Origin: an uncultured Candidatus Saccharibacteria bacterium | Lineage (GTDB): Bacteria; Patescibacteriota; Doudnabacteria; UBA920 | NCBI GenBank assembly: GCA_964372905.1 | Contig: CAYJQY010000002.1 | Span: forward strand, 38,796 to 102,795 | Reading direction: 5' to 3' | Length of the DNA: 64,000 bases | In this document: in pieces, positions 1 to 64,000 of the stretch | How positions within the stretch are numbered: the stretch's first letter is position 1 | Layout: every line of letters starts with the position of its first letter | The notes under the pieces: generated by a model | Told to the model about the DNA's origin: nothing | Databases searched by the model: none | The model's input: the letters and a program-made list of their open reading frames with translations, nothing else | Translations under genes and position numbers: made by a program

Positions 1-1
1 C

Positions 2-523
2 CGGATTATTTGGGAGCGCCGGCAGTTTATCAATTTTTTAAACCAGCATGTGGCCGAAATTTATACGGCGATTTCCGGTTTTCACCGGCCCGTGGAAGTA
101 TTTTATCAAGGATCGGCCGGCGGGAGCGCCGCGGAAATTGCCGAACATCTGAAGGCGGCGCTGGGGCAGTATCGGGCCAAAGAACTGGCCTCGGGCACTA
201 GTTTGGTTGGCCCGCACCGCGATGATTTTTTCCTGCAAAGCGACGGCGTATATTTGTCCCCGTTTTCCTCCCGCGGCGAGCTGCGCAGCCAGATTTTGGC
301 TCTCAAGATTCTGGAGCTGGAATATTTAAGCCGGGACGGAGAAAAGCCGATCCTGCTGTTGGACGATGTCTTGTCCGAATTGGATGAAACCCGCCGCACT
401 TTTTTGCTTAAGTACTTAAGCGGTAAGTTTCAGACGTTAATTACCACAACCTCCCCGCTGGAAATGAGCGGCCAGCACGTTACTTTGACTCCCTCGGTTC
501 AGGAAGAGGGTTTTGGCCTTTAA
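2..523 (+). CDS. recF: DNA replication and repair protein RecF, C-terminal part; 5' end lies outside the window
   Basis: The frame is open from position 2. It contains the RecF signature LVGPHRDDF and the Walker B-like LLLDDVLSELD. The internal GTG at 50 is only the first listed start. Confidence 0.8.
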   Translation, partial: RIIWERRQFINFLNQHVAEIYTAISGFHRPVEVFYQGSAGGSAAEIAEHLKAALGQYRAKELASGTSLVGPHRDDFFLQSDGVYLSPFSSRGELRSQILALKILELEYLSRDGEKPILLLDDVLSELDETRRTFLLKYLSGKFQTLITTTSPLEMSGQHVTLTPSVQEEGFGL

Positions 524-643
524 TAAGGGAGAAAAACCCGGGAGGAGATTATCCACAGCGCCGCTACCTTAGTAGCGGCGTTTTTGTTATCCTTAAGGCG
601 AAATTGTGGCTAAAGTAATTATCCATCTTTCCCCGGAGAGGGG

Positions 644-1045
644 GTGAAATTAGTGAATCCTAAACAATTTTTGACCATTGGCGGTATAGTTTTAGTCGTG
701 GTTGGCATCTTGGGCTTTATCAACGTTCTGGGGCCGACTGCCGATACCAGCATCTTCGGCGAGACCTGGTGGTTTGATAACGGAGAAAATTGGGCCCATC
801 TTATTATCGGTGTTGTCGGACTCATTGCCGCTTACACTCTTCCTGCCGCCTCGCAAAAAACCTTGGTGCTGGTGCTTGGAATAATTGGCGTGCTTGTTGG
901 ACTATATAGTTTATTCATATCGGGCAACTTCTTGGGCGCGAATTTGGAAAACCCTGCTGACACTCTCTTGCACCTCGTTGTCGGTGCGTGGGCGCTTTAT
1001 GCCTCTATGCGCAAGGGCGGAGCTATGACCCCGGTAGCGATGTAG
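644..1045 (+). CDS. Small hydrophobic membrane protein of unknown function
   Basis: 133-aa ORF with a GTG start and 3-4 predicted TM helices (GGIVLVVVGILGF and GVVGLIAAY). GGAGAGGGGG lies upstream as a possible RBS. Confidence 0.5.
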   Translation: MKLVNPKQFLTIGGIVLVVVGILGFINVLGPTADTSIFGETWWFDNGENWAHLIIGVVGLIAAYTLPAASQKTLVLVLGIIGVLVGLYSLFISGNFLGANLENPADTLLHLVVGAWALYASMRKGGAMTPVAM

Positions 1046-1071
1046 TTTGAGTAATTGCACTGTTTGAAAAT

Positions 1072-1107
1072 CCCCCGGTTTTGCGCCGGGGGTTTTAATA
1101 TTTTTTT
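1072..1107. terminator. Rho-independent terminator, probably bidirectional, between convergent genes
   Basis: Hairpin CCCCCGG-TTTTGCG-CCGGGGG followed by TTTTAATATTTTTTT. It lies between the end of the + gene at 1045 and the end of the - gene at 1119. Confidence 0.6.
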
Positions 1108-1118
1108 ATGCGGTTTAA

Positions 1119-2201
1119 TCAGAGAAATTTTTTAAAACCGGGCCGCTGTTTTAAGTTCTTTACCAATTGTTTAAGCTCTTCCGCCTCATTTTTATTCGCC
1201 ACCAGGACGGCCTGCGGCGTTACCACCACAATAATGTTATTCAGACCAAGAGTGGCCACAAATTGTTTGTCATGGTAATTATAGACCATGCTCCCTTGCG
1301 AGCGGTGGTCAAGGTGCAGACCGCGGCTGACATTTTCGCGCGGCTTCGATTGCATGTCTTTCACGATTTTCCAGCTGCCGATATCGGCCCACTCGAAACC
1401 AGCGGCAATCACGGCGTGATCCCCGCGAAGTTTTTCGATGAGATTGGCCTCGATGTCCTGCTGCGGCATAAGCCGGTACCAGCGGTTAATGACCGCCTGT
1501 TGCCGCCGCGTGCCCAGCGCCGGTTTGATTTTCATCAATAAATTATAAATTTTCGGTAAATGTTTTTGGTAGAGGGATAATAGCGTGCGCGCATTCCACA
1601 TAAATATCCCGGTGTTCCAGAGGTAGTTACCTTTGTCCAGGAAGCGTTGGGCTACGGCAATATTCGGTTTTTCTTTGAATGACTTCACCTGATAAAGAGC
1701 CAAGCCTTGGCGGTTGGAAATTTTACGGCCTTGCTGGATGTAGCCCATGCCCGCGTGCGGGAAAGTCGGCTTAACCCCGATTTGCAGAGTGGCTTCGGGA
1801 TGCTGCTCGAGATAGCGCTCGGCGCGCCGCAAAGTTGTTAAGTATTTTGAAACCGGATTGATGTAATGGTCGCTCCACGCCGCCACGAAGACCGAGTTGG
1901 GGCGGTAGTGTTCCATAATCAGCGCGGCCAAACCAATGGCCGGCCCGCGGTCGCGCACAAGCGGCTCAATCGAAAAATTGTGCTCGGGGATTTTTGGGAG
2001 CTGCTTCTTTATCATCGGAGCGTAAGCTTGGGTCGTGGCCACAAAAATTTCTGACGGCTTGGCCCAGCCGGAAAAACGCCCATAGGTATTTTGCAGGAGC
2101 GTTTTTTTGCCGATCAGTTTAAGAAGCTGTTTTGGCCGCGACTGCCGGCTGGCCGGCCACAGCCGGGTGCCGGTGCCACCCGCGACTACGAGTACGTTCA
2201 T
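1119..2201 (-). CDS. manC: Mannose-1-phosphate guanylyltransferase / sugar-phosphate nucleotidyltransferase (ManC-like)
   Basis: N-terminal VVAGGTGTRLWP nucleotidyltransferase motif. 360 aa, with overall GDP-mannose pyrophosphorylase-like organisation. Confidence 0.7.
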   Translation of the reverse strand: MNVLVVAGGTGTRLWPASRQSRPKQLLKLIGKKTLLQNTYGRFSGWAKPSEIFVATTQAYAPMIKKQLPKIPEHNFSIEPLVRDRGPAIGLAALIMEHYRPNSVFVAAWSDHYINPVSKYLTTLRRAERYLEQHPEATLQIGVKPTFPHAGMGYIQQGRKISNRQGLALYQVKSFKEKPNIAVAQRFLDKGNYLWNTGIFMWNARTLLSLYQKHLPKIYNLLMKIKPALGTRRQQAVINRWYRLMPQQDIEANLIEKLRGDHAVIAAGFEWADIGSWKIVKDMQSKPRENVSRGLHLDHRSQGSMVYNYHDKQFVATLGLNNIIVVVTPQAVLVANKNEAEELKQLVKNLKQRPGFKKFL

Positions 2202-2821
2202 GGGTTTGGTTGCGCTGGGGGCGGGACCTGTTGGGAGGAGGGTGGGGTTGGTTGCTCCGTCTGAGCAACGGGAGCGCGGCCAACTTGCCGCAACCCCTGG
2301 CCCGGCCCAGCCCGCTGTTCGTAAAGATCCAAAATCAGTTTTTCCAGTTGGCCGGGGTGAGGCACGTTTTCAAAATCAAAACGCTCGGTGGCGCCGGCGG
2401 TTTGAATCAGGACAAAACCAAAGTCGAACAGAGTGCCCAGCACCCCTTTAGTGTGACTGGTTACGTCTTCAATTTTGTCGATGTGCAATTCTGACACTGC
2501 GTGGCTAAATATTCCGTCTTGATCCACATCAACAATTCTTAAATTGGTAATGATGTGGATATTAAGATAGTATAAAATGAAAATTAAAAATAGGCTGAGC
2601 AACAGAAAAATCAGATAAACTTCGGTAAAAATTTTGGTGATGATTCCGAGTTGGCCTTCAAATAACACCGGAGCCGAGGCCGGCGCAAAAAGGTAAAATA
2701 ATATAGGGATGAGTAAAAAAATAAGCCAAATTAATAGCTTTAGCGCCAGCAAGACCCAATGCTCGCGCACCACAATATAGATCTTTTCTTCCGGCATTTG
2801 GCTGGGAAAAAGTCTGCGCAT
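2198..2821 (-). CDS. Membrane protein with bacterial PH (YdbT/bPH_2-like) domain and a Pro/Gln-rich C-terminal tail
   Basis: Two TM helices followed by a bPH-like region (NLRIVDVDQDGIFSHAVSELHIDKIED). It overlaps the manC start by 4 bp. Confidence 0.5.
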   Translation of the reverse strand: MRRLFPSQMPEEKIYIVVREHWVLLALKLLIWLIFLLIPILFYLFAPASAPVLFEGQLGIITKIFTEVYLIFLLLSLFLIFILYYLNIHIITNLRIVDVDQDGIFSHAVSELHIDKIEDVTSHTKGVLGTLFDFGFVLIQTAGATERFDFENVPHPGQLEKLILDLYEQRAGPGQGLRQVGRAPVAQTEQPTPPSSQQVPPPAQPNP

Positions 2822-2832
2822 GTTGGGGTCGC

Positions 2833-3039
2833 TTAAAGGGTTTGGAGAGAATTATAAGAGGAGAAAAGCAAGACAAGAAAAATTACAATATAGAGAGCGC
2901 TGGTAATAAGCGCAAGGCCTTGAGTTTTGCCATAGCGGATAAAAATATAAATCCCAAAAGCGCTTAATACGGCGAGCGGGATTAATAAAATATAATAAAT
3001 TATTGTGACTACGATGCGGGTAAGTTCTGTGCTGTCCAT
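2833..3039 (-). CDS. Small two-TM membrane protein, hypothetical
   Basis: 68-aa hydrophobic ORF packed between ruvB and the PH-domain gene on the same strand. Confidence 0.4.
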   Translation of the reverse strand: MDSTELTRIVVTIIYYILLIPLAVLSAFGIYIFIRYGKTQGLALITSALYIVIFLVLLFSSYNSLQTL

Positions 3040-3044
3040 ATGGG

Positions 3045-4085
3045 CTACAACATGGTTGATTGGCTTGCTCTTGTCGGCGGAATTTTGCCGAGGTGGCGGT
3101 AAGTCAATTCCGTGGCCTGCCGCCCTTTCGGTGTTCGCGCGAGCAGGCCGAGGCGGATGAGAAATGGTTCATAGACATCATTGATGGTATCCATTTCTTC
3201 TCCGGTGGCCGCGGCCAGCGTATTCAATCCCACCGGCCCGCCGCTGAATTTGTCCACGAGAATTTCCAGCATCTGGCGGTCATGCTTATCCAGTCCGAAC
3301 GTGTCGATGCCGAGCTGCTGCAGCGCCTCAACGGCCAATGGCATGCTAATTGTAGCATGGCGTCCAACCTGGGCAAAGTCGCGCACGCGTTTGAGCAGCC
3401 GGTTGGCAATGCGCGGCGTGAACCGGCTGCGCTTGGCCAATTCCAGGCCGGCTTGATCATCGATTTTAATTTTAAGCAGGTTGGCCGAGCGTTTGACAAT
3501 GCGCTGCAATTCTTCGGGTTCATAGTAGTCAAGATGATAAGTGATGCCGAAGCGGTCGCGTAGCGGGGCGGACAGGAGACCCACGCGCGTGGTCGCGCCA
3601 ATCAAGGTGAACTTGGGCAGGTCCATGCGGATGCCGCGCGCACCCGGCCCCTTGCCCAAAATAATGTCGAGCACCCCGTCTTCCATGGCCGGATACAAGA
3701 CTTCTTCCACCACTTTATTGAGCCGGTGCATCTCATCTATAAATAAGATGTCGCCTTCGTTCAAATTAGTGAGGAGCGAGGCCAAATCTCCAGCCCGCTC
3801 AATGGCCGGCCCGGAAGTGGTGCGTACGTTGGCGCCCATCTCGCGGCCAATGATGAGGGCCAAAGTGGTTTTGCCCAAACCCGGCGGCCCGTACAAAAGA
3901 ATGTGCTCCAGCAATTCCTTGCGGCCGCGCGCCGCTTTCATGACAATGGCTAAATTCGCCTTCAAGGATTCCTGTCCCACAAATTCCTCAAGTTCAGTGG
4001 GACGCAAAGTCTTGTCCAGAATGATTTCATCCTGGCTGTCCGGCTCGGCGGCAAGCGCAGCGGCTTTTGTAGTTTTGATAGCCAT
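3045..4085 (-). CDS. ruvB: Holliday junction branch migration ATPase RuvB
   Basis: Walker [14 protein letters not shown] and Walker [11 protein letters not shown]. The RuvB-type C-terminal winged helix is present. 346 aa. Confidence 0.95.
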
Positions 4086-4123
4086 GGATTAGATATATGA
4101 TATTTTCCGGCCTAGGCATAATG

Positions 4124-5590
4124 TTAAAATTTAATCCGCTCCAAAAACTTCGCCAGCGTGGCAATCATTACGCCTGTGGCGCCATCCGGGTCCGAGGCCG
4201 TGCCGGCAATATCAAGATGGATCCATGGCGTATTATCTTCGATAAATTCTTTGATGAACAGCGCGCCGATTGTGGCGTCCACCCGTTGCTTACCGATGTT
4301 GGCCATATCGGCGATTTTGCTTTTCAGGTCCTCGGCATATTTAGGGAACAAGGGCATAAAGTGAATGGGCTCCCCGGCCTGCCGGCTGGCGGCCAAAAGC
4401 TGCTGGTTGAATTTTTCGCTGTTGCCGAAGGCGCCGGTGATTTTATTGCCCAGCGCCACGATGATTGCTCCGGTCAGAGTGGCTAAATCAATAATCAATT
4501 GAGGATGATAATTGCGCTGGACATAAGTTAAAGCATCGCTAAGGACTATCCGGCCCTCGGCATCGGTGTTTATCACCTCTACAGTTTTTCCTGAATAAGT
4601 TTTGACCACATCGCCCGGCTTAATAGCCTTGCCCGAGGGTAAATTTTCCGTGGCGGCAATGGCGCCAATGATGCGGAACGGCAATTTGAGCCGGCTGGCA
4701 ATTTGCACCAGAGCTAAAACCGTGGCACCGCCGGCCATATCGAATTTCATTTCATGCATGTCTTTTGACGGCTTGATCGAAATGCCGCCACTGTCAAAGG
4801 TAACGCCTTTGCCTACCAGCCCCACAGATTTTTTGCCGGCCGATTTTTTGCCCTTGGGATGGTAATCGAGCACAATGAGTTGAGCCTCTTCATCCGATCC
4901 GCGCGACACGCCTAAGATTCCGCCCATACCGAGTTTCTCCATGTCTTTTTCGCCAAGGATTTTAACGCCAAAGCCATGCTGCCTGCCCTGTGTTTGCGCC
5001 ACGCCGGCCAGGAATTTGGGTGTCATGACATTAGCCGGGTGGTTGGCCAGATTGCGAACCAGCCACACCGCCTCGCCCACGATTTGCGCCTTGGCCACTT
5101 CGCGTTTTAAGTCGCTGTCGGAAAACAAAATCAGCTCGTCCAGTTTGTTTTTTTCGTCGTCTTCAACTTTCGAGCGGTGTTCATGAAATTCGTAGAGTAG
5201 CCGGTACAAGACGACAATCAGCCAGCTGGCCACGAATTTTTCGCTGCCCGGCGAAAGGACCATGCCGGTGGTTTTTGCTTTGCGCAACACCCCGGCCAGG
5301 TTTTTGAAAGTTTCTTCCAATTCGGTTTGCGCGGGCTTGTCCCCGCCCATCTCGACCAGAGCCACGCGCCGTGCCGGCACGCCTTCGCTCAAGCCGGGAT
5401 AAAAAATGACGTAGGAACCCGGCTTGGCTTTAAGGTCATCAAGTTCCAGATGGTGTTTTAGCATGACGAGATTCAGATTTTTAAGCCGGGCCAGGGATTT
5501 GGGCAGGCGTTTGCGCACCACGGGAATGATGAGCAGATCAAGGATTTTGGTTTTCGGCAGGGCCGCGGTTTTTTGAATGGAGATATTCAT
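4124..5590 (-). CDS. pepA: Leucyl aminopeptidase (M17 family)
   Basis: M17 signature NTDAEGRIVLSDALTY and the conserved metal-binding region VGKGVTFDSGG. Confidence 0.9.
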   Translation of the reverse strand: MNISIQKTAALPKTKILDLLIIPVVRKRLPKSLARLKNLNLVMLKHHLELDDLKAKPGSYVIFYPGLSEGVPARRVALVEMGGDKPAQTELEETFKNLAGVLRKAKTTGMVLSPGSEKFVASWLIVVLYRLLYEFHEHRSKVEDDEKNKLDELILFSDSDLKREVAKAQIVGEAVWLVRNLANHPANVMTPKFLAGVAQTQGRQHGFGVKILGEKDMEKLGMGGILGVSRGSDEEAQLIVLDYHPKGKKSAGKKSVGLVGKGVTFDSGGISIKPSKDMHEMKFDMAGGATVLALVQIASRLKLPFRIIGAIAATENLPSGKAIKPGDVVKTYSGKTVEVINTDAEGRIVLSDALTYVQRNYHPQLIIDLATLTGAIIVALGNKITGAFGNSEKFNQQLLAASRQAGEPIHFMPLFPKYAEDLKSKIADMANIGKQRVDATIGALFIKEFIEDNTPWIHLDIAGTASDPDGATGVMIATLAKFLERIKF

Positions 5591-5612
5591 AGATGGTAAT
5601 TAATAATAGTTT

Positions 5613-6851
5613 TTAAGTTGAAGGGGTGGGCGCCACGGGCGGCGTTGTCGGCGCAGGCGGTGTCGGAGGAGTTTCCGGCTTATGGAAGAGCGCCGGCGAA
5701 CGATAAGTGGATTGGAATGAATCCTTCCGCCTTTCGCCGTTGGCCAGAGTTACGGTGCGGTTCCAGTAGGCCTTCATCGAACCGTCGACTTTGCGGTCAT
5801 ATTGGACCGGCTTTTCGACAACAATTTCCCGGCCGTCTTTGGTGCCGTAAAAATCAAACACCAACATGGCCTCGTCCTTTATGTAAGGCCAGACTAGAAT
5901 CGTGCTGGGAGTGTCGTTTCTGAATTTCAGGTCAATGCCGCCGCAATAGGTGGTGGCATCGCTGCCCTGCGGCGCATAATACTGGACGGCATAGGAATGA
6001 TTCCTACGCTGGGTCACAGGCAAACCGGAATTAATAACAGCCCGAAACAGGGTTGATGAAACTTGGCACAAGCCGCCGCCGTATTCAGGCGTGGTGCCGG
6101 TGGCTAAAATAACCAGCTCGGGCAAATAGCCGCCGGATTTATCCACCGGACAAATGTTTTTATTGAAACTGAACTCTTCTCCGGGTTTAATTATGGTTCC
6201 CTTGAGTTTTTCTATCCCGGCTTTAATGTTGTGAATGCGATTTCTCGGACTGCCCTTAAAATTTGATTCGCCTCGGCCGATTAGTTCCTTAATCCCGAGA
6301 TTGTTGAGCGCGCCGAGCGTGGTTTTCGGCGGCGTGGAGCGCACGGCCAGCGCGGCCGTGATGCTCTTGGCTTTCAGCGCCGCCAAAATATTGAGCGCGG
6401 TCTGGCGGGCGTCGAGGACTTGGCCCGGCATGGGCGGCTGGAAAGTTACGGCCCGGGAGCCCACAATTTTCAGAGCAGGTTCCTGGGGCGTGGCCGCGAG
6501 GTTAGACGCCAGCGCAGACGCCCAGTCATAGACGCGCTCCGGATCGTGATAATAAACAACTTGCTCTGGCGTTTGAGCCGGGCTGCTGCCTGCTAAGTAA
6601 ATTTGTTTCAGCTGCTCCAGAGTTGGCGTGGTCTGTTCGATGATGCTGCGGGCGGGCAAATTGACGCGTTTGGCCCAAGATTGCGCCAGTGCGCTGTCAA
6701 GCGTAAAGCGCGAAGTGTTATTTTCTATAACCAAATCAGCGGCGGCGGCTCGGGCCGAACCGTGATTCAAGCCAAAGCCGGCAATCATTGCACACGCGAC
6801 GATTGATCCGGTCAGAAGATATTTTTGATAGTATTGATTAGTTTTTATCAT
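5613..6851 (-). CDS. VanW family protein with N-terminal signal/TM and a Pro/Thr-rich C-terminal tail
   Basis: VanW core GEEFSFN...GGGLCQVSSTLFRAV...TYCGGIDLKFRND. An N-terminal hydrophobic segment is present, and the C-terminus is PETPPTPPAPTTPPVAPTPST. Confidence 0.7.
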   Translation of the reverse strand: MIKTNQYYQKYLLTGSIVACAMIAGFGLNHGSARAAAADLVIENNTSRFTLDSALAQSWAKRVNLPARSIIEQTTPTLEQLKQIYLAGSSPAQTPEQVVYYHDPERVYDWASALASNLAATPQEPALKIVGSRAVTFQPPMPGQVLDARQTALNILAALKAKSITAALAVRSTPPKTTLGALNNLGIKELIGRGESNFKGSPRNRIHNIKAGIEKLKGTIIKPGEEFSFNKNICPVDKSGGYLPELVILATGTTPEYGGGLCQVSSTLFRAVINSGLPVTQRRNHSYAVQYYAPQGSDATTYCGGIDLKFRNDTPSTILVWPYIKDEAMLVFDFYGTKDGREIVVEKPVQYDRKVDGSMKAYWNRTVTLANGERRKDSFQSTYRSPALFHKPETPPTPPAPTTPPVAPTPST

Positions 6852-7281
6852 AACTAAAATATATGTAGGAGGTACAGGCCGGGAGCTTGGATCGGATTTT
6901 ATTGGCCCATTCGATTACGGTTACGGTGTCGGGCTTGCCCCATAGTTCAGTTAGGCCCAAGGTTTCCACCTCGCGCCAGCCGTGGGTGCGGTAGAGGTCG
7001 AGATGATATAAAGTTATGCGTTTGGGCGGTTTAGCTCTGGTTTTGCTTCCGGCTTTGGTTTTTTCAGGGAGCCGGGCAGAAAATTTTTGCAACAAGATAA
7101 ACGTAGGACTGGCAATCCGGCGCCGAACGCCCAGGGCCCGACCCAGCGCTTGAGTAAAGGTGGTTTTGCCCGCGCCGAGCGGCCCTGTGAGAGCTAAAAT
7201 TTCGCCGCCGCGCAAGATTTGAGCCATGGATCGGCCAGCGGCCGCCGCTCCGGACAGCTTCACTTTTATAAGCTTGCACAT
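6838..7281 (-). CDS. tsaE: tRNA threonylcarbamoyladenosine biosynthesis protein TsaE
   Basis: P-loop GPLGAGKTTFTQ plus the YjeE-type motifs SPTFIL and LYHLDLYR. Confidence 0.85.
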   Translation of the reverse strand: MCKLIKVKLSGAAAAGRSMAQILRGGEILALTGPLGAGKTTFTQALGRALGVRRRIASPTFILLQKFSARLPEKTKAGSKTRAKPPKRITLYHLDLYRTHGWREVETLGLTELWGKPDTVTVIEWANKIRSKLPACTSYIYFSYDKN

Positions 7282-7341
7282 AGTATATTCTAGCGGGATT
7301 GACCGATTAAGTAAACTTCGCTATAGTATGAAATCACGTTT

Positions 7342-8592
7342 ATGGAACTTTCAATTACCCAACAATTTTTTGATTCGATAAAAAAGGCCAAGTCCATCAT
7401 TATCGCCCTGCCCCAGCATTTTAGTGTTGATGCGGTTACCAGTGGTTTGGGTTTGAGCATGTTTTTGCGGCAGCTTGGGAAGCAGGCGGTTTTGGCCGGC
7501 AGCGGCCAGGTGCCTTCAGTGCGCTGGGACTTTTTGCCCGAACCCCCCGTCATCATTCCTGAATTATCCAGCGGCAAACAGTTGGTAGTTACAGTTGACA
7601 CCCGCGACCGTACACTCGACGAGTTGAGCTATCAGACCGACGCGGACAAGTTTGAAATTTTTCTCAAGGCCAAGCAGGGCAGTTTTGTACCCGAGGATGT
7701 GACCGTTGCCAATCGCAATGGGCAGTATGATCTGATTATCACTCTCGGGGCGGCTTCTTTGGACGATCTCGGCGCGCTGTATCAGAACCACGCCGAGTTA
7801 TTTTTTGGTTTACCCAAGATCAATATTGATATAAAGCCGGATAATGAATATTTTGGTACGATCAATTTGGTTGATGTGACTGTCAGCTCCTTGGCCGAAT
7901 TTCTGGCGGTCACGTTAGGCGCGAATGAATTGGGCCAGGAGATTGGCGGAGATGTGGCCACCTGTTTTTTGGCCGGCATCATCGCCAAAACGCACAGTTT
8001 TCAGCAGCCGCAGACTACGCCGCAGACTTTGACGGTCGCGGCCGATCTCATTCAGCGCGGCGCCCGGCAGCAGGATATTATTGTCAGCTTGTATAAGACC
8101 AAAGATTTTTCTTTATTGAAACTGTGGGGTCGCGCCTTGGCGCGTTTGCAAACCGACGAAGCCCACTCTCTGCTTTATACGATTTTAAGTTCTGATGACT
8201 TCGCCCGGGCCCAGAGCGGCCCGGAGCAGCTGACGGCCGTGCTGCGCGAGTTCATCGACAACGTCAGCGGCTATCAAGTTTTGGCGGTAATGGGGGAGAT
8301 AGGCGACGGTCAGTCCGGAGGTACGGCTGCCGGCGCGGCAGGTTCCGGCGGCGGAGCCGCTGGGGCTGGGGTTGATGTTGGCGCGCCCGACAAAGGCGTA
8401 CGCATTCTTATTGCCGCACCCCCGCACATTTCTTTGAGCCGCTTGGCCCAGGAACTCTCGGGAGGGCAGCAGCCTCAGCCGGCCCAATCCCTGCGTGGCG
8501 CGCATCAGTTCGTGTCAGTTGACCTGCCCGGGACCACGTTGGCCGAGGCCGGAGCCGCCTTGCTTAAGGCAATGGTTCAGAGCGCGACGTAG
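7342..8592 (+). CDS. DHH/DHHA1-family phosphoesterase-like protein (NrnA-like) with degenerate catalytic motifs
   Basis: NrnA-like N-terminal layout (IIIALPQHFSVDAVTSGLGL), but the DHH triad position reads DIKPDNEY. The DHHA1 GGGH motif is replaced by a Gly/Ala-rich insert GSGGGAAGAG. Confidence 0.5.
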   Translation: MELSITQQFFDSIKKAKSIIIALPQHFSVDAVTSGLGLSMFLRQLGKQAVLAGSGQVPSVRWDFLPEPPVIIPELSSGKQLVVTVDTRDRTLDELSYQTDADKFEIFLKAKQGSFVPEDVTVANRNGQYDLIITLGAASLDDLGALYQNHAELFFGLPKINIDIKPDNEYFGTINLVDVTVSSLAEFLAVTLGANELGQEIGGDVATCFLAGIIAKTHSFQQPQTTPQTLTVAADLIQRGARQQDIIVSLYKTKDFSLLKLWGRALARLQTDEAHSLLYTILSSDDFARAQSGPEQLTAVLREFIDNVSGYQVLAVMGEIGDGQSGGTAAGAAGSGGGAAGAGVDVGAPDKGVRILIAAPPHISLSRLAQELSGGQQPQPAQSLRGAHQFVSVDLPGTTLAEAGAALLKAMVQSAT

Positions 8593-8744
8593 CCAAAAGC
8601 AACAATTTCATCTATTTTGTTATCTGTCTGCCTGCTGGTATACTATTATTATAGAATGGCCCGCATCTCACGATATTATAGAGCGGCACTGTAATTATAG
8701 AGCGGCACAACAGTATTTAAAAGAAACCAAAAAGAGCTTATAAA

Positions 8745-10394
8745 ATGAATAAAAGTTTTTTGGCGACATCGCCGGCAGACCTTCACCGCGCGCTGGAGGA
8801 AGAAAAAGAGCACATCCGCGAGCAGGAAATCGGCAAACAGGCCAACCTGCTTCATTTGCCCTATATCAACCTTCGCGGCTTTCCCATCGATTTAACCGTC
8901 CTCGGACTTTTTACAGAGCAGGAAGCGCGGCAATTTCAGGCCGTGCCTTTTTTTCGCGAGCATCACGACCTGCGGATTGCCGCGGTCGAGCCGGGCAACG
9001 CGCTGCTTAAAGAAAAAATCAAAGAACTCCAGCAAAAATATACAGTTACTTTGCACCTAATTTCGCCGGCCAGTCTGGAGCACGCCTTGCACCTTTACGC
9101 CAAAGTTTTAGTGCTCAAGCCCGAGCACGAAAGCGCGGTTAAAATCAGTAAGCCTATCAATCCCGATGAGTTTTTTGCCAAAATGAACTCCGGGCAGGCG
9201 CAGGAAGCAATGACTACGAGTGAACTTATTAACAATATTTACGCTTCGGCTGTTGCGCTCGCGGCTTCGGACATCCACCTTGAGCCGGAAGAAAATTTTG
9301 TGAAATTGCGTTTTCGCCTCGATGGAGTTCTCCAGGATATGCTCCATATTTCCAAAAAACTTCAGCGCACCCTAACCGCAAGAATAAAAATTTTATCTAA
9401 ACTCAAACTCAACGTGGAAAATATGCCGCAGGATGGGCGCATGACTTTTTTCGTCCAGAATGAACCGGTCGATGTCCGCGTTTCGACCTTGCCGTCGGCT
9501 TATGGCGAGGGCATTGTCTTGCGGCTGTTGGGAATCGGCGCCATAAACCTCAAACTTAATGAACTGGGCTTGCGCGGCAAGGCCTACGAACACATCGAAC
9601 ACATTCTTGGCCAGCCCAACGGCATGGTTATTACTACCGGCCCCACGGGCAGCGGCAAGACCACCACGCTCTACGCTTTTTTGAACGAACTTAACAAACC
9701 CGGCGTGAAAGTTATTACTCTCGAGGACCCGGTGGAATATAAGCTGGAAGGAATTTCACAAACGCCAATAGATCATAACGTGGATTTCAACTTCGCCAAA
9801 GGCCTGCGCGCCATTCTGCGCCAGGACCCTGATATCGTCATGGTCGGGGAGATCCGCGATCAGGAAACTGCGGAAACGGCCCTGCAGGCTTCTCTGACCG
9901 GCCACCTCGTGCTTTCGACCTTGCACACGAATGACGCGGCCGGCGCAATCCCGCGCCTAATTTCCATGGGCGTTAAGCCTTTCGTGATTGCCCCGGCCCT
10001 CAATGCCGTAATTGCCCAGCGCCTGGTGCGCAAGCTGTGTCCGGACTGCAAAGAAGCCGCTAAACTTCCGGCGGCTTTACTGGCGCGCGTAGAAGATGTG
10101 CTCAAGCAAATTCCCGTCGGCGCTGGAGCCGCCGTTCCCGGACAGCTGCAGTTTTATCGTTCCCGCGGCTGTAGCCAATGCCACAACCTCGGCTACCGCG
10201 GCCGCATCGGCGTTTACGAAGTCCTGCCCGTGACCGATGAGGTTAGGGAACTGATTTTAAAGGAATCATCCGGAGTCCAGTTGAAGCAATTGGCAATCAA
10301 GGAAGGCATGGCCACTATGGTGCAGGACGGTTTACTCAAGGCGCTGGAAGGCATTACCGACGTGGAGGAAGTTTTTCGGGTGACGGGGGAATAA
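8745..10394 (+). CDS. pilB: Type II/IV secretion system ATPase (PilB/GspE family)
   Basis: Walker A GPTGSGKTT, the ITLEDPVEY Asp box, the His box and a C-terminal Cys4 (CPDC...CSQC) zinc motif. Confidence 0.9.
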   Translation: MNKSFLATSPADLHRALEEEKEHIREQEIGKQANLLHLPYINLRGFPIDLTVLGLFTEQEARQFQAVPFFREHHDLRIAAVEPGNALLKEKIKELQQKYTVTLHLISPASLEHALHLYAKVLVLKPEHESAVKISKPINPDEFFAKMNSGQAQEAMTTSELINNIYASAVALAASDIHLEPEENFVKLRFRLDGVLQDMLHISKKLQRTLTARIKILSKLKLNVENMPQDGRMTFFVQNEPVDVRVSTLPSAYGEGIVLRLLGIGAINLKLNELGLRGKAYEHIEHILGQPNGMVITTGPTGSGKTTTLYAFLNELNKPGVKVITLEDPVEYKLEGISQTPIDHNVDFNFAKGLRAILRQDPDIVMVGEIRDQETAETALQASLTGHLVLSTLHTNDAAGAIPRLISMGVKPFVIAPALNAVIAQRLVRKLCPDCKEAAKLPAALLARVEDVLKQIPVGAGAAVPGQLQFYRSRGCSQCHNLGYRGRIGVYEVLPVTDEVRELILKESSGVQLKQLAIKEGMATMVQDGLLKALEGITDVEEVFRVTGE

Positions 10395-10583
10395 TGGTTT
10401 GTTATACTTTTATTAACTATTTTCTTATGATCATTTGCCTTTTGCCTAAGCAAACTATTTCAGTTGCCGAGCCGGTTCGCTCAAGCGGAGAAAACCAGCA
10501 ACCTAGTTTTCGCGGCCAAGGCAAATCATCTTACAACAGCCAGTTTTCAATCGTCAACGAAAATTAAAATAAAATTTTGATTT

Positions 10584-11285
10584 ATGAAAGTTAAAGATTT
10601 GATGACAACCAAGATCATTTCTGTCACGCTTGAGACTCCCATTCACGAAGTCGCGGAAATTTTAGAAAAATTTCATTTTACCGGGGTGCCGGTGGCAGAC
10701 GGCAAAAAAGTCGCCGGACTTATCGCTGAACGTGATTTCATTACCAGTGACTCGAATTTATACCTGCCGACATACATTAAATTGCTGACCGATCTGGATT
10801 TTGTTTCGGGCGATAAAAAACGGCTCCCGCCCCAGGCCCAGAAAATCATCAATGCCAAGGCCCGTGATATCATGAACAAAAAGGTCATCACGGTTTCGCC
10901 GGACGCATCGCTGGAAGAACTGGCCCAGCTCTTTGCCACCAAACGGGTCAACCCAATTCCGGTAACTGACAAGCAAGGCAACATGGTCGGGATTATCTCC
11001 CGGAGCGATCTGATCAAATTGTTTTCGAAAACCAATTTAAAAGACCAAGGCATTGTCGACCATCCCCATCGTGTCATTGACGAAAATGTTGAGGAGGTGC
11101 ATGAGCAATTCCAATCTCATTTTTCTTTGGTCACCAAGGCCCGGGCCAATGTCTGGCTGGTGGTGGCCATTGTCTTGTTCGTTATCGGATTTATTATCGG
11201 GATTGTTTATGTGGTGGACCCAAATTATTTTCTCGGCAGTACCCAGGATGAATATCAACTTTATGATCAGGGGAGTGATTATTGA
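10584..11285 (+). CDS. CBS-pair domain protein with a C-terminal TM anchor preceded by the shared TKARANVWL motif
   Basis: Two CBS repeats at the N-terminus. The C-terminus reads HFSLVTKARANVWLVVAIVLFVIGFIIGIVYVV, which has the same motif+TM as the N-termini of the next three genes. Confidence 0.7.
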   Translation: MKVKDLMTTKIISVTLETPIHEVAEILEKFHFTGVPVADGKKVAGLIAERDFITSDSNLYLPTYIKLLTDLDFVSGDKKRLPPQAQKIINAKARDIMNKKVITVSPDASLEELAQLFATKRVNPIPVTDKQGNMVGIISRSDLIKLFSKTNLKDQGIVDHPHRVIDENVEEVHEQFQSHFSLVTKARANVWLVVAIVLFVIGFIIGIVYVVDPNYFLGSTQDEYQLYDQGSDY

Positions 11286-11347
11286 GGTAAAGCGTCGCCA
11301 GTTTTTTTGCCAATTTTTACGGTAACTGCTCACTGCTTTTGCCGCGC

Positions 11348-11376
11348 TTGCCAAAATCTTTATTTTGTGCTATAAT
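11348..11376 (+). promoter_or_regulatory. Sigma70-type promoter
   Basis: TTGCCA-17 nt-TATAAT about 50 nt upstream of the ORF starting at 11427. Confidence 0.5.
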
Positions 11377-11426
11377 TATATAAAGATTAAATAAAAAGCA
11401 GCTAAATAAAAAACTAAAATTACTAT

Positions 11427-12953
11427 ATGAAAAAGGATCATTGGTTTTCATCATCTTCATCTTCACGGCCGCTGGCAAGCGCGGCTAAACTGTTCCGGCG
11501 CATTGCCCACCGCAGAGCCAACATCTGGTCGGTGACTATTTTAGTCATGTTTCTTATAGTGGTATACATTATGATTCAGCTGGTGGGGCTGACCAATAGC
11601 CAAGTTTCTTCGCCGGTGGCCGATGCCAGCATAAAGGACTACTATAACGCTCGAATCGAGAAACTGACGCAGCGCGACCGGTGGGGTTTATTAGCCAGTC
11701 TGCTTTCCCCCACGACTCCACAAAGTCCCCCGGCCGCAGTGGTTACCGACCCTTCCGGTTCGGGGATTCTCCAAAATCCTCCGGTCGGGCAAGCTACAGA
11801 CCCGTCCGTTGTAAATATCGTAGTGGACGACCCGTCTATTTTTACCAAGCAGGATCAGGGACCGAGCGCACCACTTATTAGGCCCTTTGACAAGTTCGGC
11901 AATGTTCCCGCAGTCTGGCTCTGGGCTATTCAGGGTAAGAGTCACGCGGCATTTTTTTACCCAAATACAGGGAGAGATTATGACCAGTTAAACGCTCGGG
12001 TTCAGAACTGTCAGCAGGCGCTTAGCACTATCACAAATAATCCCCCTATTCTTAACTGCCCGCGTGATATAGTAAATGCTCTTCCTATAAGGATGCTATA
12101 TATTGTTGATTGGGGTGATGGCAAACAGACGACTGATTATGGGAATCTCTCTAGCGAGAATGGTATAACGGCTGGCGAGGCTTCTATACCGAGAGACAGT
12201 CACAGTTATGCCAATCCTGGTGTATATTCCGTAACCGCCAAGGCTTGTTATGGCAGATTCCCGATGCCTACTGGTCCAGGAGTGAACATTAGAAACCCCG
12301 GCAGTTTCCAACCTGGTCCTTTGGATGGCCGCTGTAGCGCGGAAAGCCATTGGCAAATGAGAGTGGTTACGCAAGCCGATGGTATAGACCCTGTTTCACA
12401 TGCCACGACGGCTACTCCAAAGTTGGCTGGTCCGCAGCTGATCGCAAAACTTGCCCCAAACCAACCTAATGAGAAAAGTAGCACTCGCGTTGGTGGCTAT
12501 CCTACTTACAAAATAGGCAATAATATTCCTTTGGGTATTCTTAGAGTCATCAATGTAGGCGAAACCCCAGAAACAATAAGAAGTATTTTGATAGAACCAA
12601 GCGGCATCAGTAGTATCCCCCAGGTACGAGTCAAACTAAACGGTGAAATTATCGGGGATACCATGCAAAAGATCATAGTCCTTACAAAGCCAGTATCGTT
12701 ATCTGTGGGTCAATCGGTTGACCTTCAGTTTTTTGGCGATGCCAATATTAATGAAAACTTCGCAAGTGCTGGTCCTTCTAGTAGTCGTTATGGTCGCGGA
12801 GATGATATCTTTCAATCCTTTGGCATTAGTGGGCTGAATGTTAATAGTTTAAGCGATATGAAGCTGTCAGGTGCCGGCTCCCCCAATCTAAATCTCGGCA
12901 ATTTCGAGCTTGATAATAACGGTGACACTCCCGGCAGCATTCAGACTAATTGA
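11427..12953 (+). CDS. Membrane-anchored surface protein with PKD-like domain (RANIW motif plus TM at N-terminus, Pro-rich linker)
   Basis: N-terminus LFRRIAHRRANIWSVTILVMFLIVVYIM. PKD-like motif YIVDWGDGKQ...HSYANPGVYSVTAKA. Confidence 0.6.
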   Translation: MKKDHWFSSSSSSRPLASAAKLFRRIAHRRANIWSVTILVMFLIVVYIMIQLVGLTNSQVSSPVADASIKDYYNARIEKLTQRDRWGLLASLLSPTTPQSPPAAVVTDPSGSGILQNPPVGQATDPSVVNIVVDDPSIFTKQDQGPSAPLIRPFDKFGNVPAVWLWAIQGKSHAAFFYPNTGRDYDQLNARVQNCQQALSTITNNPPILNCPRDIVNALPIRMLYIVDWGDGKQTTDYGNLSSENGITAGEASIPRDSHSYANPGVYSVTAKACYGRFPMPTGPGVNIRNPGSFQPGPLDGRCSAESHWQMRVVTQADGIDPVSHATTATPKLAGPQLIAKLAPNQPNEKSSTRVGGYPTYKIGNNIPLGILRVINVGETPETIRSILIEPSGISSIPQVRVKLNGEIIGDTMQKIIVLTKPVSLSVGQSVDLQFFGDANINENFASAGPSSSRYGRGDDIFQSFGISGLNVNSLSDMKLSGAGSPNLNLGNFELDNNGDTPGSIQTN

Positions 12954-13024
12954 TGATAAAAGAATTGGGTACACGCCATGCTTAGTTCACGCCGGAGCAA
13001 ACATTTGAGCAGAGCCGATTAAAT

Positions 13025-14125
13025 ATGAAATTTCATACCGCCAAGATCTTCACCCGCTTCGCGGCGTTGCGCAAGCGCAAGGCCAATATCTGGCTTACTT
13101 CTACAATCGTTTTGGCTATCGCGGCAGTTTATGTTTTGGTGATGGCGGCCGCACTCTTAGGTTCGCCGGACAAAAGTTCGCCGTACAACCAAAGTGAAGC
13201 CAAACAACTTGGGATAAGGTACAATAATCGGTTTAAAAAGTTGACTTTAGGATCGCTTTTGTCGCCTCATATCACACTGCCTGCTCCTGTCGAGACTATT
13301 CCATCTTCGGTTGCCCCGCCCGACCCAACCATCCCGCCAAGCCCGCCCGTTCCATCCGACCCGACCCCGGCAACCCAGACTTCTTTGCCGGCCCTAAACG
13401 CGCCGAAAACCGGGGACCAGTGGCCCCAGGGTTCCATCCAAACCATCAGCTGGAACAAAGAGGATTTTAAAAACGGCATTTATTTGCGCCTGCTCAAGGG
13501 CGGCCAACTTTATCCCGGAAATGCGGCTAGCGTGGCCGGGAAATTTGAATTGGGTCATATGGAAGGCTCCAGGTATGTACCGGCCCATGCGCAGTCATTC
13601 GGCAACCAGGGCGTATTTGAATGGGTTGTGCCCGATGTGCCGGCCGGCAATGATTACGCGGTTCAGGCCATTGACGGCGGGGGCGTTGCGGTGGCGCAGA
13701 GCGGCGCGTTTAGCGTTACTGCCCCGTCCCAGGCATTTCAAATCATCGCGCCTTCGGCCGGCGAGCGCCTGGCATTCGGGATCGATTATGCGATTAAGTG
13801 GAAGGCGTTGGTTTCGTTGGCGGGTCCCATTGACATTGCCATCTATCAGAAAGCAAACGACTTCAGCGGCCCGAACTCAAACGGCCTCGGCGGCCTGTCT
13901 TACATTGCCAAACGCATCCCCCAAGATTGGCTTTATATAGTCAACGGAGTAGTCAACTGGACCTGGAGCGTAAGCGCTTCTAATAATCTCTCCACGGCGG
14001 GCGGCATCGGCGGTCTCATAACTTCTGATGATGCCACGCGCGTGATCATTACGGCGTCCGACCATTCCGCCAGCGGGCAAAGCGCGCCGTTCGCCGTGGG
14101 CCTGGCCGGCAGCGCAGGCTATTAA
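13025..14125 (+). CDS. Membrane-anchored surface protein, paralogue of the preceding gene (KANIWL motif plus TM, Pro-rich linker)
   Basis: N-terminus FAALRKRKANIWLTSTIVLAIAAVYVLV. It shares YNxRxxKLT....LLSP after the TM with 11427..12953. Two W..G.I.W-type beta-rich repeats. Confidence 0.55.
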   Translation: MKFHTAKIFTRFAALRKRKANIWLTSTIVLAIAAVYVLVMAAALLGSPDKSSPYNQSEAKQLGIRYNNRFKKLTLGSLLSPHITLPAPVETIPSSVAPPDPTIPPSPPVPSDPTPATQTSLPALNAPKTGDQWPQGSIQTISWNKEDFKNGIYLRLLKGGQLYPGNAASVAGKFELGHMEGSRYVPAHAQSFGNQGVFEWVVPDVPAGNDYAVQAIDGGGVAVAQSGAFSVTAPSQAFQIIAPSAGERLAFGIDYAIKWKALVSLAGPIDIAIYQKANDFSGPNSNGLGGLSYIAKRIPQDWLYIVNGVVNWTWSVSASNNLSTAGGIGGLITSDDATRVIITASDHSASGQSAPFAVGLAGSAGY

Positions 14126-14272
14126 AATCCCGCCGGCACGGCTTATTCAATCCTCATCCGGGGGAATTCGCGCTGTTTTACTTCCGTCGGTTACAAGGGC
14201 TATAATGATAATGTGAGTTGATTTTAAAATGAGATCCGTGAATCATTTCTTTATATATAGTTAACCAAAATT

Positions 14273-15304
14273 ATGCCAACAGTTCAACCTTCACAGCGGC
14301 CGATAGATGAGAGTGTGGAGATAGTCCAGCACGCGCTGAAATCGCGTTTTGCTTATGTGACCAAAGCGCGGGCGAATGTTTGGCTGACCGCGGGCATTAC
14401 CATGTTTGTTGCCGGTCTTGGAGGAAGCATACTTTTGACGGCTTATCAAAATGCATTAGTTAATATTCCGGCCGCGGCGCTTGACGGCGCATTTTTAACT
14501 GCCGGTCCGAGTATTGAAGGGCCTACCCAAGTCACGCAAGGCCAGGACAATGGTTTTGTGTTTGATGCCCCGGGCGCGGGCGCAACGGCTATCCGTTATG
14601 CGATTGATTGGGGCGATGGCAGTCCTGTGGCAGATACGGTTTCTACTGCCGCGAGCAAGCTCAATCTCACTCATAGCTACGCTCAAATCGGCAAGTTTAC
14701 CATAACGGGCAAAGCCGCATTCGCTTCCAGCGAGCAGTTTTCGGCACCCGCGACGCATGCCATAATTGTAACTGATCTGCGCGGCCTGTCTGCGCCGGCG
14801 GATTTAGTGGCGCTGGCGCTGGATGCGTCCAGTCCGGCTTCCCGCCGCGTTGCGGCCGGGCAGACCGACGCGGTTTTTGCGGCCATCAAAGCCGCGGCTT
14901 CGGAACAATCGGACATAACCCTAAAATCTTTGTTGATTTCTGTTAAGACCGTAGCTTCCGCCAATGCGGCCGGTTCCGGCGCGACTATTTTTAATGCGGC
15001 CGGCTCCAATGTAGTTGCCCCGCAAGCTAATTTTAGCCAGATAAAAATTTATTCGGGCGATACTTTACTGGGTAGCGCCTCGGTTGATGCTTTGTCGGGC
15101 CAAGTCCGCATAAGTCTTGGCGCTGGCATTACCATTCCCGCGGGAAGCGCCACGGTTTTATTAATTAAAGCTGATGTGCGGCCGGATGCGGCAGGCGGCG
15201 AATCTGTCCTTGGCGTTGCCGGCCTAACCACCCAGCCTGACACCGCGGTTTCAGCTTTGCCCGTGTATGGGAACACCATGACCATAGCGGCTGGCGCTCA
15301 ATGA
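14273..15304 (+). CDS. Membrane-anchored surface protein with PKD-like domain (TKARANVWL motif plus TM)
   Basis: N-terminus VEIVQHALKSRFAYVTKARANVWLTAGITMFVAGLGG, nearly identical to the CBS protein C-terminal motif. PKD-like YAIDWGDGSP...HSYAQIGKFTITGKA. Confidence 0.6.
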   Translation: MPTVQPSQRPIDESVEIVQHALKSRFAYVTKARANVWLTAGITMFVAGLGGSILLTAYQNALVNIPAAALDGAFLTAGPSIEGPTQVTQGQDNGFVFDAPGAGATAIRYAIDWGDGSPVADTVSTAASKLNLTHSYAQIGKFTITGKAAFASSEQFSAPATHAIIVTDLRGLSAPADLVALALDASSPASRRVAAGQTDAVFAAIKAAASEQSDITLKSLLISVKTVASANAAGSGATIFNAAGSNVVAPQANFSQIKIYSGDTLLGSASVDALSGQVRISLGAGITIPAGSATVLLIKADVRPDAAGGESVLGVAGLTTQPDTAVSALPVYGNTMTIAAGAQ

Positions 15305-15335
15305 TGTTGGCGCACTAACATCAGCACTTTTACAG
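15305..15335 (+). terminator. Possible terminator hairpin after the surface-protein cluster
   Basis: TGATGTT-GGCGCACT-AACATCA inverted repeat directly after the stop, followed by GCACTTTT. The U-tract is weak. Confidence 0.3.
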
Positions 15336-15579
15336 TCTTGCCCATAGTCATTGTTGTAGTCATAAGCGTATCGCAAAAAAATAACAAAATCGCCCGTGAG
15401 GCGTTTTTTTGGACAGTTTACAGTCTAGTTTACAACTTTTAATAATGATGCCGAAATAAAGTTGTAAACCAGACTCATTCTATATGGATACAAGCGTATC
15501 GAGTAATTTTTCGTGAATAGGGGGTATAGTAACTTTTATTAAGATTGGAATGTATGTGCAGTTGTATTAAACTTTAGGT

Positions 15580-16152
15580 ATGAGCGCCGAAAAATCCAAT
15601 ATCTTCATCTTCCACGGCACCGCCGGCCATCCGAGCGAGAATTGGTTTCCGTGGGCCAAGGCGGAATTTGAAAAGCGGGGGTACATTGTAATCGTGCCGC
15701 AGTTTCCCACGCCCGAGGGGCAGTCCCTGGTAGCCTGGATGGCAGTGCTCGAGCCGTACCGGCCGCAGATCAACGCGGACACCATTTTAATCGGCCACAG
15801 TCTGGGCGGTTTGTTTTTGCTGCGCGTGCTGGAGCAGCTGCCGGCACCGGTAGCGGCCAGCGTGTTCGTGGGCACGCCCGTCGGCATCGAACCCATCAAA
15901 AATTTCTCAAGCGACGCGGCGTTCAGCCCCGGCTTTACCTTTGATTGGCCGACCATAGTGGCCCATGCCGGCCGGACTACGGTCTTCCATTCCGATAATG
16001 ATCCGTACGTATCCTTGGGCAACGGACAGGCGCTGGCCAAGGAGCTGGGCGTGGCCTTGAGCTTGATCCCCGGCGCCGGGCACTTTAACGCCCAGGCGGG
16101 GTATGTGAAGTTTCCGGGGTTGTTGGAATCTGTAGAAAAAATGTTAGAATAA
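15580..16152 (+). CDS. Alpha/beta hydrolase of the RBBP9/YdeN serine-hydrolase family
   Basis: FIFHGTAGHPSENW and the nucleophile elbow LIGHSLGG. 190 aa. Confidence 0.65.
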   Translation: MSAEKSNIFIFHGTAGHPSENWFPWAKAEFEKRGYIVIVPQFPTPEGQSLVAWMAVLEPYRPQINADTILIGHSLGGLFLLRVLEQLPAPVAASVFVGTPVGIEPIKNFSSDAAFSPGFTFDWPTIVAHAGRTTVFHSDNDPYVSLGNGQALAKELGVALSLIPGAGHFNAQAGYVKFPGLLESVEKMLE

Positions 16153-16272
16153 GGTATAAATTAAGCTTTATCATACAAAATGAACCATTTAGAGTACGGA
16201 AAAAATGTTGAATACATCACACGAGACGATACTTAAAACAGGCTACAATATATAGGTAATTGTAGTCTTTTT

Positions 16273-19200
16273 ATGCCCAAAACCGCCGCTTCCACCCCCC
16301 ACCTCCGCTACATGCTCGTTGATGGCAACGCGCTCATTCATCGCGGCTATCATGCCATTCCCGGCCTGGCCACCAAGGCCGGCGAGCCAACAGGCGCGGT
16401 TTACGGCTTTACCACGATTTTACTGCGTGCCATAAAGGATTTGAAGCCCACTCACATTGCCTGCGCCTTTGATTTGGAGGGGCCGACTTTCCGCCATGAG
16501 CAATACAAGGAGTACAAGGCCACGCGCCTGAAAGCGGCCCAGGAACTCTACGACCAGATCCCGCGCGTGCACGATGTGGCGCGCGCTCTCAACATTCCTA
16601 TTTTTGAGGAACAGGGTTTTGAGGCCGATGATGTGCTCGGCACCCTGGCCAAGAAAATTTACAAAAAATACCATCCCCGGCCTTCCTTGGTTACAAGGGC
16701 GGATGAAAAGGGAGATGATAAAGTCGTCGCGGACATAGCAGAGATTATGATTGTCACCGGCGATTTGGACACGCTCCAGCTGGTTAATCATTCCATAAAA
16801 GTTTATACCTTGCGCAAAGGCATTACGGATATTGCCGTGTACGACGCCGCGGCCGTGCGCGAGCGCTACGGTTTGACGCCCGAGCAGATGATTGATTTTA
16901 AGGCCTTGCGCGGCGACCCCTCGGATAACATCAAGGGCGTGAAGGGGATCGGTGAGAAGGGCGCAGCGGATTTGATAAAAGAATTTGGAAGTTTAGATAA
17001 ATTATATGAGGCCATAAAGTCAGGAAAAGCTGAAGGAAAGATAAAGCCGCGGACCCTGGAACTGCTCAAAGCCGGGGAGGATGATGCGCGGCTATCTTAT
17101 GAACTTTCGGTGATTAAGTGTGATTTGGATATTGATGCTGATATTGCACCATACGAATTTACCGAAAAGAATTTGAACCAGACCGTGAAACTGTTTCAGG
17201 AATTGGAATTTCATAGTTTGATAAATAAGCTGCCGAAAAATTATTTAGGCCTGGCCGGGCCCAAGGACGCCGCATCATCAAAAAAATCTAAAGGAAAGAT
17301 AAAAGCGGGGAAGGACCTAGCGGAAGAAGTTGAATTTGCTGAAGCGCCAGCCGAAGTGCCGGAAGCGGCCAAGCCCGCACATCATCACAAAAAAGGCGGC
17401 GAAAAATATGAATTGGTGGATGACGAGGCCAAACTCGAAGACCTTATTAAAAAATTAGATAAAGCCGATGAATTTGCCGTAGACACGGAAACCACCGGGC
17501 TCGATGCCATCCGCGCGCAGCTCGTGGGCGTCTCCGTCAGCGCTACCCCGCGCCGCGCCTTCTACATTCCGGCCGCGCTCGTGGAAAATAGCGCCGCGCT
17601 AAAACGGCTCCTTGAATCCGCGCGCCACAAAAAAATCGGCCACAACATAAAATACGATTTACTCGTCTTGCAGAACGCCGGAATTAGCCTGGGCGGCGCG
17701 CACTTTGACACCATGCTGGCCTCGTATTTGTTGAACGCCGGCACGCGTCAGCACAACTTGGATACGCTGGCGTTCAACGAACTCGGTTATCAAATGCAGC
17801 CCATTGATGAGCTCATCGGCAAGGGCAAAAAGCAGATTACCATGGATTTGGTTGACCCGGCTAAAGTGTCATGGTACGCCTGCGAGGACGCGGACATGGC
17901 CTTGCAATTAAAACACCGTTTTGAGCCGGAACTCAAAAAGCACGAGTTGGACAAAATTTTTTATGAGATAGAAATGCCGCTCATGCCGGTCTTGGCTGGT
18001 ATGGAGCGCGCCGGCATCAAGCTTGATTCGGACTTGCTCAAAGAGCTCGGCCGCGCCGTAGAAAAGCGCCTGCACGCCATTGAGCGCGACATTTACAAAC
18101 ACGCGGGCAAGGAATTCAACATCAATTCGCCCATTCAGCTGCGTGAGATTTTGTTCCGCGACCTCGGCCTGATTTCCGTAGACAACAAGAAAACCAAGAC
18201 GGGAGTGTCTACCGCGGCCGCGGAATTGGAAAAGATGATCGGCCAGCATCCCATAATTGAGAAGATTTTGGAATATCGGGAGTTGAGCAAACTTCAGTCC
18301 ACTTATATTTTGGCTTTACCCGAACTGGTCAACCCCGACACTGGTCGCATCCACACTAGTTATAATCAGACTGTGGCTGCGACCGGGCGGCTGTCCTCCA
18401 GCGATCCGAATTTGCAGAACATTCCCATTCGCGGGGAGAGGATTGGCGCGGAGATCCGCAAGGCCTTTGTGGCCGAGCGCGGTTATGAGCTGCTGTCGCT
18501 GGATTATTCGCAGATTGAACTGCGCATTGTGGCGCACCTTTCGCAGGATAAAAATATGATGCGCATTTTCAAGAACGATGAAGACATTCATACTAACACG
18601 GCCATGGAAGTTTTCGGCGTAGGAGCCGAACAAGTCACGGGCGATATGCGCCGCGACGCGAAAACGATTAACTTCGGAATTTTATATGGATTGTCGGCCT
18701 TCGGGCTGTCCAGTCGCATTGGCCAGATTGAGCGGCATTCGGCGCGCGAATTTATCGGCAAATATTTTGCTGCCTACCCGGGCATGAAAAAATATATTGA
18801 TGAGATCAAAGAGGCCGTGCACCGCGACGGTTTTGTACGCAACGAACTCGGCCGCCTCCGCCGCTTCCCGGAAATCAAGGCCAGCAACTTCCAAGTCCGC
18901 GCCGCGGCCGAGCGCCAGGCCGTGAACTTTCCCATCCAGTCCCTGGCCGCCGATGTCATCAAAGTCGCCATGATTAATATCATTAAAGAACTGAACGGCC
19001 AGTCGGAAACGTCCAGCGCTTCCGTTAAAGGGGTTGTTGGCCGCGCCGATCCTCATGATACCCAAGGCCATGCTGTCAGTAAAGACGCCAGTGCCAGTAG
19101 CGCCGTCCATAATATCCAACGCGATGCCGCCCGCTCCGAAATTACCATGCTGCTCCAAGTTCACGACGAACTGGTTTTTGAGGTCAAAACCAGCCGCGTA

Positions 19201-19320
19201 GAGCACTACGCCAAAAAACTCAAGCCGCTCATGGAAAATGCCATCAAACTTTCCGTACCCGTGGGCGTGGAAGCCAAAGCCGGCAAAAATTGGGGGGAGA
19301 TGCATCGCATCGACGCCTAA
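16273..19320 (+). CDS. polA: DNA polymerase I (5'-3' exonuclease, 3'-5' exonuclease and polymerase domains)
   Basis: N-terminal 5' nuclease (LVDGNALIHRGYHA), polymerase motifs (LSLDYSQIELRI, QVHDELVFE). There is an approximately 45-aa Ser/Ala-rich insert before motif C and a Lys/His-rich linker (PAHHHKKGGEKYE). Confidence 0.95.
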   Translation: MPKTAASTPHLRYMLVDGNALIHRGYHAIPGLATKAGEPTGAVYGFTTILLRAIKDLKPTHIACAFDLEGPTFRHEQYKEYKATRLKAAQELYDQIPRVHDVARALNIPIFEEQGFEADDVLGTLAKKIYKKYHPRPSLVTRADEKGDDKVVADIAEIMIVTGDLDTLQLVNHSIKVYTLRKGITDIAVYDAAAVRERYGLTPEQMIDFKALRGDPSDNIKGVKGIGEKGAADLIKEFGSLDKLYEAIKSGKAEGKIKPRTLELLKAGEDDARLSYELSVIKCDLDIDADIAPYEFTEKNLNQTVKLFQELEFHSLINKLPKNYLGLAGPKDAASSKKSKGKIKAGKDLAEEVEFAEAPAEVPEAAKPAHHHKKGGEKYELVDDEAKLEDLIKKLDKADEFAVDTETTGLDAIRAQLVGVSVSATPRRAFYIPAALVENSAALKRLLESARHKKIGHNIKYDLLVLQNAGISLGGAHFDTMLASYLLNAGTRQHNLDTLAFNELGYQMQPIDELIGKGKKQITMDLVDPAKVSWYACEDADMALQLKHRFEPELKKHELDKIFYEIEMPLMPVLAGMERAGIKLDSDLLKELGRAVEKRLHAIERDIYKHAGKEFNINSPIQLREILFRDLGLISVDNKKTKTGVSTAAAELEKMIGQHPIIEKILEYRELSKLQSTYILALPELVNPDTGRIHTSYNQTVAATGRLSSSDPNLQNIPIRGERIGAEIRKAFVAERGYELLSLDYSQIELRIVAHLSQDKNMMRIFKNDEDIHTNTAMEVFGVGAEQVTGDMRRDAKTINFGILYGLSAFGLSSRIGQIERHSAREFIGKYFAAYPGMKKYIDEIKEAVHRDGFVRNELGRLRRFPEIKASNFQVRAAAERQAVNFPIQSLAADVIKVAMINIIKELNGQSETSSASVKGVVGRADPHDTQGHAVSKDASASSAVHNIQRDAARSEITMLLQVHDELVFEVKTSRVEHYAKKLKPLMENAIKLSVPVGVEAKAGKNWGEMHRIDA

Positions 19321-19604
19321 GTTATCTCCATTCTTCATAAAGATTTTAACTTCTGTTTAAAATGTCTTGACTGACATTGTGTTATAGTGGATTTATTCGG
19401 TTATTGAATGTTGTGGATATTGCAATGCGCAATTTTTATACATACTACGAAATTCAGTCGTTGCATATTTCGCAACAGTTAATGCGTTTCGCGATTTAAA
19501 AAATTTATTCTTCAATAAGCTAATAATGGTATTTCCAGTATTGGTTTGGACAAGACTAAAATTGAACTATTCGGAAATTATGAATAGTTGAAAGGAGCTT
19601 ATTT

Positions 19605-20621
19605 ATGGCAGAAATTTCTAAAAATCAACCAAAAGGTGAAATTGTAATTTATAACGATTCGCAAGGCCCGGCTATTGAAGTTAAGATGGAGAACGAAACT
19701 GTTTGGCTTTCTAGCGCACAAATGGCCGAGTTGTTTCAAAAAGACATAAAAACTGTTGCAGAACACATTCGTCATATTTATAGGGAAAATGAATTAGATA
19801 AAGGCAAAACTACTCTTAAACAAGCCAATGCTGGTATTTCCAGCATTGGCTCAAATAAGCCAACTATTTACTATAATCTCGACGTCATTATCTCCGTCGG
19901 CTACCGCGTAAAATCCAAGCGTGGCACCCAATTCCGCATCTGGGCCACGCAGAGGCTGCGGAATTATATCCTGCAGGGCTATCTTATTAATGAGCAGCGC
20001 TTGAAAGAGCGGCAAGACATTAAGTTCAAAGAGCTTGATGGTGCCATTAAATTATTGCGCAGCGCTGTGGAAAATCGCCGACTTGAGGGTTATGAAAAAG
20101 AATTATTCAACATCATTACCGAGTACGCCAGCACGTGGGTTTTGCTCAATCGCTACGATGCCGGCACGCTGGCGCTGAAAAAAACCACCAAGGTCATGCC
20201 GTATAGTTTGGAATATGACAGCATCAAAAAGTCCATTGCACGCTTCAAGACGAGATTAATAAAAGATAAACAGGCCAGCGAGTTGTTCGGCAAAGAAGTT
20301 GAGTCAAAGTTGAAAGCGATTTTAGGAAATATTGAACAAACTTTTGCCGGCAAGCCGCTTTACGCCAGCTTGGAAGAGAAAGGCGCGCACTTATTGTACT
20401 TCGTCATCAAAGACCATCCGTTTGCCGACGGCAACAAACGCATCGGTTCGCTATTATTTTTGCTTTATCTGGTGGAGAACAATCGCGTCTACAATAAGCG
20501 CGGCGAGCGGCTAATTAATGATAATACTTTAACCGCGCTTGCATTGCTCATCGCCGAAAGTAAACCGGATAATAAAGAAGTGATGGTGGCTTTGGTAGCT
20601 AATTTAATTGCAAAAAAATGA
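19605..20621 (+). CDS. RhuM-family N-terminal domain fused to Fic/Doc-family domain (Doc-type motif HPFADGNKR)
   Basis: N-terminus resembles RhuM (TVWLSSAQMAELF...ISVGYRVKSKRGTQFRIWATQ). The C-terminus has the Fic/Doc core HPFADGNKRIGS, with NKR as in Doc toxins. An AT-rich 285-bp region lies upstream. Confidence 0.75.
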   Translation: MAEISKNQPKGEIVIYNDSQGPAIEVKMENETVWLSSAQMAELFQKDIKTVAEHIRHIYRENELDKGKTTLKQANAGISSIGSNKPTIYYNLDVIISVGYRVKSKRGTQFRIWATQRLRNYILQGYLINEQRLKERQDIKFKELDGAIKLLRSAVENRRLEGYEKELFNIITEYASTWVLLNRYDAGTLALKKTTKVMPYSLEYDSIKKSIARFKTRLIKDKQASELFGKEVESKLKAILGNIEQTFAGKPLYASLEEKGAHLLYFVIKDHPFADGNKRIGSLLFLLYLVENNRVYNKRGERLINDNTLTALALLIAESKPDNKEVMVALVANLIAKK

Positions 20622-20962
20622 CAAATTTTTTTAAACCCACTCGCGGACGAATGAAGTGGTTTGGGTTGATATTCATTATTGCCGTATTGGTCGGCTGGCT
20701 GACCGCGCAGCGCATTTTGGATTGTTTATTTTCTTTCGGCTGCGATTCTACGAGCATAATCGGCGTGCTGGCATTTATTGTATTTTGGCCGGCTATTGTT
20801 ATGATAAATCTGGCCGAGAGTTTGCCCAGCGGTCTGGCCAACTCCCTTGGTTACGCCTGGCTCGTTGTGCCCGTGGCCGCAGAGTTTATATATTTGTATG
20901 TAATTGCTTGTTTGGCCGACAAGTTTTTTAAAAGGGTCGGCAATGCAGGTGTTAATAAGTAA
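20618..20962 (+). CDS. Small multi-TM membrane protein overlapping the Fic/Doc gene stop (ATGA)
   Basis: 114 aa with 3-4 TM helices. The 4-bp start/stop overlap suggests translational coupling with 19605..20621. Confidence 0.45.
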   Translation: MTNFFKPTRGRMKWFGLIFIIAVLVGWLTAQRILDCLFSFGCDSTSIIGVLAFIVFWPAIVMINLAESLPSGLANSLGYAWLVVPVAAEFIYLYVIACLADKFFKRVGNAGVNK

Positions 20963-20969
20963 ATACAAA

Positions 20970-21003
20970 AAGAACCCCTTTCATTTAAGGGAATTCTTTT
21001 TTA
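20970..21003. terminator. Bidirectional rho-independent terminator between the islet and rpsT
   Basis: CCCTT-TCATTT-AAGGG hairpin with a T-run on the + side (AATTCTTTTTT) and an A-run on the other. It sits between the convergent ends at 20962 and 21018. Confidence 0.5.
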
Positions 21004-21017
21004 ACTTTAATCTGCCG

Positions 21018-21284
21018 TTATTTCTTCAGCTTGCCGATGCGCCTGGCCATGCGCGACTTTTTGCGCGAGGCTGTATTTTTATGAAGCACGCCCTTTTTGA
21101 CGGCCTTGTCCAATGCAGCCATGGCGAGCCGCAGGGCTTCAACGGCTTCCGTGGCCTGGCCGGATTCAATGAATTTCTTCACCTGTTTGGCCGCGTTCTT
21201 TACCTTGGCTTTGGTTTTGGCATTGATGAGATGGCGGCGGCGCGACTGGCGCATGGCCTTGGCCGCGGATTTGGTGTTGGGCAT
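21018..21284 (-). CDS. rpsT: 30S ribosomal protein S20
   Basis: 88-aa basic protein (MPNTKSAAKAMRQSRRR...KKGVLHKNTASRKKSR) typical of S20. Confidence 0.9.
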   Translation of the reverse strand: MPNTKSAAKAMRQSRRRHLINAKTKAKVKNAAKQVKKFIESGQATEAVEALRLAMAALDKAVKKGVLHKNTASRKKSRMARRIGKLKK

Positions 21285-21298
21285 TTAATCAAATTAAA

Positions 21299-21790
21299 TT
21301 ATTTATAGTAACTCTTGATCTGGAACAATATCCACAATCCTATGATGCCGCCAATAATTCCGCCGATGGAGAAGTAAACAATGTTGCTGACGAATGAGAG
21401 CAGCGCGGCGTAGTAGAGCAAGCGCCAGCCGCCGTAACTGTGCTTGAATAGTCCAGGCAGGGCGAACAGCTCCAGCAGGAGCGAGGCGCCGAACACTATC
21501 ATGCTGATGGTATAACCTAACCTTCCGGCGATGCCGCCGAACATCATGGCACCGGGGATAAAGACGCTGCCGATTCCCAGCACCACCAGAACGGCCGGTA
21601 CTGACAGAATAAAGATAATTAGGATCCAGGGAATGGCGGTCACCAGGCGCTGGCGCCAGACCGCGGGAATCTGCGGCGCTTTGCGGCCGAGATATTCATC
21701 GAGAAAATGCTCGAGCTGGGCTAGGGGGTTGCCGGATTTGCGGCCGCCAAGGCCCTCCTGCGGCTGATGTGAAGAATGTTGTTCTTCCAT
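21299..21790 (-). CDS. Hypothetical membrane protein
   Basis: 163 aa with a hydrophilic N-terminus and then 4 TM helices. No recognisable motif. Confidence 0.4.
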   Translation of the reverse strand: MEEQHSSHQPQEGLGGRKSGNPLAQLEHFLDEYLGRKAPQIPAVWRQRLVTAIPWILIIFILSVPAVLVVLGIGSVFIPGAMMFGGIAGRLGYTISMIVFGASLLLELFALPGLFKHSYGGWRLLYYAALLSFVSNIVYFSIGGIIGGIIGLWILFQIKSYYK

Positions 21791-21898
21791 ATTTTTTTGT
21801 TACATTTAGGTTCATGGGCACGGCGGTGACCGTACTTAAATTATTGTAGCATTAATTGCAGTAAAGTGACAATAAAAAAAGTTACTCAAGGGGCTTTT

Positions 21899-23977
21899 TT
21901 AAGCTTTCTTAAGCTTTGAGATTTTTTTTATCTCGCTAATCTTGTCCCTTAATTGTCCCGCCAGCTCAAATTCCAGGTTTTTGGCGGCCAAATCCATTTG
22001 TTCATCCAATTCGTCCAGATAGTATTTGAGTTCCTGCTTGTCCATTTTGGAGATGTTAACGGCGCGCGGCGCTTCACCGCTCGGCAGGGCTTCGCCCCCG
22101 GTCCCGCCGCCGATTTTGCCGCCGGCCAGGCGCGATTCCATGATTTTTTTCTGGATTGATGCCGGCGTGATGCTGTGCGCAGTGTTGTAATTTCTCTGAA
22201 TTGTCCGGCGGCGCGTGGTTTCTTCCCTGGCCGCTTTCATTGAGCGAGTGATGCGGTCGGCATACATAATGACATGGCCGTTAATGTGGCGTGCGGCGCG
22301 GCCCATGATCTGCATGAACGAGGTTTCGCTGCGCAGGAAACCTTCTTTGTCTGCGTCTAAAATGGCGACCAAAGAAACTTCGGGCAAGTCCAGTCCTTCA
22401 CGGAGCAAGTTAATACCGATGACTACATCGTAAACGCCGAGCCGCAAATCGCGCAAAATTTCCAGGCGGTCAAAGGTTTCCACTTCCGAGTGCAGATATT
22501 GGGCTTTGACGCCGGCCTCCTGAACATACTCGGCGAGCTCCTCGGCCATGCGTTTGGATAGCGTGGTGACTATGACGCGTTCGTGGCGGCCCACGCGCTC
22601 GCGAATCTGTTCCAGCAAATGGTCAACCTGATTTTTGATGGGCTGAATTTCAATGGTGGGGTCAAGCAGGCCGGTGGGGCGGTTAATCTGCTCAACTACG
22701 GTAATTTTTTTGAGATCCTGCAAAGATGGCGATTTCCGAGATTTTTTCAGTTTGAGATTTTCATTTTCCAATAAACTTTTTTTCAATTCATACGGACCGG
22801 GTGTGGCAGATACAAAAACCACCTGGTTGATTTTTTTCTCAAACTCCGCAAATTTTAAGGGACGATTGTCCAGCGCGCTGGGCAAGCGGAAGCCGTAATC
22901 AACCAAAGTGGTTTTGCGTGAGCGATCGCCTTCGTACATGGCGCCGATTTGCGGCACGGTCTGGTGCGATTCATCAATAAATAATAAAAAATCATCCGGG
23001 AAATAATCAATTAGAGTTGAAGGCGGCTGACCGGCGATGCGGCCGTCCAAATGCCGCGAATAATTTTCAATGCCGGCCACGAAGCCCGTGTTAGTGAGCA
23101 TTTCTAAGTCAAAATTCGTGCGCTGCTCAATGCGCGCGGCTTCCAAGACCTTGCCTTGGCGCTTGAATTCTTTGATTCGTTGTGCCAATTCCTCGCGAAT
23201 GTTATCTATGGCCGCCTGGATTTTCTCTTCCGGCGTCACAAAATGCTTGGCCGGGAAAATTGTGATTGCATCAAGTTCATCCAACTCCTCTCCGGTCAGC
23301 AAATCCATGCGGATAATTTTTTCCACGGCATCACCAAAAAAATCCAGCCGGATTTTCGTGTCTTCCGAGGCCAAGACGATTTCCATGGTGTCGCCTTGGA
23401 CGCGGTAAGTGCCGCGCTTGAGGTCGTAGTCATTCCTGTGGAATTGCATGTCCGTGAGGCGGCGCAATAAACTGTCGCGCTTCAGAGTTTGCCCGAGTTT
23501 TATCTCCAGAGACAACTGCAAATAATCCGCCGGATTGCCCAAACCGTAAATGCACGACACCGAAGCCACAATCAAAACATCTTTGCGCGTAAGTAGTGAC
23601 TGCGTGGCCGCGTTGCGCAGGCGGTCTATTTCTTCATTGATGGCCGTGTCTTTTTCTATGTAGGTGTCGGTGCGGGGGATGTAGGCCTCGGGCTGATAGT
23701 AATCGTAGTAAGATACGAAATAATGAATGGCGTTGTGGGGGAACAATTCCTGGAATTCGCTGGCCAGTTGCGCGGCCAAAGTTTTGTTGTGGCACATAAC
23801 CAGCGTTGGTTTCTGGATTTGGGCCACGACATTAGCCATGGTGAAAGTCTTTCCGGATCCAGTAGTGCCTAAAAGCGTCTGGAAACGGTACCCGGATTCC
23901 AGAGATTTTATGAGCCCGGCAATGGCCTGGGGCTGATCGCCGGCGGGCTGGTAGTTGGTAACAAGTTTAAATTCCAT
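21899..23977 (-). CDS. uvrB: Excinuclease ABC subunit B
   Basis: MEFKLVTNYQPAGDQPQAI...GTTGSGKTFTMA at the start chosen, helicase motifs and a C-terminal UVR region. The listed ORF extends 59 codons further upstream, which is unlikely to be real. Confidence 0.92.
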   Translation of the reverse strand: MEFKLVTNYQPAGDQPQAIAGLIKSLESGYRFQTLLGTTGSGKTFTMANVVAQIQKPTLVMCHNKTLAAQLASEFQELFPHNAIHYFVSYYDYYQPEAYIPRTDTYIEKDTAINEEIDRLRNAATQSLLTRKDVLIVASVSCIYGLGNPADYLQLSLEIKLGQTLKRDSLLRRLTDMQFHRNDYDLKRGTYRVQGDTMEIVLASEDTKIRLDFFGDAVEKIIRMDLLTGEELDELDAITIFPAKHFVTPEEKIQAAIDNIREELAQRIKEFKRQGKVLEAARIEQRTNFDLEMLTNTGFVAGIENYSRHLDGRIAGQPPSTLIDYFPDDFLLFIDESHQTVPQIGAMYEGDRSRKTTLVDYGFRLPSALDNRPLKFAEFEKKINQVVFVSATPGPYELKKSLLENENLKLKKSRKSPSLQDLKKITVVEQINRPTGLLDPTIEIQPIKNQVDHLLEQIRERVGRHERVIVTTLSKRMAEELAEYVQEAGVKAQYLHSEVETFDRLEILRDLRLGVYDVVIGINLLREGLDLPEVSLVAILDADKEGFLRSETSFMQIMGRAARHINGHVIMYADRITRSMKAAREETTRRRTIQRNYNTAHSITPASIQKKIMESRLAGGKIGGGTGGEALPSGEAPRAVNISKMDKQELKYYLDELDEQMDLAAKNLEFELAGQLRDKISEIKKISKLKKA

Positions 23978-24073
23978 TATTGTCAGTAAAATTAGATATA
24001 TGATGATTATATCCGCTTGCCTGTTTGTTGTCGAAAACATTTTTTGCTGCTTCATTTCTGATATAATACCCAT

Positions 24074-25036
24074 ATGCTCAATGTCATTGAGGTAACGGAT
24101 TTGCGGAAAACATATAAACTGCCCCGGCGGGCCAGAAAAAACGGCCAAAGCCAACTCGAAGCCGTAAAAAGCATTTCTTTTGCCGTGCGCCAGGGTGAAA
24201 TTTTCGGCATTCTGGGCCCCAACGGCGCCGGCAAAACCACCACGCTAGAAATTTTGGAAGGGCTGAAGCAGCCGTCGGCAGGAAGTTTGAAAGTCTTGGG
24301 TTTGGACGCGGTAGCAGAGACATCCCAAATCAAAAAACGCATTGGCGTCCAGCTACAGTCCAGCGAATATCTCGCCAATATTACTTTGGCTGAATTGCTG
24401 GAGCTGTTCGCCTCGCTCTACGGTAAACAGGCAGATGTTAGCCGCTTGTTAGGATTTGTCGGTCTGCAGGACAAGCGGCACGAACAAGTGAAAAATCTGT
24501 CCGGCGGCCAGAAACAGCGGTTCACCCTGGCAACTTCGCTCGTGAATGAGCCGGAAATTCTGTTTCTGGATGAGCCAACTACGGGGCTGGACCCGCGCGG
24601 GCGCCGCGAGGTCTGGAAACTGGTCCGGGATATTAACGCGCGCGGCATCACCATTGTTATGACCACGCATTACATGGAAGAGGCTGAATATCTTTGTAAC
24701 CGGGTGGCCATTATGGACGAAGGAAAAATTTTGGAGATTGATGATCCGCGTACACTTATAGATAATTTATCGCACACAACCCAAGTGTCTTTTTTCACGG
24801 ACGCCGCGGTAGACGCTAATGTTTGGCAAGCTATCCCGGAAGTTGAAAAAGTTTACAGCAACTACCCCAAAGTCATTCTGGAAATTACCAGCCTGGATTC
24901 CATTTCGCGCATTGTTAATCTGCTGCGCCAGCGGCAGATTCCCTTCAGCGGTTTCACCGTTAAGACCGCGGCGTTGGAAGATGTTTATTTAGATTTAACC
25001 GGCCGCGAATTCGGCCAGGACGATAATATGTTATAA
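24074..25036 (+). CDS. ABC transporter ATP-binding protein (ABC-2/drug-export type)
   Basis: Walker A GPNGAGKTT, signature LSGGQKQR and Walker B ILFLDEPT. It is divergent from uvrB. Confidence 0.85.
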   Translation: MLNVIEVTDLRKTYKLPRRARKNGQSQLEAVKSISFAVRQGEIFGILGPNGAGKTTTLEILEGLKQPSAGSLKVLGLDAVAETSQIKKRIGVQLQSSEYLANITLAELLELFASLYGKQADVSRLLGFVGLQDKRHEQVKNLSGGQKQRFTLATSLVNEPEILFLDEPTTGLDPRGRREVWKLVRDINARGITIVMTTHYMEEAEYLCNRVAIMDEGKILEIDDPRTLIDNLSHTTQVSFFTDAAVDANVWQAIPEVEKVYSNYPKVILEITSLDSISRIVNLLRQRQIPFSGFTVKTAALEDVYLDLTGREFGQDDNML

Positions 25037-25140
25037 GTTGCCTCGCCGGTTGCCCGCAAGTAGCAGAGTTGCGCATATGTCTCTCGGTGCAAATGCTGCT
25101 TGCGTGGCAAGCCGGCTCGGCAATTCACAATCTCTACGAT

Positions 25141-25881
25141 ATGTCCTTCTGGCAACTGTTCAAAACTAATTTACGCGTAATCTACCGCAATCGCAGCGGC
25201 ATTTTTTGGACGCTCGTGATGCCTGCGTTCATTTACATTGCTTTGTCCATCTTGCCCATCGGCAGCTTTCTTGGCGGGCAGTTGAAATATTCCAATTATG
25301 TTCTTCCGGGTATTGTGGCCATGACCGTGATGCAGGGCGGCATTTACGGCCTGGCTTACTGGATGGTGGATTTGAAGACGCGCGGCGTGCTCAAGCGCTT
25401 CATGGTCACGCCCATCAACAAAACCGAATTGATTTTGAGCCTGGTGGCGGCGCGCATTGTGGTTATGTTCATTCAAGTGCTGATTTTAACCTTGCTCGGC
25501 GTACTGGCATTTAATGCTACATTCGCTGGCAATATTCTTGCGCCGCTGGTTTTGGTCCTGCTCGGGGGCTCGGTATTTTTGCTGCTCGGCCTGCTCATTT
25601 CCAGTTTTGCCGATACTTACGATGCAGCCGCGCCGATTACCGCCGCGATCGGCCTGCCGCTGACCTTCCTGGGCAATATTTTTTATCCGGTTGAATTATT
25701 GTCTCATGGGCTGCAGCAGTTTGCCAAAATTCTGCCCATCACTTATTTGGCCGACGGCCTGCGCGCGGTGTATCTTCAGCCGTTTAGTTTTGCTTTAATC
25801 GCCAAGGATGCGGCGATTTTGGCGGCCTGGGGATTAGTTATTTTGGCGATAACAATTTGGCGATTTCGTTTGAAGGAATAG
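25141..25881 (+). CDS. ABC-2 type transporter permease
   Basis: Six TM helices. ATG at 25141 is preferred over the upstream TTG at 25069. It follows the ATPase gene. Confidence 0.7.
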   Translation: MSFWQLFKTNLRVIYRNRSGIFWTLVMPAFIYIALSILPIGSFLGGQLKYSNYVLPGIVAMTVMQGGIYGLAYWMVDLKTRGVLKRFMVTPINKTELILSLVAARIVVMFIQVLILTLLGVLAFNATFAGNILAPLVLVLLGGSVFLLLGLLISSFADTYDAAAPITAAIGLPLTFLGNIFYPVELLSHGLQQFAKILPITYLADGLRAVYLQPFSFALIAKDAAILAAWGLVILAITIWRFRLKE

Positions 25882-26164
25882 CTTTGATCGGAATTTTCCA
25901 GGCGAGACCAAGAGCTTGGGCGATGCTTATGCCTACCCGGATGCCGTTGAACGAACCGGGGCCAACGGCAACGGCTATTTTTGTGATGACATTCGGTTTG
26001 ATTTTTTGCCCGCGCAAAAATTTGTCCAGCAAGGCCACGGTTTGATGATTGCCGCCAGCCGTAAGTTTATATTTTTTTGAAATTAAACGGCCTTTTAGTT
26101 TACCCTCATTTTTTAGAGAGAATTTAACCGAATTGAATTGGCTGGTATCGATGTAAAGAATCAT
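25838..26164 (-). CDS. tsaB: Short TsaB-like protein (YeaZ/inactive Kae1 homologue, N-terminal domain only)
   Basis: MILYIDTSQ...IAVAVGPGSFNGIRVGISIAQALG. Only about 109 aa, and the 3' end overlaps the convergent permease gene. Confidence 0.6.
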   Translation of the reverse strand: MILYIDTSQFNSVKFSLKNEGKLKGRLISKKYKLTAGGNHQTVALLDKFLRGQKIKPNVITKIAVAVGPGSFNGIRVGISIAQALGLAWKIPIKAIPSNEIAKLLSPK

Positions 26165-26192
26165 GGGTGAAAGAATTATTACTGTGCAAAGT

Positions 26193-27581
26193 TTAGTGGG
26201 GGCTTGAAAGATTAGCGAGCGCTTCCCTCGCCACAGCCCGATCATCCCAGTCAATCATCTTACCGCGGGCCAAAACCATTTTTTGCTCTGCGCCTTTGCC
26301 GGTAATTAAAATCAAATCATTGGACTGGGCTATCTGCGCGGCCTGGGTAATGGCTTTTTTTCGATCCAGTTCGATAAAAAGATTTTGGTTGATTACTTTA
26401 CCTTGCTGCCGCGCGCCCGCCGCCATCAGTTCCGCCAACGCGCCCGGATCATCATCATAAGGATCATCAGTGGTAATGAGAATGATGTCGGCATGTTTGG
26501 CAACGAGTGCCCCGAGTTGAGCTTTGTGGCCGATGTCGCGCCCGCCGCCAGTGGGGCCGAGCACGTGAATAATGCGCTTGCGCGGCCAGCGGCGAACAGT
26601 TTCATAAAGCTGGACCATACCCGTGGGCTCGTGGGCGTAATCAACCACGATGCTAAATGGCTGTCTTTGAATAACTTCGACCCGGCCCGGCACAACTGCG
26701 ACTTGCTCGAGCGCGTACCGGCATTGCTGCAGAGAAATACCAAGCGCTTCGGCAGCGGCAATGGCGGCTAAAGAATTATAGACGTCGAACTGGCCTTTGA
26801 GTTGGATTTTGAACTCCGAACCGCGCAGACCAAAATTTGCCCCTTCCGGAGAATATTTAATGTCCGTTGCCGCAAAGTTGGCGTCGGTGCGTTTCACGCC
26901 AAAACTGACGTGCTGATCGGCTTTGAAGTTGAGAAAATACTGCCCATATTGGTCGTCGAGATTGGCCACGATGGTTTTTTTCAAATCAGGATTGATGGCC
27001 AGCTTGGCCGGCGTAAGCGGGTGCCGGGACAGCGTCTTGAAAAGTTTAGCCTTGGCTGCTTGATAGTTTTCAAAATTTTCGTGCGCGTCCAAATGCTCGG
27101 GTGAGAGATTGGTAAAAACCGCAACGTCAAAATTGATGCCGGCATGGCGATTCTGCCATAGTCCTTCGCTGGTCATCTCTAAAACAGCGTGCCGTACGCC
27201 GCTGCGTACCATGGCGGCTAGCCATTTTTGTAGCAGCCACTCCGATACCGTACTCATTTTGTAAGGGTTGAGCTGCGCTTCTTGGACCGTTCCCGGCCCT
27301 AGTTTGAAGTTGGCCGTGCTGGCAAATCCGGTAGGGCGCCCTGCCTGTTCTAAAATCGCGGCGATGAGATTGGTGGCCGTGGTTTTGCCTTTGGTGCCGG
27401 TAACGCCAATGACGATGAGTTTGTTGCTGGGATTTCCGTAATACGCGGCTGCCAACCGGGCCAGCAAACCGTGATAATATGGCCGAATGAACCGGAGCCA
27501 TTCCTCCGGTAAAAGTTTTTTGATAAGCCGCCGCATGGGTTTATTATATAGAGCGTCGCTTATTTGTCGATAGTTCGGCAA
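26193..27581 (-). CDS. murE: Mur ligase, MurE-like (UDP-MurNAc-L-Ala-D-Glu:diamino acid ligase) lacking the DNPR motif
   Basis: P-loop GVTGTKGKTT and the MurE-like VPGRVEVIQRQPFSIVVDYAHEP. The C-terminal ITTDDPYDDDP replaces DNPR. An alternative start lies at 27536. Confidence 0.6.
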   Translation of the reverse strand: MPNYRQISDALYNKPMRRLIKKLLPEEWLRFIRPYYHGLLARLAAAYYGNPSNKLIVIGVTGTKGKTTATNLIAAILEQAGRPTGFASTANFKLGPGTVQEAQLNPYKMSTVSEWLLQKWLAAMVRSGVRHAVLEMTSEGLWQNRHAGINFDVAVFTNLSPEHLDAHENFENYQAAKAKLFKTLSRHPLTPAKLAINPDLKKTIVANLDDQYGQYFLNFKADQHVSFGVKRTDANFAATDIKYSPEGANFGLRGSEFKIQLKGQFDVYNSLAAIAAAEALGISLQQCRYALEQVAVVPGRVEVIQRQPFSIVVDYAHEPTGMVQLYETVRRWPRKRIIHVLGPTGGGRDIGHKAQLGALVAKHADIILITTDDPYDDDPGALAELMAAGARQQGKVINQNLFIELDRKKAITQAAQIAQSNDLILITGKGAEQKMVLARGKMIDWDDRAVAREALANLSSPH

Positions 27582-27612
27582 TCTCGTATACTTTATTCAG
27601 AGTGAACTTGCC

Positions 27613-27951
27613 ATGGAAAACTATCAACTCAACTTGCTGACTTTTCCGGCGTGGTGGTACACGCGCGGCCTGTGCACGGTCTGGACCTGGGCCAAGAACC
27701 GCGCGCGCTACGATCTGCGCGCTACCGGCCTGGCGCTGTTCAGCCGTCATTTGGCCGAGCCGCTGTTCGGCGATTACACCCGCTCGGGCCGTTTGGTGGG
27801 TTTCTTTTTGCGCCTGGCCATTATCATTTATAAAGTTTTGATGTTGGCCATCCGCGTTATTTTGATTGGCGCGGTTTTGCTCTTTTATTTAGTTGCCATT
27901 CCATTGGTTATTATCATGATCATTAATCAGCTGTTCATAGTGTTCGGCTAG
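27613..27951 (+). CDS. Small membrane protein, hypothetical
   Basis: 112 aa with a hydrophobic C-terminal half (LAIIIYKVLMLAIRVILIGAVLLFYLVAIPLVIIMII). Confidence 0.4.
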   Translation: MENYQLNLLTFPAWWYTRGLCTVWTWAKNRARYDLRATGLALFSRHLAEPLFGDYTRSGRLVGFFLRLAIIIYKVLMLAIRVILIGAVLLFYLVAIPLVIIMIINQLFIVFG

Positions 27952-27974
27952 GCCGTCACGTCAAATTTTTATAT

Positions 27975-30578
27975 ATGGCCGACCAGTCTTTCCAACCAGC
28001 TTTCCCAGTGACTTTCTCCGGCACGTTTGACGCGGCGCGCATAACAAAACGCCGCGCTCAAGACAAGCGCCGGCGCCTCAGCAAACATTTTTTGGAATTT
28101 TTTGGCGCCATTGGGATTATTGCTTTGGCGGCCAGCGCTTTTATTTCCTGGGTCGACGGCAATTTTTCCAGCTTTTTAACGGAGCGGCATTTTATCAATC
28201 TGATTTTTTGGCTGTCTTTAGCCACCGATTTGTATCTTTGGGCTGTGCTGCAGGAGGAACAGGTCCGTGAGCAGGAGCGCGATTTGCTTCGGTCGGGGAA
28301 TATTCAGCGTTGGTCTAAGGTGGCCGCGTCCATCGACATGTACGATTTGTTTACGCCATCGGCGCAGGATAGTTGGGATGGTAGTTTGGAGGAGGCGCAC
28401 CAGCATGGCCGCCAGCAGCCGGTGGCGGCTGATTTGCTGTTATCCTTATTGAGCCATGGCGATGTAAGATGGCTGTTGCTGCGATTCGGAATTGATGTCC
28501 GGGAATTTGGCGGACTGGTTGCGGCGGTGTCCAGCGCCGAGCCATCTTCTCTCCCCGGCGACGCCGGCACCGAGCTGGCGCGGGTTCCCAACGCCGCGCT
28601 TCAGAAAGCGCTCAAGCTCCACAACCGTGCCATAGATCCGCTCATGTTGCTCTGCGGTCTGGTGTCGATTTTGCCGCCCCAGCACCCCATCCTCGCCATT
28701 TTTTATCGCCTCGATGTGACGTTTGAACGAATTGAAACCGTGGCCGCGTGGATTTTTCATATCGAGCAGTTCGCCGAAGATTACAAAATTTTCCGCAAAC
28801 TTTCACGGTTCCGGCGCGACAGCGAAATCAATGTAGGCATGACTTCGGTACCCACGCCCTATCTCGATCAATTTAGCGATGATTTAACCTGGGCGGCCAA
28901 GCACGGCCTCCTGCCTATGACGCTGGGCCGCGAGGATGATCTCGATAAAATTTTTCATTTGCTGTCGGAAGGCCGTCAGCGCTTGCTCATTAAAGGCGCG
29001 GTGGGTACGGGCCGAACTACGGTCATAAACGAGTTGGCCTATAAAATGGTGACGGAAGAGGTGCCCAAGCTGCTGCAGGACAAGCGCCTGATCAAGCTGG
29101 AATTGGCCGCGATTTTGGGCACGCGCCTACCGGCCGAGCAGGTGCTCATGGAAGCTTTGCAAGAGGCCGAGCACTCCGGCAATATCGTTTTAGTGATCGA
29201 AGATATTCACCAGCTTAGGCAGACCTCCAGCTCGCGCGGCTTGTCCTTGTTGGAATTGCTGGTCAATCATTTGGAGCAGAGCCCGCTGGCTATCATCGCC
29301 ACCACGACCCTTGAAGATTATCAAAACGCGTTGCAGCGAACCGGCAACTTTGATTCGACTTTCACTGGTTATGAATTGAGCGACCTGACCGAGCAGCAAA
29401 TTATTTTAGCTTCTTGTTTGCGTGTCAGTCTTTTAGAACAAAAAACCGGTACGTTTTTTACGTATCCGGCTATTGCCGAAGCGGTCAAGTTATCGAGCCA
29501 GTACAGCCGGGGTGTGGGCCAGCCAGAGAAGACTATTGAGGTTTTGACTGAAGCCGCCCAGCGCAGCAAGGATTTGCCTGAAGAGCAGCGCTTGGTTACC
29601 CAGGAAACAATTCAGGGAGTGGTGAGCGAGCAGACCCACGTGCCGCAGGGGCAGTTTAGCCAGCAGGAAGCCGATAAGCTTTTGAATTTGGAAGTGATGA
29701 TTGGCGAGCAGGTGATTGGGCAAAGCGCGGCCGTGAAAGCCGTGGCCGAGGCGTTGCGGCGCGCGCGCAGCGGACTGGCTTCGGCTAGCCGGCCTCTGGC
29801 TTCGTTCCTCTTTGTGGGTCCGACCGGGGTTGGCAAAACCGAACTGGCCAAAACTTTGGCGCGGGTTTATTTCGGCGACGAACGGTTTCTGCTGCGTTTG
29901 GATATGTCGGAGTACCAGGACGGCGACGGTTTGGAAAAATTGCTTGGCCTGCCGGGCAGCGCGAATTTAACGCCGTTCGTCAATCATCTAAAAAATTATC
30001 CGTTCTGCTTATTTTTGCTTGATGAATTTGAAAAATGCTCGGGTGAGGTTTTGAATTTGTTTTTGCAGGTTTTGGAAGATGGGCGACTCACCACAACCGC
30101 CGGCGAGACTTTGGACCTAACCCATACGATTATAATAGCCACGTCCAATGCCGGAACTCCCGATATCCAAGCGGGGCTGCAGCGCGGCGATGCTTTAGAA
30201 AAAATTAAGGAAAAATTGTTCAGCGAAATTTTAAGCCAACATTTTAAGCCGGAATTGCTGAATCGGTTTGACGGGGTGATTCTGTTTACGCCATTGTCCC
30301 CGGCCGAGGTGGAGCAGGTTACGCGGCTACAGTTGGCGGATTTGGCGCAGAAACTAACGGAAAAGGGAATTGATTTGCAATTTACCGACGCGCTGGTCAG
30401 CGACGTGGCCACTAAAGCTTATGACCCGTCGCTCGGCGCCCGGCCCATTCGGCGCTATATTCAGGATCACGTCGAGAACATGGTGGCGAATTTGCTGTTG
30501 AGCCAGCCGCCGGTGCGGGGTACCGTCGTGACCATGGATATTCAAAATGGAGAAGTAATAGTTAAACTAGCTATGTAG
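27975..30578 (+). CDS. Membrane-anchored ClpC/ClpB-like double AAA+ ATPase with degenerate first nucleotide-binding domain
   Basis: Two N-terminal TM segments, then Clp_N-like repeats. D1 has Walker A GAVGTGRTT and Walker B VIEDIH, both degenerate. D2 is intact: GPTGVGKTELAKTLA, LLDEFEKC, ATSNAG. Confidence 0.75.
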   Translation: MADQSFQPAFPVTFSGTFDAARITKRRAQDKRRRLSKHFLEFFGAIGIIALAASAFISWVDGNFSSFLTERHFINLIFWLSLATDLYLWAVLQEEQVREQERDLLRSGNIQRWSKVAASIDMYDLFTPSAQDSWDGSLEEAHQHGRQQPVAADLLLSLLSHGDVRWLLLRFGIDVREFGGLVAAVSSAEPSSLPGDAGTELARVPNAALQKALKLHNRAIDPLMLLCGLVSILPPQHPILAIFYRLDVTFERIETVAAWIFHIEQFAEDYKIFRKLSRFRRDSEINVGMTSVPTPYLDQFSDDLTWAAKHGLLPMTLGREDDLDKIFHLLSEGRQRLLIKGAVGTGRTTVINELAYKMVTEEVPKLLQDKRLIKLELAAILGTRLPAEQVLMEALQEAEHSGNIVLVIEDIHQLRQTSSSRGLSLLELLVNHLEQSPLAIIATTTLEDYQNALQRTGNFDSTFTGYELSDLTEQQIILASCLRVSLLEQKTGTFFTYPAIAEAVKLSSQYSRGVGQPEKTIEVLTEAAQRSKDLPEEQRLVTQETIQGVVSEQTHVPQGQFSQQEADKLLNLEVMIGEQVIGQSAAVKAVAEALRRARSGLASASRPLASFLFVGPTGVGKTELAKTLARVYFGDERFLLRLDMSEYQDGDGLEKLLGLPGSANLTPFVNHLKNYPFCLFLLDEFEKCSGEVLNLFLQVLEDGRLTTTAGETLDLTHTIIIATSNAGTPDIQAGLQRGDALEKIKEKLFSEILSQHFKPELLNRFDGVILFTPLSPAEVEQVTRLQLADLAQKLTEKGIDLQFTDALVSDVATKAYDPSLGARPIRRYIQDHVENMVANLLLSQPPVRGTVVTMDIQNGEVIVKLAM

Positions 30579-30973
30579 ATATAAAAATGGCGGCAGGTAT
30601 TGCAAGTTCTCGGTCCTGCCGCCGCCAACGTTTGTCTAGGTGGTACTTCAATAGTCCGGCCCCTCAATCAGTTTCCGCATTCGTCTCCACAGCGGTAACT
30701 TGTAGACACTTTTTGGTTCATCGAAGCTTTCCACCAGGCCGAGTGCGTAGGCATCGCTGCCGGGCCTGCCTTTCAGTTCAAGCATGACAGCAACCTCCGG
30801 TTCCTGTGCGTCATCGCGCGGTTCTTGCATATGAACACCTCCTTAAGGTATTTTTTAGTATACTATAGAATTTCGGATTTAAAAAACCATCCACCTGGAC
30901 GGTTTGCTAGATATTTTACTCCAATGACAGTTTTACCGGCGGTTTTTTGGTTAAGCTGCTTATGAAATTATTC

Positions 30974-31600
30974 CTATTCCAAAGAAATTTTAACACTCGG
31001 CTTTTTTATCTTTTTCAACCTGCGATCCTTTTTCTTTAGGATTTCCAGGAGCCGTTTTACCAGCCGCGCCGGGTCAGTATCAAAAATAATATCTTTGTGG
31101 CCGCGCTTGGACACTTTCAAAATGTGTTGGATTTCGTCCGAGGTGCCGCCCGTACCCAGCAAAATGCCGATCGGCTTTTTATCTTCAAAAGCGATAGTGA
31201 ATTCGTTCAATGTGCCGACCCGGCCGCAGATTTCTATAACTGCGTCAGCCGCCCTGGTCAACAGCAAATTGCGCCCGGAGTAGTCGAAGCCGGTGTAAAT
31301 AATTAGGTCGAGATTTTCCGTGGGCAAGCGGTAGGTGTTGAGATGTTCGCGCTTGGTTGAGGCCGGTGACAGGCCGATGGACAAGCCATTGGCTTTTTTG
31401 GCGCCGCGCACCGCCGCTTCGGGAATGCCAATGGTGGCGCCGGTTAAAAGCACCGCGCCCTGTTTGGCTACTTGGTAGCCGACTTCGTAAGCTTTTTTAA
31501 ACGCGCCGGGCGAACAGTTATCGAATGCGGACCCCGACACGCAAATTTTATACTGGGGCTTGCCGATAAAACAGACTTTGTATTTGGGACTTTTGGTCAT
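30974..31600 (-). CDS. LOG/TIGR00725-family Rossmann-fold protein (lysine-decarboxylase-like)
   Basis: LLTGATIGIPEAAVRGA and CGRVGTLNE, which is LOG PGGxGTxxE-like. 208 aa with a basic C-terminal tail. Confidence 0.55.
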   Translation of the reverse strand: MTKSPKYKVCFIGKPQYKICVSGSAFDNCSPGAFKKAYEVGYQVAKQGAVLLTGATIGIPEAAVRGAKKANGLSIGLSPASTKREHLNTYRLPTENLDLIIYTGFDYSGRNLLLTRAADAVIEICGRVGTLNEFTIAFEDKKPIGILLGTGGTSDEIQHILKVSKRGHKDIIFDTDPARLVKRLLEILKKKDRRLKKIKKPSVKISLE

Positions 31601-31668
31601 GATATTGGGTTGTTGATAAAAATTACTGTCAGGCGGTGTGGGAGTTTAGTTAATTCGCAACGGGAATC

Positions 31669-32694
31669 CTAACGGAGACCCAATCGATTCGCGGCCCGGA
31701 GCAATCTGTAAACATTATACCATAATGGTTTTAAGACGATGTCGCTGGGCGGGGGATAGTCAATGGCGGTGCCGCCAAAACTTTCTTTGAAGCGGACAAA
31801 ACCGGGCTTGGACCCGGCTGAAGTTTCAGTCCCCCAAAAGTCATAGTAACTTAATCCATGCTTAGCCGCGTCATTTATTGCTTGCCAGTGGAGCAGGTAG
31901 GGCGCCATGACATTGCGGTTTTCCTGGCTGGAGCCGCCAAAAAGGTAGGTGCGAGTCGGCCCGAAATCAATCATAACCGCGGCGCCCAGAATCTCGCCGC
32001 GCCACAAGGCTTTAGAGACCGAAAGTTTTAATCCGCGATGGGGCTGTAAGGCGAAAAAATCAATTAATTTTTGATAATAATCGCGCCCATGGGTCCGAAA
32101 ATTTTGTCTTTTGGCCGTATGAATAATTAGATCCAGCGCCTCTTTTAAGTTCAGGCCGTGGCCCGGGCTGGCCACGAAAGTCGGCTCCACGGTAACGCCG
32201 TGCCGCAGGGCTACCTTGATGTTGTAGCGCGTTTTGGGGTGCATGGCCGCCAGAAGATATGCTTCGCTCTGGCGCAAATCCAGAAGCAAAGTCCTGCCGG
32301 GTTGAATGCGCGGCGTGGGCCGTTGTTTGTAGCCGGCAAGGTTAGCCGGAAAATATTGTTTGGGCTCCAAACGAATAAAAAACGCGCCGGGGTGCTTTTG
32401 AGCAAGATTATCGAGAAAAAATTTTAGAAGCGATAAATCGCTTCCCGCGGCCAGCGGCCCGTAGGGAAGATATAAATAGTATTGGTTCGAACCTGCGAGT
32501 TTCATTTCAACGGCCTGGCCCGCCAAGATAATTTTATTTTCCCCATTTTCAACAGCATAGCGGTGGACTCGATGCCCCAGCTGTTCCTGCCAGTCGCCCC
32601 AATCCCAGCTTTGCAAAAAACTGCCGCTCGGATGCGCGGTAATAAAATTGTTGTAGCGATTTTTTTCCTGATCTGGAAGTATGGCCAGTTTCAT
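31669..32694 (-). CDS. FemAB-family aminoacyltransferase (peptidoglycan interpeptide bridge formation, FemX-like)
   Basis: N-terminal HPSGSFLQSWDWGDWQ, characteristic of the FemABX family. 341 aa. Confidence 0.6.
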   Translation of the reverse strand: MKLAILPDQEKNRYNNFITAHPSGSFLQSWDWGDWQEQLGHRVHRYAVENGENKIILAGQAVEMKLAGSNQYYLYLPYGPLAAGSDLSLLKFFLDNLAQKHPGAFFIRLEPKQYFPANLAGYKQRPTPRIQPGRTLLLDLRQSEAYLLAAMHPKTRYNIKVALRHGVTVEPTFVASPGHGLNLKEALDLIIHTAKRQNFRTHGRDYYQKLIDFFALQPHRGLKLSVSKALWRGEILGAAVMIDFGPTRTYLFGGSSQENRNVMAPYLLHWQAINDAAKHGLSYYDFWGTETSAGSKPGFVRFKESFGGTAIDYPPPSDIVLKPLWYNVYRLLRAANRLGLR

Positions 32695-32703
32695 CGCCAG
32701 AAA

Positions 32704-33261
32704 CTATTTGCTTAAGAGTTTTAACGCTTGTTTCAGCTGATCTCCGGCTGACTCCGTGCGGTCAATCGCGCCAATGACATTGCGGACTTCGCGGTGGGAG
32801 TAGCCCAGGTTGATGAGCGCGTCGTAAATATCGCTGCTGCCCGCGCCGGTTCCGGTGAAACCGACGCCGATGATTTTATTTTTAAGTTCCAAAATAATTC
32901 GTTCGGCGGTTTTTTTGCCTACGCCGGCGATGCGCGTGAAGATTTCGCTGTCCTGATTGACAATGGCCTGCTCCAGCAATTCAATCTTAGCCGCGGAAAT
33001 AATGTTCAATGCCACTTTGGGGCCGACTCCCGACACGGTCAGCAAAAGTTCAAAAAATTGTAAAGACGGGAAGTCGGGCAGGCCGAACAGGGTTTGCGCG
33101 TCGTCGCTGACTTTGAGATAGGTGTAGAGTTCGACTTCCTGGCCGAGTTTGGCCTCGAGCACCGGCGGCGTAACCAGGACCTTATAGCCAAGACCGCTGT
33201 TTTCCATGAGCAGAAAATTCGTGCCTTTTTGCAAAATTTTCCCTTTTAGGTAAGCGATCAT
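32704..33261 (-). CDS. ruvA: Holliday junction DNA helicase RuvA
   Basis: MIAYLKGKI...GLGYKVLV OB-fold start, HhH motifs (VSGVGPKVALNII, IAGVGKKTAERII) and a C-terminal domain. Confidence 0.9.
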   Translation of the reverse strand: MIAYLKGKILQKGTNFLLMENSGLGYKVLVTPPVLEAKLGQEVELYTYLKVSDDAQTLFGLPDFPSLQFFELLLTVSGVGPKVALNIISAAKIELLEQAIVNQDSEIFTRIAGVGKKTAERIILELKNKIIGVGFTGTGAGSSDIYDALINLGYSHREVRNVIGAIDRTESAGDQLKQALKLLSK

Positions 33262-33290
33262 ATCAAAAGTATATCATGTTATAAGGCTTG

Positions 33291-34124
33291 CTAGTCGGGC
33301 AAAGAAATATTGTGGTTAGGGAGAAGTGGCAGTACGCGTTCGACGAGCCCGTCGTGGCGCTGTCCGTTGCTGCCCAATAGGCCGTGGTGATGGGTAACGT
33401 CAGGCAGATTGTAGCGCAAAGTGTGGCCGTAGAGATCGGTGAGTCTGCCGCCGGCTTCGGAAATGATGATATCAGCCGCGCATGTGTCCCACTCCGAGGC
33501 GTGGCGCGTAGCGTTAAGATAGATATCGGCTTGGCCTTCGGCCAATCGTACGGCTTTAACTCCAACGCTGTTGGTACGTTTCACTTCTTTGGCGCCGAGA
33601 TCATATGCCAGCTGGTAGGTTAGTTCCTGTTCGCGGGCGCGGCCGACAATGGCGGTCATGTTGTGAAGTTCGCGTTCCTCCGAAACATGGATTGGTTCCA
33701 GCTCTCCATTGTTGGTGGAGCGAAACGCGCCCCGGCCAAGTTCGGCGCAGTAGAGCGCGCGCGCGGTTGGCAAGTAGATGGCGCCGAGAACTGGCTTGCC
33801 GTTACGAATCAATCCAATAAGTATGGAAAAATCACCGGTGCCTCTGATGAAATCGCGCGTGCCGTCCAGCGGATCGACAATCCAAACATATTCAGCCGTT
33901 AGCCGTTCAGGATTATCCGCGGTTTCTTCGGATAAAATTGGATAATTAAACTGCTCGCCGAGAAAGGTTCTAATTAAATGTTCAGATGCCATATCGGCGG
34001 CGGTAACCGGCGTATGGTTAGTTTTCTCGCGTACGGCTTGCGGCCGGCCATAAAATTTCATGACCTCATCGCCCGCTCGCCTGGCTAATTTATTCACGGT
34101 ATATAGTGTTTCGCCAATCTGCAT
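33291..34124 (-). CDS. Inositol monophosphatase / 3'(2'),5'-bisphosphate nucleotidase family protein
   Basis: Motifs WIVDPLDGTRDF and WDTCAADIIISEAGG. Confidence 0.85.
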   Translation of the reverse strand: MQIGETLYTVNKLARRAGDEVMKFYGRPQAVREKTNHTPVTAADMASEHLIRTFLGEQFNYPILSEETADNPERLTAEYVWIVDPLDGTRDFIRGTGDFSILIGLIRNGKPVLGAIYLPTARALYCAELGRGAFRSTNNGELEPIHVSEERELHNMTAIVGRAREQELTYQLAYDLGAKEVKRTNSVGVKAVRLAEGQADIYLNATRHASEWDTCAADIIISEAGGRLTDLYGHTLRYNLPDVTHHHGLLGSNGQRHDGLVERVLPLLPNHNISLPD

Positions 34125-34146
34125 AGATTGATGGTATCATATACTT

Positions 34147-34836
34147 ATGCTTAATGAAACGCGTAATGAAATTTACCCAGCCCTTGCCGCGATTTTTGAT
34201 ATGAACGGTGTTGTAATTGATGATTTGGAATATCATCTGCGATCTTGGCAGGTGCTGGCTAAAAATCATGGCGCAACTTTAACCAGAAAAGATTTTTTCC
34301 AGGACTTAAATGGCCGGACCGCCCCTGATACCATACCCAGGATTTTTAACCGACCCGTGAGCCAGGCGGAAGTGTTGCTATTTTCCAAGGAAAAGGAGCG
34401 CTTATACAGACAGCTCTACGGGCCGCACAGAAAGTTACTGTCAGGACTGCGGCAATTACTGGTTTCATTCCAGCGTCTGAAGATACCTTGCGCAGTGGCC
34501 ACTTCCGCGCCGCCGGAAAATGTAGGCTTTATTTTGGATTATTTAAAAATTCGGAAATATTTTACAGTCGTGGTTGATGAGCGCGGAGTCAAAAAAGGTA
34601 AACCGGATCCGGAAATTTTTTTGAAGGCGGCGCGTCAGCTAGGTGTGGAACGGAATCGATGCGTAGTTTTTGAGGATGCTTTACTTGGCGTCAAGGCGGG
34701 CAAACGGGCCGGAATGAAAGTCGTGGGGGTAACCACCACCCATCCCCGAAGGGAACTGGGCCAGGCCGATCTTATTGTTAAGGATTTTAGATCTTTAACT
34801 GCCGAAAAAATGTTAAAATTATTTTTTGGGGCTTGA
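34147..34836 (+). CDS. HAD-superfamily hydrolase (beta-phosphoglucomutase-like)
   Basis: Motif I AAIFDMNGVVID (DxN variant). Motif III/IV KKGKPDPEIF...VFEDALLGVKAG. Confidence 0.7.
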   Translation: MLNETRNEIYPALAAIFDMNGVVIDDLEYHLRSWQVLAKNHGATLTRKDFFQDLNGRTAPDTIPRIFNRPVSQAEVLLFSKEKERLYRQLYGPHRKLLSGLRQLLVSFQRLKIPCAVATSAPPENVGFILDYLKIRKYFTVVVDERGVKKGKPDPEIFLKAARQLGVERNRCVVFEDALLGVKAGKRAGMKVVGVTTTHPRRELGQADLIVKDFRSLTAEKMLKLFFGA

Positions 34837-34860
34837 CAAACTTTTTTTGACGTTTATAAT
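34833..34860 (+). promoter_or_regulatory. Consensus sigma70 promoter heading a roughly 360-nt rpoB leader
   Basis: TTGACA-16 nt-TATAAT. A second TTGACG-17-TACAAT lies about 14 bp downstream. Tandem ATAGAGCTACTTTA repeats lie in the leader at 34993-35022. Confidence 0.6.
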
Positions 34861-35218
34861 TAGAAAGTGTACAATGACATAAGAAAATAGGGCATAAATA
34901 TAACCTTTTTTTACGTTTGGTCAAAAAAGGAAGTTTTTTTTGCACGGTCAGCGTTCAAGAAAAGATCAAGCGGAGCTGAAATCTTTCTAAAAATAGAGCT
35001 ACTTTAATATAGAGCTACTTTAGGTGTTTACAAGGGCCTGTGCCGGCCTCAAGGGTGGTTAACCTTGGTACCTAAAATGGCTTTATTTAAGCCACAAACT
35101 GTCAAAAATTGTTAGCAAACAATCCATAGTTAACTAGTTTGTCTTTGCATTTGCTTGCCCGACGCGCTTTACGAAGCGTCCAGACATGGGCGGCTCAAAC
35201 GCAAACCGGAAAGGAAAC

Positions 35219-38200
35219 ATGGCAAAACCTAAGGTCGCCTCGGGACAGGCCGCTATGGCCGTCCGTGAGGACAAGTTTACCCCGCGCAAGTTTTTTACAA
35301 AGCTCAAGGAGATTGGCCAGCTGCCCAACCTCATCGAAGTCCAGCTGAATTCCTATAGATGGTTTTTTGACCACGGCCTGAAAGAGTTGCTGGAGGAAAT
35401 CAATCCGATCCGCGATTTTACCGGCAAGAATTTGGAACTATATTTCGGGGAGCATTTTTTTGATAAGCCCAAGTACGACGAGAATACTTCGCGCGAGCGC
35501 AATACAACGTACGAAGCGCCTCTTTACGTCAGCGCCAAGCTGGTTAACAAAGTCACGGGCAAGTCTAAAACCCAGGATGTGTACTTCGGCGACTTCCCGC
35601 TCATGACGCCGCGTGGCACTTTTGTTATTAACGGCGTGGAGCGGGTGGTTGTGAGCCAGCTCATCAAGTCGCCGGGCGTGTTCTTTACGGCGGAGAATTT
35701 CCGCGGCAAGAATTTGTACGGCGCGAAAATTGTACCTAATCGCGGCGCGTGGCTTGAACTCGACACGGACAGTGCCGGCGTCATTGGCGTGAAAATTGAC
35801 CGCAAGCGCAGAATTCCGGTTACCGCCCTCCTGCGCGTGTTCGGTTTGTCCAAAAATGAGGACATCATCGCCGCCTTTAAAGATATCGATACCGACCCGG
35901 AAATCAAGCACATTCAAGCTACGCTCGAAAAAGACCCCAGCACCAATGCCGATGAAGGCTTCAAGGAAGTTTATAAAAGAATCCGCCCTGGAGATTTGGC
36001 CACCGTGGACAATGCGCGCTCGCTTATCACCGCAATGTTCTTTAATTTTGAGCGCTATGATCTTTCGGAAGTCGGCCGCTACAAATTTAACCAGCGTCTG
36101 AATTTACCCAAAGACAACGACAGCCGGATTTTAACTTTGGATGATGTGGTGGCCGCGGCGAGAGAAATTATTCGTCTTAATAACACCCAGCTGCCTTCGG
36201 ACGATATTGACCACTTGGCCAACCGCCGCGTGCGCGCGGTCGGGGAATTGATCCAGGCCCGTTACCGGGTGGGCTTGGCCCGCATGGCCCGCATTGCCAA
36301 AGACCGTATGAGTTTGGCAGATTTGGACACCGTCACCCCGGCCCAGTTGATTCATGTGCGTCCCATTGTGGCGGCCATGCAGGAATTTTTCTCGTCCTCC
36401 CAGCTGTCCCAGTTTATGGATCAGACTAATCCTTTGGCTGAACTTGAGCACAAGCGGCGCCTGTCGGCCATGGGCCCTGGCGGACTTTCGCGCGAACGCG
36501 CCGGCTTTGAAGTGCGCGATGTGCACCGCAGTCACTACGGCCGCTTGTGCCCCATCACCACGCCGGAAGGCCCGAACATTGGCTTGGTGGCTCACTTGGC
36601 GACTTACGCCCGCATCAATAACTTTGGTTTTATCGAAACGCCCTATCGCCTGGTAAAAAAGTTTGCCAAAAATGACGGCAAGGACGCGGTCGACGAAATC
36701 AATTTTGAGGATATTAAAGACGGGGGCAAGTTAGTTCTGCCGGCAGGCGAAAAAATCACTTCGCAGAAAGCCGCCGAGCTGAAAAAGATCTCCGGCTTGG
36801 AAAAAATCCGGGTAAAATCGCGTTTGACTAATAGCATTCACTATCTCGATGCTTATGAGGAGGAAAAACTGACCATTGGCCAGGCCAATATTGCCGTGGA
36901 TGAGCAGGGCTACTTCATGGAAGCGCGCTCTTCTGTCCGCGTTCACGGCGTGCCGGCCATCGCCGATACCAACGAACTGGATTATATTGATGTTTCATCC
37001 AAGCAGATTATTTCGGTTACCACTTCCTTGATTCCTTTTTTGGAGCATGATGACGCTAACCGCGCGCTCATGGGTTCGAACATGCAGCGCCAGGCCGTGA
37101 GCTGCATTGTGCCGCACGCGCCGATTGTCGGCACCGGCATGGAAGCCAAAGCCGCGCGCGATTCCGGACAGATCGTGGTTGCCGAAGAAGACGGCACGGT
37201 CAGCAGTGTGGTCGGCAATAAGATTGTGGTTACCAATAGTTCCGGCAAAAAGAAAGAATATTCATTGCTGAAATTTTTGCGCACCAACAGCGGCACGGCT
37301 ATCAACCAGATTGCCCGGGTGAGCAAAGGCCAAAAGGTCGGGGCGGGGGATATTTTGGCCGACGGCACTTCCACTGACCACGGCGAACTGGCTTTGGGAC
37401 AAAACGTACTGGTGGCTTTTATGTCCTGGGAAGGCGGCAATTACGAGGACGCTATTTTGCTGTCCAGCCGTCTAGTCCAGAAAGATTCTTTTACATCGGT
37501 CCATATTGAAGATTTTAAGCTCGATGTGCGCGACACCAAGCTTGGTTCAGAGGTGGTGACCCGCGATATTCCTAACGTCGGCGAAGAAAAACTTAAAGAT
37601 CTCGATGAAAACGGTGTCATTCGCATCGGCGCGCAGGTAAAAGCCGGCGACATCCTGGTCGGCAAAATTACGCCGAAAGGCGAAACCGACCTGACCGCCG
37701 AAGAAAAACTTTTACGGGTTATTTTCGGCGAGAAGTCTCGCGACGTCAAAGACACTTCTTTGACCCTGCCCCACGGCGAATATGGCAAGGTTGTGAATAT
37801 CCGCGAATTTTCCCGCGAAGCCGGGGACAAACTGCAGTCCGGCGTTATTCGTTCCATCCAGGTTTCGGTTGCGGTATTGCGCAAAATCCAGGTCGGCGAT
37901 AAAATGGCCGGCCGCCACGGCAACAAGGGCGTCATCTCCAAAATCATTCCCGTGGAAGACATGCCCTATATGGCCGATGGCATGCCCGTGGACATTATTT
38001 TGAACCCCTTGGGCGTGGTCAGCCGCATGAACCTCGGACAAATTTTGGAAACCCACCTCGGCATTGCCGCCAGCAGGCTTGGTTATAAAGTCGCTTCGCC
38101 AGTACTCGACGGAATCAGCGAGCAGCAGATTAAGGAAGAACTCAAAAAGGCCGGCATTCCCCAGGACGGCAAGGTCCGACTTTATGACGGCAAGACCGGC

Positions 38201-38710
38201 GAATCCTTCGATGAAAAAGTCACGGTCGGCGTGGCCTATATGTTAAAGCTGCACCATTTGGTTGATGATAAGATGCACGCGCGCTCCACCGGACCGTACT
38301 CTTTAATTACCCAGCAGCCTTTGGGTGGCAAGGCCCAGTTCGGCGGCCAGCGCTTCGGCGAAATGGAAGTCTGGGCTTTGGAAGGCTACGGCGCGGCGCA
38401 CACTTTGCAGGAAATGCTCACCATAAAATCGGACGACGTGGTCGGCCGCAGCAAAACTTACGAGGCCATTGTTAAAGGTGAGCCGATTAAGAAGCCCAAC
38501 ATTCCGGAAAGTTTCCGCGTGCTGGTGAAAGAATTACAGAGCTTATGTCTGGATGTGGAATTGATCGGCACGCACGGCACAATCAGCGCCTCGCAGGAAA
38601 TCGGCGTGGACCAGTTTTCAGATCGCCCGACCCAGATGGCCGCCGTTCCCGCGGCGCCGTCGCTGTTCGATGAGCCGGCTAAGAAGAAAGAAAAGAAACC
38701 GAAAAAATAA
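35219..38710 (+). CDS. rpoB: DNA-directed RNA polymerase subunit beta
   Basis: Start at MAKPKVASGQ after GGAAAGGAAAC. Conserved RpoB blocks are present throughout, including GDKMAGRHGNKGV and the rifampicin region. Confidence 0.97.
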   Translation: MAKPKVASGQAAMAVREDKFTPRKFFTKLKEIGQLPNLIEVQLNSYRWFFDHGLKELLEEINPIRDFTGKNLELYFGEHFFDKPKYDENTSRERNTTYEAPLYVSAKLVNKVTGKSKTQDVYFGDFPLMTPRGTFVINGVERVVVSQLIKSPGVFFTAENFRGKNLYGAKIVPNRGAWLELDTDSAGVIGVKIDRKRRIPVTALLRVFGLSKNEDIIAAFKDIDTDPEIKHIQATLEKDPSTNADEGFKEVYKRIRPGDLATVDNARSLITAMFFNFERYDLSEVGRYKFNQRLNLPKDNDSRILTLDDVVAAAREIIRLNNTQLPSDDIDHLANRRVRAVGELIQARYRVGLARMARIAKDRMSLADLDTVTPAQLIHVRPIVAAMQEFFSSSQLSQFMDQTNPLAELEHKRRLSAMGPGGLSRERAGFEVRDVHRSHYGRLCPITTPEGPNIGLVAHLATYARINNFGFIETPYRLVKKFAKNDGKDAVDEINFEDIKDGGKLVLPAGEKITSQKAAELKKISGLEKIRVKSRLTNSIHYLDAYEEEKLTIGQANIAVDEQGYFMEARSSVRVHGVPAIADTNELDYIDVSSKQIISVTTSLIPFLEHDDANRALMGSNMQRQAVSCIVPHAPIVGTGMEAKAARDSGQIVVAEEDGTVSSVVGNKIVVTNSSGKKKEYSLLKFLRTNSGTAINQIARVSKGQKVGAGDILADGTSTDHGELALGQNVLVAFMSWEGGNYEDAILLSSRLVQKDSFTSVHIEDFKLDVRDTKLGSEVVTRDIPNVGEEKLKDLDENGVIRIGAQVKAGDILVGKITPKGETDLTAEEKLLRVIFGEKSRDVKDTSLTLPHGEYGKVVNIREFSREAGDKLQSGVIRSIQVSVAVLRKIQVGDKMAGRHGNKGVISKIIPVEDMPYMADGMPVDIILNPLGVVSRMNLGQILETHLGIAASRLGYKVASPVLDGISEQQIKEELKKAGIPQDGKVRLYDGKTGESFDEKVTVGVAYMLKLHHLVDDKMHARSTGPYSLITQQPLGGKAQFGGQRFGEMEVWALEGYGAAHTLQEMLTIKSDDVVGRSKTYEAIVKGEPIKKPNIPESFRVLVKELQSLCLDVELIGTHGTISASQEIGVDQFSDRPTQMAAVPAAPSLFDEPAKKKEKKPKK

Positions 38711-38722
38711 TGTTATTTCGGA

Positions 38723-38812
38723 CGGCTCGGGATACTTTTTCTCCTAGCTGCGGAACTCGCCGCTAACGCGGCTCAAACAGTCCTCGCGTAGTCGAAAAAG
38801 ATCCGCTCGCCG
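38723..38812. repeat. 90-bp intergenic repeat element, copy A (rpoB-rpoC spacer)
   Basis: About 97% identical to 53749..53837. Both copies contain a GCCGC-loop-GCGGC hairpin whose loop differs (TAAC vs TTC). Confidence 0.8.
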
Positions 38813-38856
38813 TCCTCGATAGTTTTCATCTTTCATTAGTATTTTTAGTAAACATA

Positions 38857-41800
38857 ATGTTCACCCAAACCGACGAATTCAAGGGTGTAAAAATCAAACT
38901 GGCCAGCCCCAGCATGATTTTGTCGTGGTCGCACGGCGAAGTCATCAAGCCGGAAACCATCAACTACCGCACCCAGCGCCCGGAAAAGGACGGCCTGTTC
39001 GATGAGAAAATTTTCGGCCCTATTAAGGACTGGGAATGTTATTGCGGCAAGTACAAGCGCATCCGTTACAAGAACATTGTCTGCGACAAATGCGGCGTGG
39101 AAGTCACCAAGAGCAGCGTGCGCCGCGAACGCATGGGTCACATCAAGCTGGCCGTGCCCGTGGCCCACATCTGGTTTTTGCGCGGCGTGCCTTCCCGCCT
39201 TGGCCTCATGCTTGATTTGGGCGTGCAAGAACTGGAAAAGCTGGTCTATTTTGCGGCTTACATTATTACTCATGTGGACGAAGCCGTGCGCGCCGCGACT
39301 TTAGAACAAATTGAGCAGGAATTTAAGGCCAAGAAAAAGGAAATTGAGTCGCGCTACGATATGCTCATCGCCAAGACCCGCACGCAGATGCAGAAAGAAG
39401 GCGGAAAAAAAGACGCTCCTGTTTTGGCCGCGGAAATTGACGCGGAAATTACCCGTCTTAAGGATATTTGGTCCAAGGAGGTAGACAATTTGGAAGACAT
39501 TCGCGATCAGGCCAAAAGCGAACTCAAGGGCATAAAGAGAATGCAGATTATTTCCGAGCTGGAGTACCGGGATTTGTCTTTGAAATACGGTCCGGTTTTC
39601 CGGGCGGGAATCGGCGCGGAGGCCCTGCAGGGTTTGCTGGAAAACATCAATTTGGAAGAATTGGCCGCGGAACTGGAAGGACAGTTGAAAAATTTGGAAG
39701 GCCAGGCCGCCAAAAAGACCCTGCGCCGTCTCAAGCTGATGAAATCTTTGATCAATGCCGGCCTGCGTCCGGAGTGGATGCTGATTACCATGTTGCCGGT
39801 AATTCCGCCGGACCTGCGTCCAATGGTTCAGTTGGACGGCGGCCGGTTTGCCGCCTCGGATTTGAATGATTTGTATCGCCGCGTCATCAACCGCAATAAT
39901 CGTTTAAAAAAATTATTGGAGATAAAATCTCCGGAAGTCATTACCCGCAACGAGAAGCGCATGCTTCAGGAAGCCGTAGACGCGTTAATAGACAACTCGG
40001 TGCGTCATGGCAAGGAAGTTACGGCTTCCACCGGCCAGAAGCGCAAACTGCGAAGCTTGGCCGACATGTTGAAAGGCAAGCAGGGCCGGTTCCGCCAGAA
40101 TTTGCTGGGCAAGCGCGTGGACTATTCCGGCCGCAGCGTTATTGTGGTCGGCCCGCATCTGAAATTGCACCAGTGCGGCCTGCCCAAGCAGATGGCCTTG
40201 GAACTGTTCAAGCCGTTTGTGATTTCCAAGTTGATTGCGCGCGAGTATGCCCACAATGTGCGCAGCGCCAATCGTTTAATTGAGCAGGCCCGTACAGAGG
40301 TTTATGATATTTTGGAGGAAGTTACGAAGGACCACTATGTATTATTGAACCGCGCGCCGACTTTGCACCGCCTCGGCTTCCAGGCCTTCCAACCGGTCTT
40401 AATAGAAGGCAAGGCCATTCAGCTTCATCCCATGGTCTGCGCCGCGTTTAACGCCGATTTTGACGGCGACCAAATGGCCGTACACGTGCCGCTGACTGAC
40501 TTGGCCCAGAAAGAGGCTCGCGAGATCATGGTATCCGCGCACAATTTGCTTAAGCCGGCTTCAGGCGATCCGGTTATGACTCCGGATAAAGACGTTGTTG
40601 TCGGCTGCTACTACATAACTAAATTCCGCGCTGGCGTGAAAGGCGAGGGTAAAATCTTTTCCACTCCGGGAGAGGCCATTTTGGCTTACAATAACAAATT
40701 TGTTCACATTCAAGCCAAAATCAAAGTCAATTTATCTGAATTGGGTTTGACCGAAACCTCTGTCGGACGACTCATCTTCAATAAAATCGTGCCCAAAGAA
40801 TTGGGTTTCCGCAATGAGGTGTTCGACAAGAAAAAACTTCAGGTCCTGGTCAGCGAGGCCTATAAAAATTTGGGCAATGACCGCACGGCCGAACTGATTG
40901 ATGAAATCAAGCGCACCGGATTTTACTATATGAAAAAATCCGGCCTGTCCTGGGGTATGGATGATTTGCGCGTGCCGGAAAGCAAGTATGAAATGCTTAA
41001 GCAGGCTGACGGTGAAGTCCAGCAGACTTATGAGCAATACCGTGAAGGTTTGTTGACTGAAGATGAACGCAAAAACCGCGTAGTGGAAATTTGGGCTGAT
41101 ATTTCGGAAAAAATCGCTAAAAGCGTGACTCAAACCGTGGATGAACACAGCAGCGTGAATTACATGGTGTCGTCCGGCGCCCGCGGTTCTTTTTCCCAAA
41201 TCACCCAGATGTCCGGCATGAAAGGCTTGGTGGTCAATCCGGCCGGCGACGTTATTGAATTGCCGGTGCGCGGGAGCTTTAAGGAAGGCTTGGGTGTTCT
41301 GGAATATTTCATTTCCACTCACGGTTCCCGGAAAGGAATGTCAGATACGGCCTTGCGTACGGCCGATGCCGGTTATTTAACTCGCCGTTTGGTGGACGTC
41401 GCCCAGGATGTTGTTATTAATGCTGAGGACTGCGGCACAGAAGAATATAATATCATCACCCGCGCTGAATCCGAAGCCATGAACAAGTCCTTTGAGCGCC
41501 GCTTGTTCGGCCGCGTGGCCGCGGAAAATATTAAAGGACCCAAGGGAAAAATTTTGGTTAAGCGCAATGAAGGGATTGATTCAGAAGTGGCCAAGGAGAT
41601 TGATAGGTCCGACCTTGCCGAAGTCAAATGCCGCAGCGTTCTGAAATGCAAATTGCCGCGCGGCATCTGCCGTCTGTGCTATGGTTATGATCTTGGCTTT
41701 AATACAATGGTTGAGAGGGGAGCCGCCGTGGGTATTGTGGCCGCGCAAGCCATTGGCGAACCGGGTACCCAGCTGACCATGCGTACGTTCCACACCGGAG

Positions 41801-42816
41801 GTTCGGCTTCAGTCAAAGATATTACCCAAGGCTTGCCGCGGGTGGAAGAATTATTTGAAGTCCGCGAGCCCAAAGGCCAGGCCACAGTGGCGGAAATTGA
41901 CGGCAAGGCCCATATTAGCACTTCCAGCGCCAAAGAGCAGGTAGTAACTATTGAGGGCGCCGGAGTCGAATTAGACGCTTATGAATTGCCGGAAAATACG
42001 CCATCATCAATTAAAGATGCCGCGCACGTTGAAACCGGCGACACTCTGTATATTGACCGTGAAGGCAAACATATTAAGGCCAAGAACGCCGGTATTGCGC
42101 GGGTGGAAAACAACAAGATCAAAGTGGTTCATGAGAACGACGACCTCAAAGAATACATCATCCCTTCGGCCTATTCTTTATTGGTTAAAGAAGGCGAGTT
42201 GGTTATCAAAGGCCAGCCGCTGACTGAAGGCAATTTGAACCCGGTGCAGATTATGGAATTGCGCGGCGTCCAGGAAGCGCAGAAATATATCGTCAAAGAA
42301 GTCCAGGCCATCTACATGTCGCAAGGGCAGAATATTCACGACAAACACGTGGAAGTGATTGTGCGGCAGATGTTTTCCAAGGTACGCATTACCAATCCGG
42401 GCGACAGCGACTTTATTACCGGCGATATGATGGATAAAGCCAAATTAGCCGAGATAAATGAGCGGTTGGCAGCGGAAGGCCGCACCCCGGCGAAGTTTGA
42501 CCAGCTGCTTATGGGCATCACTAAAGTTTCGCTGAATACCGAGTCATTTTTGGCTGCGGCGAGCTTCCAAGAGACCACGCGCGTGTTAATTGAAGCGGCC
42601 GTGACTGGCAAGACTGACTGGCTGCGCGGGCTGAAGGAAAACGTGATTATCGGCAAGCTCATTCCGGCCGGCACGGGGTTTAACGCTGATGTTAATGCCG
42701 ATGTGGTCAAGGAAGGGGAGCAGGAGCAGCAGCTGCCGCTTTCTGTTGATGCTTCTGACGAGGCTCCGGTTGTGGCCGAACCACAGCCGGCGGAAGATTC
42801 TGTAGCTGCTGAATAG
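38857..42816 (+). CDS. rpoC: DNA-directed RNA polymerase subunit beta'
   Basis: Zn finger CYCGKYKRI...CDKCGVEV and the catalytic NADFDGD. 1319 aa. Confidence 0.97.
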   Translation: MFTQTDEFKGVKIKLASPSMILSWSHGEVIKPETINYRTQRPEKDGLFDEKIFGPIKDWECYCGKYKRIRYKNIVCDKCGVEVTKSSVRRERMGHIKLAVPVAHIWFLRGVPSRLGLMLDLGVQELEKLVYFAAYIITHVDEAVRAATLEQIEQEFKAKKKEIESRYDMLIAKTRTQMQKEGGKKDAPVLAAEIDAEITRLKDIWSKEVDNLEDIRDQAKSELKGIKRMQIISELEYRDLSLKYGPVFRAGIGAEALQGLLENINLEELAAELEGQLKNLEGQAAKKTLRRLKLMKSLINAGLRPEWMLITMLPVIPPDLRPMVQLDGGRFAASDLNDLYRRVINRNNRLKKLLEIKSPEVITRNEKRMLQEAVDALIDNSVRHGKEVTASTGQKRKLRSLADMLKGKQGRFRQNLLGKRVDYSGRSVIVVGPHLKLHQCGLPKQMALELFKPFVISKLIAREYAHNVRSANRLIEQARTEVYDILEEVTKDHYVLLNRAPTLHRLGFQAFQPVLIEGKAIQLHPMVCAAFNADFDGDQMAVHVPLTDLAQKEAREIMVSAHNLLKPASGDPVMTPDKDVVVGCYYITKFRAGVKGEGKIFSTPGEAILAYNNKFVHIQAKIKVNLSELGLTETSVGRLIFNKIVPKELGFRNEVFDKKKLQVLVSEAYKNLGNDRTAELIDEIKRTGFYYMKKSGLSWGMDDLRVPESKYEMLKQADGEVQQTYEQYREGLLTEDERKNRVVEIWADISEKIAKSVTQTVDEHSSVNYMVSSGARGSFSQITQMSGMKGLVVNPAGDVIELPVRGSFKEGLGVLEYFISTHGSRKGMSDTALRTADAGYLTRRLVDVAQDVVINAEDCGTEEYNIITRAESEAMNKSFERRLFGRVAAENIKGPKGKILVKRNEGIDSEVAKEIDRSDLAEVKCRSVLKCKLPRGICRLCYGYDLGFNTMVERGAAVGIVAAQAIGEPGTQLTMRTFHTGGSASVKDITQGLPRVEELFEVREPKGQATVAEIDGKAHISTSSAKEQVVTIEGAGVELDAYELPENTPSSIKDAAHVETGDTLYIDREGKHIKAKNAGIARVENNKIKVVHENDDLKEYIIPSAYSLLVKEGELVIKGQPLTEGNLNPVQIMELRGVQEAQKYIVKEVQAIYMSQGQNIHDKHVEVIVRQMFSKVRITNPGDSDFITGDMMDKAKLAEINERLAAEGRTPAKFDQLLMGITKVSLNTESFLAAASFQETTRVLIEAAVTGKTDWLRGLKENVIIGKLIPAGTGFNADVNADVVKEGEQEQQLPLSVDASDEAPVVAEPQPAEDSVAAE

Positions 42817-42835
42817 TTTTAAAAGGCAGCCATTT

Positions 42836-44089
42836 TTATTCTGCTTTTATTATGTCTGACTCCGGCTTTTCCCGTCTGGCCAGGTAAACAAAGGGCAGGG
42901 CAGCCAGTTGAAAACAGGCGGCGAAAAAGTACGATGTAGAATAGTTCCAAACATCCGCGGCTTTGCCCAGGAGCGGCTGGATGACAATTCCGCCGCTGGA
43001 ACCCATGAACGAATCGAACGAAAGTACGGTAGCTCGTTGTTCGGAAGGAATCAGTCCGTTAAGGTAAGCTTGGCGGATGGGCATCAGCGCGGCAAAAGCC
43101 AAGCCCCACAGGAAAATCAATCCAATGACCACAAAAAAGTTATGGGTCAGCGAAACTAAAATTAAAGTTACCCCGGTCAAAAAAATTCCAATGGAAAGCG
43201 CGGTCGTTCGCCGGGTAAAAAATTTATTGAGATAAGACGCGGCAAATCCTCCACAAACTTGGGCCAGAGCGACCAGCGCCGCCACCAGACCCGCGATGCC
43301 GTAAGCAGTTTTATTGCCATAAAGCTGGAGCAAAAAAGGCTGTAAGGCATAAAAAACATAAAAGCTGACTCCCGTGGTAAATGGAGCGGCGAGCATGATC
43401 CATCTTACCGCGGGTTTTTTCAGCCCATGGTCAATGGAGTTGACAAAAATTTTCTTCATTTCTTTTATAGGCTGCTCGTTCTTTTTTGGACTAAAGCCCA
43501 GATCCTTCATCAAAAAAAATGCCACGGCAAAATTTATCAGCAAAACCGCGGCCCGCAAAATATATGGAACTCCGAGGTTGGTAAATTGCGCAATCAGCCC
43601 TCCGGAAAAAGAACCCACGAGCATCGCCGTTCCGCCCACCATTTGCCCTTTGGCAAAAACTTTTTCCAGACTGCCTTGAAAATTTGTCGCGTGCAAGGCG
43701 TCAACCAGCCAAGCTTCCAGGGCCCCGGAAAAGAAAGTAAAGCCCAAGCCAAGCAGCATGGAAGATCCTGCCCAACCCCAGAATGGCCCGTGAATCTTCC
43801 ACATCAAGAGATATAATAGCGTGGATAGAGTAAGAGTGATGGTTCCCAAAAGGTAAGATGCCCTTCGACCCCATGTGTCAGCCACGATTCCAGTGGGCAC
43901 TTCAAAAATCACCTGGCCAGCGGTGAAAAAAGCATTGGCCGCAAAGGCCTGGAAATTTGTCAGGCCGGCATCCAGCAAAAAAATAGTGTTAATGCCCCAA
44001 ATAAAAGACGCGGCTAAAGTATTGCCGAGAATTAAATAAAGATATATTGTCTGAATGCTTTGCGGTTTTCGTATCAGCTTTTGCAGCAT
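42836..44089 (-). CDS. MFS-family transporter
   Basis: 12 predicted TM helices and the MFS motif between TM2 and TM3 (GIVADTWGRR). 417 aa. Confidence 0.8.
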   Translation of the reverse strand: MLQKLIRKPQSIQTIYLYLILGNTLAASFIWGINTIFLLDAGLTNFQAFAANAFFTAGQVIFEVPTGIVADTWGRRASYLLGTITLTLSTLLYLLMWKIHGPFWGWAGSSMLLGLGFTFFSGALEAWLVDALHATNFQGSLEKVFAKGQMVGGTAMLVGSFSGGLIAQFTNLGVPYILRAAVLLINFAVAFFLMKDLGFSPKKNEQPIKEMKKIFVNSIDHGLKKPAVRWIMLAAPFTTGVSFYVFYALQPFLLQLYGNKTAYGIAGLVAALVALAQVCGGFAASYLNKFFTRRTTALSIGIFLTGVTLILVSLTHNFFVVIGLIFLWGLAFAALMPIRQAYLNGLIPSEQRATVLSFDSFMGSSGGIVIQPLLGKAADVWNYSTSYFFAACFQLAALPFVYLARREKPESDIIKAE

Positions 44090-44190
44090 GATTTTACTAT
44101 TATATCACCCCTTGCATAGCCTCCATAGCGCGGCCCGCGAATTAGTGCTATACTAGGGCCGGAAACATTAATGATGGTTTATCCTCATAT

Positions 44191-44397
44191 ATGGATCAAA
44201 CTGTTATGGGGCCAAAGTGCCCTTGCCCCCACCATAAAGTAGTGCCGGGACTCGTGGTGCTCTTTGGTTTGTTGTTCTTACTGCACGCCTATGGCACTTT
44301 CAGCAACCAGTTCGTTATGGTCGCCTGGCCGGTCTTGGTTATCGTGGCCGGTTTGATGAAAATGTCCACCGGCATGTGCAAGTGCTGCAATCGGTAG
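44191..44397 (+). CDS. Small Cys-rich membrane protein (CPCPHH N-terminus, CKCCNR C-terminus)
   Basis: 68 aa with two TM helices flanked by Cys clusters. Followed by a hairpin plus T8 run at about 44416-44449. Confidence 0.4.
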   Translation: MDQTVMGPKCPCPHHKVVPGLVVLFGLLFLLHAYGTFSNQFVMVAWPVLVIVAGLMKMSTGMCKCCNR

Positions 44398-44514
44398 CAA
44401 TTGAAGTTAAAGATAAAACGCCGCTCCTGTCTTGGGGCGGTGTTTTTTTCGGTAAAGCCACTATTTTAACCAATTGATACCTGTAACCTTATTTTATCAA
44501 AAACCAGTATATTG

Positions 44515-47088
44515 TCAAGCTTCCGGCCATGGAGTAATCATCAAAAGCTTTTTTTGATCAAGCATGCCCCAAATTTCTTCAGTCACAAAGGGCATGAAAG
44601 GATGGAGAAGGCGCAGAACACCCTTCAATACGTATTGCAGCCTCTTTTGGGTAAGTTCACTCGTTTCAGGATTTTGCAACAACGCTTTCGACTCTTCTAT
44701 GTGTACATCAGCGAATCTGTGCCAGGTGAATTGGTATATACTTTGGGCTGCTTCATGCAGCCGAAGATTTTCCAAGTGTTCAGTCATATTCTTATTAATC
44801 TGATGTAGTTCAATAATGGCTGTAAAATCAGAATCTGAAAGCAATTGCAGGTCTGTTTCCGGATAAATTTGATCAGAATTGGAGATGATAAAGCGCGCGA
44901 TGTTCCAGAGCTTGTTGGCAAAATGCTTCATGCCGCGGATTTTATCTTCGGACAGGGGAATATCGTTGCCCGCGGCCGTAGAGAAAATTAAGGCGAAGCG
45001 CAGGGCATCGGTGCCGTAGGTATCTATGACGCCGAGCGGATCAACGACATTGCCTTTGGATTTGCTCATTTTTTGGCGATCTTTGTCGCGCACCAGGCCG
45101 TGCAAATACACGGTGCTGAACGGGGCCTTGCCGGTTTTGTAAAAGCCGAACATGATCATGCGCGCCACCCAGAAGAACAAAATGTCCCAGCCGGTTTCCA
45201 TGACCGAAGTAGGGTAGTAGGTGTCCAGGTCTTTTGGCCCGCCGGTCGCCAACAAAGCCGCGTAGGGCCACTGGCCCGAGGAGAACCAGGTGTCAAAGGT
45301 GTCGGGATCTTTTTCTAAATTTTTGCCCCCACATTTGGGGCATTGTTTGGGCGGTTTTTCAGCGATAATAATTTCGCCGCAGCCCGAAGCTGCTTTATTT
45401 ATTTGAGCGAATTCATATTCGTAAACAACAACCGGCGTTGTTTCATCTATAGTTTGTTCGGGATGATGACGCTTGAACGCGGCAATTAGCTGGCCACGCT
45501 TGTCATAGACAGCGCCATGGGCGGGGTCGTTAAGCGGTAACTGTCCCACAGTAGTATGTAATACTTTAGTAATTAAACCATAACCAAAAATTTGTTTGGT
45601 TTGGGTGTTCTCAAACACTATCCTGCTCCCGACTTGAAAATTGTGATCGCGCGTACGATAAGTTTTGGTTTTGCCTGAAAGAACCTGCGGAACGACGCTT
45701 TCATGAAAACCCATTTTCAGGACAGTCCTGTCTGTTGAACTTCCGCAGTACCAGGCCGGAATGGAAATACCCCACCAGATTTGGCGCGAAATGGGCCAGT
45801 CAACAATGTTGTTCATCCAGTTAAAATAAATTTTTTCAAAGTGTCTGGGAATGATTTTTACTGCGCTGTTTTTTACCGCGGCAACGGCCTGGTCGCGCAG
45901 GCTCTGCTGTTTGTTTGTGCCGCCCGGGCCGGCAGATTTTTTAGCCCCGCCATATTCTTTGGTCATGTTCACATACCATTGCGGAATGATTTGCGGTTCA
46001 ATGGGCGTTTTGCATTTGTAGCACACGGACACATTGTGCTTATAATGTGCGTTGGTTTTGTTTTCATCAAGCAAATCCTTGCCGCGCAGCTTCTCCACTA
46101 TTAAAGGCCGCGCCTTTTTGATGTGCTGGCCCGCGAACTCGCCGGCAATGGGCAAGAGTTTCCCGGTTTTATCTATAATTTGTTCCATGTCCAAATTATG
46201 CCGCTGGGCAATTTCAAAGTCAGCCGCGTCGTGCCACGGCGTAATGGTCATCACGCCTGTGCCGAATTCCATATCAATGGAGTCATCTTTGACCACGGTG
46301 GCAGTGATGGGGCCGTTGATCCATTCCAGATCAATTTTTTGCCCGTCTTTGTACTTGGCGTAGCGCTTGTCCTTGGGATGCATGACCACGAATTTGTCGC
46401 CGAACTTGGTTTCCGGCCGGGCCGTGGCAATAGTGAACGGGCCATATTTTAGATAATACAAAATATCCTCGCGCTCCTCGTATTTGGTTTCCAAATCGGA
46501 CAAAGCCGTCTGGTGCTTGGGGCACCAGTTGCAAATTCTATTGCCGCGGTAAATCAAGCCATCATCATACATCTGCTTGAAAGTTTCATAAACAATTTTG
46601 ATGATGCGCCCGTCCAGCGTAAAAATGTTGCGCGACCAGTCGCAGGAAGCGCCCAGGCGCTTGATGCCGTCCTCGGACAGATGCTTATTATCCTGCACAA
46701 AATCCCAGATTTCTTTATAGAAGTCCTCGCGACTCATTGTGAAGCGGCTGCGGCCTTCTTTCTCCAGTTTTTTTTCGAACACGACCTGGGTTTCAAAGCC
46801 CGCGTGGTCCGTGCTGGGCAGCCACAGGGCGCGGCGGCCGCGCATGCGCTGGTAGCGGGTGAGAATATCCTCAATGGTCAAAAACAGCGCGTGGCCGGCG
46901 TGGAGCGGCGCGTTGGCATTGGGCGGCGGCATGATAATAGTGTACGGTTCGCGCTTTTTGCGCTCATCCGCGCCCGGCAGCTTTTTGTAGGCTTTATCGT
47001 CCGGATTAAAATACCCTGAATTCAGCCATTTTTTATAGATGGCTGATTCAACCTTGGAGGCATCGTAGGTTTTTTCGAGTTCGGGCAT
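44515..47088 (-). CDS. valS: Valine--tRNA ligase
   Basis: Class I HIGH region MPPPNANAPLHAGHAL (ValRS-type PPPN), KMSKS, and a Zn-ribbon insertion CPKCGGK. 857 aa. Confidence 0.85.
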   Translation of the reverse strand: MPELEKTYDASKVESAIYKKWLNSGYFNPDDKAYKKLPGADERKKREPYTIIMPPPNANAPLHAGHALFLTIEDILTRYQRMRGRRALWLPSTDHAGFETQVVFEKKLEKEGRSRFTMSREDFYKEIWDFVQDNKHLSEDGIKRLGASCDWSRNIFTLDGRIIKIVYETFKQMYDDGLIYRGNRICNWCPKHQTALSDLETKYEEREDILYYLKYGPFTIATARPETKFGDKFVVMHPKDKRYAKYKDGQKIDLEWINGPITATVVKDDSIDMEFGTGVMTITPWHDAADFEIAQRHNLDMEQIIDKTGKLLPIAGEFAGQHIKKARPLIVEKLRGKDLLDENKTNAHYKHNVSVCYKCKTPIEPQIIPQWYVNMTKEYGGAKKSAGPGGTNKQQSLRDQAVAAVKNSAVKIIPRHFEKIYFNWMNNIVDWPISRQIWWGISIPAWYCGSSTDRTVLKMGFHESVVPQVLSGKTKTYRTRDHNFQVGSRIVFENTQTKQIFGYGLITKVLHTTVGQLPLNDPAHGAVYDKRGQLIAAFKRHHPEQTIDETTPVVVYEYEFAQINKAASGCGEIIIAEKPPKQCPKCGGKNLEKDPDTFDTWFSSGQWPYAALLATGGPKDLDTYYPTSVMETGWDILFFWVARMIMFGFYKTGKAPFSTVYLHGLVRDKDRQKMSKSKGNVVDPLGVIDTYGTDALRFALIFSTAAGNDIPLSEDKIRGMKHFANKLWNIARFIISNSDQIYPETDLQLLSDSDFTAIIELHQINKNMTEHLENLRLHEAAQSIYQFTWHRFADVHIEESKALLQNPETSELTQKRLQYVLKGVLRLLHPFMPFVTEEIWGMLDQKKLLMITPWPEA

Positions 47089-47090
47089 AC

Positions 47091-47915
47091 TTATTCGCTG
47101 GAAATTATCAGTTTTATCTGCTCAAGCAGATTTTTTAGATACTTTAGTTGATTTTGGCGTACCAATTGTTCCTGGCCCTCTTTAATTAATACTTTTGAAA
47201 TAATCTCTCCTTCCGGCTTATCCCCGCGCGTCAGCACTACATCGGTTGCTTTAGCTTCGTCGGTGGGCTCTGCGGGATCAAAAAATTTCATACCATACTG
47301 CTCAATTCCTAATTTACCCCCAGGGTTATAGAGTGCTTGCCATCGCTCCGATTGTTGAGTACGGTCAGGTTCTTTAAGCCGCTTCAAATATCTTGAAGAA
47401 TCATCCATAATTTCCCAAACCATTATTTGATTGAACTTATTTGCCAGAAGCTGCAGTGTACGCAGAAAAACAATATCAATAGGTGTGGCGTATTTTCTAT
47501 TCCGGATTCCTGTAATAATATTTCCTTCAATCTCTGTATAGCCATCTGGTTTTTTCTCGAAAGTTGCTATGCGGTCTCCAAAAATCTCCCCATCTTTATT
47601 TTGCCCTACTATTAGCAAGTATGGTTGAGGGCTAAAATTCGCAAAAATTGGCGTGACCACCACAGGCTCTTGCAGTGAGGTAGCAATATGGTAATGAGGT
47701 CCGATTTGCAGAATTTCAGGATTTCTCTCGCAGACTTCACTGAACATTTCATGGATGTCTGATAATGCGGGCCGGCAGCGATATTCTGGTAATAGCTGAG
47801 GATTAGCCGTCACTCTACGATAGTGAGGCGGTGGTTGGTCTGACGATGCTAAAATTTCAGGACTAGGTATTAATGAATCAGCATCTGATTTGATTGTTTC
47901 AGGTCCGTTTTCCAT
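47091..47915 (-). CDS. Hypothetical protein, low GC, co-transcribed immediately upstream of valS
   Basis: ATG at 47915 (MENGPETIKS). The stop lies 3 bp before the valS start. No recognisable domain. Composition is clearly more AT-rich than its neighbours. Confidence 0.5.
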   Translation of the reverse strand: MENGPETIKSDADSLIPSPEILASSDQPPPHYRRVTANPQLLPEYRCRPALSDIHEMFSEVCERNPEILQIGPHYHIATSLQEPVVVTPIFANFSPQPYLLIVGQNKDGEIFGDRIATFEKKPDGYTEIEGNIITGIRNRKYATPIDIVFLRTLQLLANKFNQIMVWEIMDDSSRYLKRLKEPDRTQQSERWQALYNPGGKLGIEQYGMKFFDPAEPTDEAKATDVVLTRGDKPEGEIISKVLIKEGQEQLVRQNQLKYLKNLLEQIKLIISSE

Positions 47916-47924
47916 GGGGTTTTG

Positions 47925-48207
47925 AAAAATAAAAATAAAAAACACCTAAATCGGTGCTCAAGAGTCCCGCATCCGCCAATCGGCGGAAAAGAGGGACGGT
48001 ACCATCTTGATTTCCATCCGGCTGCGCGGGGCGGCCGGAGAATGGACGCTTGCTTTTGCCGCTGTAACGGGCGGCCCCGGCGGGGTCTACTGGCTACTTG
48101 CAACCGCCTCGAGCGGAGTCAAGGGGTAATAAGCAGTATTCTTCCCGCGCCTTGTTCCGATTTTCGCAGAACGCTCTGGTGACGGCCAGAGCCAAGGCTG
48201 GCTCCCA
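47925..48207 (-). promoter_or_regulatory. T-box riboswitch leader (transcription attenuation) controlling hypothetical gene + valS
   Basis: Minus-strand RNA carries AGUA boxes and F-box CCGUUA (+48065-48070). The T-box AAUCAAGAUGGUACCGUCC (+47994-48013) forms an antiterminator: CAAGA/UCUUG helix, UGGUACC bulge, GUCCC/GGGAC helix. A mutually exclusive terminator GAGCACC-GAUUUA-GGUGUUU with a U-run follows (+47925-47960). Confidence 0.6.
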
Positions 48208-48213
48208 GGTTAG

Positions 48214-48242
48214 ATTATAACACGGCTGTAATTATTTGTAAA
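48214..48242 (-). promoter_or_regulatory. Sigma70 promoter of the T-box leader
   Basis: Minus strand TTTACA-17 nt-TATAAT. The predicted TSS is near +48207. Confidence 0.6.
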
Positions 48243-48254
48243 TTAGTTTTTAGT

Positions 48255-48292
48255 GCTTGATCTTTCCGACTGCTTGCTGGTCGGAGGATCAT
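48255..48292. repeat. ~40-bp repeat element, copy 1 (GCTTGATCTTTCCGAC-N-GCTTGCTGG...)
   Basis: Shares 16 + 9 identical bases with 51449..51487. It lies just upstream of the -35 of the minus-strand T-box promoter. Confidence 0.6.
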
Positions 48293-48613
48293 TTACCCGG
48301 CCAGTTCTTTTGCATTATCAGCCGCTGTCCTCGGGCTGGAGGGTGCGGCTTCTTCATCCGCCCTATTTGCATGAAGAGATTGAGCGTGATCAGCTTCGGC
48401 CCTGTTTATTATTGACTGACGAACATCTGGATCTTCATACTCCCCATCAGGCTTGTTGCCTGGCCCGATTGAGAATTTCGGAGATTTATCGGCAACAGTT
48501 GTCTTGGTCGCATCTCTTTGATTTTTTCCTGATGTTCCCGAGACTTGGAATTCTCCACTTTTCCCTGAAGGCTCTTCCGAAATTTTAAACTCCCTACCTC
48601 TTCTTTCTCTCAT
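48293..48613 (-). CDS. Possible small acidic low-complexity protein translationally coupled to tsaD (ATGA overlap)
   Basis: The ATG at 48613 overlaps the tsaD TGA. 106 aa, hydrophilic (MRERRGREFKISEEPSGK...). It competes with a + strand ORF at 48253..48588 whose TTG start lies in the repeat. Confidence 0.3.
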   Translation of the reverse strand: MRERRGREFKISEEPSGKSGEFQVSGTSGKNQRDATKTTVADKSPKFSIGPGNKPDGEYEDPDVRQSIINRAEADHAQSLHANRADEEAAPSSPRTAADNAKELAG

Positions 48614-49785
48614 ACATTTACATTTAATTCCCAACCTGAATTAGCCCGGACTTTATTAAAGTATACAGGTTTAAATTTGCCGCGCAAGCGGAAACAGGCG
48701 GCTAGGGCGATCATGGCGGCGTTGTCGGTGCAGAGTTTCAGTGACGGGACCAAAAATTGGAGATGATGCTGGCGCGCGGCGCTTGCCAAATCGCGCCGCA
48801 GTTTTTTATTGGCGGCCACTCCGCCGGACAGCGAAACAGTCTTGGCTTTGCATTCTTTGGCGGCGCGTAAGGTTTTGGCGACCAAAGTGTCAATAACAGC
48901 CTGCTGGAATGACGCGGCGATATCGGCTTTTTGCCGGACGGAAATTTTTTTGTTAGCAGCGCGCTTGCCGGCACCATGTTTGCCATTGCCGCGGATTTGA
49001 TCTCGCATATAATACAGCACCGCCGTCTTCAATCCGGAAAAAGAAAAATCGTAATTTTTAGAGTTGATCATTGGCCGCGGAAATTGGATTGATGGTTTGC
49101 CACACAGAGCCAGCTTGCTGATCTCCGGCCCGCCGGGATAGGGCAGCCCCAGCAGCCGGGCAACTTTGTCAAACGCTTCGCCAGCCGCATCATCTAAAGT
49201 TTGTCCGAGCACTTCAAAATTTTGGTAGTCGTGCATCAATATCAGCATAGTGTGGCCGCCGCTGGCCAGAAGGGCTACGAGAGGAAATTTTACGTTGAAT
49301 GGCTGGCGCAGACTGCCAAAAATCGAATATAAATGCCCAGCCATGTGATTGACCGGGATCATAGTTTTTTTGTTGGCCATGGCCAAAGTTTTGGCGAATT
49401 CAACTCCGACGATAAGCGAAACAATGAGGCCCGGGCCTGCGGTCACGGCAATGTGGTCAAGCTCGGCCAATTTCACGCCCGCCCGCTTGAGCGTTTCGCG
49501 GGTAACCGGTGCCATAGCGGCAACATGCGCCCGTGCCGCGACTTCCGGAATCACCCCGCCGCTTTTTTTGTGGAGCAAAATCTGCGAGCGCACCACGGAG
49601 GATAAGATTTGGAAATTAGGATGAATGCCCGCGCCGCCGCGGAGGGCTACGCGACCGCCGCGGCGCAAATCAGCGCGCACATCCCCGCGCAACACCGCGG
49701 CCGCGGTTTCATCGCAACTGGATTCAATTGCTAAAATGGTTATATTTTTTTGACCAGCCGTGACTTTTGCCATGCTGTTATTCAA
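48610..49785 (-). CDS. tsaD: tRNA N6-adenosine threonylcarbamoyltransferase TsaD (Kae1/YgjD)
   Basis: ILAIESSCDETAAAV and metal-binding HMAGH. An approximately 20-aa Arg/Gly-rich insertion (DVRADLRRGGRVALRGGAGIHPNF) follows the N-terminal motif. Confidence 0.9.
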   Translation of the reverse strand: MNNSMAKVTAGQKNITILAIESSCDETAAAVLRGDVRADLRRGGRVALRGGAGIHPNFQILSSVVRSQILLHKKSGGVIPEVAARAHVAAMAPVTRETLKRAGVKLAELDHIAVTAGPGLIVSLIVGVEFAKTLAMANKKTMIPVNHMAGHLYSIFGSLRQPFNVKFPLVALLASGGHTMLILMHDYQNFEVLGQTLDDAAGEAFDKVARLLGLPYPGGPEISKLALCGKPSIQFPRPMINSKNYDFSFSGLKTAVLYYMRDQIRGNGKHGAGKRAANKKISVRQKADIAASFQQAVIDTLVAKTLRAAKECKAKTVSLSGGVAANKKLRRDLASAARQHHLQFLVPSLKLCTDNAAMIALAACFRLRGKFKPVYFNKVRANSGWELNVNV

Positions 49786-49803
49786 CCCGCGTGGCTATCG
49801 GCA

Positions 49804-50100
49804 TCATGAGATGTCCCCTTCGGCAAGTACCATCGTGATACCACTAGTGCAAGCAGGCTGATAATAATGCTGGCAATCCAAATTGGGTGGAGGAAGGAAA
49901 GCATCTACCGGAGCGCCTTGTTCCAGGGTCTTGACCACTTCTTGGGTCAGTTCAATCTGCGGGTCATTGGCCGATTGCCGGTAGATTTGCTGAACCGTAA
50001 CGTAAATGGTGCCGAAGATTATAGTTAAAATGGCCGCGCTAAGCAGCCAGATCAAACTTGATTTTAACGCGGTGCCGAGGTTGTGGTGCATTATTATCAA
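49804..50100 (-). CDS. Small membrane protein, hypothetical
   Basis: 98 aa with one N-terminal TM (SSLIWLLSAAILTIIFGTIYV). Directly upstream of tsaD on the same strand. Confidence 0.4.
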   Translation of the reverse strand: MIIMHHNLGTALKSSLIWLLSAAILTIIFGTIYVTVQQIYRQSANDPQIELTQEVVKTLEQGAPVDAFLPPPNLDCQHYYQPACTSGITMVLAEGDIS

Positions 50101-50163
50101 ATTTAATAACTGTCTTGTTTAATTGTATAGCAAGTTTTTCAACGGGACAAACATTGCAGCCGC

Positions 50164-51207
50164 TTAGGGATTGAGCGCGCTGTATTGACCGCGAGATTGC
50201 ACGATGCTTTTGATTTGCAGGCCTTGATCAAAGTTATTGGCGGTAACCATATCACTGGCCTTAATGCCCCAAGAGTTCATATCTGACAAGTTTGAAAAGC
50301 ATCGCCTGCCCGGAGTACCTTGTGCCCTAAAAACGCTTTCAATGATGCAAATGGTTCCGCGGTCATTAATTACCGTGCCGCTGGAATGAGCCATCTGGCT
50401 AGTATTGATTGGCGTTAGTGTTGTCAAAAATGAGGTGTCGCCATCAAGCACATCGGCAAACGAATATCCCAGCCCCAAAAATACTTCGGCAGAAGTGAAT
50501 CCGACCCGATAGCCGTCGCTAATAATGTAGACGGTTCCGTGATCCTTAATAAGCGAGCCGTCGCGGGGAGGGATAAAGGCAACGCCGCCTGTTCCAGCGG
50601 ATCCTATCGGCAAAGCCAGATCGTATGAATTAGCCGGGACTACTCCGGCCCAGGTATTGTAGCCGTAGGACAGAAATGCTCCGGCAGACGTGTATGGCTG
50701 GCGTGCACCAAGGATGATCCGGTAAATCGTGCCGCCGGAAGTTAAAATATTAGTGCCGTCAGGATGGGCTTGGTTACCGGGCAAGGGTGTTCCGGCCGGA
50801 GCGACGGTTAAGGTAATCGGGAACACAAGCGCTGCGCCTGCAAAATTACCGCGAATGTATATCGCGGTGGTGTATGTGCCAACGGCCAGGTTGGTTACGT
50901 CAGCGCTGGCGCCAATGCCGCTTGGCGAACCAGGATACGCCGGTAATGTATCCGTTGCGTATCCGGTATTGAGCCAATGCGGTTGGTTCGGCACATCAAT
51001 CGTATAATAGATGATGCTATCCGTGTCGTTGGTAAATGTGACAGACTGGGGTGAGGGCAAACCGCCGCCTTGAGCATAGAAAAAATTAAACGAACTTTGC
51101 GATACTGAAAAAGGAGAAGATGAAGCAGCTGCGAGTGCTATTCCCGCCGAACCGATGAGATAAGCCAACAGGAACAGGGCCAGAATCGGTAGGAATAATT
51201 TTTTCAT
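50164..51207 (-). CDS. Secreted protein with signal peptide and three internal ~30-aa repeats
   Basis: Signal peptide MKKLFLPILALFLLAYLIGSAGIALA. Repeats of the form GGTIYRIILGARQPYTSAGAFLSYGY, HGTVYIISDGYRVGFTSAEVFLGLGY and RGTICIIESVFRAQG. Confidence 0.55.
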   Translation of the reverse strand: MKKLFLPILALFLLAYLIGSAGIALAAASSSPFSVSQSSFNFFYAQGGGLPSPQSVTFTNDTDSIIYYTIDVPNQPHWLNTGYATDTLPAYPGSPSGIGASADVTNLAVGTYTTAIYIRGNFAGAALVFPITLTVAPAGTPLPGNQAHPDGTNILTSGGTIYRIILGARQPYTSAGAFLSYGYNTWAGVVPANSYDLALPIGSAGTGGVAFIPPRDGSLIKDHGTVYIISDGYRVGFTSAEVFLGLGYSFADVLDGDTSFLTTLTPINTSQMAHSSGTVINDRGTICIIESVFRAQGTPGRRCFSNLSDMNSWGIKASDMVTANNFDQGLQIKSIVQSRGQYSALNP

Positions 51208-51258
51208 AATCGGAAGTTAATGGTTATTAACACTATACCATGTTTATCAAATTTTTGC

Positions 51259-51333
51259 TGGTAGCCCATGGGGGAATCGAACCCCCGTTACCTGGCTGAA
51301 AACCAGATGTCCTAACCACTAGACGAATGGGCC
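51259..51333 (-). tRNA. tRNA-Glu (anticodon UUC), CCA encoded
   Basis: Manual fold: acceptor GGCCCAT/ATGGGCT (G1-U72), D-arm GTCT/GGAC with loop AGTGGTTA, anticodon stem TCTGG/CCAGG with loop TTTTCAG (UUC), T-arm GGGGG-TTCGATT-CCCCC, discriminator A, then CCA. Confidence 0.85.
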
Positions 51334-51448
51334 GCGGGGTCGCGTTTACGCGTATCATCGCCGCTAATGATCCAAAAATTTTGGCGGCAAAACTATCTAA
51401 CTTTATCACAGCTGGCAGGTTTTTTCAATCCCGGGCTTTAGATATAGC

Positions 51449-51487
51449 GCTTGATCTTTCCGACCAGCTTGCTGGCTGTGGAGATTC
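51449..51487. repeat. ~40-bp repeat element, copy 2
   Basis: GCTTGATCTTTCCGACCAGCTTGCTGGCTGTGGAGATTC. It lies between divergent promoters: livK on the + strand, and a TTGAAA-17-TAAAGT candidate upstream of tRNA-Glu on the - strand. Confidence 0.6.
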
Positions 51488-51541
51488 GTTTAACTCCTAT
51501 TGAAGCCCCCTCATCGACCATAAAAGCCACAAAAAGTCAAT

Positions 51542-51570
51542 TTGACAGCCGACCCTTTTTGGCTTATATA
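51542..51570 (+). promoter_or_regulatory. Sigma70-type promoter of the liv cluster
   Basis: TTGACA-17 nt-TATATA about 40 nt upstream of the livK-like ATG at 51607. Confidence 0.5.
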
Positions 51571-51606
51571 TCTTATATATGGAGCAAAAGTATTAACCTA
51601 AAAATT

Positions 51607-52776
51607 ATGGACAAAACAACAAGGACAGTCGTGTGGGTCGTCATAGCCCTGGTGGTAATCGGCTTGGTTTACGCTATGGCCAAGCGGTCGGACAACCAGC
51701 AGGCGTCGAACGGCGATAAAATGGTGGCGGGGGAAACGTATAAAGTTGGTTTTTCATTTCCCTTGACTGGCGATGCTGCTTCGTACGGTGAACCGGCCCG
51801 CAATGTAGTGCAGTTAGCTATCGATGAAATTAATGACATTGGGGGAGTGAACGGCAAAAAACTGGAAGCGATTTTTGAAGATGATAAGTGCAATGGCAAG
51901 GATGCCGCCAATGCCGCTCAAAAATTAGTTAATGTTGATCGCGTACAAGTAATCATCGGCAGTATGTGTAGTAGCGCTAGTTTGGCCGAAGTACCAATAG
52001 TTACTGCAGGAAAAATTGTTATGTTTTCACCAGGTTCAACTAATCCGGGATTAACCGGCATCAGCAAATATTTTTTCCGCAATATTCCCAGTGATGCAAG
52101 CCAGGGAGCCGTTGACGCAGAGTTTGTCTATAAGAGAGGACTACGCAAGGCGGCCTTTATCGTAGAATCCAAAGATTACCCCTTGGGTATCTATAAGGCA
52201 TTTTCCGAGCGTTTCCAACAGCTCGGAGGCACGACCCTGAAAGAAGAATTCCCGACTGACGCTACCGATTTCCGTACGCAGTTAACAAAGTTGCGCAGCC
52301 AGAATCCAGACTTGTTATTTATTGACCCGCAGGCGCCAGCGAGTGCGGAACGAATCTTAAAGCAGTTGAAAGATTTGGGATGGAAAGTTCAGTTGATGAT
52401 TAATGAAGCTACCGCTGGTGATCAAAAGACGATTGCTGATAATAAAGATATGTTGGAGGGTGCTTACGGGGCTGAATTTGTACTTGATCAAAGCAATTCT
52501 AAATTACAGCACTTACTTGAATCCTACAAAAAAAGGTATGGCGGTGAACTGCCATTTCAGAGTTATGGGTCAACCGAATATGATGCTGTGTACCTGATTC
52601 GTGATGGCATAGCGGCAGTTGGATATGATGGGGAAAAGTTAGCCGACTGGTCTCGTACTGTTAAAGATTGGGATGGAGCATCTGGCAAGACAACTATTAA
52701 GTCAGATGGTGACCGCGAGAGTGGTTACTCTTCGGAAATCGTGAAAGATGGCAAGATGACAGTTTATAAAGAGTAG
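51607..52776 (+). CDS. livK: Branched-chain amino acid ABC transporter substrate-binding protein (LivK/LivJ family)
   Basis: N-terminal TM/signal anchor MDKTTRTVVWVVIALVVIGLVYA. Peripla_BP_6-like KVGFSFPLTGDAASYG. The upstream part of the listed ORF, from a TTG inside the repeat, was rejected. Confidence 0.8.
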   Translation: MDKTTRTVVWVVIALVVIGLVYAMAKRSDNQQASNGDKMVAGETYKVGFSFPLTGDAASYGEPARNVVQLAIDEINDIGGVNGKKLEAIFEDDKCNGKDAANAAQKLVNVDRVQVIIGSMCSSASLAEVPIVTAGKIVMFSPGSTNPGLTGISKYFFRNIPSDASQGAVDAEFVYKRGLRKAAFIVESKDYPLGIYKAFSERFQQLGGTTLKEEFPTDATDFRTQLTKLRSQNPDLLFIDPQAPASAERILKQLKDLGWKVQLMINEATAGDQKTIADNKDMLEGAYGAEFVLDQSNSKLQHLLESYKKRYGGELPFQSYGSTEYDAVYLIRDGIAAVGYDGEKLADWSRTVKDWDGASGKTTIKSDGDRESGYSSEIVKDGKMTVYKE

Positions 52777-52860
52777 CCGCGCTTTGTAGCCGCGCTCTTC
52801 TAAAAGAGGGCGGTTTTGATATATAAGCCAAAATTGGCTATACTGGAGCCATAAAGTCTC

Positions 52861-53727
52861 ATGTCCATCCTCCCGCAGCTGATTGCCAACAGCGTTATTG
52901 CCGGCGCCATCTATGCCCTCATCGCGCTCGGTTTTAATTTGGTCTACTCGACGACCAAGTTTTTTAATTTGACGCACGGCGTAATGGCCGCGGTCGGCGG
53001 CTACGCCGTGTTTTATCTGGCGGCTACTTTGGGTTGGAACATTCATGTCAGCGTCATAGTCGGCGCTTTGGCCGCGGGTGCGCTCGGCTACGTTTTAGAC
53101 CGGCTGGTCTACCGTCCGCTGCGCCGGCGCAAGGCTTCGCGCCTGGTTTTGCTCGTTGCCTCGCTGGGCGCGTTCACCGTAATCCAGGCCACGCTGGCTA
53201 TTATTTTTACCAGCCAGTTTCAGACTTTGTCGCAGTACGCGCCCATTCAAAAAATTTACGAAATCGGCGGCGCGGCCATTACCGGCGTGCAGCTTCTGAT
53301 TTTATTTTCCTCTCTGGCCATTATGTTGATCCTGACGCTTGTCCTTAAATTTACGTTGTTCGGGACCGCGGTCAAAGCCATTGCCGATGATGAGGAAGTC
53401 GCCAAAATTGTCGGCATTGATACCGATAAAATTATCGGCCGCGTGTTTTTTATTGGTTCGGCCATTGCCGGGCTGGTGGGAATTTACGTGGGCTTTGACA
53501 CGGGCATTGAACCAACCATGGGCCTGCGCCTTCTGCTGTCCGGCGTCATCGCTTCCATTATCGGGGGTGTGGGCAATGTTTACGCCGGCGTGGTTGGCGC
53601 GTTCGTGCTGGGCTTCGCGGAAAACTTCGGCATCTGGAAAATTTCCGGCGAATGGAAAGACGCCATCGCTTTCGGCCTGCTGATTTTATTTTTAATTTTC
53701 CGGCCGCAGGGAATTTTTAAAAGATGA
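52861..53727 (+). CDS. livH: Branched-chain amino acid ABC transporter permease LivH
   Basis: 288 aa with 8 TM helices. LivH-type N-terminus MSILPQLIANSVIAGAIYALIALGFNLVY. Confidence 0.85.
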   Translation: MSILPQLIANSVIAGAIYALIALGFNLVYSTTKFFNLTHGVMAAVGGYAVFYLAATLGWNIHVSVIVGALAAGALGYVLDRLVYRPLRRRKASRLVLLVASLGAFTVIQATLAIIFTSQFQTLSQYAPIQKIYEIGGAAITGVQLLILFSSLAIMLILTLVLKFTLFGTAVKAIADDEEVAKIVGIDTDKIIGRVFFIGSAIAGLVGIYVGFDTGIEPTMGLRLLLSGVIASIIGGVGNVYAGVVGAFVLGFAENFGIWKISGEWKDAIAFGLLILFLIFRPQGIFKR

Positions 53728-53748
53728 AACTTAGATTATTTTGATGGG

Positions 53749-53837
53749 CGGCTCGGGATACTTTTTCTCCTGGCTGCGGAACTCGCCGCTTCGCGGCTCA
53801 AACAGTCCTCGCGTAGTCGAAAAAGATCCGCTCGCCG
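53749..53837. repeat. 90-bp intergenic repeat element, copy B (livH-livM spacer)
   Basis: See copy A. It had been wrongly translated as the first 39 codons of the listed 53741 ORF. It has an in-frame stop in copy A and a frameshifting indel between copies, so it is non-coding. Confidence 0.8.
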
Positions 53838-53857
53838 CCTTAAGCAATAGCAAATTT

Positions 53858-54724
53858 ATGGAATATTTAACTCATCTCGCAATCCTGGTTTCCATCTACG
53901 CCATTTTGGCCATGAGCTTGAATTTGGTTGTGGGATATACCGGCTTGCTGGCTTCAGGCCACGCGGCGTTTTACGGGATTGGCGCATACGTAACCGCGTT
54001 GCTCCTCACCCGTGTCGGCATGAATTTTTTCCCCGCCTTGGGTTTAGCCATACTTATTTCCGCCGGCGCTGGTCTGGCCATTGGCCTGGTTTTAAGCCGT
54101 TTCAAAGCCGACTTTTATGTCCTGGCCTCGCTCGGCTTTAATGCCATTGTCTTTAGCATCATGCTCAATTGGCAAGATCTCACCCGTGGCCCGTTGGGCA
54201 TTCCCGGCATTCCGCGGCCCCAGCTGGCGGGCTTGGATTTTTCATCAAACCAAAATTTTCTGCTGCTGTCTGTTGTGCTGGCCGTGGTAGTGTATGTGCT
54301 GGCGCGACTCATTGCCAATTCTTCTTTCGGCCGCGTGCTCAAAGCCATTCGGGAAGATGAAACCGTAGCTGGCGTGTTTGGCTATCACACTATGCATTAT
54401 AAATTGATAATATTCGTCATCGCCGCTGGCCTCGCCGCCATTGCCGGCGCGCTGTTCGCCTCGTATATTACCTTTATTGATCCTACCACGTTCAACATCG
54501 CCGAATCAATTTTCCTCTTGGCCATAATTATTCTCGGTGGCCTGGCCAATTTAAATGGAGCGATTCTTGGCGCGCTGTTTTTAACCCTGCTGCCCGAACT
54601 CCTGCGCTTCGTGGGCTTTCCCTCGGATGTGGCCGCGCAAATGCGCCAGGTCGTCTATGGTTTGCTGCTGATTATTTTGATGCTGTACCGGCCCCAGGGC
54701 CTGATGGGGGAGTATAAGCTATAA
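53858..54724 (+). CDS. livM: Branched-chain amino acid ABC transporter permease LivM
   Basis: Start at MEYLTHLAILVS. LivM-type TM layout. 289 aa. Confidence 0.85.
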   Translation: MEYLTHLAILVSIYAILAMSLNLVVGYTGLLASGHAAFYGIGAYVTALLLTRVGMNFFPALGLAILISAGAGLAIGLVLSRFKADFYVLASLGFNAIVFSIMLNWQDLTRGPLGIPGIPRPQLAGLDFSSNQNFLLLSVVLAVVVYVLARLIANSSFGRVLKAIREDETVAGVFGYHTMHYKLIIFVIAAGLAAIAGALFASYITFIDPTTFNIAESIFLLAIIILGGLANLNGAILGALFLTLLPELLRFVGFPSDVAAQMRQVVYGLLLIILMLYRPQGLMGEYKL

Positions 54725-54741
54725 TAAGTAAGAATGACAAA

Positions 54742-55866
54742 ATGCATCACATGACAAAATTTGCAAAAATTTTCTTGGTTTTGATAATTTTCGCCGTCGT
54801 CGTGGGCTTAGTCTATAAGAATTCTCAAAAACAGAATTTGTCAAACAAAAACCCCACTCTAAAAATTGGCGGGATAATATTTTTGACTGGGCCTTATAGC
54901 GCACAAGGGGAGGAAATTAACCGCGGAGCTTTAATTGCAGTGGAAGAGGCTAAGCAAGCTGACATGGATGTGGAATATATACCTGAAGACGACGCATTTA
55001 CTAATACTGGAATGGTTAATGCAGCAAATAAGGTTTTGAAGCTCGACAGAGTAGACGCTGCTTTTGTGCCCACAGTAACTGAAGTTAAACCGATTTATTC
55101 ACTTTTCAATGCTGCAAAAATACCTCTGCTCGCGGTTTGGGACAGCAATAATCTCATTAAGGGCGCGGGAGATTATGTCTTTACTATTGGGTTCAACACT
55201 GAAGTCAACGCAGAGAAGATAGCCAATTATGCCTATGACAATTTGAAGGTCAGAAGAATTGCGGTCATCTCACAAATTGAAGATTGGTCGGAAATTATTT
55301 CCAGCACATTTGTTGACAAATTTAGTCAGCGAGGAGGACAAGCCGTACTTAGAGAAAAATTTCAATTGGAACAGAACGATTTTAGGACAGTTATAACCAA
55401 GGCGAAAAATTTAGGGGTGGATGCCGTCTACTTTCCTTTAAATGCTCCGGCAAACGGGCAATTTTTAAAGCAGGCCGACCAACTGGGCTTAAAAACCACT
55501 TTTTTGACCGGAGACGGCTTCATTGAAGAAGAAATCCAAGTTGCGGGTATGGCAGCAGAAAATGTTTATTTGACCCACCAGCAAAATGACAATATCGGAC
55601 CCTTAGTTGAAAAATATAGAGCAAGATACGGCAAAGATCCTTACGCCGAGGGTTTTGTAGCTTTCGGATATGATGCCATTAATACCTTGGTTGCGGCAAA
55701 AAAGATTGCTCTGCAAAAGAACATTAATCTGCGAGATGCGTTGACCCAAGTGGATATTCAAGGAGCCGGTAGTCACATTAATATGAAGGGAAATAGGTAT
55801 TCTGACCGAGTAGAAAAAATTAATCAGATAGTTAATGGTAAATATCAGCTTATTGAAAGACCATGA
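54742..55866 (+). CDS. Second ABC transporter substrate-binding protein (Peripla_BP_6 family)
   Basis: N-terminal anchor FAKIFLVLIIFAVVVGLVY, then KIGGIIFLTGPYSAQGEE. A paralogue of livK embedded in the same operon. Confidence 0.7.
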   Translation: MHHMTKFAKIFLVLIIFAVVVGLVYKNSQKQNLSNKNPTLKIGGIIFLTGPYSAQGEEINRGALIAVEEAKQADMDVEYIPEDDAFTNTGMVNAANKVLKLDRVDAAFVPTVTEVKPIYSLFNAAKIPLLAVWDSNNLIKGAGDYVFTIGFNTEVNAEKIANYAYDNLKVRRIAVISQIEDWSEIISSTFVDKFSQRGGQAVLREKFQLEQNDFRTVITKAKNLGVDAVYFPLNAPANGQFLKQADQLGLKTTFLTGDGFIEEEIQVAGMAAENVYLTHQQNDNIGPLVEKYRARYGKDPYAEGFVAFGYDAINTLVAAKKIALQKNINLRDALTQVDIQGAGSHINMKGNRYSDRVEKINQIVNGKYQLIERP

Positions 55867-56594
55867 AAATTCTGGAAACAAAAAACCTGATAAAAAAATT
55901 TGACGGCGTTCACGCCGTGAATCATCTTTCTCTTAGCTTCGAGCAGGGAAAAATTACGGCCATTGTCGGCCCTAACGGCAGCGGAAAAACCACGCTCACC
56001 AACGTGTTGTCCGGGGTTCTGCCCATAGACGGCGGCGCAGTTGTAATCCAAGGCGTTCACTTATCTAAAATTGTCCTGCATCAGGCGTCCGCTTACGGCC
56101 TGACGCGGACGTTCCAAGAAGTGCGGCTGTTCAACCAAATGACCGTGCTCGATAATATTCTGGTGGTGTTGACCGCGCGCAACGTTTTGGCTGCGCTGTT
56201 TGAGCCCAGCAAGCCCTTATATCATCAGCAAGCCGAAATCGTTCTCAAGCGCGTGGGCTTGTGGGACAAGCGCCGCGCTCTGGCCGGCAATCTCTCTTAC
56301 GGCCAGCGCAAGCTGTTGGAAATTGCGCGGGCCGTGGCCATGGACGCGGAAATTTATTTGTTCGATGAACCGTTCGCCGGTCTGTTTCCCGAAATGGTCA
56401 AGCAGATGGTGGAAATTTTGCAGCGGCTCAAGCTGTTGGGCAAGACCGTTATTTTGATCGAACATAATATGGATCTCATCCGTAAACTTTCCGATTATGT
56501 TTTTGTGATGGACAGCGGCCAGCTTTTGGCCGAAGGCCGGCCCGGCGAGGTGCTGGCGCGCAAGGAAGTTATTGAAGCGTATTTGGGGGAATAG
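55863..56594 (+). CDS. livG: Branched-chain amino acid ABC transporter ATP-binding protein LivG
   Basis: Walker A GPNGSGKTT, signature LSYGQRKLLEIARA and Walker B IYLFDEP. The start overlaps the previous stop (ATGA). Confidence 0.85.
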   Translation: MKILETKNLIKKFDGVHAVNHLSLSFEQGKITAIVGPNGSGKTTLTNVLSGVLPIDGGAVVIQGVHLSKIVLHQASAYGLTRTFQEVRLFNQMTVLDNILVVLTARNVLAALFEPSKPLYHQQAEIVLKRVGLWDKRRALAGNLSYGQRKLLEIARAVAMDAEIYLFDEPFAGLFPEMVKQMVEILQRLKLLGKTVILIEHNMDLIRKLSDYVFVMDSGQLLAEGRPGEVLARKEVIEAYLGE

Positions 56595-56678
56595 ATTAAA
56601 TAGAGCTAATTGGTACAATCAAAAAAATAAAAAAATTTTTCTGCAAAAAATCAATCATCAGATCTAGTCCAAATTTTT

Positions 56679-57413
56679 ATGACAACTTCCCCGGACCAAA
56701 AAATTGTGCAGTTGAACAATATTTCCGTGCATTACGACGGCGTCAAAGCAGTTGATGATGTGACGCTGGCGCTGGCTCGCGGCGAGGTCGTGGCTCTCAT
56801 GGGCCCTAATGGCGCCGGAAAGTCCACGATCTTAAAAGCCATTTTTGGCCTGACGCCCATTGACCGCGGCCAAATTTTCTTGCATGGCCAGCTAGTTACG
56901 CCGGTGCCGCACCAAGTCGTGCAGCAGGGCGTGTCGTTCGTGCCGCAGGGCCGCCGCGTGTTCACGCATCTGACTATTGATGAAAATCTGGATATGGGGG
57001 GCTTTGCGGTCAAAGATAAGCGCGCGCTGGCCCAGGCCAAACGCGAGATGCTGGAATTGTTTCCTGATTTGAAGCAAAAGCGCCGCGCCAAATCCGGAAC
57101 CTTGTCCGGCGGCCAGCAGCAAATGCTGGCTTTGGCGCGCGGCCTCATGACCCGGCCGCAAGTGCTGCTGCTCGATGAGCCGTCTTTAGGACTGGCGCCG
57201 AAAATCGTTAAAGAAATTTTTGTTAAGATTAGGGAGATCAATGAAATGTACGGCACAGCTATGATTATTGTCGAGCATAACATCAAATCGCTGCTGGAAA
57301 TTGTCAGCCGCGCCTACGTGCTCGACAAAGGAAAAATTCTCGCCGAAGGCGATGCCCAGAAGCTCAGCCACAGCGAAATCCTGGAAAAAATCTTCCTCGG
57401 AAAATTGGAATGA
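56679..57413 (+). CDS. livF: Branched-chain amino acid ABC transporter ATP-binding protein LivF
   Basis: Walker A GPNGAGKST, LSGGQQQMLALARGL, LLLDEPSLGLAP and a LivF-type C-terminus. Confidence 0.85.
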   Translation: MTTSPDQKIVQLNNISVHYDGVKAVDDVTLALARGEVVALMGPNGAGKSTILKAIFGLTPIDRGQIFLHGQLVTPVPHQVVQQGVSFVPQGRRVFTHLTIDENLDMGGFAVKDKRALAQAKREMLELFPDLKQKRRAKSGTLSGGQQQMLALARGLMTRPQVLLLDEPSLGLAPKIVKEIFVKIREINEMYGTAMIIVEHNIKSLLEIVSRAYVLDKGKILAEGDAQKLSHSEILEKIFLGKLE

Positions 57414-57514
57414 AGTTTTCCTAATACAATTATTGCTGCGCTTGTTCCATTCCCGCTGCGTGCGCTATAATAGATAAGTTAGCGCGTTTTTAGCTTTTGA
57501 TACCAACATCAAGC

Positions 57515-58273
57515 ATGTCAATTGACGGGATCGAACGAAAATATAAAATTATTGTAAAGACCATAAATTCTCACGCCCAGCGGCATCTGCCCCAGTTGCG
57601 CGCACCTTTGCGCTTGCCCGCGCCTCCCCGCGTGCGCCTGTTCAAGCCCATGCTCGCGGCCACTGTGCTGGTGATTGTGCTCATCGCGTCGTGGAGCGGC
57701 CTAACCGTGATGGCCAATCGTACGTTGTTGAGCGACGGTCGCCCCGATATCGATCTCACCAATTTTCCTGTTCCCGCCTCAAATGAGCTCATCGGCCCCA
57801 TTCCTCTCACTACCAATGAGCCGGACATGCGGGTGGTCGCGGAAACTTTTTTAAAGCTCCTGGCGCAGTATCGGGAAAATCATGTTAGCGTGGATGGCCT
57901 GGCAGAACGGATTGAGCAGTTGCGGCCTTATCTTGCCAGCAAAGGCTCCCCTTTGGCTCAAGACGACCAAGCCCTGCAAGCGCTGGCCTTGGCCAACAAC
58001 ACGCGCATGATCCTGGCCATCTCTTTTGTCGAAAGTAATTTTTGCCGCCGGCACCTTGCTTTTAATTGCAGCGGTATCGGCGGCGCGACTTACTTCCGCC
58101 ATTACAGAGGTTTTCAGAACTGGGTTTTGGATTTTGACCGCCTGCTCGACCGCCGCTACGGCGGACTCGACGTCGAAGAAATGAATTGCTATTACGTCCA
58201 GCCCTGCAACGCCCGCTGGGTCAATGGAGTTTATCAGATCCTGACCGAACTTAAAGCCCGCGGCATAAGTTAA
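57515..58273 (+). CDS. Membrane-anchored hypothetical protein, possibly glucosaminidase-like peptidoglycan hydrolase domain
   Basis: One TM (MLAATVLVIVLIASW). The C-terminal region ILAISFVESNFCRRHLAFNCSGIGG resembles the glucosaminidase/FlgJ-type core. The start is ambiguous (TTG 57497 or ATG 57515). Confidence 0.35.
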   Translation: MSIDGIERKYKIIVKTINSHAQRHLPQLRAPLRLPAPPRVRLFKPMLAATVLVIVLIASWSGLTVMANRTLLSDGRPDIDLTNFPVPASNELIGPIPLTTNEPDMRVVAETFLKLLAQYRENHVSVDGLAERIEQLRPYLASKGSPLAQDDQALQALALANNTRMILAISFVESNFCRRHLAFNCSGIGGATYFRHYRGFQNWVLDFDRLLDRRYGGLDVEEMNCYYVQPCNARWVNGVYQILTELKARGIS

Positions 58274-58344
58274 TCAAGTATTATCTAAAAATCAGCTGCT
58301 CCGTCCATTTGGTTAGGGGTGTTTTAAGTTTGATAGGCTGCAAT

Positions 58345-58403
58345 TTGACAAGCTGACAACATCCGGATTATACTGGTTTTATACACCCCCCACCCCGGGG
58401 TAT
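58345..58403 (+). promoter_or_regulatory. Promoter plus CsoR-type operator palindrome
   Basis: TTGACA-18 nt-TATACT, followed immediately by ATACACCCCCCACCCCGGGGTAT (58381-58403). This is a GC-tract inverted repeat of the type bound by CsoR/RcnR-family repressors. Confidence 0.55.
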
Positions 58404-58448
58404 GAATTTACAGCGATGAAAGAGAGATGAAAGAGAAGTGAAAGAGCG

Positions 58449-58724
58449 ATGAAAATCACCCAAACTCACAAGCAGACCATAATAAATCGCCTCCACTACA
58501 CTGAAGGCCATGTTAGGGCTGTGGCCAAAATGGTGGCAAACGATGCATATTGTATGGATATAATTAACCAAAGCCACGCCGTCATCGAAGCGTTAAAAAA
58601 AATTAATCAGATGATTTTGTCCGGCTATTTGGGCGAGTGCGCCTGGGACGCGGTCAACAGCAAAAATTTCGCCAAGCGCAAAAAAGCCATCCATGAGCTG
58701 GTAACTTTGTATAGTAAAAAATAA
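58449..58724 (+). CDS. CsoR/RcnR-family metal- or thiol-sensing transcriptional repressor
   Basis: 91 aa with DUF156-type helices. The sensing positions are Tyr34-Cys35, Tyr60 (not His) and Cys64. Confidence 0.75.
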   Translation: MKITQTHKQTIINRLHYTEGHVRAVAKMVANDAYCMDIINQSHAVIEALKKINQMILSGYLGECAWDAVNSKNFAKRKKAIHELVTLYSKK

Positions 58725-58771
58725 TTTGTGATGATAGTCGCCGGGCCGGATTGCCGCGCAATTTGAACATT

Positions 58772-59707
58772 ATGAACGATAAAATTTATAATACCATAAT
58801 AATAGGCTCCGGCCCGGCCGGACTGACCGCGGCGCTTTACGCGGCCCGCGCCGAACTGGCGCCTCTAGTAATCGCCGGGCTGACTCCGGGCGGCCAGCTC
58901 ATGCTAACCTCGGACGTGGAAAATTATCCCGGCTTTCCCGAAGGCATTCTGGGGCCCGAGCTCATGGACAAGATGATCAAGCAGATCGAGCGGTTCGGCG
59001 CGGAAATCATCAATGAAAATGTTACGGCCGTGGATTTTTCCCAGCGGCCGTTTTCCGTGCGCACGGACAAAGCCGAATTCAAAACCAAAACCGTGATCAT
59101 CGCCACCGGCGCCGAGGCCAACTGGCTCAATCTGCCCAATGAACAGCGCTTGCGCGGTCACGGCGTATCGGCCTGCGCGAGTTGCGACGGATTTTTTTTC
59201 AAGGGCAAGGCCGTGGTGGTTATCGGCGGGGGAGACAGCGCCATGGAGGAAGCCACGTTCCTCACCAAATTCGCCAAGACGGTTACCATATTGCACCGCC
59301 GCGCCGAATTTCGCGCTTCTAAAATTATGTTAAAGCGCGCCCAGGACAATCCGAAAATTAAGTTTATGACCAATGTGGAGGTAGTGGATGTGCTCGGCCA
59401 GGATTCTGTCGCGGGTGTGCGCATTAAGCACAGTGATACCGGAGCGGAAGAGGAAATTGCGGCGCAGGGATATTTTGCCGCCATCGGCCATACGCCATCC
59501 ACGAAGATTTTTCAAAATTCGGGATTGGAATTAGACCAAAAAGGCTACCTTGTGGTTAAGGCCCATACCCATACCAACATTGAGGGCGTTTTCGTGGCCG
59601 GCGATGTCAACGACCACCGCTACCGCCAGGCCGTAACCGCTGCGGGTATGGGCTGTATGGCTGCCATGGATGCGGAAAAATATCTGACGGAGGGCGAGGC
59701 AAAATAG
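58772..59707 (+). CDS. trxB: Thioredoxin-disulfide reductase
   Basis: FAD site IIIGSGPAGLTAALYAAR, redox-active CASCDG and NADPH site VIGGGDSAMEEA. Start at MNDKIYN. Confidence 0.9.
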   Translation: MNDKIYNTIIIGSGPAGLTAALYAARAELAPLVIAGLTPGGQLMLTSDVENYPGFPEGILGPELMDKMIKQIERFGAEIINENVTAVDFSQRPFSVRTDKAEFKTKTVIIATGAEANWLNLPNEQRLRGHGVSACASCDGFFFKGKAVVVIGGGDSAMEEATFLTKFAKTVTILHRRAEFRASKIMLKRAQDNPKIKFMTNVEVVDVLGQDSVAGVRIKHSDTGAEEEIAAQGYFAAIGHTPSTKIFQNSGLELDQKGYLVVKAHTHTNIEGVFVAGDVNDHRYRQAVTAAGMGCMAAMDAEKYLTEGEAK

Positions 59708-59733
59708 TATGGCGCGGTTATAATATTTAGTCA

Positions 59734-60207
59734 ATGGCAATAATAATTTCCGGGCGCGTTTTGCGCGGCCGGCGGTATGGGGAAAAGTTGGGCTTCCCTA
59801 CAGCCAATCTTGATCGGCGCCAGTTTGCAAGATTAAAAGTCAAACCAAAACTTGGCGTATATGCCGGCGTCGTACAAATTGCACAAATAAAAAATTCTTT
59901 AAAAAAATATAAAACCGGCAGCTATAAAACCGGCAGCTATAAAGCCGGGATTGTTATTGGCCCAATGGACCGCCTCGGCCTGCCAAAACTGGAAGCGCAT
60001 CTCATTGGCTTTAGCGGCAGTCTTTACGGGCGCCATTTAACCATTCGGTTAACCAATTACCTCCGGCCGTTTCGGAAATATTCCGGCGAATCGGCCCTCA
60101 AGGCCCAGATCAAGAAAGATATAAGCAAAGTTAAAAGACTTGTTGTTTTGACTCGGCGATTAACATCTTCTTTAAAAATGAGCCGGGAAGCCGCAATAAA
60201 TAATTAA
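59734..60207 (+). CDS. Riboflavin kinase domain protein (monofunctional RibF C-terminal-domain-like) with tandem KTGSY insert
   Basis: GRVLRGRRYGEKLGFPTANL, GVYAGVV, EAHLIGFSGSLYGRHLTIRL. An in-frame tandem 15-bp DNA repeat at 59912-59941 encodes KTGSYKTGSYKAG. Confidence 0.6.
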   Translation: MAIIISGRVLRGRRYGEKLGFPTANLDRRQFARLKVKPKLGVYAGVVQIAQIKNSLKKYKTGSYKTGSYKAGIVIGPMDRLGLPKLEAHLIGFSGSLYGRHLTIRLTNYLRPFRKYSGESALKAQIKKDISKVKRLVVLTRRLTSSLKMSREAAINN

Positions 60208-60228
60208 TTAGAAAATTATAAAGAAAAT

Positions 60229-61158
60229 ATGAAGCTACAAAAATACGGCACCTATCTCATTTTTCTCGCGGCCATGCTCTGGGCCACGGACGCGCCATTC
60301 CGGGTACATCTTACCCAGAATCTACCCAGTAGCCTTATCGTTCTCATAGAACATTTCATAGATGTTTTGTTTATCATTCCTTTTGCCGGCCTTATCATTC
60401 GCGATGCCAAAAAGCTTTCCGGTAAGGGCTGGCTGGCCGTTTTAGTTATTGCGGTCGGCGGCTCCGCTTTGGCCAGTTTTGCCTTCACCAAAGCGTTTAC
60501 ATTTGTAAATCCATCAATTGCGATTTTACTGCAAAAACTTCAGCCTCTGATTGCCATTTCGTTGGCCGCGGGCCTACTCAAAGAGCGGTTCAACAAAAAT
60601 TTTTGGCTCTGGACTACGGTGGCTTTGTTCGGAGCCTATTTGATTTCCTTTTCCGGTTTGGCGCCGCGCTTATTCATCGGCGAGCAGTTTAATCCTAATG
60701 TTGTTGGCGTTGGGCTCGCGCTACTCGCCGCCGTATTCTGGGGCGCGTCCACGGTCATGGGCAAACTGGCCTTGCGCGAAGTCGGTTTTAAGGCCATGAC
60801 CGGCTTGCGCTTCGGCCTGGCTTTCATCTTTTTATTAATCTGGAACGCGTCCAGCGGCACCTTGGGCCGCATCACTTCAATTAGTTCTAAAGATTTGCTG
60901 TTCTTGTTGATCATTGCCGTAACCTCGGGCGTGGTGTCGCTGTTCATCTACTATAAAGGATTGCAGTACACCAAAGCCTCCGTGGCTACGCTGGCCGAAT
61001 TGGGTTTTCCGCTGGCCGCCGTGGTCGTGAACTATTTCTTTCTTGATGCCGTTTTGACCCCCATTCAACTGGCCGGCATGGCCATTTTGCTCTTTTCAAT
61101 TTTTCAATTAAATCGCGTCAACAGCCGGGAAATAGCCCCGGCCCCAGCATCACCATAA
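60229..61158 (+). CDS. EamA/DMT-family transporter
   Basis: 10 TM helices in two EamA-like halves. 309 aa. Confidence 0.75.
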   Translation: MKLQKYGTYLIFLAAMLWATDAPFRVHLTQNLPSSLIVLIEHFIDVLFIIPFAGLIIRDAKKLSGKGWLAVLVIAVGGSALASFAFTKAFTFVNPSIAILLQKLQPLIAISLAAGLLKERFNKNFWLWTTVALFGAYLISFSGLAPRLFIGEQFNPNVVGVGLALLAAVFWGASTVMGKLALREVGFKAMTGLRFGLAFIFLLIWNASSGTLGRITSISSKDLLFLLIIAVTSGVVSLFIYYKGLQYTKASVATLAELGFPLAAVVVNYFFLDAVLTPIQLAGMAILLFSIFQLNRVNSREIAPAPASP

Positions 61159-61176
61159 ATAATTTAACAAAAATTT

Positions 61177-62460
61177 ATGGTAATCAATCCATTTGAAACA
61201 GCCAAGCACCAGCTTGATGAGGCGGCCAAAGCCGCTAAGCTCGATCCGGATATGGTCGAGCGGCTCAAAAACCCGGACCGCTACGTGGAGGTCAACATCC
61301 CGGTCATCATGGATAATGGTGAGCAGAAAATTTTTACCGGGTTCCGCAGCCAGCACAACAACGCGCGCGGGCCGTACAAAGGCGGCATCCGTTATCACCA
61401 GCAGGTCAGTTTGGACGAAGTGCGCGCTCTTTCGTTTTGGATGACGTTCAAAAACGCCGTGGTTGATGTGCCGTTTGGGGGCAGCAAGGGCGGGATCATT
61501 TTTAATCCCAAGGAAGTTTCGGAAGGCGAACTGGAAAAAATTTCCCGCGGCTATGTTCAAAAATTGTATCGGCTGTTCGGTCCGGAATTTGACGTGCCCG
61601 CGCCAGATGTGAACACTGGCGGCCGGATCATGTCCTGGATGCTGGATGAATATGAAAAGTTGATTGGCGCCAAAGCGCCGGCGACTTTTACCGGCAAGCC
61701 GGTGGACAACGGCGGCAGCGAGGGCCGCACCGAAGCCACGGGTTTTGGCGGCGCTTACGTTTTGCGCGAAGTCCTGAAAGATAAAATTGTTGACATTGCA
61801 GACGACCGGGCTGGCACAACAGGCAATTCCGACGGCACAGGCCATGGAAATCCTGCCCCCACCGTGGCCATCCAGGGCTTCGGCAACGTCGCCACCTATT
61901 TTGCCCAGTCCGCAAGCGATTTAGGATTGAAAATCGTGGCCATGTCCGACAGCAAAGGCGGCATTTATAATTCTGAAGGTTTAGACATTCCTAAACTCAA
62001 GGAGCATAAAAAATCCACGGGTGCGCTCAAAGATTTTCCCGGCGCAAAAAACATCTCCAATGAAGAATTATTGAAGCTCGATGTTCACATTTTGGTTCCG
62101 GCCGCGCTCGAAAATGTGCTTACCGGCGATAACGCAGACAAAATCAAAGCCCAACTCATTGTTGAAATGGCCAATGGCCCCACCAGCACAGAAGCCGACG
62201 AAATCTTTGCCAAAAAGCGGATTGTGGTTGTCCCGGATATTCTCGCTAATAGCGGCGGCGTCTGTACCAGCTATTTTGAATGGTACCAGAATATGCACAA
62301 TGAGCACTGGTCTAAGGGCGATGTGCTCAAAAAACTCGATGCGCAAATGGTGCGCGCTTGGCAGGGCGTGCGCGACATGCAAAAAAAATATAACACCACG
62401 TTCCGCAACGCAGCGTATATTGTGGCCGCCGAGCGCATTATTGCGGCGATGAAGGAGTAG
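61177..62460 (+). CDS. gdhA: Glutamate dehydrogenase (NAD(P)-dependent)
   Basis: Catalytic KGGIRYH and GGSKGGI, plus a Rossmann GFGNVATYFA. 427 aa. Confidence 0.9.
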   Translation: MVINPFETAKHQLDEAAKAAKLDPDMVERLKNPDRYVEVNIPVIMDNGEQKIFTGFRSQHNNARGPYKGGIRYHQQVSLDEVRALSFWMTFKNAVVDVPFGGSKGGIIFNPKEVSEGELEKISRGYVQKLYRLFGPEFDVPAPDVNTGGRIMSWMLDEYEKLIGAKAPATFTGKPVDNGGSEGRTEATGFGGAYVLREVLKDKIVDIADDRAGTTGNSDGTGHGNPAPTVAIQGFGNVATYFAQSASDLGLKIVAMSDSKGGIYNSEGLDIPKLKEHKKSTGALKDFPGAKNISNEELLKLDVHILVPAALENVLTGDNADKIKAQLIVEMANGPTSTEADEIFAKKRIVVVPDILANSGGVCTSYFEWYQNMHNEHWSKGDVLKKLDAQMVRAWQGVRDMQKKYNTTFRNAAYIVAAERIIAAMKE

Positions 62461-63202
62461 CAGGGCACAAATCCCAAATTAGTTTAAACCAGGTCCGGTA
62501 AGTTTCGGCCAGTTCTGGGTTGATCATGACGAAAATCGTGCCGTCATCGCCAAAATTGCCGACGTCAACGCTGGTGAAAGTCACCACGTAGTCGCCAAAA
62601 ATATCAGTCACGCCGGGTGTGGAATATTTTTTCGGTAAAATTTTATACTCGCCGCCGACATTCTTAAACGCTTGCGGCAGGCGCTCCTTGACCCGGTAAT
62701 CGTAAAGCGTATAGTAGCGGTGTTTTTTTTGCTTCATGGCGGCCTGAAAATCATTGAGATACTGCTTCTCGACCCACGGGGTAAACCACAAGCCTTTGGC
62801 GCCGAGAAAGTAGGTGTCCTCGGCTACGCGGGCCATGTCTCGCAAATAATTTTTGTAGCCTTCCTTTCCTTTATAGATGTAAGCCGCCTCTTCCAAGGGT
62901 TTGCGGCTATAGAGCTTGCGCAAATCGGGCATTATGCCCGACAATTTTCGTTCTTTTTCCTGAAGCACTTCGGCCAGCTTGTCGGGGGCGACTGCCCTAA
63001 ATTGGTGTTCGCCCTTTTGGAAAATGCGGAATACCAAACCTTTTTCCACGAGACGATTAAGCGCGTCGTAAACGTTGCGGCGATGAACTTTAGCTTTCAG
63101 CGATATTTCTGCCACGCCGATCTCGCTGCTGGTCAAAAGCGTTTCGTAGATCTTGGCCTCGCTGGGGGACAGGCCGAGGTCTTCAAAAATTTCCCCGTAC
63201 AT
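62438..63202 (-). CDS. TrmB-family transcriptional regulator
   Basis: N-terminal wHTH LGLSPSEAKIYETLL...VAEIS...RRNVYDALNRLVEKGLV. ATG at 63202 is preferred. Its 3' end converges on and overlaps gdhA. Confidence 0.6.
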   Translation of the reverse strand: MYGEIFEDLGLSPSEAKIYETLLTSSEIGVAEISLKAKVHRRNVYDALNRLVEKGLVFRIFQKGEHQFRAVAPDKLAEVLQEKERKLSGIMPDLRKLYSRKPLEEAAYIYKGKEGYKNYLRDMARVAEDTYFLGAKGLWFTPWVEKQYLNDFQAAMKQKKHRYYTLYDYRVKERLPQAFKNVGGEYKILPKKYSTPGVTDIFGDYVVTFTSVDVGNFGDDGTIFVMINPELAETYRTWFKLIWDLCPATPSSPQ

Positions 63203-63342
63203 AAGAGATAATTTGCTTAATAAGTTTAATGGTGATAATAAGCACCATAAGGTGCTATTGGCCACTCACATTTAATATTCTATACTTTCTGGCCTTTCTC
63301 GTCAAGCGGGAGGGCTAAATTTAAAGTCTATAAGGAGGCTGT

Positions 63343-64000
63343 ATGGCGCAAAAAAATCACGAACTGGCGCTTGCGGCCCCCGAGGCCGTAAAGCGTTGCG
63401 TCCGGCGTCTGCAGGACCTGGACGTCTGGCACAATTTAAGCCGCAACGCGCCAGCCACAGGGTGCCGCGACGCGGCTCACCGGAGGGTCCGGCTGGGCCA
63501 CCAGGGCATACCGCTCTGGGATGAGCTCAAGTCATACCTTGGCCAGTATCTGAATGAAGGCGGCGAGTGGCGGATTTTTTTGGCCCACTGCCGCGGCGAC
63601 CGGGAACTGGACGAAGTAAAACTTCGTCAGGCGCTGGGAACGGAACACGTCCAACGGCTGTCGGCCGAAGCGGTTGAACATCTGGGCGTGGCCTATGGAT
63701 TGATCAATCCCTTGTTCGGCGCCGGGGAGGTTGTCCAGATTTTCGATAATGAACTTCGGCAACCCATTGGGGTTCCCGGCACGGTCATGACCAATGCCGG
63801 CCATGCAACTTGGGCCATGGAGTTGCATCCGGCGGAACTCGTTTTGAAACTACCCGGTGCCTGCTGGGCCGACATCGTCGGTCCTGGTCAAGAAAACGAG
63901 GACGCTCGCTGGGGCGTACGCGCGCCGAAACGGATTGGCATTCTGACCGGCAATCCAGGGGATTCCGGTAGTGAGTTGATGTCAAATATCTACCATCACG
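63343..64000 (+). CDS. YbaK/ProX-like aminoacyl-tRNA deacylase domain protein; 3' end outside the window
   Basis: Strong SD TAAGGAGG 7 nt before the ATG. The frame is open to the window end. LGVAYGLINPLFGAG...TVMTNAGHATWAMELHPAEL resembles the YbaK-type editing domain. It is not in the supplied ORF table because no stop lies within the window. Confidence 0.4.
   Translation, partial: MAQKNHELALAAPEAVKRCVRRLQDLDVWHNLSRNAPATGCRDAAHRRVRLGHQGIPLWDELKSYLGQYLNEGGEWRIFLAHCRGDRELDEVKLRQALGTEHVQRLSAEAVEHLGVAYGLINPLFGAGEVVQIFDNELRQPIGVPGTVMTNAGHATWAMELHPAELVLKLPGACWADIVGPGQENEDARWGVRAPKRIGILTGNPGDSGSELMSNIYHH

Follow-up and report, generated by a model that had tools for sequence, protein, structure and literature searches.

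The window analysed here, a stretch of 64 kb of DNA from an uncultured CPR (Patescibacteria) bacterium, contains four consecutive genes on the + strand, labeled A to D. Gene A (10584..11285) encodes a CBS-pair protein of 233 amino acids, and genes B (11427..12953, 508 amino acids), C (13025..14125, 366 amino acids) and D (14273..15304, 343 amino acids) encode single-pass surface proteins. All four carry a related membrane module, located at the C-terminus in A (11070..11246, residues 163–221) and near the N-terminus in B (11484..11606, residues 20–60), C (13046..13171, residues 8–49) and D (14297..14443, residues 9–57). The copy in A consists of a cytoplasmic helix (RVIDENVEEVHEQFQSHFSLVTKARANVW), a transmembrane (TM) helix (LVVAIVLFVIGFIIGIVYV) and an extracellular VDPNYF sequence. 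D possesses a full-length copy (RPIDESVEIVQHALKSRFAYVTKARANVWLTAGITMFVAGLGGSILLTA), and B and C possess a short form (AKLFRRIAHRRANIWSVTILVMFLIVVYIMIQLVG and IFTRFAALRKRKANIWLTSTIVLAIAAVYVLVMAAALLGS, respectively). Upstream of A is the gene for a PilB/GspE-type ATPase (8745..10394, + strand; Pfam T2SSE, E=4.5e-128), regarded here as a neighbour only.

Translated in six frames, the whole window contains the motif [KR]AN[IV]W four times, always in A–D, against a mean of 0.06 and a maximum of 2 in 200 shuffles. Each copy immediately precedes the sole strong hydrophobic segment of its protein. This confirms the original prediction that four consecutive proteins share a module, and the peptides quoted in it are exactly present; the interpretation that it offered is partly supported. 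By BLASTP, residues 158–203 of A and 4–49 of D are 52% identical over 46 residues (E=7e-13), and B and C are 38% identical over 98 residues (E=1e-9), with a similarity that continues beyond the TM helix. C matches D in the module region (E=1e-4), and B matches D in the module (E=0.004) and in a PKD-like stretch (E=1e-5). The possibility that corrected gene starts would remove the motif can be set aside: alternative starts cannot do so, the sole downstream in-frame methionine of D falling within the TM helix.

The shared element is larger than the 25-residue motif and TM helix first noted, with [KR]AN[IV]W and the TM helix forming the core of an ungapped module of ∼55–60 residues. Its cytoplasmic part is a ∼28-residue helix with the pattern R-x-I-D-x2-V-x6-Φ-x3-F-A-x-V-x-K-x-R-A-N-[IV]-W, which passes unbroken into a single TM helix of ∼20–22 residues (W-Φ-T-x3-V-L-F-x2-G-x3-G) with a face of the GxxxG or small-xxx-small type. 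An extracellular Y-V-A-D-P-N-x-F sequence comes next in many members. AF2 models show a single continuous helix across the module in both A (residues 164–210) and D (residues 11–62). A set of 27 module sequences aligns without gaps over 69 columns, with R9, D12, R33, A34, N35, W37 and G48 invariant. In 139 module sequences, the conserved positions 11/12, 15, 22, 26, 29, 33 and 37 share one helix face, positions 26 to 39 are all conserved, and G48xxxG52 is present, G52 being far less conserved in the N-terminal class. Neither Pfam nor NCBIfam has a model for the module, in agreement with its first description as family-specific and unrecognised. I propose it as a new, previously undescribed family, the CBS-associated juxtamembrane-helix and TM module.

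The complete signature (R-x-[IV]-D…F-[AS]-x-[VI]-x-K-x-R-A-N-[IVL]-W-x-T, followed by a TM helix with F..G, in gap-free register) is present in A and D. The module HMM scores 95.6 bits on A (residues 160–221) and 85.3 bits on D, values that are partly self-matches as both proteins are among the 27 family members used to build it. It scores 20.6 bits on B (E=1.5e-4) and 22.9 bits on C. These two proteins match the R-A-N-I-W and TM core only, like the short forms of L112 and L115; the R-x-I-D helix is absent from both, and the TM glycine is absent from B. With this difference in scores, the three surface proteins can no longer be regarded as simple paralogues.

Beyond the module, B continues with a linker rich in Pro and Ser and a WGDG stretch of PKD-like type, and its C-terminal part is beta-rich; no Pfam family match was found for it. 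In C, the linker is rich in Pro, and an Ig-like domain of the Kre9_KNH family is present (PF10342, E=7.8e-9; score 36.6 bits, cut-off 24.6). In D, a PKD-like domain is followed by a second beta-sandwich domain, at residues 80–167 and 177–338 of the AF2 model. The first of these is similar to PKD domains by Foldseek (target-normalised TM-score 0.72–0.77, rmsd 2.2–2.9 Å); the Pfam scores, 16.4 bits for PKD_4 and 15.0 bits for PKD, are each under the respective cut-off. The sequence IDWGDG is present in B and D. Orthologues of D (P0135, P0140, P0141 and P0150) show 39–53% identity, and the module is their most conserved part, with 67% identity in the cytoplasmic helix and 44% in the TM helix, against 37–45% in the ectodomains of the family. 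When the four window copies alone served as the query of an exhaustive HMMER search, 43 proteins were retrieved at E<=1e-3, including ∼20 proteins of 312–579 amino acids with the module at residues ∼5–75, and six of CBS type. The module forms the N-terminus of ∼20 surface-protein clusters, whose ectodomains are PKD/Ig-like or unassigned, and one further module protein, encoded at a separate locus, has a metzincin-like ectodomain. The module heads N-in/C-out surface proteins with interchangeable ectodomains.

The cytoplasmic region of A consists of two CBS domains (Pfam PF00571, two copies, E=8.6e-30). Its AF2 model has a mean pLDDT of 84, with values above 90 across most of the CBS pair (residues 1–147), and Foldseek returns only CBS pairs, led by MJ0922, ST2348, AcuB and S2P-CBS (E about 1e-12). 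The search for homologues of A gave 309 matches; the 120 listed cover 64–100% of A, and the full-length ones 91–100%. The module is located at the C-terminus in all of the full-length homologues that were read (104/104). The A family is one of conserved CPR CBS-pair membrane proteins, of 212–240 amino acids, and the module is not of local origin: it is the ancestral C-terminus of this widespread family. CBS pairs bind adenosyl ligands (AMP, ATP, SAM, c-di-AMP), and regulate the proteins to which they are attached or with which they partner, as in MgtE, CNNM, ClC, OpuA and CbpB/DarB. The stretches G-x3-E-R-D and G-x3-R-x-D, invariant in the family of A, resemble ribose-binding motifs, and from this family resemblance an adenosyl ligand may be presumed.

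CBS-regulated membrane proteins such as MgtE, CNNM/CorB/CorC, ClC and OpuA/OpuC also have a cytoplasmic CBS pair joined by a helix to a membrane part, and the CBS pair of A matches the MgtE/CNNM/ClC/OpuA-type families in sequence and fold. In contrast to MgtE-type proteins, however, the membrane part of A is a single TM helix with no transporter domain, is also found on unrelated surface proteins, and can be separately encoded. An identification of A as MgtE itself is rejected, as A has one TM helix rather than five, and TIGR00400 gives 45.8 bits against a cut-off of 232.75. The match to MgtE in the PDB is confined to residues 92–165, i.e., to the CBS pair.

The CBS pair and the module are not always encoded by one gene. 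A fused CBS gene followed by a module-first gene is found in the window, in L083/L084 and L089, and weakly in L103. In L109, L110, L111 and L113, a CBS-only gene (155–162 amino acids) is directly followed by a module-first gene; the P0039 locus, which has the gene order of this split form, is a candidate fifth case. The junction sits exactly in the linker after the second CBS domain. Split CBS proteins are interleaved with fused ones in sequence space, those of L110 and L111 being 74–78% identical to A and P0005, and those of L109 and L113 about 60%, and for this reason fission or fusion must have occurred more than once. Gene pairs that are fused in some genomes and split in others ("Rosetta stone" pairs) often encode proteins that interact, and the occurrence of both arrangements here is suggestive of a joint function of the CBS pair and the module. 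The original prediction of a sensor sharing its anchor with surface effectors gains support from these CBS-only/module-first pairs. The pairing is however not universal, which weighs against a joint function. In L107, L112 and L115, surface proteins with the full module are encoded far away from CBS genes, and in the last two, the locus has the order queA-DUF2207-…-DUF3048-AhpC, and holds one short-form and one long-form module protein. For many CBS-family genes (those at L085, L086, L093, L097 and L099), no module-bearing neighbour was found within 10 kb.

A simple explanation for this distribution would be that the module is an ordinary signal-anchor, shared through common descent only, the 3′ end of a CBS gene having been duplicated onto downstream genes as a mere membrane tether. 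The adjacency of the module copies, the position of the fission/fusion junction, and the degenerate core retained by B and C are all consistent with this. It is nonetheless an improbable explanation, in view of the seven invariant residues in gap-free register in 27 sequences, of the near-invariance in 139, and of a cytoplasmic helix better conserved than the ectodomains. The coding sequences also argue against it. The stretch VTKARANVWL is common to A and D, yet 5 of its 10 codons differ synonymously; over 46 residues, 15 of the 24 identical residues have different codons, for a nucleotide identity of 62%. Such synonymous divergence with the amino acids retained indicates long-term purifying selection on the module, and no DNA repeats pointing to recent conversion were found. 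The membrane module common to the four genes is ancient, and under strong selection.

The module could also be a dedicated sorting or processing signal, read by a membrane enzyme or an export route. In this case, R-A-N-x-W at the membrane boundary, possibly with Y-V-A-D-P-N, would cause the proteins to be targeted, cleaved or attached. A short invariant signature located exactly at the membrane boundary, beside a basic cluster and one TM helix, is what such a signal would look like, and the interchangeable ectodomains and the multiple carriers per locus (three in the window, a short and a long form in L112 and L115) also fit. I nevertheless regard this as a possible but rather unlikely explanation. 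No recurrent candidate peptidase or sortase was found beside the genes in the neighbourhoods examined, and a cognate sorting enzyme for the module was not found. The module is also found at the C-terminus of a cytoplasmic CBS protein, a position in which an export signal of the N-terminal kind would be meaningless. Its best-conserved part is a 28-residue cytoplasmic helix, far beyond the n-regions of known signals, and the TM segment is long, and predicted to be continuous with this helix. Finally, the YVADPN motif is missing from B, C, D and the D orthologues.

Known signals offer several analogies. As in the class III prepilin signal recognised by PilD, a signature and a basic stretch adjoin an N-terminal hydrophobic helix on its cytoplasmic side, and pilB is nearby. 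This candidate is rejected, as R-A-N-[IV]-W-L-T lacks the Gly at −1 and the Glu at +5, N_methyl/TIGR02532 is unmatched in Pfam and NCBIfam, and a prepilin peptidase gene was not found among the larger window ORFs that were searched. YSIRK-G/S and KxYKxGKxW also place a motif before a hydrophobic core, at the N-terminus of diverse surface proteins of one lineage, but are cleaved Sec signal peptides with other motifs, whereas the conserved part of the module is a ∼28-residue helix and a full-length TM helix. These motifs are not known from the C-terminus of a cytoplasmic protein. Both are absent here, and this reading is not backed by any Pfam or NCBIfam match for B, C, D or relatives. The LPXTG/sortase, PEP-CTERM/exosortase and GlyGly-CTERM/rhombosortase systems reuse a signature, a TM helix and a basic cluster across surface proteins, and the basic-TM-YVADPN layout of the module is the mirror image of these C-terminal tripartite signals. 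The module is however N-terminal, or C-terminal on a cytoplasmic protein, and its extracellular motif is optional. The initial view that the module is neither a class III prepilin nor a sortase signal is upheld, and extends to YSIRK and KxYKxGKxW.

A different role is brought to mind by the gene order, as the CBS gene directly follows pilB in the window and in L083, L103, L109 and L113. The four genes might then be accessories of a machine powered by the neighbouring PilB, either a type IV pilus or a secretion system, with the helix docking on the ATPase or the platform protein, as the N-terminus of PilN does on PilM, or GspL on GspE; bitopic proteins with a short conserved cytoplasmic peptide are typical of type IV pilus alignment subcomplexes. 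However, all five contigs have inherited the same backbone, tsaE-DHH-pilB-[slot]-polA, and in relatives with a 59–63% identical PilB, pilB is directly followed by polA (L003, L008, L010) or by unrelated slot cargo. In other lineages the CBS gene is found elsewhere, in the order ileS-x-CBS-recO, with polA, or after a Big_7 gene, which in L111 itself follows a sigma-70-like gene. The queA…AhpC locus also holds full-module proteins. Pfam searches of 37 of the larger ORFs of the window found no pilC, pilD, PilM/N/O or pilin families, and a six-frame regular-expression search found no class III signal in the window. The adjacency to pilB represents inherited synteny in one sub-lineage, with a conserved backbone and a variable pilB-polA slot. 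The position beside pilB is not evidence of pilus function, and a role in such a machine seems very improbable. The link to pilB therefore does not generalize.

The Pam pilus, recently described in CPR, consists of donor-strand-exchange pilins and membrane-anchored chaperones; its proteins have an N-terminal Sec signal and a C-terminal TM helix, and are encoded beside ATP synthase genes (bioRxiv 10.64898/2026.03.03.709456). PamR resembles the surface proteins described here in being CPR-specific, in its Ig/FnIII-like domains and in its anchoring by a single TM helix, and the NCBIfam model CPR_pilus_PamR weakly matches D (23.5 bits), B (14.1 bits) and P0155 (21 bits). These scores are to be compared with an equivalog cut-off of 300 bits (NF058578), and the matches span just ∼40 residues of the PKD/FnIII-like stretch. 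In addition, the topology signals are opposite here, and the gene neighbourhood differs, with no ATP synthase or pam genes found near A–D. Membership of the Pam pilus is effectively refuted.

The explanation that I favor, and consider to have about an even chance of being correct, is that the module is an association or docking device beyond a hydrophobic anchor. The CBS pair, a typical adenosyl-ligand sensor, would contact the juxtamembrane helix, in cis when the two are fused, and in trans when separate genes encode them or a surface protein carries the helix. GxxxG motifs mediate the pairing of TM helices, and the TM helices of the module may pair via this face, bringing CBS and surface proteins together as homo- or hetero-oligomers. 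CBS docking and TM pairing would then couple the nucleotide or energy state of the cytoplasm to adhesin-like or protease proteins at the surface; the reverse direction is equally possible, with surface engagement reported to the CBS pair. In the window, A would be the fused sensor and D a full-module partner, with B and C as short-form partners retaining only the RANIW-TM core. Should docking require the R-x-I-D helix, B and C could not dock in the same way, as this helix is missing from both. The lack of the TM glycine in B and the weaker conservation of G52 in the N-terminal class also speak against this explanation. If correct, this would provide a physical link between the energy state of the cell and the CPR cell surface.

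Among known systems, PilN-PilM and GspL-GspE come nearest to the docking proposed for the CBS pair and the helix: in both, a bitopic protein presents its partner in the cytoplasm with a short, conserved peptide at its own cytoplasmic N-terminus. In contrast to these, the module proteins possess neither the INLLP motif nor a match to the PilN, PilO or GspL families, the proposed partner is a CBS pair rather than an actin-like or ATPase domain, and the ectodomains are Ig-like or protease-like.

The pilB-polA slot of the window also holds a Ser_hydrolase (alpha/beta hydrolase) gene (15580..16152, + strand; Pfam PF06821, E=2.7e-19), whose inclusion in the module system is uncertain. The same family also occupies this slot in L083. 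The A–D gene order recurs in L001 and L002, two independent assemblies of read runs.

Four consecutive forward-strand genes of the window, hereafter A to D, encode proteins that share one motif and transmembrane (TM) module, as the original prediction had claimed. A (10584–11285, 233 aa) possesses two CBS domains (Pfam E = 8.6e-30), B (11427–12953, 508 aa) has no family match in Pfam, C (13025–14125, 366 aa) contains a Kre9_KNH Ig-like domain, and D (14273–15304, 343 aa) shows PKD matches below the Pfam threshold. When the 64 kb window is translated in all six frames, the motif [KR]AN[IV]W turns up exactly four times, each of the four genes contributing one copy, against a mean count of 0.06 in shuffled sequence. 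Each copy is located at the cytoplasmic edge of the only strong hydrophobic segment in its protein. In pairwise BLASTP comparisons, residues 158–203 of A match residues 4–49 of D with 52% identity over 46 aligned residues (E = 7e-13), and B matches C with 38% identity across 98 residues (E = 1e-9). C and D are similar in the module region (E = 1e-4), and B and D both in the module (E = 0.004) and in a PKD-like IDWGDG stretch (E = 1e-5). The content and order of the four genes are identical in two independent read-run assemblies, and the shared module is thus confirmed. The sequences suggest that each of the four proteins has an N-in/C-out topology, its basic cluster facing the cytoplasm.

Strong sigma-70-like promoter matches are found upstream of B (11348–11376, 11/12, with an extended -10 TG) and of D (14177–14206, 10/12), suggesting that the four genes may be transcribed separately rather than as one operon. 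None of the four starts is preceded by a Shine-Dalgarno-like sequence. Between D and the hydrolase gene downstream, an 18-nt inverted repeat (15422–15475, 94% complementary, 18-nt spacer) overlaps a promoter-like site.

A search with A identified 309 homologues, which among the matches listed are mostly 212–240 aa in length, the full-length ones spanning 91–100% of A. They are named 'CBS domain-containing (membrane) protein' in the databases and assigned to Candidatus Doudnabacteria or the Patescibacteria group. One C-terminal sequence is common to the full-length members read (104/104), R-x-I-D-x-Q-V…F-x-S-x-FAYVAKARANIWLT-x2-VLF-x-VGF-x2-GIIYVADPNIF. I also employed an exhaustive HMMER search, with the four window copies alone as query, against 1.84 billion representative proteins, which returned 43 proteins at E<=1e-3. 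About 20 of these are 312–579 aa long with the module at residues ~5–75, and six are of the CBS type, with the module at residues ~160–220. Word-index protein searches returned nothing for the four-copy alignment, and D alone for a D query; since the exhaustive search recovered the family, these empty results are false negatives of the index.

A gap-free alignment of 27 module sequences, over 69 columns, shows seven invariant positions (R9, D12, R33, A34, N35, W37 and G48) and three near-invariant ones (F26, K31 and F45). With 139 sequences, the conserved face of the cytoplasmic helix comprises positions 11/12, 15, 22, 26, 29, 33 and 37, all positions 26–39 are conserved, and a G48xxxG52 pattern is present on the TM helix. 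The YVADPN sequence that follows the TM helix stands out strongly among CBS-type members and is an optional feature of those with an N-terminal module. In the AF2 models an uninterrupted helix spans the cytoplasmic and TM parts, for residues 164–210 of A and 11–62 of D.

The original prediction described this anchor as unrecognised, and database comparisons bear this out. No Pfam or NCBIfam model was found to cover the module, its profile has no significant sequence match in the PDB, and no description of it was found in the literature on CBS proteins in CPR/Doudnabacteria and on signal anchors in Patescibacteria. A Foldseek search with the A model retrieved CBS pairs only, with no match for the helix. 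The sole PDB matches to the profile were to cytochrome c oxidase subunit 4 (E = 0.23–0.5, not significant) and are probably due to chance or convergence; the mitochondrial protein resembles the module in its layout of helix, N-x-W and TM F..G. The TIGR00400 envelope reaches residue 200 of A, suggesting the plug helix and TM1 of MgtE as a candidate, but PDB MgtE chains align only to residues 92–165, and this assignment was rejected. The module is almost certainly a real, conserved and previously undescribed element that exists both fused to a CBS pair and encoded apart from it.

Three forms of the module can be distinguished. The first, seen in A, is C-terminal and fused to the CBS pair. The second, seen in D, is a long N-terminal form, present in D orthologues (P0135, P0140, P0141 and P0150, 39–53% identity) and on other ectodomains (P0125, P0143, P0155 and P0160). 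The third, seen in B and C, is a short N-terminal form reduced to [RK]-A-N-[IV]-W and the TM helix, scoring 20.6 bits (B) and 22.9 bits (C) with the family HMM; short forms reading THA[RK]AN[IV]WL were also found in two related loci (L112 and L115). The ectodomains are varied. That of D combines a PKD-like domain and a second beta-sandwich (AF2, Foldseek), and that of C is Ig-like. At L110 2560–3816, downstream of a short CBS gene, a module-first protein carries the metzincin zinc-binding motif HELGHNFGLSH (Pfam Peptidase_M10, M66), so that putative proteases, in addition to Ig-like proteins, are among those anchored by the module. For most other module proteins, no family assignment was found for the ectodomain.

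The pattern of substitutions indicates that the module is under selection. The peptide VTKARANVWL is encoded in both A and D, with synonymous differences at five of its ten codons. Of the 46 aligned residues, 24 are identical, and 15 of these differ in codon; at the nucleotide level, identity is 62%. This indicates an old divergence of the two copies under purifying selection. No DNA repeat longer than 29 nt joins module copies in the A–D region, and the identical peptides differ in their codons, on which grounds recent gene conversion or a repeat cassette was rejected; nor does an assembly artefact fit the codon divergence. Within the D family, identity is highest in the cytoplasmic helix (67%), against 44% in the TM helix and 37–45% in the ectodomains. 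The best-conserved part of this surface protein is thus a short cytoplasmic stub, most likely reflecting a conserved cytoplasmic partner. A plain inherited signal-anchor is contradicted both by this selection pattern and by the invariant, gap-free register of the alignment, and is quite improbable.

The CBS pair is itself found in two arrangements. In the split form, at four related loci (L109, L110, L111 and L113), a CBS-only protein of 155–162 aa ends right after CBS2, placing the split point exactly at the linker of A, and a module-first gene follows 19–138 nt downstream (for example MTQTKNGHRAIDDSI…KTRANIWLT). The P0039 locus has the same gene order, with a downstream gene of 516 aa as a putative module-first partner. 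A fused CBS gene followed by a module-first gene is found in the window, in L083/L084 and L089, and weakly in L103. The short CBS forms of L110 and L111 are 74–78% identical to A and P0005, and those of L109 and L113 ~60%. Short and fused CBS forms are intermixed in sequence space, so fission or fusion must have occurred more than once. Under the Rosetta-stone principle, fused and split gene pairs argue for joint function, and no other evidence available here speaks as strongly for a shared role of the CBS pair and the module. An invariant insertion, S..LYLPTYIKLL, separates CBS1 from CBS2 across the CBS family (residues 57–68 of A, window 10752–10787). It occurs in fused and short forms, is modelled by AF2 as a helix (61–75), and is a candidate docking surface.

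The original prediction also placed these genes beside pilB as a possible secretion or adhesion system. The backbone of the window (ruvB-M17-VanW-tsaE, then DHH-pilB-[slot]-polA-…-uvrB-ABC-Mur ligase) is shared in full by L113, and by L083 and L109 as far as their fetched sequence extends; each of these loci has CBS and module genes in the slot between pilB and polA. Ten genomes with a PilB 55–63% identical keep the tsaE-DHH-pilB-…-polA order, yet none has the module in the slot (0/10): polA directly follows pilB in three (L003, L008 and L010), and the others carry unrelated cargo. Across 80 pilB-related loci scanned, no module was found beside pilB outside the window's own sub-lineage. The CBS gene takes other positions elsewhere: between ileS and recO (L086, L097 and L100), immediately 5' of polA (L085), or after a Big_7 gene (L110 and L111), itself preceded in L111 by a sigma-70-like gene. 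The adjacency to pilB is therefore inherited synteny in one sub-lineage, and not evidence for a role in a pilus; a PilB-linked machinery was rejected on this basis. Clustering with pilC or prepilin peptidase genes did not emerge in the window either: of its larger ORFs, 37 were scanned with Pfam and none matched pilC, pilD or pilM/N/O, and a six-frame regex search of the window found no class III pilin signal. With synteny speaking against it, the notion that A–D form a PilB-associated component is very improbable indeed. Membership in the Pam pilus is excluded by a score of 23.5 bits against a 300-bit cut-off, opposite topology signals and a different gene neighbourhood.

A second conserved locus was identified for long-form surface proteins, at L112 (3879–7855) and L115 (3494–8005), with L107 coordinates of 938–2764. 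In L112 and L115, the order is queA, DUF2207, a short-form THA(R/K)AN(I/V)WL protein, a 587–597 aa protein, a long-form module protein, DUF3048 and AhpC. No CBS gene is visible on the fetched sequence, which extends 6–10 kb from the module gene in each direction.

The module is proposed to act as a docking and pairing device that couples CBS sensing to surface proteins, a reading about as likely as not. The CBS pair would contact the juxtamembrane helix, in cis or in trans, and the TM helices would associate via their GxxxG face, so that CBS and surface proteins could form homo- or hetero-oligomers. Sensing of an adenosyl ligand could thereby be coupled to surface proteins, or surface events coupled back to the CBS pair. 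Against this, some module proteins have no CBS gene nearby, and B and C do not possess the helix that would dock. The alternative of a dedicated sorting or processing signal is unlikely, as no recurring enzyme accompanies the module and the C-terminal copy on a cytoplasmic protein is left unexplained. The closest working analogy for the docking device is with CBS-regulated membrane proteins (MgtE, CNNM, ClC and OpuA), in which a CBS sensor is likewise coupled to a membrane element; A–D fall outside these families, and the element here is instead a single-pass module, one that variable surface proteins share and can carry apart from the sensor. The lineage-specific signal motifs YSIRK and KxYKxGKxW, and docking of the PilN-PilM type, are also among the closest analogies for the surface proteins, which belong to neither.

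CPR/Patescibacteria are presumed to spend their lives attached to host cells, yet very little has been described of how they regulate their surface, and the majority of their surface proteins lack annotation. A more specific, and rather doubtful, reading is that of a CPR-specific modular one-pass coupling, in which a nucleotide-sensing CBS pair would dock on a conserved juxtamembrane helix common to interchangeable surface proteins, and TM helices would pair via GxxxG. The partners, either fused to the sensor or separately encoded, would include Ig/PKD adhesin-like proteins and a metzincin-like protease. In this way the energy or second-messenger status of the cell would govern whether host-contact proteins oligomerise, are active or are released; alternatively, a signal of host contact would pass inward. 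If such coupling exists, it would offer a simple means of tying energy or nucleotide state to cell-surface adhesion or proteolysis, and would be a new use of CBS domains, with single-pass surface proteins as the regulated targets rather than transporters or enzymes. Gene fusion and fission tie the surface proteins to a conserved cytoplasmic CBS sensor, raising the testable possibility that these bacteria, which are probably episymbiotic, connect sensing in the cytoplasm with their surface. At a minimum, this is an undescribed and unannotated conserved domain in hundreds of CPR proteins of public databases, and its HMM offers a sequence handle able to pick out a whole class of CPR surface proteins.

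Several other features of these loci were observed. Small alpha/beta hydrolases (Ser_hydrolase or Peptidase_S9-like) recur beside module surface-protein genes in different locus types (window 15580–16152; L083 13875–14444; L107 134–886; L112 3182–3829). Just upstream of pilB, at 7342–8592, the window encodes a DHH-family protein with a Gly/Ala-rich low-complexity insert (…GGTAAGAAGSGGGAAGAGVDVGAP…), and the DHH-pilB adjacency is kept in most related loci examined. In other bacteria c-di-AMP is linked to both DHH phosphodiesterases and CBS pairs, a link offered here as a lead only. A RhuM/Fic-domain gene lies directly downstream of polA (19605–20621), L085 likewise has this gene after polA, and genes that match its N- and C-terminal sequences are found near polA in several related loci. 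Further downstream, the window encodes a Liv-type branched-chain amino-acid ABC transporter (two binding proteins, two permeases and two ATPases), a pyridine-nucleotide disulphide oxidoreductase and a Glu/Leu/Phe/Val dehydrogenase (together 51451–57413, 58751–59707 and 61177–62460), a metabolic repertoire beyond what a CPR genome would usually be expected to encode.

Follow-up and report, generated by a model that had tools for sequence, protein, structure and literature searches.

A palindromic repeat of 95-96 nt is present in two copies, 15 kb apart, in the 64-kb stretch of Patescibacteria DNA analysed here (the window): copy A in the spacer between rpoB and rpoC, and copy B in the spacer between livH and livM. 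The repeat is a discrete unit with sharp boundaries at the base of a predicted hairpin and with a base composition foreign to its surroundings. On balance, it is likely to be a non-autonomous palindromic repeat, similar to miniature inverted-repeat elements (MITEs) or to REPINs and largely neutral to its host, and two copies of it are known. A MITE- or REP-like nature, one of several suggestions of the first-pass annotation, is the most economical reading.

The two copies and their genomic setting

The features of the two sites are as follows.

35186..38710, + strand, rpoB, upstream of copy A (TIGR02013, 1577 bits), a single ORF of 1174 aa
38720..38815, + strand, copy A, 96 nt, rpoB-rpoC spacer (covariance model score 121 bits)
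38759..38772, + strand, apical hairpin of copy A, GCCGC-TAAC-GCGGC, with the loop TAA a stop codon in the frame leading to rpoC
38767..38812 and 53792..53837, + strand, 46-nt block identical in copies A and B
38857..42816, + strand, rpoC, downstream of copy A (TIGR02386, 1607 bits)
51451-52776, substrate-binding protein (SBP), first gene of the Liv-type operon (NCBIfam)
52861..53727, + strand, livH, LivH-type ABC permease, upstream of copy B (NCBIfam)
53746..53840, + strand, copy B, 95 nt, livH-livM spacer (covariance model score 115 bits)
53785..53797, + strand, apical hairpin of copy B, GCCGC-TTC-GCGGC
53858..54724, + strand, livM, LivM-type ABC permease, downstream of copy B (NCBIfam)
54742-55866, second SBP of the Liv-type operon (NCBIfam)
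55863-56594, livG (NCBIfam)
56679-57413, livF (NCBIfam)

The repeat was originally described as two 90-nt cores on one strand, at 38723-38812 and 53749-53837, with about 97% identity and three differing positions. Both cores were found at these positions, and the identity and the number of differences were reproduced. The first difference is an A/G substitution (38746 vs 53772); the other two, one substitution and one 1-nt indel, distinguish the loop TAAC of copy A from the loop TTC of copy B. Pairwise alignment including 40-nt flanks revealed near-identity within the element and background similarity beyond it, the flanks being unrelated. The complete unit exceeds the 90-nt core by 3 nt on each side, and the added bases lengthen the terminal stem. 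The termini read GGACGGC...GCCGTCC in copy A and GGGCGGC...GCCGCCT in copy B, and the terminal 25-30-mers of the element are CGGCTCGGGATACTTTTTCTCCT and GTCGAAAAAGATCCGCTCGCCG. The identity between the two copies ends exactly at the base of the 32-bp imperfect hairpin, formed by this terminal stem. The GC content is 0.59 in copy A vs 0.22 in the other 50 nt of the rpoB-rpoC spacer, and 0.62 in copy B vs 0.20 in the other 35 nt of the livH-livM spacer.

Each half of the element, searched with up to three mismatches, has exactly two occurrences in the window, matching exactly or with one R position, and the number of chance matches expected from dinucleotide-preserving shuffles of the window is 0.00. 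No third copy or half copy was detected in the 64-kb window with blastn-short and nhmmer (filters off) or with the covariance model, and no gene in the window is flanked by a partial copy. Target-site duplications of 3 nt or more are absent at both copies when the boundaries are shifted from -3 to +7 nt; direct matches of 2 nt at the element ends are found only inside the conserved stem.

Other repeats were recognized in the window. A near-perfect 18-bp inverted repeat (15422-15475; 94% complementary, 18-nt loop), unrelated to the palindromic element, is located in the 275-nt spacer between 14273-15304 and 15580-16152. A 63-nt direct repeat (19501-19563 and 19806-19868; 71% identity, 305 nt apart) has one copy upstream of a RhuM/Fic-domain gene (19605-20621) and one inside it, with inverted repeats at 19495-19622.

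Copy A begins 9 nt past the rpoB stop codon and finishes 41 nt ahead of the rpoC ATG, and copy B begins 18 nt past the livH stop codon and finishes 17 nt ahead of the livM ATG. Both copies are on the coding strand, with a stop codon before and the next start after, and the NCBIfam gene calls agree with the earlier description of a discrete repeat in two spacers between co-directional genes. Neither a sigma-70-like promoter nor an intrinsic terminator was found at either copy on either strand. Since the genes are 130-146 nt apart without such a terminator or promoter consensus, co-transcription is most likely.

Several conventional functions were rejected. The stem is GC-rich and followed by no T-run (TCGATAG directly after the stem of copy A, TAAGCAA after that of copy B), and a terminator or attenuator was rejected for this reason. 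In Rfam 15, no family reaches its gathering threshold on the element, the best E-values being at least 3 and far under threshold; this, together with the absence of the element in relatives described below, speaks against a riboswitch or leader. The solitary occurrence of the copies speaks against a CRISPR or a tandem repeat. The copies are not attL and attR of an integrated island because the 15 kb between them carries essential genes (rpoC, a class-I aminoacyl-tRNA synthetase and tsaD). Scans of 39 window ORFs with Pfam and NCBIfam detected no domain of a transposase or RAYT.

The sole Rfam match in the window is a tRNA gene at 51262-51333 on the - strand, between copies A and B. The Liv-type ABC uptake operon of this Patescibacteria genome (51451-57413) is complete and encodes two substrate-binding proteins, and a glutamate dehydrogenase gene (61177-62460) is present further downstream. 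This Liv-type transport capacity is more than was expected for a CPR genome.

Predicted fold, pairing and coding capacity

The whole unit is one imperfect palindrome, in which two inverted arms are separated by a loop of 3-4 nt and 32 pairs are distributed over three helices. The 7-bp terminal stem leads through an internal loop into a middle helix with 20 pairs, which is capped by the 5-bp apical stem GCCGC/GCGGC. In the outer part of the middle helix GGAT·CTTTTTC pairs with GAAAAAG·ATCC, and the inner part is broken by bulges. A hairpin had been proposed before, and folding supports a long one: the 32 pairs are predicted with a minimum free energy (MFE) between -40 and -50 kcal/mol. The - strand has the lower values (-44 to -50 kcal/mol, vs about -40 to -42 kcal/mol for the + strand), and the folding z-scores against shuffles are -2.5 to -4.6. 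With DNA parameters, an alternative form is predicted that has a separate small hairpin in each arm. The arm consensus CGGC-N2-3-SGGAT-N0-1-CTTTTTC-NN-CTRS-NN-G-N-GGA matches all four arms and nowhere else in the 64 kb; in each copy, the + strand match is the left arm and the - strand match the right arm. Because one pattern fits the four arms only, the arms behave as terminal inverted repeats.

The first-pass annotation had interpreted the change of the loop over a preserved stem as covariation. This interpretation is mistaken: the loop varies, the 5-pair apical stem never does, and an invariant stem is therefore uninformative on covariation. Variation is found instead elsewhere in the hairpin. 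In the alignment of copies A and B, standard pairs occupy all 64 cells (32 pairs in two sequences), and pairing is kept at all the stem differences. The sole compensatory pair is at columns 3/94 in the terminal stem (A-U to G-C, or A-T to G-C as DNA). Wobble pairs arise at columns 1/96 (G-C to G-U) and 27/70 (A-U to G-U). Columns 3/94 and 1/96 are outside the 90-nt core described earlier. The compensatory pair is genuine, yet it is a single event, and with two sequences the pair statistics are non-significant, the observed values being reached in 258 of 500 shuffles. Two other origins of this pair may be considered. The outer GGR/YCC may be target sequence, with GGA/TCC and GGG/CCT as the empty sites, or the change may be due to templated repair from arm to arm within the palindrome. 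Both wobble pairs would turn into C-A mismatches on the - strand, which mildly favours the sense strand; the - strand nevertheless folds better overall.

The element as such is non-coding, as had been claimed, because copy A carries stop codons in all six frames; the loop indel also shifts the frame between the copies. A search with the six-frame peptides of the element, aimed at ORFs running into other copies, returned no match at E ≤ 1 among 5.8 billion proteins. In copy B, a frame is open from TTG 53741 and ATG 53744 through the element into livM, and the earlier warning of a wrong upstream start call for livM is therefore justified. The ATG at 53744-53746 arises at the junction of the left flank and copy B and is in frame with livM; a start there would add 38 residues to LivM (MGGSGYFFSWLRNSPLRGSNSPRVVEKDPLAALSNSKF; region 53741-53860). 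Gene calls on independently assembled Logan contigs (L093-L095) carry the livM ORF through the element to the contig edge. In the 288-aa form of LivM, the alignment to the family profiles (NCBIfam) begins at residue 6; this form starts at ATG 53858, which is the probable true start.

Related loci, independent assemblies and the search for further copies

The C-terminus of RpoB is 71-78% identical to those of Patescibacteria MAGs among the GTDB species representatives, and 85-90% identical to fragments in a large protein collection, in which Candidatus Doudnabacteria is the sole named lineage. The six closest relatives with retrievable contigs, which are 86-90% identical in the RpoB C-terminal region, have the following rpoB-rpoC spacers.

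L085, 82 nt
L086, 32 nt
L087, 21 nt
L088, 1 nt
L096, 122 nt, AT-rich and unrelated to the element
L097, 20 nt
This window, 146 nt

The spacers are 27-87 nt in more distant Patescibacteria MAGs (GTDB), and that of the window would be 50 nt without the element, which is within the normal range. The element is absent from the rpoB-rpoC loci of the relatives by nhmmer (L085-L088) and by the covariance model derived from copies A and B (all six). Because the orthologous spacer of the nearest relatives lacks the element, its presence between rpoB and rpoC is a lineage-specific insertion. The first-pass annotation had named, as a combination suggesting a chance local duplication, a genome-wide total of two copies and absence from both sites in related genomes; at the rpoB-rpoC site the relatives do lack the element.

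In three of the relatives, rpoB was called as two or three adjacent ORFs (L085 65-3560, L087 8575-12065, L088 5601-9119). The frame changes seen with tblastn are at differing positions in each relative, and a run of N is present at the junction in L087; these are probably scaffold gaps or assembly frameshifts and not a split gene. L087 and L088 share the block order uvrB, ruvA, femAB, SLOG/LDcluster4, Mur ligase, tsaD, ABC-2 transporter, rpoB. The genes of this block are present at 21899-38710 of the window, rearranged and partly inverted, and three genes are inserted ahead of rpoB, encoding a ClpB-like ATPase, an inositol monophosphatase and a HAD hydrolase. Five matched sequences are titled 'uncultured Gammaproteobacteria' or 'Bdellovibrionales' (L007, L009, L024, L045, L055). 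They encode RpoB 66-78% identical to the CPR protein of the window and rank among the Patescibacteria matches, and their titles look like taxonomic mislabels.

Contigs 99.8-100% identical to the window were obtained from three sequencing runs in Logan (ERR4904390, ERR4904391, ERR3478686) through exact-protein look-ups. On the livH side they end at 53821, and on the livM side they start at 53808 (two runs) or 53792; the left part of copy B is present in L001/L002 and the right part in L093-L095. In a k=31 graph, these are exactly the positions at which the 46-nt shared block forms a node with two incoming and two outgoing edges. The samples of the three runs are thereby proven to contain two or more occurrences of the block. 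Misassembly of the window does not account for the repeat, since three independent runs break at the positions predicted from it. The breaks were also considered as a sign of many copies, and this was rejected: the k=31 arithmetic gives 53821 and 53808 from copies A and B alone. As these two copies fully explain the breaks, the breaks are silent on further copies. The Logan samples contain no other copy that has a 31-mer in common with the left half of copy B. A separate contig end was observed about 1.4 kb beyond the 3' end of the window (L083 7437-7636), where the contig stops intergenically after an asparaginase-like gene. Its sequence is unrelated to the palindromic element, and the end might represent a different repeat or a drop in coverage.

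Broader searches did not reveal any relative of the element. In GTDB species genomes and JGI metagenomes, exact 23-mers from its two halves have no match, and the arm consensus has none in viral contigs. In JGI metagenomes the arm consensus has four single-arm matches, all in coding sequence of contigs with 57-62% GC and without an inverted partner; they were rejected as chance matches on account of the coding location and the missing partner. Against plasmids and phages, blastn returned only fragments with E-values of 0.3-0.9, for example in virB10. In 1.4 Mb of related loci, no relative was found with nhmmer (88 loci) or with the covariance model (31 Patescibacteria-type loci and the window, 474 kb); these scans returned nothing beyond copies A and B themselves and a truncated part of copy B. 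A match with E = 0.37 at L009 9201-9308 is just upstream of the matched rpoB C-terminal segment; for this reason, it probably is inside the rpoB coding sequence and a chance match.

Origin of the repeat and comparison with known elements

An origin without any mobile family has a minor but appreciable chance of being correct. In this explanation, a hairpin-forming spacer segment was copied once by ectopic duplication or gene conversion, and no dedicated enzyme was involved. It agrees with the observation of exactly two copies 15 kb apart on the same strand, with the lack of a target-site duplication, with the lack of a transposase in the window ORFs scanned, and with the lack of a family member in the collections searched. 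However, the copied unit is exactly a complete palindrome and carried no flanking base with it. Its GC content is foreign to both spacers, and therefore neither site looks like the native source. The empty rpoB-rpoC site of the relatives also speaks against such a duplication.

A function as a cis-acting RNA is of rather low probability. The element would then be a selected hairpin on the + strand, for processing, stability or protein binding, which sets the expression ratios of rpoB to rpoC and of livH to livM. The stable predicted fold and the same orientation of both copies relative to transcription, between a stop codon and the next start, are in favour of this, as is the pattern of the four stem substitutions: all of them keep the pairing on the + strand (one compensatory pair, two G-U), and on the - strand C-A mismatches would replace the two G-U pairs. 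Against this, the same orientation of two copies is expected by chance in half of the cases, the pair statistics of two sequences are non-significant, the - strand folds better overall, and Rfam has no match. The element is missing from the rpoB-rpoC spacer of every relative examined and is therefore not an ancestral regulatory feature. Identity of about 97% across two unrelated operons indicates recent copying and not functional convergence.

It is very unlikely that the element is an independent small RNA gene or the source of an antisense RNA from the - strand. The - strand has the lower MFE (-50 and -44 kcal/mol vs about -42 kcal/mol on the + strand; z-scores down to -4.6), but the promoter, terminator and Rfam searches were negative for it, the two wobble changes disrupt its pairing, and the flanks share nothing able to carry expression signals. 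Translation of copy B as a 38-aa N-terminal extension of LivM, for which the in-frame palindromic insertions known as Rickettsia palindromic elements provide the comparison, is hardly tenable: the frame is open from an ATG created at the flank/element junction, but every frame of copy A contains stops, the shorter form is matched by the family profiles from its residue 6 onwards, the peptides of the element are in no database protein, and initiation at an ATG at the base of a -41 kcal/mol stem would probably be hindered.

The preferred explanation remains a MITE/REPIN-like repeat. According to it, a palindrome of about 96 bp would have reached, by recent copying, two AT-rich spacers inside operons of a Doudnabacteria-like CPR genome, and would have spread, now or formerly, by means of an enzyme acting in trans and presumably encoded elsewhere in the genome. 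Transposition of the IS200/IS605 type and of the RAYT type proceeds through single strands and inserts without target-site duplications. A mechanism of one of these types would fit the missing duplications, and their absence argues against a classical DDE-type MITE insertion. Co-transcribed with the flanking genes, the element would fold, within the polycistronic mRNA, into an RNA hairpin of about -41 kcal/mol. As has been demonstrated for REP and ERIC elements (PMC3184786), such a hairpin might at most slow a 3'-exonuclease or offer a site for a double-strand RNase, and the element would be mostly a neutral passenger.

MITEs are generally shorter than 200 bp, have inverted repeats, form a long RNA stem-loop, and are located at the 3' ends of genes, with which they are co-transcribed (PMC3184786). 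As a class they are also dispersed in multiple copies flanked by target-site duplications, with a cognate transposase of matching ends encoded elsewhere in the genome. Hairpin-forming examples are ERIC of Enterobacteriaceae (~127 bp), Correia/NEMIS of Neisseria (~104-157 bp) and RUP of S. pneumoniae (107 bp), and effects on mRNA have been demonstrated for ERIC and Correia elements (PMC3184786). The present element agrees with MITEs in its size of 95-96 nt, its terminal inverted repeats, its predicted RNA-level stem-loop and the lack of a transposase ORF; a target-site duplication is found at neither copy. It resembles ERIC, Correia and RUP as an imperfect palindrome of about 100 bp with inverted arms, no ORF and a predicted stable stem-loop, located just downstream of genes inside operons and restricted to a lineage. 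Unlike them, it has no TA or other target-site duplication, is similar in sequence to nothing searched, is known from two copies and has no known partner transposase, and effects on mRNA would be expected for it only by inference.

REPINs are REP doublets that form hairpins, are mobilised by RAYT tyrosine transposases, and show compensatory changes across the hairpin (PMC3116915). The element resembles them in its overall arrangement of two inverted arms with a short spacer, which is predicted to form a hairpin of about 100 nt in single-stranded DNA or mRNA; from two copies, conserved REP cores are indistinguishable from the spacer. A compensatory change across the hairpin and the lack of duplications at the ends are further similarities. 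Each of its arms can also form its own small hairpin under DNA parameters, as in REPINs. REPs associated with RAYTs typically carry a 5' GT[AG]G head. The element differs in this respect, as its termini read GGRCGGC on both strands and the GT[AG]G head is not terminal: GTAG is found only internally at 38789-38792, the other arm has CTAG, and CTAC is also internal. It also differs from REPINs in that no RAYT was found in the window ORFs scanned and in that REPINs number tens to hundreds of copies, whereas the element is known from two. A limited literature search returned no description of REPINs in CPR bacteria.

The REP/BIME elements of E. coli are operon-internal stabilisers of mRNA, for example between malE and malF (cf. 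bioRxiv 10.64898/2026.03.23.713779). Copy B is comparable to them as a GC-rich hairpin between two ABC-transporter cistrons, and by analogy it is positioned as a possible barrier to 3'-exonucleases for the upstream cistron. The element has about three times the length of a single REP, and its sequence is unrelated. It is thus probable that the element is an ordinary kind of small hairpin repeat in an unusual host, with a sequence unrelated to any described family.

A more far-reaching interpretation is at present quite speculative: the element would be the first recognized member of a family of palindromic mobile elements that is specific to CPR bacteria and causes no duplication on insertion. 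It would insert centrally in short GGR/YCC-like sites of AT-rich operon spacers (GGA/TCC and GGG/CCT once the 90-nt core is removed), and its sense orientation would be kept because polycistronic mRNAs, among them that of the core genes of RNA polymerase, are partitioned by its RNA hairpin.

For genome annotation, the element matters in MAGs of this lineage in two ways. It gives rise to an ATG in frame with livM and to an open frame leading into that gene, and hence to wrong start calls, and it fragments short-read assemblies at both sites, which leads to broken contigs. There is hardly any documentation of small palindromic repeats from Patescibacteria, whose genomes are reduced. Should there be no more than two copies, the element is a minor curiosity. 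If it belongs to a multi-copy family, selfish mini-elements would persist in Patescibacteria, even between rpoB and rpoC, and the family would provide a handle on mRNA processing in unculturable organisms.

Follow-up and report, generated by a model that had tools for sequence, protein, structure and literature searches.

A probable tRNA-Val T-box of reduced architecture ahead of a GNAT-like gene and valS in a Saccharibacteria-like member of the Patescibacteria

T-box riboswitches with a short or ultrashort Stem I were reportedly described from the ileS genes of Actinobacteria by Sherwood, Grundy & Henkin in 2015, and are said to be listed as 'class II' in TBDB. [quoted passage not shown] Transcriptional T-boxes, for kinetic reasons, generally need a long, elbow-binding Stem I, and a short one is held to be tolerated only in translational switches, which face no time limit (PMC7583486, PMC11297988). 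Within the accessible literature, which lacked some key subscription papers, we found no publication on T-boxes in Patescibacteria, CPR or Saccharibacteria. Here we describe a leader at 48207-47925 that is likely a tRNA-Val T-box of reduced architecture, predicted to attenuate the transcription of a 274-aa ORF and valS.

The window, i.e., the whole stretch of 64,000 nucleotides that was analyzed, encodes a ValRS that shares 64% identity with its counterpart in a Candidatus Saccharibacteria MAG (L002), the next-best matches being sequences from other CPR and from Clostridia with less than 50% identity; judged by sequence, the source organism is one of the Patescibacteria (CPR). The gene order on the minus strand is tsaD, a 113-aa ORF, promoter, leader, the 274-aa ORF, valS, and a gene for an MFS transporter. 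No tRNA-Val gene was found anywhere in the window. The features of the locus are as follows:

48610-49785, minus strand: tsaD, its end overlapped by the 113-aa ORF
48293-48634, minus strand: 113-aa ORF, overlapping the end of tsaD
48214..48242, minus strand: sigma-70-type promoter, TTTACA-17-TATAAT, 11/12 matches, with a TG extension
48149..48198, minus strand: putative P0 closing helix, GCCUU 48198-48194 / AAGGC 48153-48149, inferred from the minimum-energy fold
48173..48192, minus strand: short Stem I, GCUCUGG-CCGUCA-CCAGAGC, a 7-bp stem with the specifier in its apical loop
48080..48148, minus strand: Stem II, with the basal helix GCGGG 48148-48144 / CCCGC 48084-48080
48058..48079, minus strand: Stem IIA, F-box and IIB pseudoknot, from pair counts and, for IIB, RNAalifold
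48013..48046, minus strand: Stem III, UCCAU-UCU-CCGGC ... GCCGG-AUGGA, from the minimum-energy fold
47958..48010, minus strand: discriminator/antiterminator, comprising A1, the T-box bulge and A2, from pair counts
47925..47959, minus strand: intrinsic terminator, hairpin GAGCACC-GAUUUA-GGUGUUU at 47959-47940 followed by the U-tract UUUAUUUUUAUUUUU at 47939-47925
47091..47915, minus strand: 274-aa ORF, the first gene past the leader, with its ATG at 47915
44515..47088, minus strand: valS, 857 aa, with the Pfam domains tRNA-synt_1 and Anticodon_1

As the original prediction had it, the first gene past the leader is the 274-aa ORF rather than valS; the latter starts 2 nt past the stop codon of the former, and the two are probably co-transcribed. 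The near-consensus promoter that had been proposed is likewise in place (-35 TTTACA at 48242-48237, a 17-nt spacer with TG, -10 TATAAT at 48219-48214) and is unique for its kind on the minus strand within 46500-49000. The transcription start predicted from the sequence lies at ~48207, and promoter-like hexamers occupy the equivalent position before Stem I in three relatives (L002, L124, L126). The gap upstream of the ORF, which had been called GC-rich and structured, is both: the leader of ~280 nt has a GC content of 0.57 and a fold that beats its shuffled copies (z = -3.0, with 1/200 shuffles as good).

The AGUA boxes, the F-box CCGUUA, and the T-box with its UGGUACC bulge could all be located on the minus strand, and they fall within a coherent succession of helices. 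The 5' end is occupied by the putative P0, within which lie Stem I and an additional hairpin, GUUCUG-CGAAAAU-CGGAAC (48172-48154), found in some relatives only; a P0 counterpart of 3 bp (GCY...RGC) is seen in L002, L112, L124, L126, L127, and L117. In the apical loop of Stem I, CCGUCA, a conserved purine, A48180, comes directly after the specifier GUC (48183-48181). Stem II carries an S-turn/loop-E motif, in which AAGAA (48143-48139) faces AGUAGAC (48091-48085), and extends far beyond it at the distal end (48138-48092); the AGUA boxes lie at 48091-48085 and directly upstream, and AAGAA and UAGA are near-invariant across leaders. Stem IIA follows, with CGG 48079-48077 pairing with CCG 48070-48068 and the F-box (GCCCGUUA; CCGUUA 48070-48065) at its 3' side, while its loop GCCGC (48075-48071) pairs with GCGGC (48062-48058) to form the IIB pseudoknot. 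At the position of Stem III there is a hairpin in every relative, 2-4 nt before A1 and of varying length and sequence. The T-box sequence AAUCAAGAUGGUACCGUCC then presents the 7-nt bulge UGGUACC (48004-47998) between A1 (UCAAGA 48010-48005 / UCUUGA 47963-47958) and A2 (GUCCC 47997-47993 / GGGAC 47968-47964), with a 24-nt hairpin inserted into A2 (47992-47969). The hairpin and U-tract foreseen at the end of the leader are also present, with the U-tract ending 9 nt before the ATG.

A canonical long Stem I is not found in the window leader, which has no AG bulge, distal loop, or internal specifier loop. The ~59 nt between the predicted transcription start and Stem II are taken up by P0, a 20-nt hairpin, and a 19-nt hairpin; AGAGA and distal-loop motifs were not found in this interval, and no K-turn was identified at the base of Stem I. 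The search with the Rfam T-box model RF00230 that had been proposed as a check gave no match in the window at the curated gathering score of 93 bits, and none within 47800-48400 even at E<=10. However, whereas five Firmicutes valS loci used as a positive control score 100-117 bits, the threshold is reached by none of 18 mostly CPR-affiliated valS loci. Among the relatives of the window, scores range over 22.9-42.1 bits: sub-threshold matches of 28-42 bits occur in 6/20 loci (in L126, 28.5 bits with E = 0.022), and a relaxed search places matches of 28.5 bits (L008) and 22.9 bits (L005) exactly upstream of valS. As the relatives are themselves sub-threshold and the positive control works, the failure of RF00230 is uninformative rather than refuting and reflects divergence, not absence. 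Three insertions particular to the window, one as a hairpin downstream of Stem I, one lengthening the distal part of Stem II, and one as a hairpin within A2, probably explain why it scores below its sister L126. The original prediction was to be given up if RF00230 stayed below threshold and no Stem I with a specifier could be built; the score is indeed below threshold, but a short Stem I with a specifier can be built and, as set out below, covaries.

The case for a T-box specific for tRNA-Val therefore comes not from RF00230 but from the match between codon and gene and the covariation seen in relatives. The closest genome (L002) has a homologous leader before valS, with the same loop CCGUCA on a different stem, and with UAGACC, GCCCGUUA, GAGAUGGUACCGCCC...GGGCUCUCAA, and a hairpin with a U-tract. 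A search pattern drawn from four valS leaders (TAGA-N6-CGG-N4-5-GCCCGT-N45-75-TGGNACCGYCC), which covers the 3' side of Stem II, Stem IIA, and the T-box and leaves out both Stem I and the gene, retrieved 81 metagenome stretches, with a handful expected by chance on a rough estimate. The downstream genes, identified with NCBIfam and tblastn, encode IleRS (50 loci, one of them with an IleRS annotated as Candidatus Saccharimonadales), ValRS, an archaeal-type non-discriminating AspRS, and, in one case, a bacterial AspRS. Specifiers were assigned by a codon-agnostic census of hairpins with cross-class controls. They sit in a short hairpin that precedes Stem II, in the 3' part of its apical loop. 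Such a loop contains AUC followed by A in 44/50 IleRS leaders, GUC followed by A in 8/9 ValRS leaders (the contig of the ninth is cut), and GAC followed by A in 6/8 leaders of the archaeal-type AspRS; cross-class matches are few and located elsewhere in the leaders. Were the 58 assigned codons independent of one another, their perfect concordance would have a chance of ~1 in 10^16; related leaders, however, are not independent. The GUC with its following A in the first hairpin loop, one of the two specifiers originally put forward, is thus in the position where the relatives have theirs. The other, GUA followed by G near the AGUA boxes, was rejected: it is part of the AGUAGA of the S-turn, and because this motif does not vary between the leaders for Ile, Asp, and Val, it cannot be the specifier.

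The 3' end of the tRNA is tracked in a comparable manner. The discriminator base is A73 in tRNA-Val and G73 in tRNA-Asp, and, in a fit to this, UGGN reads UGGU in Val leaders but UGGC in all Asp leaders; it is also UGGC in a Ser leader. The latter was found with a covariance model (R1) built from 42 leaders, which recovered, on a Pacebacteria contig outside the model (L163, E = 4.5e-6), a leader with the loop CCAGCCC, containing the serine codon AGC, and UGGC, ahead of a NUDIX gene and then serS. The pairs of codon and gene are thus GUC/ValRS, AUC/IleRS, GAC/AspRS, and AGC/SerRS. R1 also finds the leader of L005, outside its seed, at 63.8 bits, and matches canonical Firmicutes valS T-boxes at the correct positions (L052 at 32 bits, L067 at 29 bits), with its matches in L044 and L046 overlapping those of RF00230. 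From Stem I to antiterminator, the cores of the aligned relatives are compact, at 129-250 nt.

The proposed helices are supported by compensatory changes. In the alignment of 42 leaders, in which the base of Stem II, IIA, the IIB pseudoknot, A1, and A2 were tested, 93.7% of the cells are paired against 77.0% in shuffles (0/500 shuffles as high), double-change cells number 190 against 60.6 in shuffles, and sliding the partners by 1-3 columns leaves only 24-47% paired. The base of Stem II has changes on both sides in 5/5 pairs, with 91.9% of the cells paired; Stem IIA is invariant; and IIB has double changes in 3/5 pairs, with variants such as ACUGC:GUAGU in L002 and AUUGC:GCAAU in L112 and L124. 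The antiterminator helices UCAAGA/UCUUGA and GUCCC/GGGAC, which correspond to those first drawn, are each paired in 98.8% of the cells, and A1 has double changes in 5/6 pairs. Stem I, compared among seven clade members, has compensatory changes at all 7 pairs around an invariant GUCA. Given the seven closest valS leaders only, RNAalifold independently arrives at Stem I, the basal part of Stem II, IIB, A1, and A2, with compensatory changes in 17/27 pairs of the structure, and GUCA, AAGAA/AGUAGA, GCCCGU, and UGGUACC are all invariant among close relatives.

The terminator departs from what had been envisaged, namely, a hairpin sharing the 3' strand of the antiterminator. The sharing holds for the last two nucleotides of A1 (GA; G47959 and A47958) and not for the whole strand. 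This overlap of 2 nt (GA or AA) is nonetheless kept in 7/7 clade members, i.e., the window and its six closest relatives, and the hairpin, the sequence of which varies (CACC/GGUG, CACUC/GAGUG, CACUCC/GGAGUG), is yet kept in L002, L112, L124, L126, L127, and L117. In the minimum-energy fold of terminator and antiterminator computed with ViennaRNA, A1 remains intact beside a hairpin of 5 bp; the full 7-bp hairpin has an energy of -8.4 kcal/mol against -6.5 kcal/mol for the truncated one. Given this coexistence and a gap of ~2 kcal/mol, a clean two-state switch is not evident from the predicted secondary structure. The more distant Val leaders L005, L008, and L111 have the classical full overlap of terminator and antiterminator. 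Across the family, a U-run is found within 55 nt after A1 in 60/70 leaders against 116/1400 controls (8%), an enrichment that points to transcription attenuation. The Ile-type leaders appear to have a terminator of another kind, in which the 3' half of Stem III and the linker pair with the segment just before the U-run, so that the terminator encloses the whole antiterminator; this long-range helix (mean longest 9.4 bp against 5.4 +/- 1.4 in shuffles) reaches up to 16 bp, covaries, and ends exactly at the U-run. A long-range terminator of this type was rejected for the window, where the only match is one of 5 bp (AAAUC/GAUUU) inside the loop of the local hairpin. There is no Shine-Dalgarno-like sequence near the ATG at 47915 in the window, the AGGUG of the hairpin sitting 27 nt upstream; no pairing partner for the start region, and no sequestrator at the start codon, was seen there.

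These elements can be assembled into a mechanism. The apical loop of the 7-bp Stem I would show GUC followed by A to the anticodon GAC of tRNA-Val, with the Stem II S-turn (AGUA/GAA) and the IIA/B pseudoknot adjoining Stem I, while Stem III and the antiterminator would present UGGU in the 7-nt bulge for pairing with the free ACCA of an uncharged tRNA. Binding of uncharged tRNA-Val would lock A1, and locked A1 would withhold GA from the basal pairs of the weak terminator next to the U-tract, so that RNA polymerase would continue past the U-tract into the 274-aa ORF and valS. If the tRNA were charged or absent, A1 would fray, the 7-bp hairpin would be completed, and transcription would stop at the U-tract. 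Since the terminator is predicted to be near threshold, and the basal pairs by the U-tract would then decide termination, the locking of A1 could suffice. On contigs of Saccharibacteria-like and other Patescibacteria, leaders of the same design but with other codons stand before ileS, aspS, and serS.

Two other accounts of the leader deserve consideration. It might be a translational T-box, in which tRNA binding determines whether ribosomes can reach the first ORF, the hairpin with its U-tract being incidental or secondary. This would align it with the published short-Stem-I T-boxes, which are translational and often have A2 insertions like that of the window (PMC7583486, PMC11297988); in addition, the 3' strand of the terminator of L111, AAGGAC, is also Shine-Dalgarno-like and lies 9-10 nt before the ATG of valS, and a small overlap of terminator and antiterminator suits transcription attenuation poorly. 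We nevertheless hold it to be quite improbable, in view of a start region in the window that is unpaired and lacks a Shine-Dalgarno-like sequence close to the ATG, a hairpin with 15 mostly U nucleotides behind it, which is the signature of an intrinsic terminator, the roughly tenfold enrichment of U-runs after A1 across the family, and the covarying helices of Ile-type leaders that stop precisely where the U-run begins. Alternatively, the leader might be a decayed relic, a T-box-derived 5' UTR with a constitutive partial terminator and no tRNA-dependent switching, as could be read from the competing helices that share 2 nt and coexist in the predicted fold, the blindness of RF00230 to the window, and the three lineage-specific insertions. 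Against this, compensatory changes preserve Stem I, Stem II, IIB, A1, and A2, the key motifs are invariant, the downstream gene is matched by both specifier and discriminator base for four amino acids, and even the 2-nt overlap is maintained throughout the clade; because a relic would not be expected to be under such selection, we consider such decay very improbable. The preferred reading thus remains a tRNA-Val T-box acting through transcription attenuation.

The 274-aa ORF, once read as spurious, is a real gene, as is indicated by its 62 relatives, their conserved motifs, and a confident AlphaFold model. The relatives, recovered by exhaustive HMMER searches, are distant and ~260-280 aa long; none was found in species genomes, a word-indexed protein search with the ORF returned only itself, and a search of indexed proteins with the family profile found three, for which one further genomic context was readable. 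The family alignment (A2, not to be confused with the helix) has the motifs FGPxY..TS, G.I.T..RGxGxA, and EQxRWqaLYGxxGKLG, with the R-G-x-G-x-A loop connecting a strand to a helix where GNATs have their motif A; the window protein reads RNRKYA where the family has RGxGxA. The original description of a protein with no recognizable domain stands insofar as the ORF has no Pfam match and the family no significant Pfam, NCBIfam, or defense-system model, but it does not extend to structure, where AlphaFold2 (pLDDT 88.9, pTM 0.86) predicts a GNAT-like core. Among the matches listed by Foldseek, most are GNAT acetyltransferases, all weak (E >= 2e-3, TM 0.22-0.39, probability <=0.99), and the structures so matched include GCN5, Rv0998/PatA, TacT, AtaT, and NatA-type enzymes. 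Among solved structures, Naa30 gives the best profile match, which spans motif A and has a weak E = 0.13, and the Pfam GNAT models touch only 2-3/40 family members, again weakly. The protein weakly resembles the GNAT superfamily in its predicted alpha/beta core and differs from it in its greater length, an N-terminal extension, a long C-terminal helix, and the RNRKYA in the motif; we predict it to be a divergent GNAT-like member of an uncharacterized family. The GC3 of the ORF (0.349, with an overall GC of 0.416) is well apart from that of valS (0.587) and tsaD (0.577), and this foreign base composition suggests a recent acquisition; a search for direct or inverted repeats as insertion scars around the ORF gave nothing meaningful.

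The position between leader and synthetase is occupied by unrelated genes in relatives. It is empty in L126 and L158, and holds a NUDIX gene in L002, an NAD(P)HX dehydratase gene in L127 and L124, and small ORFs of no assigned family in L112; before ileS it holds canonical GNATs (PF00583) in L114, L130, L141, and L123, a cupin in L105, and an EcoRI-type methylase in L135, the GNATs being the most recurrent cargo. This argues for a variable cargo slot rather than the home of a valine-specific partner. Together with the foreign composition of the ORF, it leaves the valine- or tRNA-Val-related function that had been suggested for the protein unsupported; the ORF would instead be horizontally acquired GNAT-like cargo, co-regulated with valS by position. 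The contrary view, in which the protein is functionally tied to the synthetase/tRNA system, for example, as an acyltransferase that has aminoacyl-adenylate analogues, aminoacyl-tRNA, or the synthetase as its substrate and is induced when tRNA charging fails, can draw on several observations. Some GNATs, MccE and RimL for instance, detoxify mimics of aminoacyl-adenylates, and the predicted GNAT-like core of the protein, the PF00583 genes between leader and ileS in four relatives, and the NCBIfam model NF040702, which is an IleRS fused to a GNAT domain, are all in line with such a role. Moreover, the Pacebacteria protein P0063 (L163) belongs to a same-strand cluster of T-box leader, NUDIX, serS, secA, and the family member. 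However, this amounts to two genomic contexts, the window and P0063, while genes for NUDIX, NAD(P)HX dehydratase, cupin, and EcoRI-type methylase, small ORFs, or no gene at all are found in the slot as well; the composition of the window protein is foreign, its putative CoA-binding loop reads RNRKYA against the RGxGxA of the family, and the matches to GNAT structures and profiles are as weak as given above. On balance, we regard such a functional tie as unlikely, and favor cargo.

T-boxes of this short-Stem-I kind seem common in Saccharibacteria-like bacteria, and the different strands of evidence may be drawn together into a broader proposal, which we put forward tentatively and rate as somewhat short of an even chance. 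In it, Patescibacteria possess an undescribed lineage of attenuating T-boxes that lack the elbow platform, lie below the Rfam threshold, and serve as leaders of at least ileS, valS, aspS, and serS. Their expression platforms would be unusual: a near-threshold terminator with a 2-nt overlap in the valS clade, and an enclosing, Stem III-based terminator in the ileS clade. The leaders would double as landing pads, through which cargo genes, including GNATs and the 274-aa family, fall under the control of tRNA charging. What is new is a short-Stem-I T-box ending in a terminator, in Patescibacteria. A compact family that combines an apical-loop specifier with an intrinsic terminator for four amino acids offers a natural test of the kinetic argument for a long Stem I. 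T-box regulation in Patescibacteria escapes homology searches run at the curated threshold, and the regulatory annotation of these reduced genomes is therefore incomplete. Finally, a slot that collects foreign genes gives a handle on how cargo comes under the control of amino-acid starvation.

With the actinobacterial ileS T-boxes, compared here by their published descriptions, the window leader has in common the short Stem I, the specifier in its apical loop with the purine that follows, the lack of an elbow-binding distal platform, the Stem II S-turn, the IIA/B pseudoknot, the UGGN-bulge discriminator, and an insertion in A2. Structures exist for the ileS T-boxes of Mycobacterium, and in the solved actinobacterial ileS T-box Stem II and IIA/B reinforce the codon-anticodon helix, thereby replacing the elbow-binding platform. 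The known actinobacterial examples are translational, sequester the Shine-Dalgarno sequence, and have been described for ileS, mostly in Actinobacteria; in contrast, the window leader ends in a hairpin and U-tract, serves valS, and belongs to a Saccharibacteria-like member of the Patescibacteria, and its relatives precede not only ileS but also aspS and serS. With canonical T-boxes, represented by the RF00230 leaders of Firmicutes valS (L044, L046, L074, L027, L071), it shares the T-box, the bulged antiterminator, the F-box, the AGUA/GAA S-turn, the GUC specifier, and the terminator with its U-tract, while differing in the lack of a long Stem I and in a terminator that overlaps the antiterminator by 2 nt instead of the whole strand. 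Nevertheless, the cores of the canonical T-boxes and of the short-Stem-I family are mutually detectable below threshold.

The 274-aa ORF lying between the short-Stem-I T-box leader and valS (47091-47915, minus strand) has a GC3 of 0.349, versus 0.51-0.59 for the neighbouring genes. A search for repeats flanking it found none, and its start context (CAAAACCCCAUG) is similar to that of valS itself in the sister valS locus L126 (UAAAACCUAUG). A homologue of this protein, P0063 (271 aa), is encoded on a Pacebacteria contig, L163, which likewise carries a short-Stem-I leader:

L163:318-421, short-Stem-I leader, with genes to 5816

The loop of this leader, CCAGCCC, presents AGC, a serine codon, and its T-box bulge is UGGC; the genes that follow are NUDIX, serS, secA and then P0063, on the same strand and 6 nt after secA.

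Around the window leader, two mechanically called ORFs fall wholly inside the leader RNA and are best read as spurious. Three ORFs upstream lack a Pfam match, and the sole tRNA gene of the window is a tRNA-Glu:

47870-48103, minus strand, 77-aa ORF inside the leader RNA
47922-48182, plus strand, 86-aa ORF inside the leader RNA
48293-48634, minus strand, 113-aa ORF, upstream, 25-nt overlap with the end of tsaD
49804-50100, minus strand, 98-aa ORF, upstream
50164-51207, minus strand, 347-aa ORF, upstream
51259-51333, minus strand, tRNA-Glu (UUC)

Among the related leaders, those of the Ile type display complementarity between the segment just before the U-run (e.g., UUCUAAAAGAGGUGAU) and the 3' half of Stem III, the hairpin preceding the antiterminator helix A1, plus its linker (e.g., GUCAUCUCUUUUGGAA). 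It was observed in L090, L102, L107, L100, L144, L135 and about 40 further Ile-type loci, for example:

L090:1797-1947 plus 45 nt downstream, ileS leader

These helices in the ileS leaders covary and reach up to 16 bp, and the longest helix of these leaders averages 9.4 bp versus 5.4 ± 1.4 in shuffles. With Stem III paired in this manner, the predicted terminator would enclose the entire antiterminator, as a rival of Stem III and not of A1.

In one subclade of the ileS leaders, the T-box bulge base that pairs with the tRNA discriminator is C, A or G, not U, which is unexpected if tRNA-Ile has A73:

UGGC, ileS leaders of L087, L103, L114, L121 and L162
UGGA, ileS leaders of L084, L130 and L148
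UGGG, ileS leader of L141

A leader ahead of a bacterial-type AspRS (605 aa; L147:462-608) has the apical loop CAAACA, that is, AAC for asparagine followed by A, together with UGGU. This single case suggests that the AspRS may be non-discriminating and under tRNA-Asn regulation.

In L092 and L095, two of the metagenomic pattern hits, Stem I is of the canonical long form, with an AGAGA bulge, a GGUGGAA distal loop and the specifier GUC; both leaders contain a second T-box-like sequence (GGUGGUACCGCG) about 70-90 nt 3' of the matched UGGNACC. Another four hits, L109, L143, L149 and L152, appear to be GC-rich coding sequence that fits the pattern by chance.

An extra gene is often present between leader and synthetase in the relatives:

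L114:567-1118, L130:4422-4970, L141:1206-1772 and L123:4749-5303, GNAT acetyltransferase
L105:1059-1406, cupin
L135:4219-5385, EcoRI-type adenine methylase
L127:1294-2154, NAD(P)HX dehydratase
L002:3526-3936, NUDIX

A fusion of IleRS with a GNAT domain also has its own NCBIfam model (NF040702).
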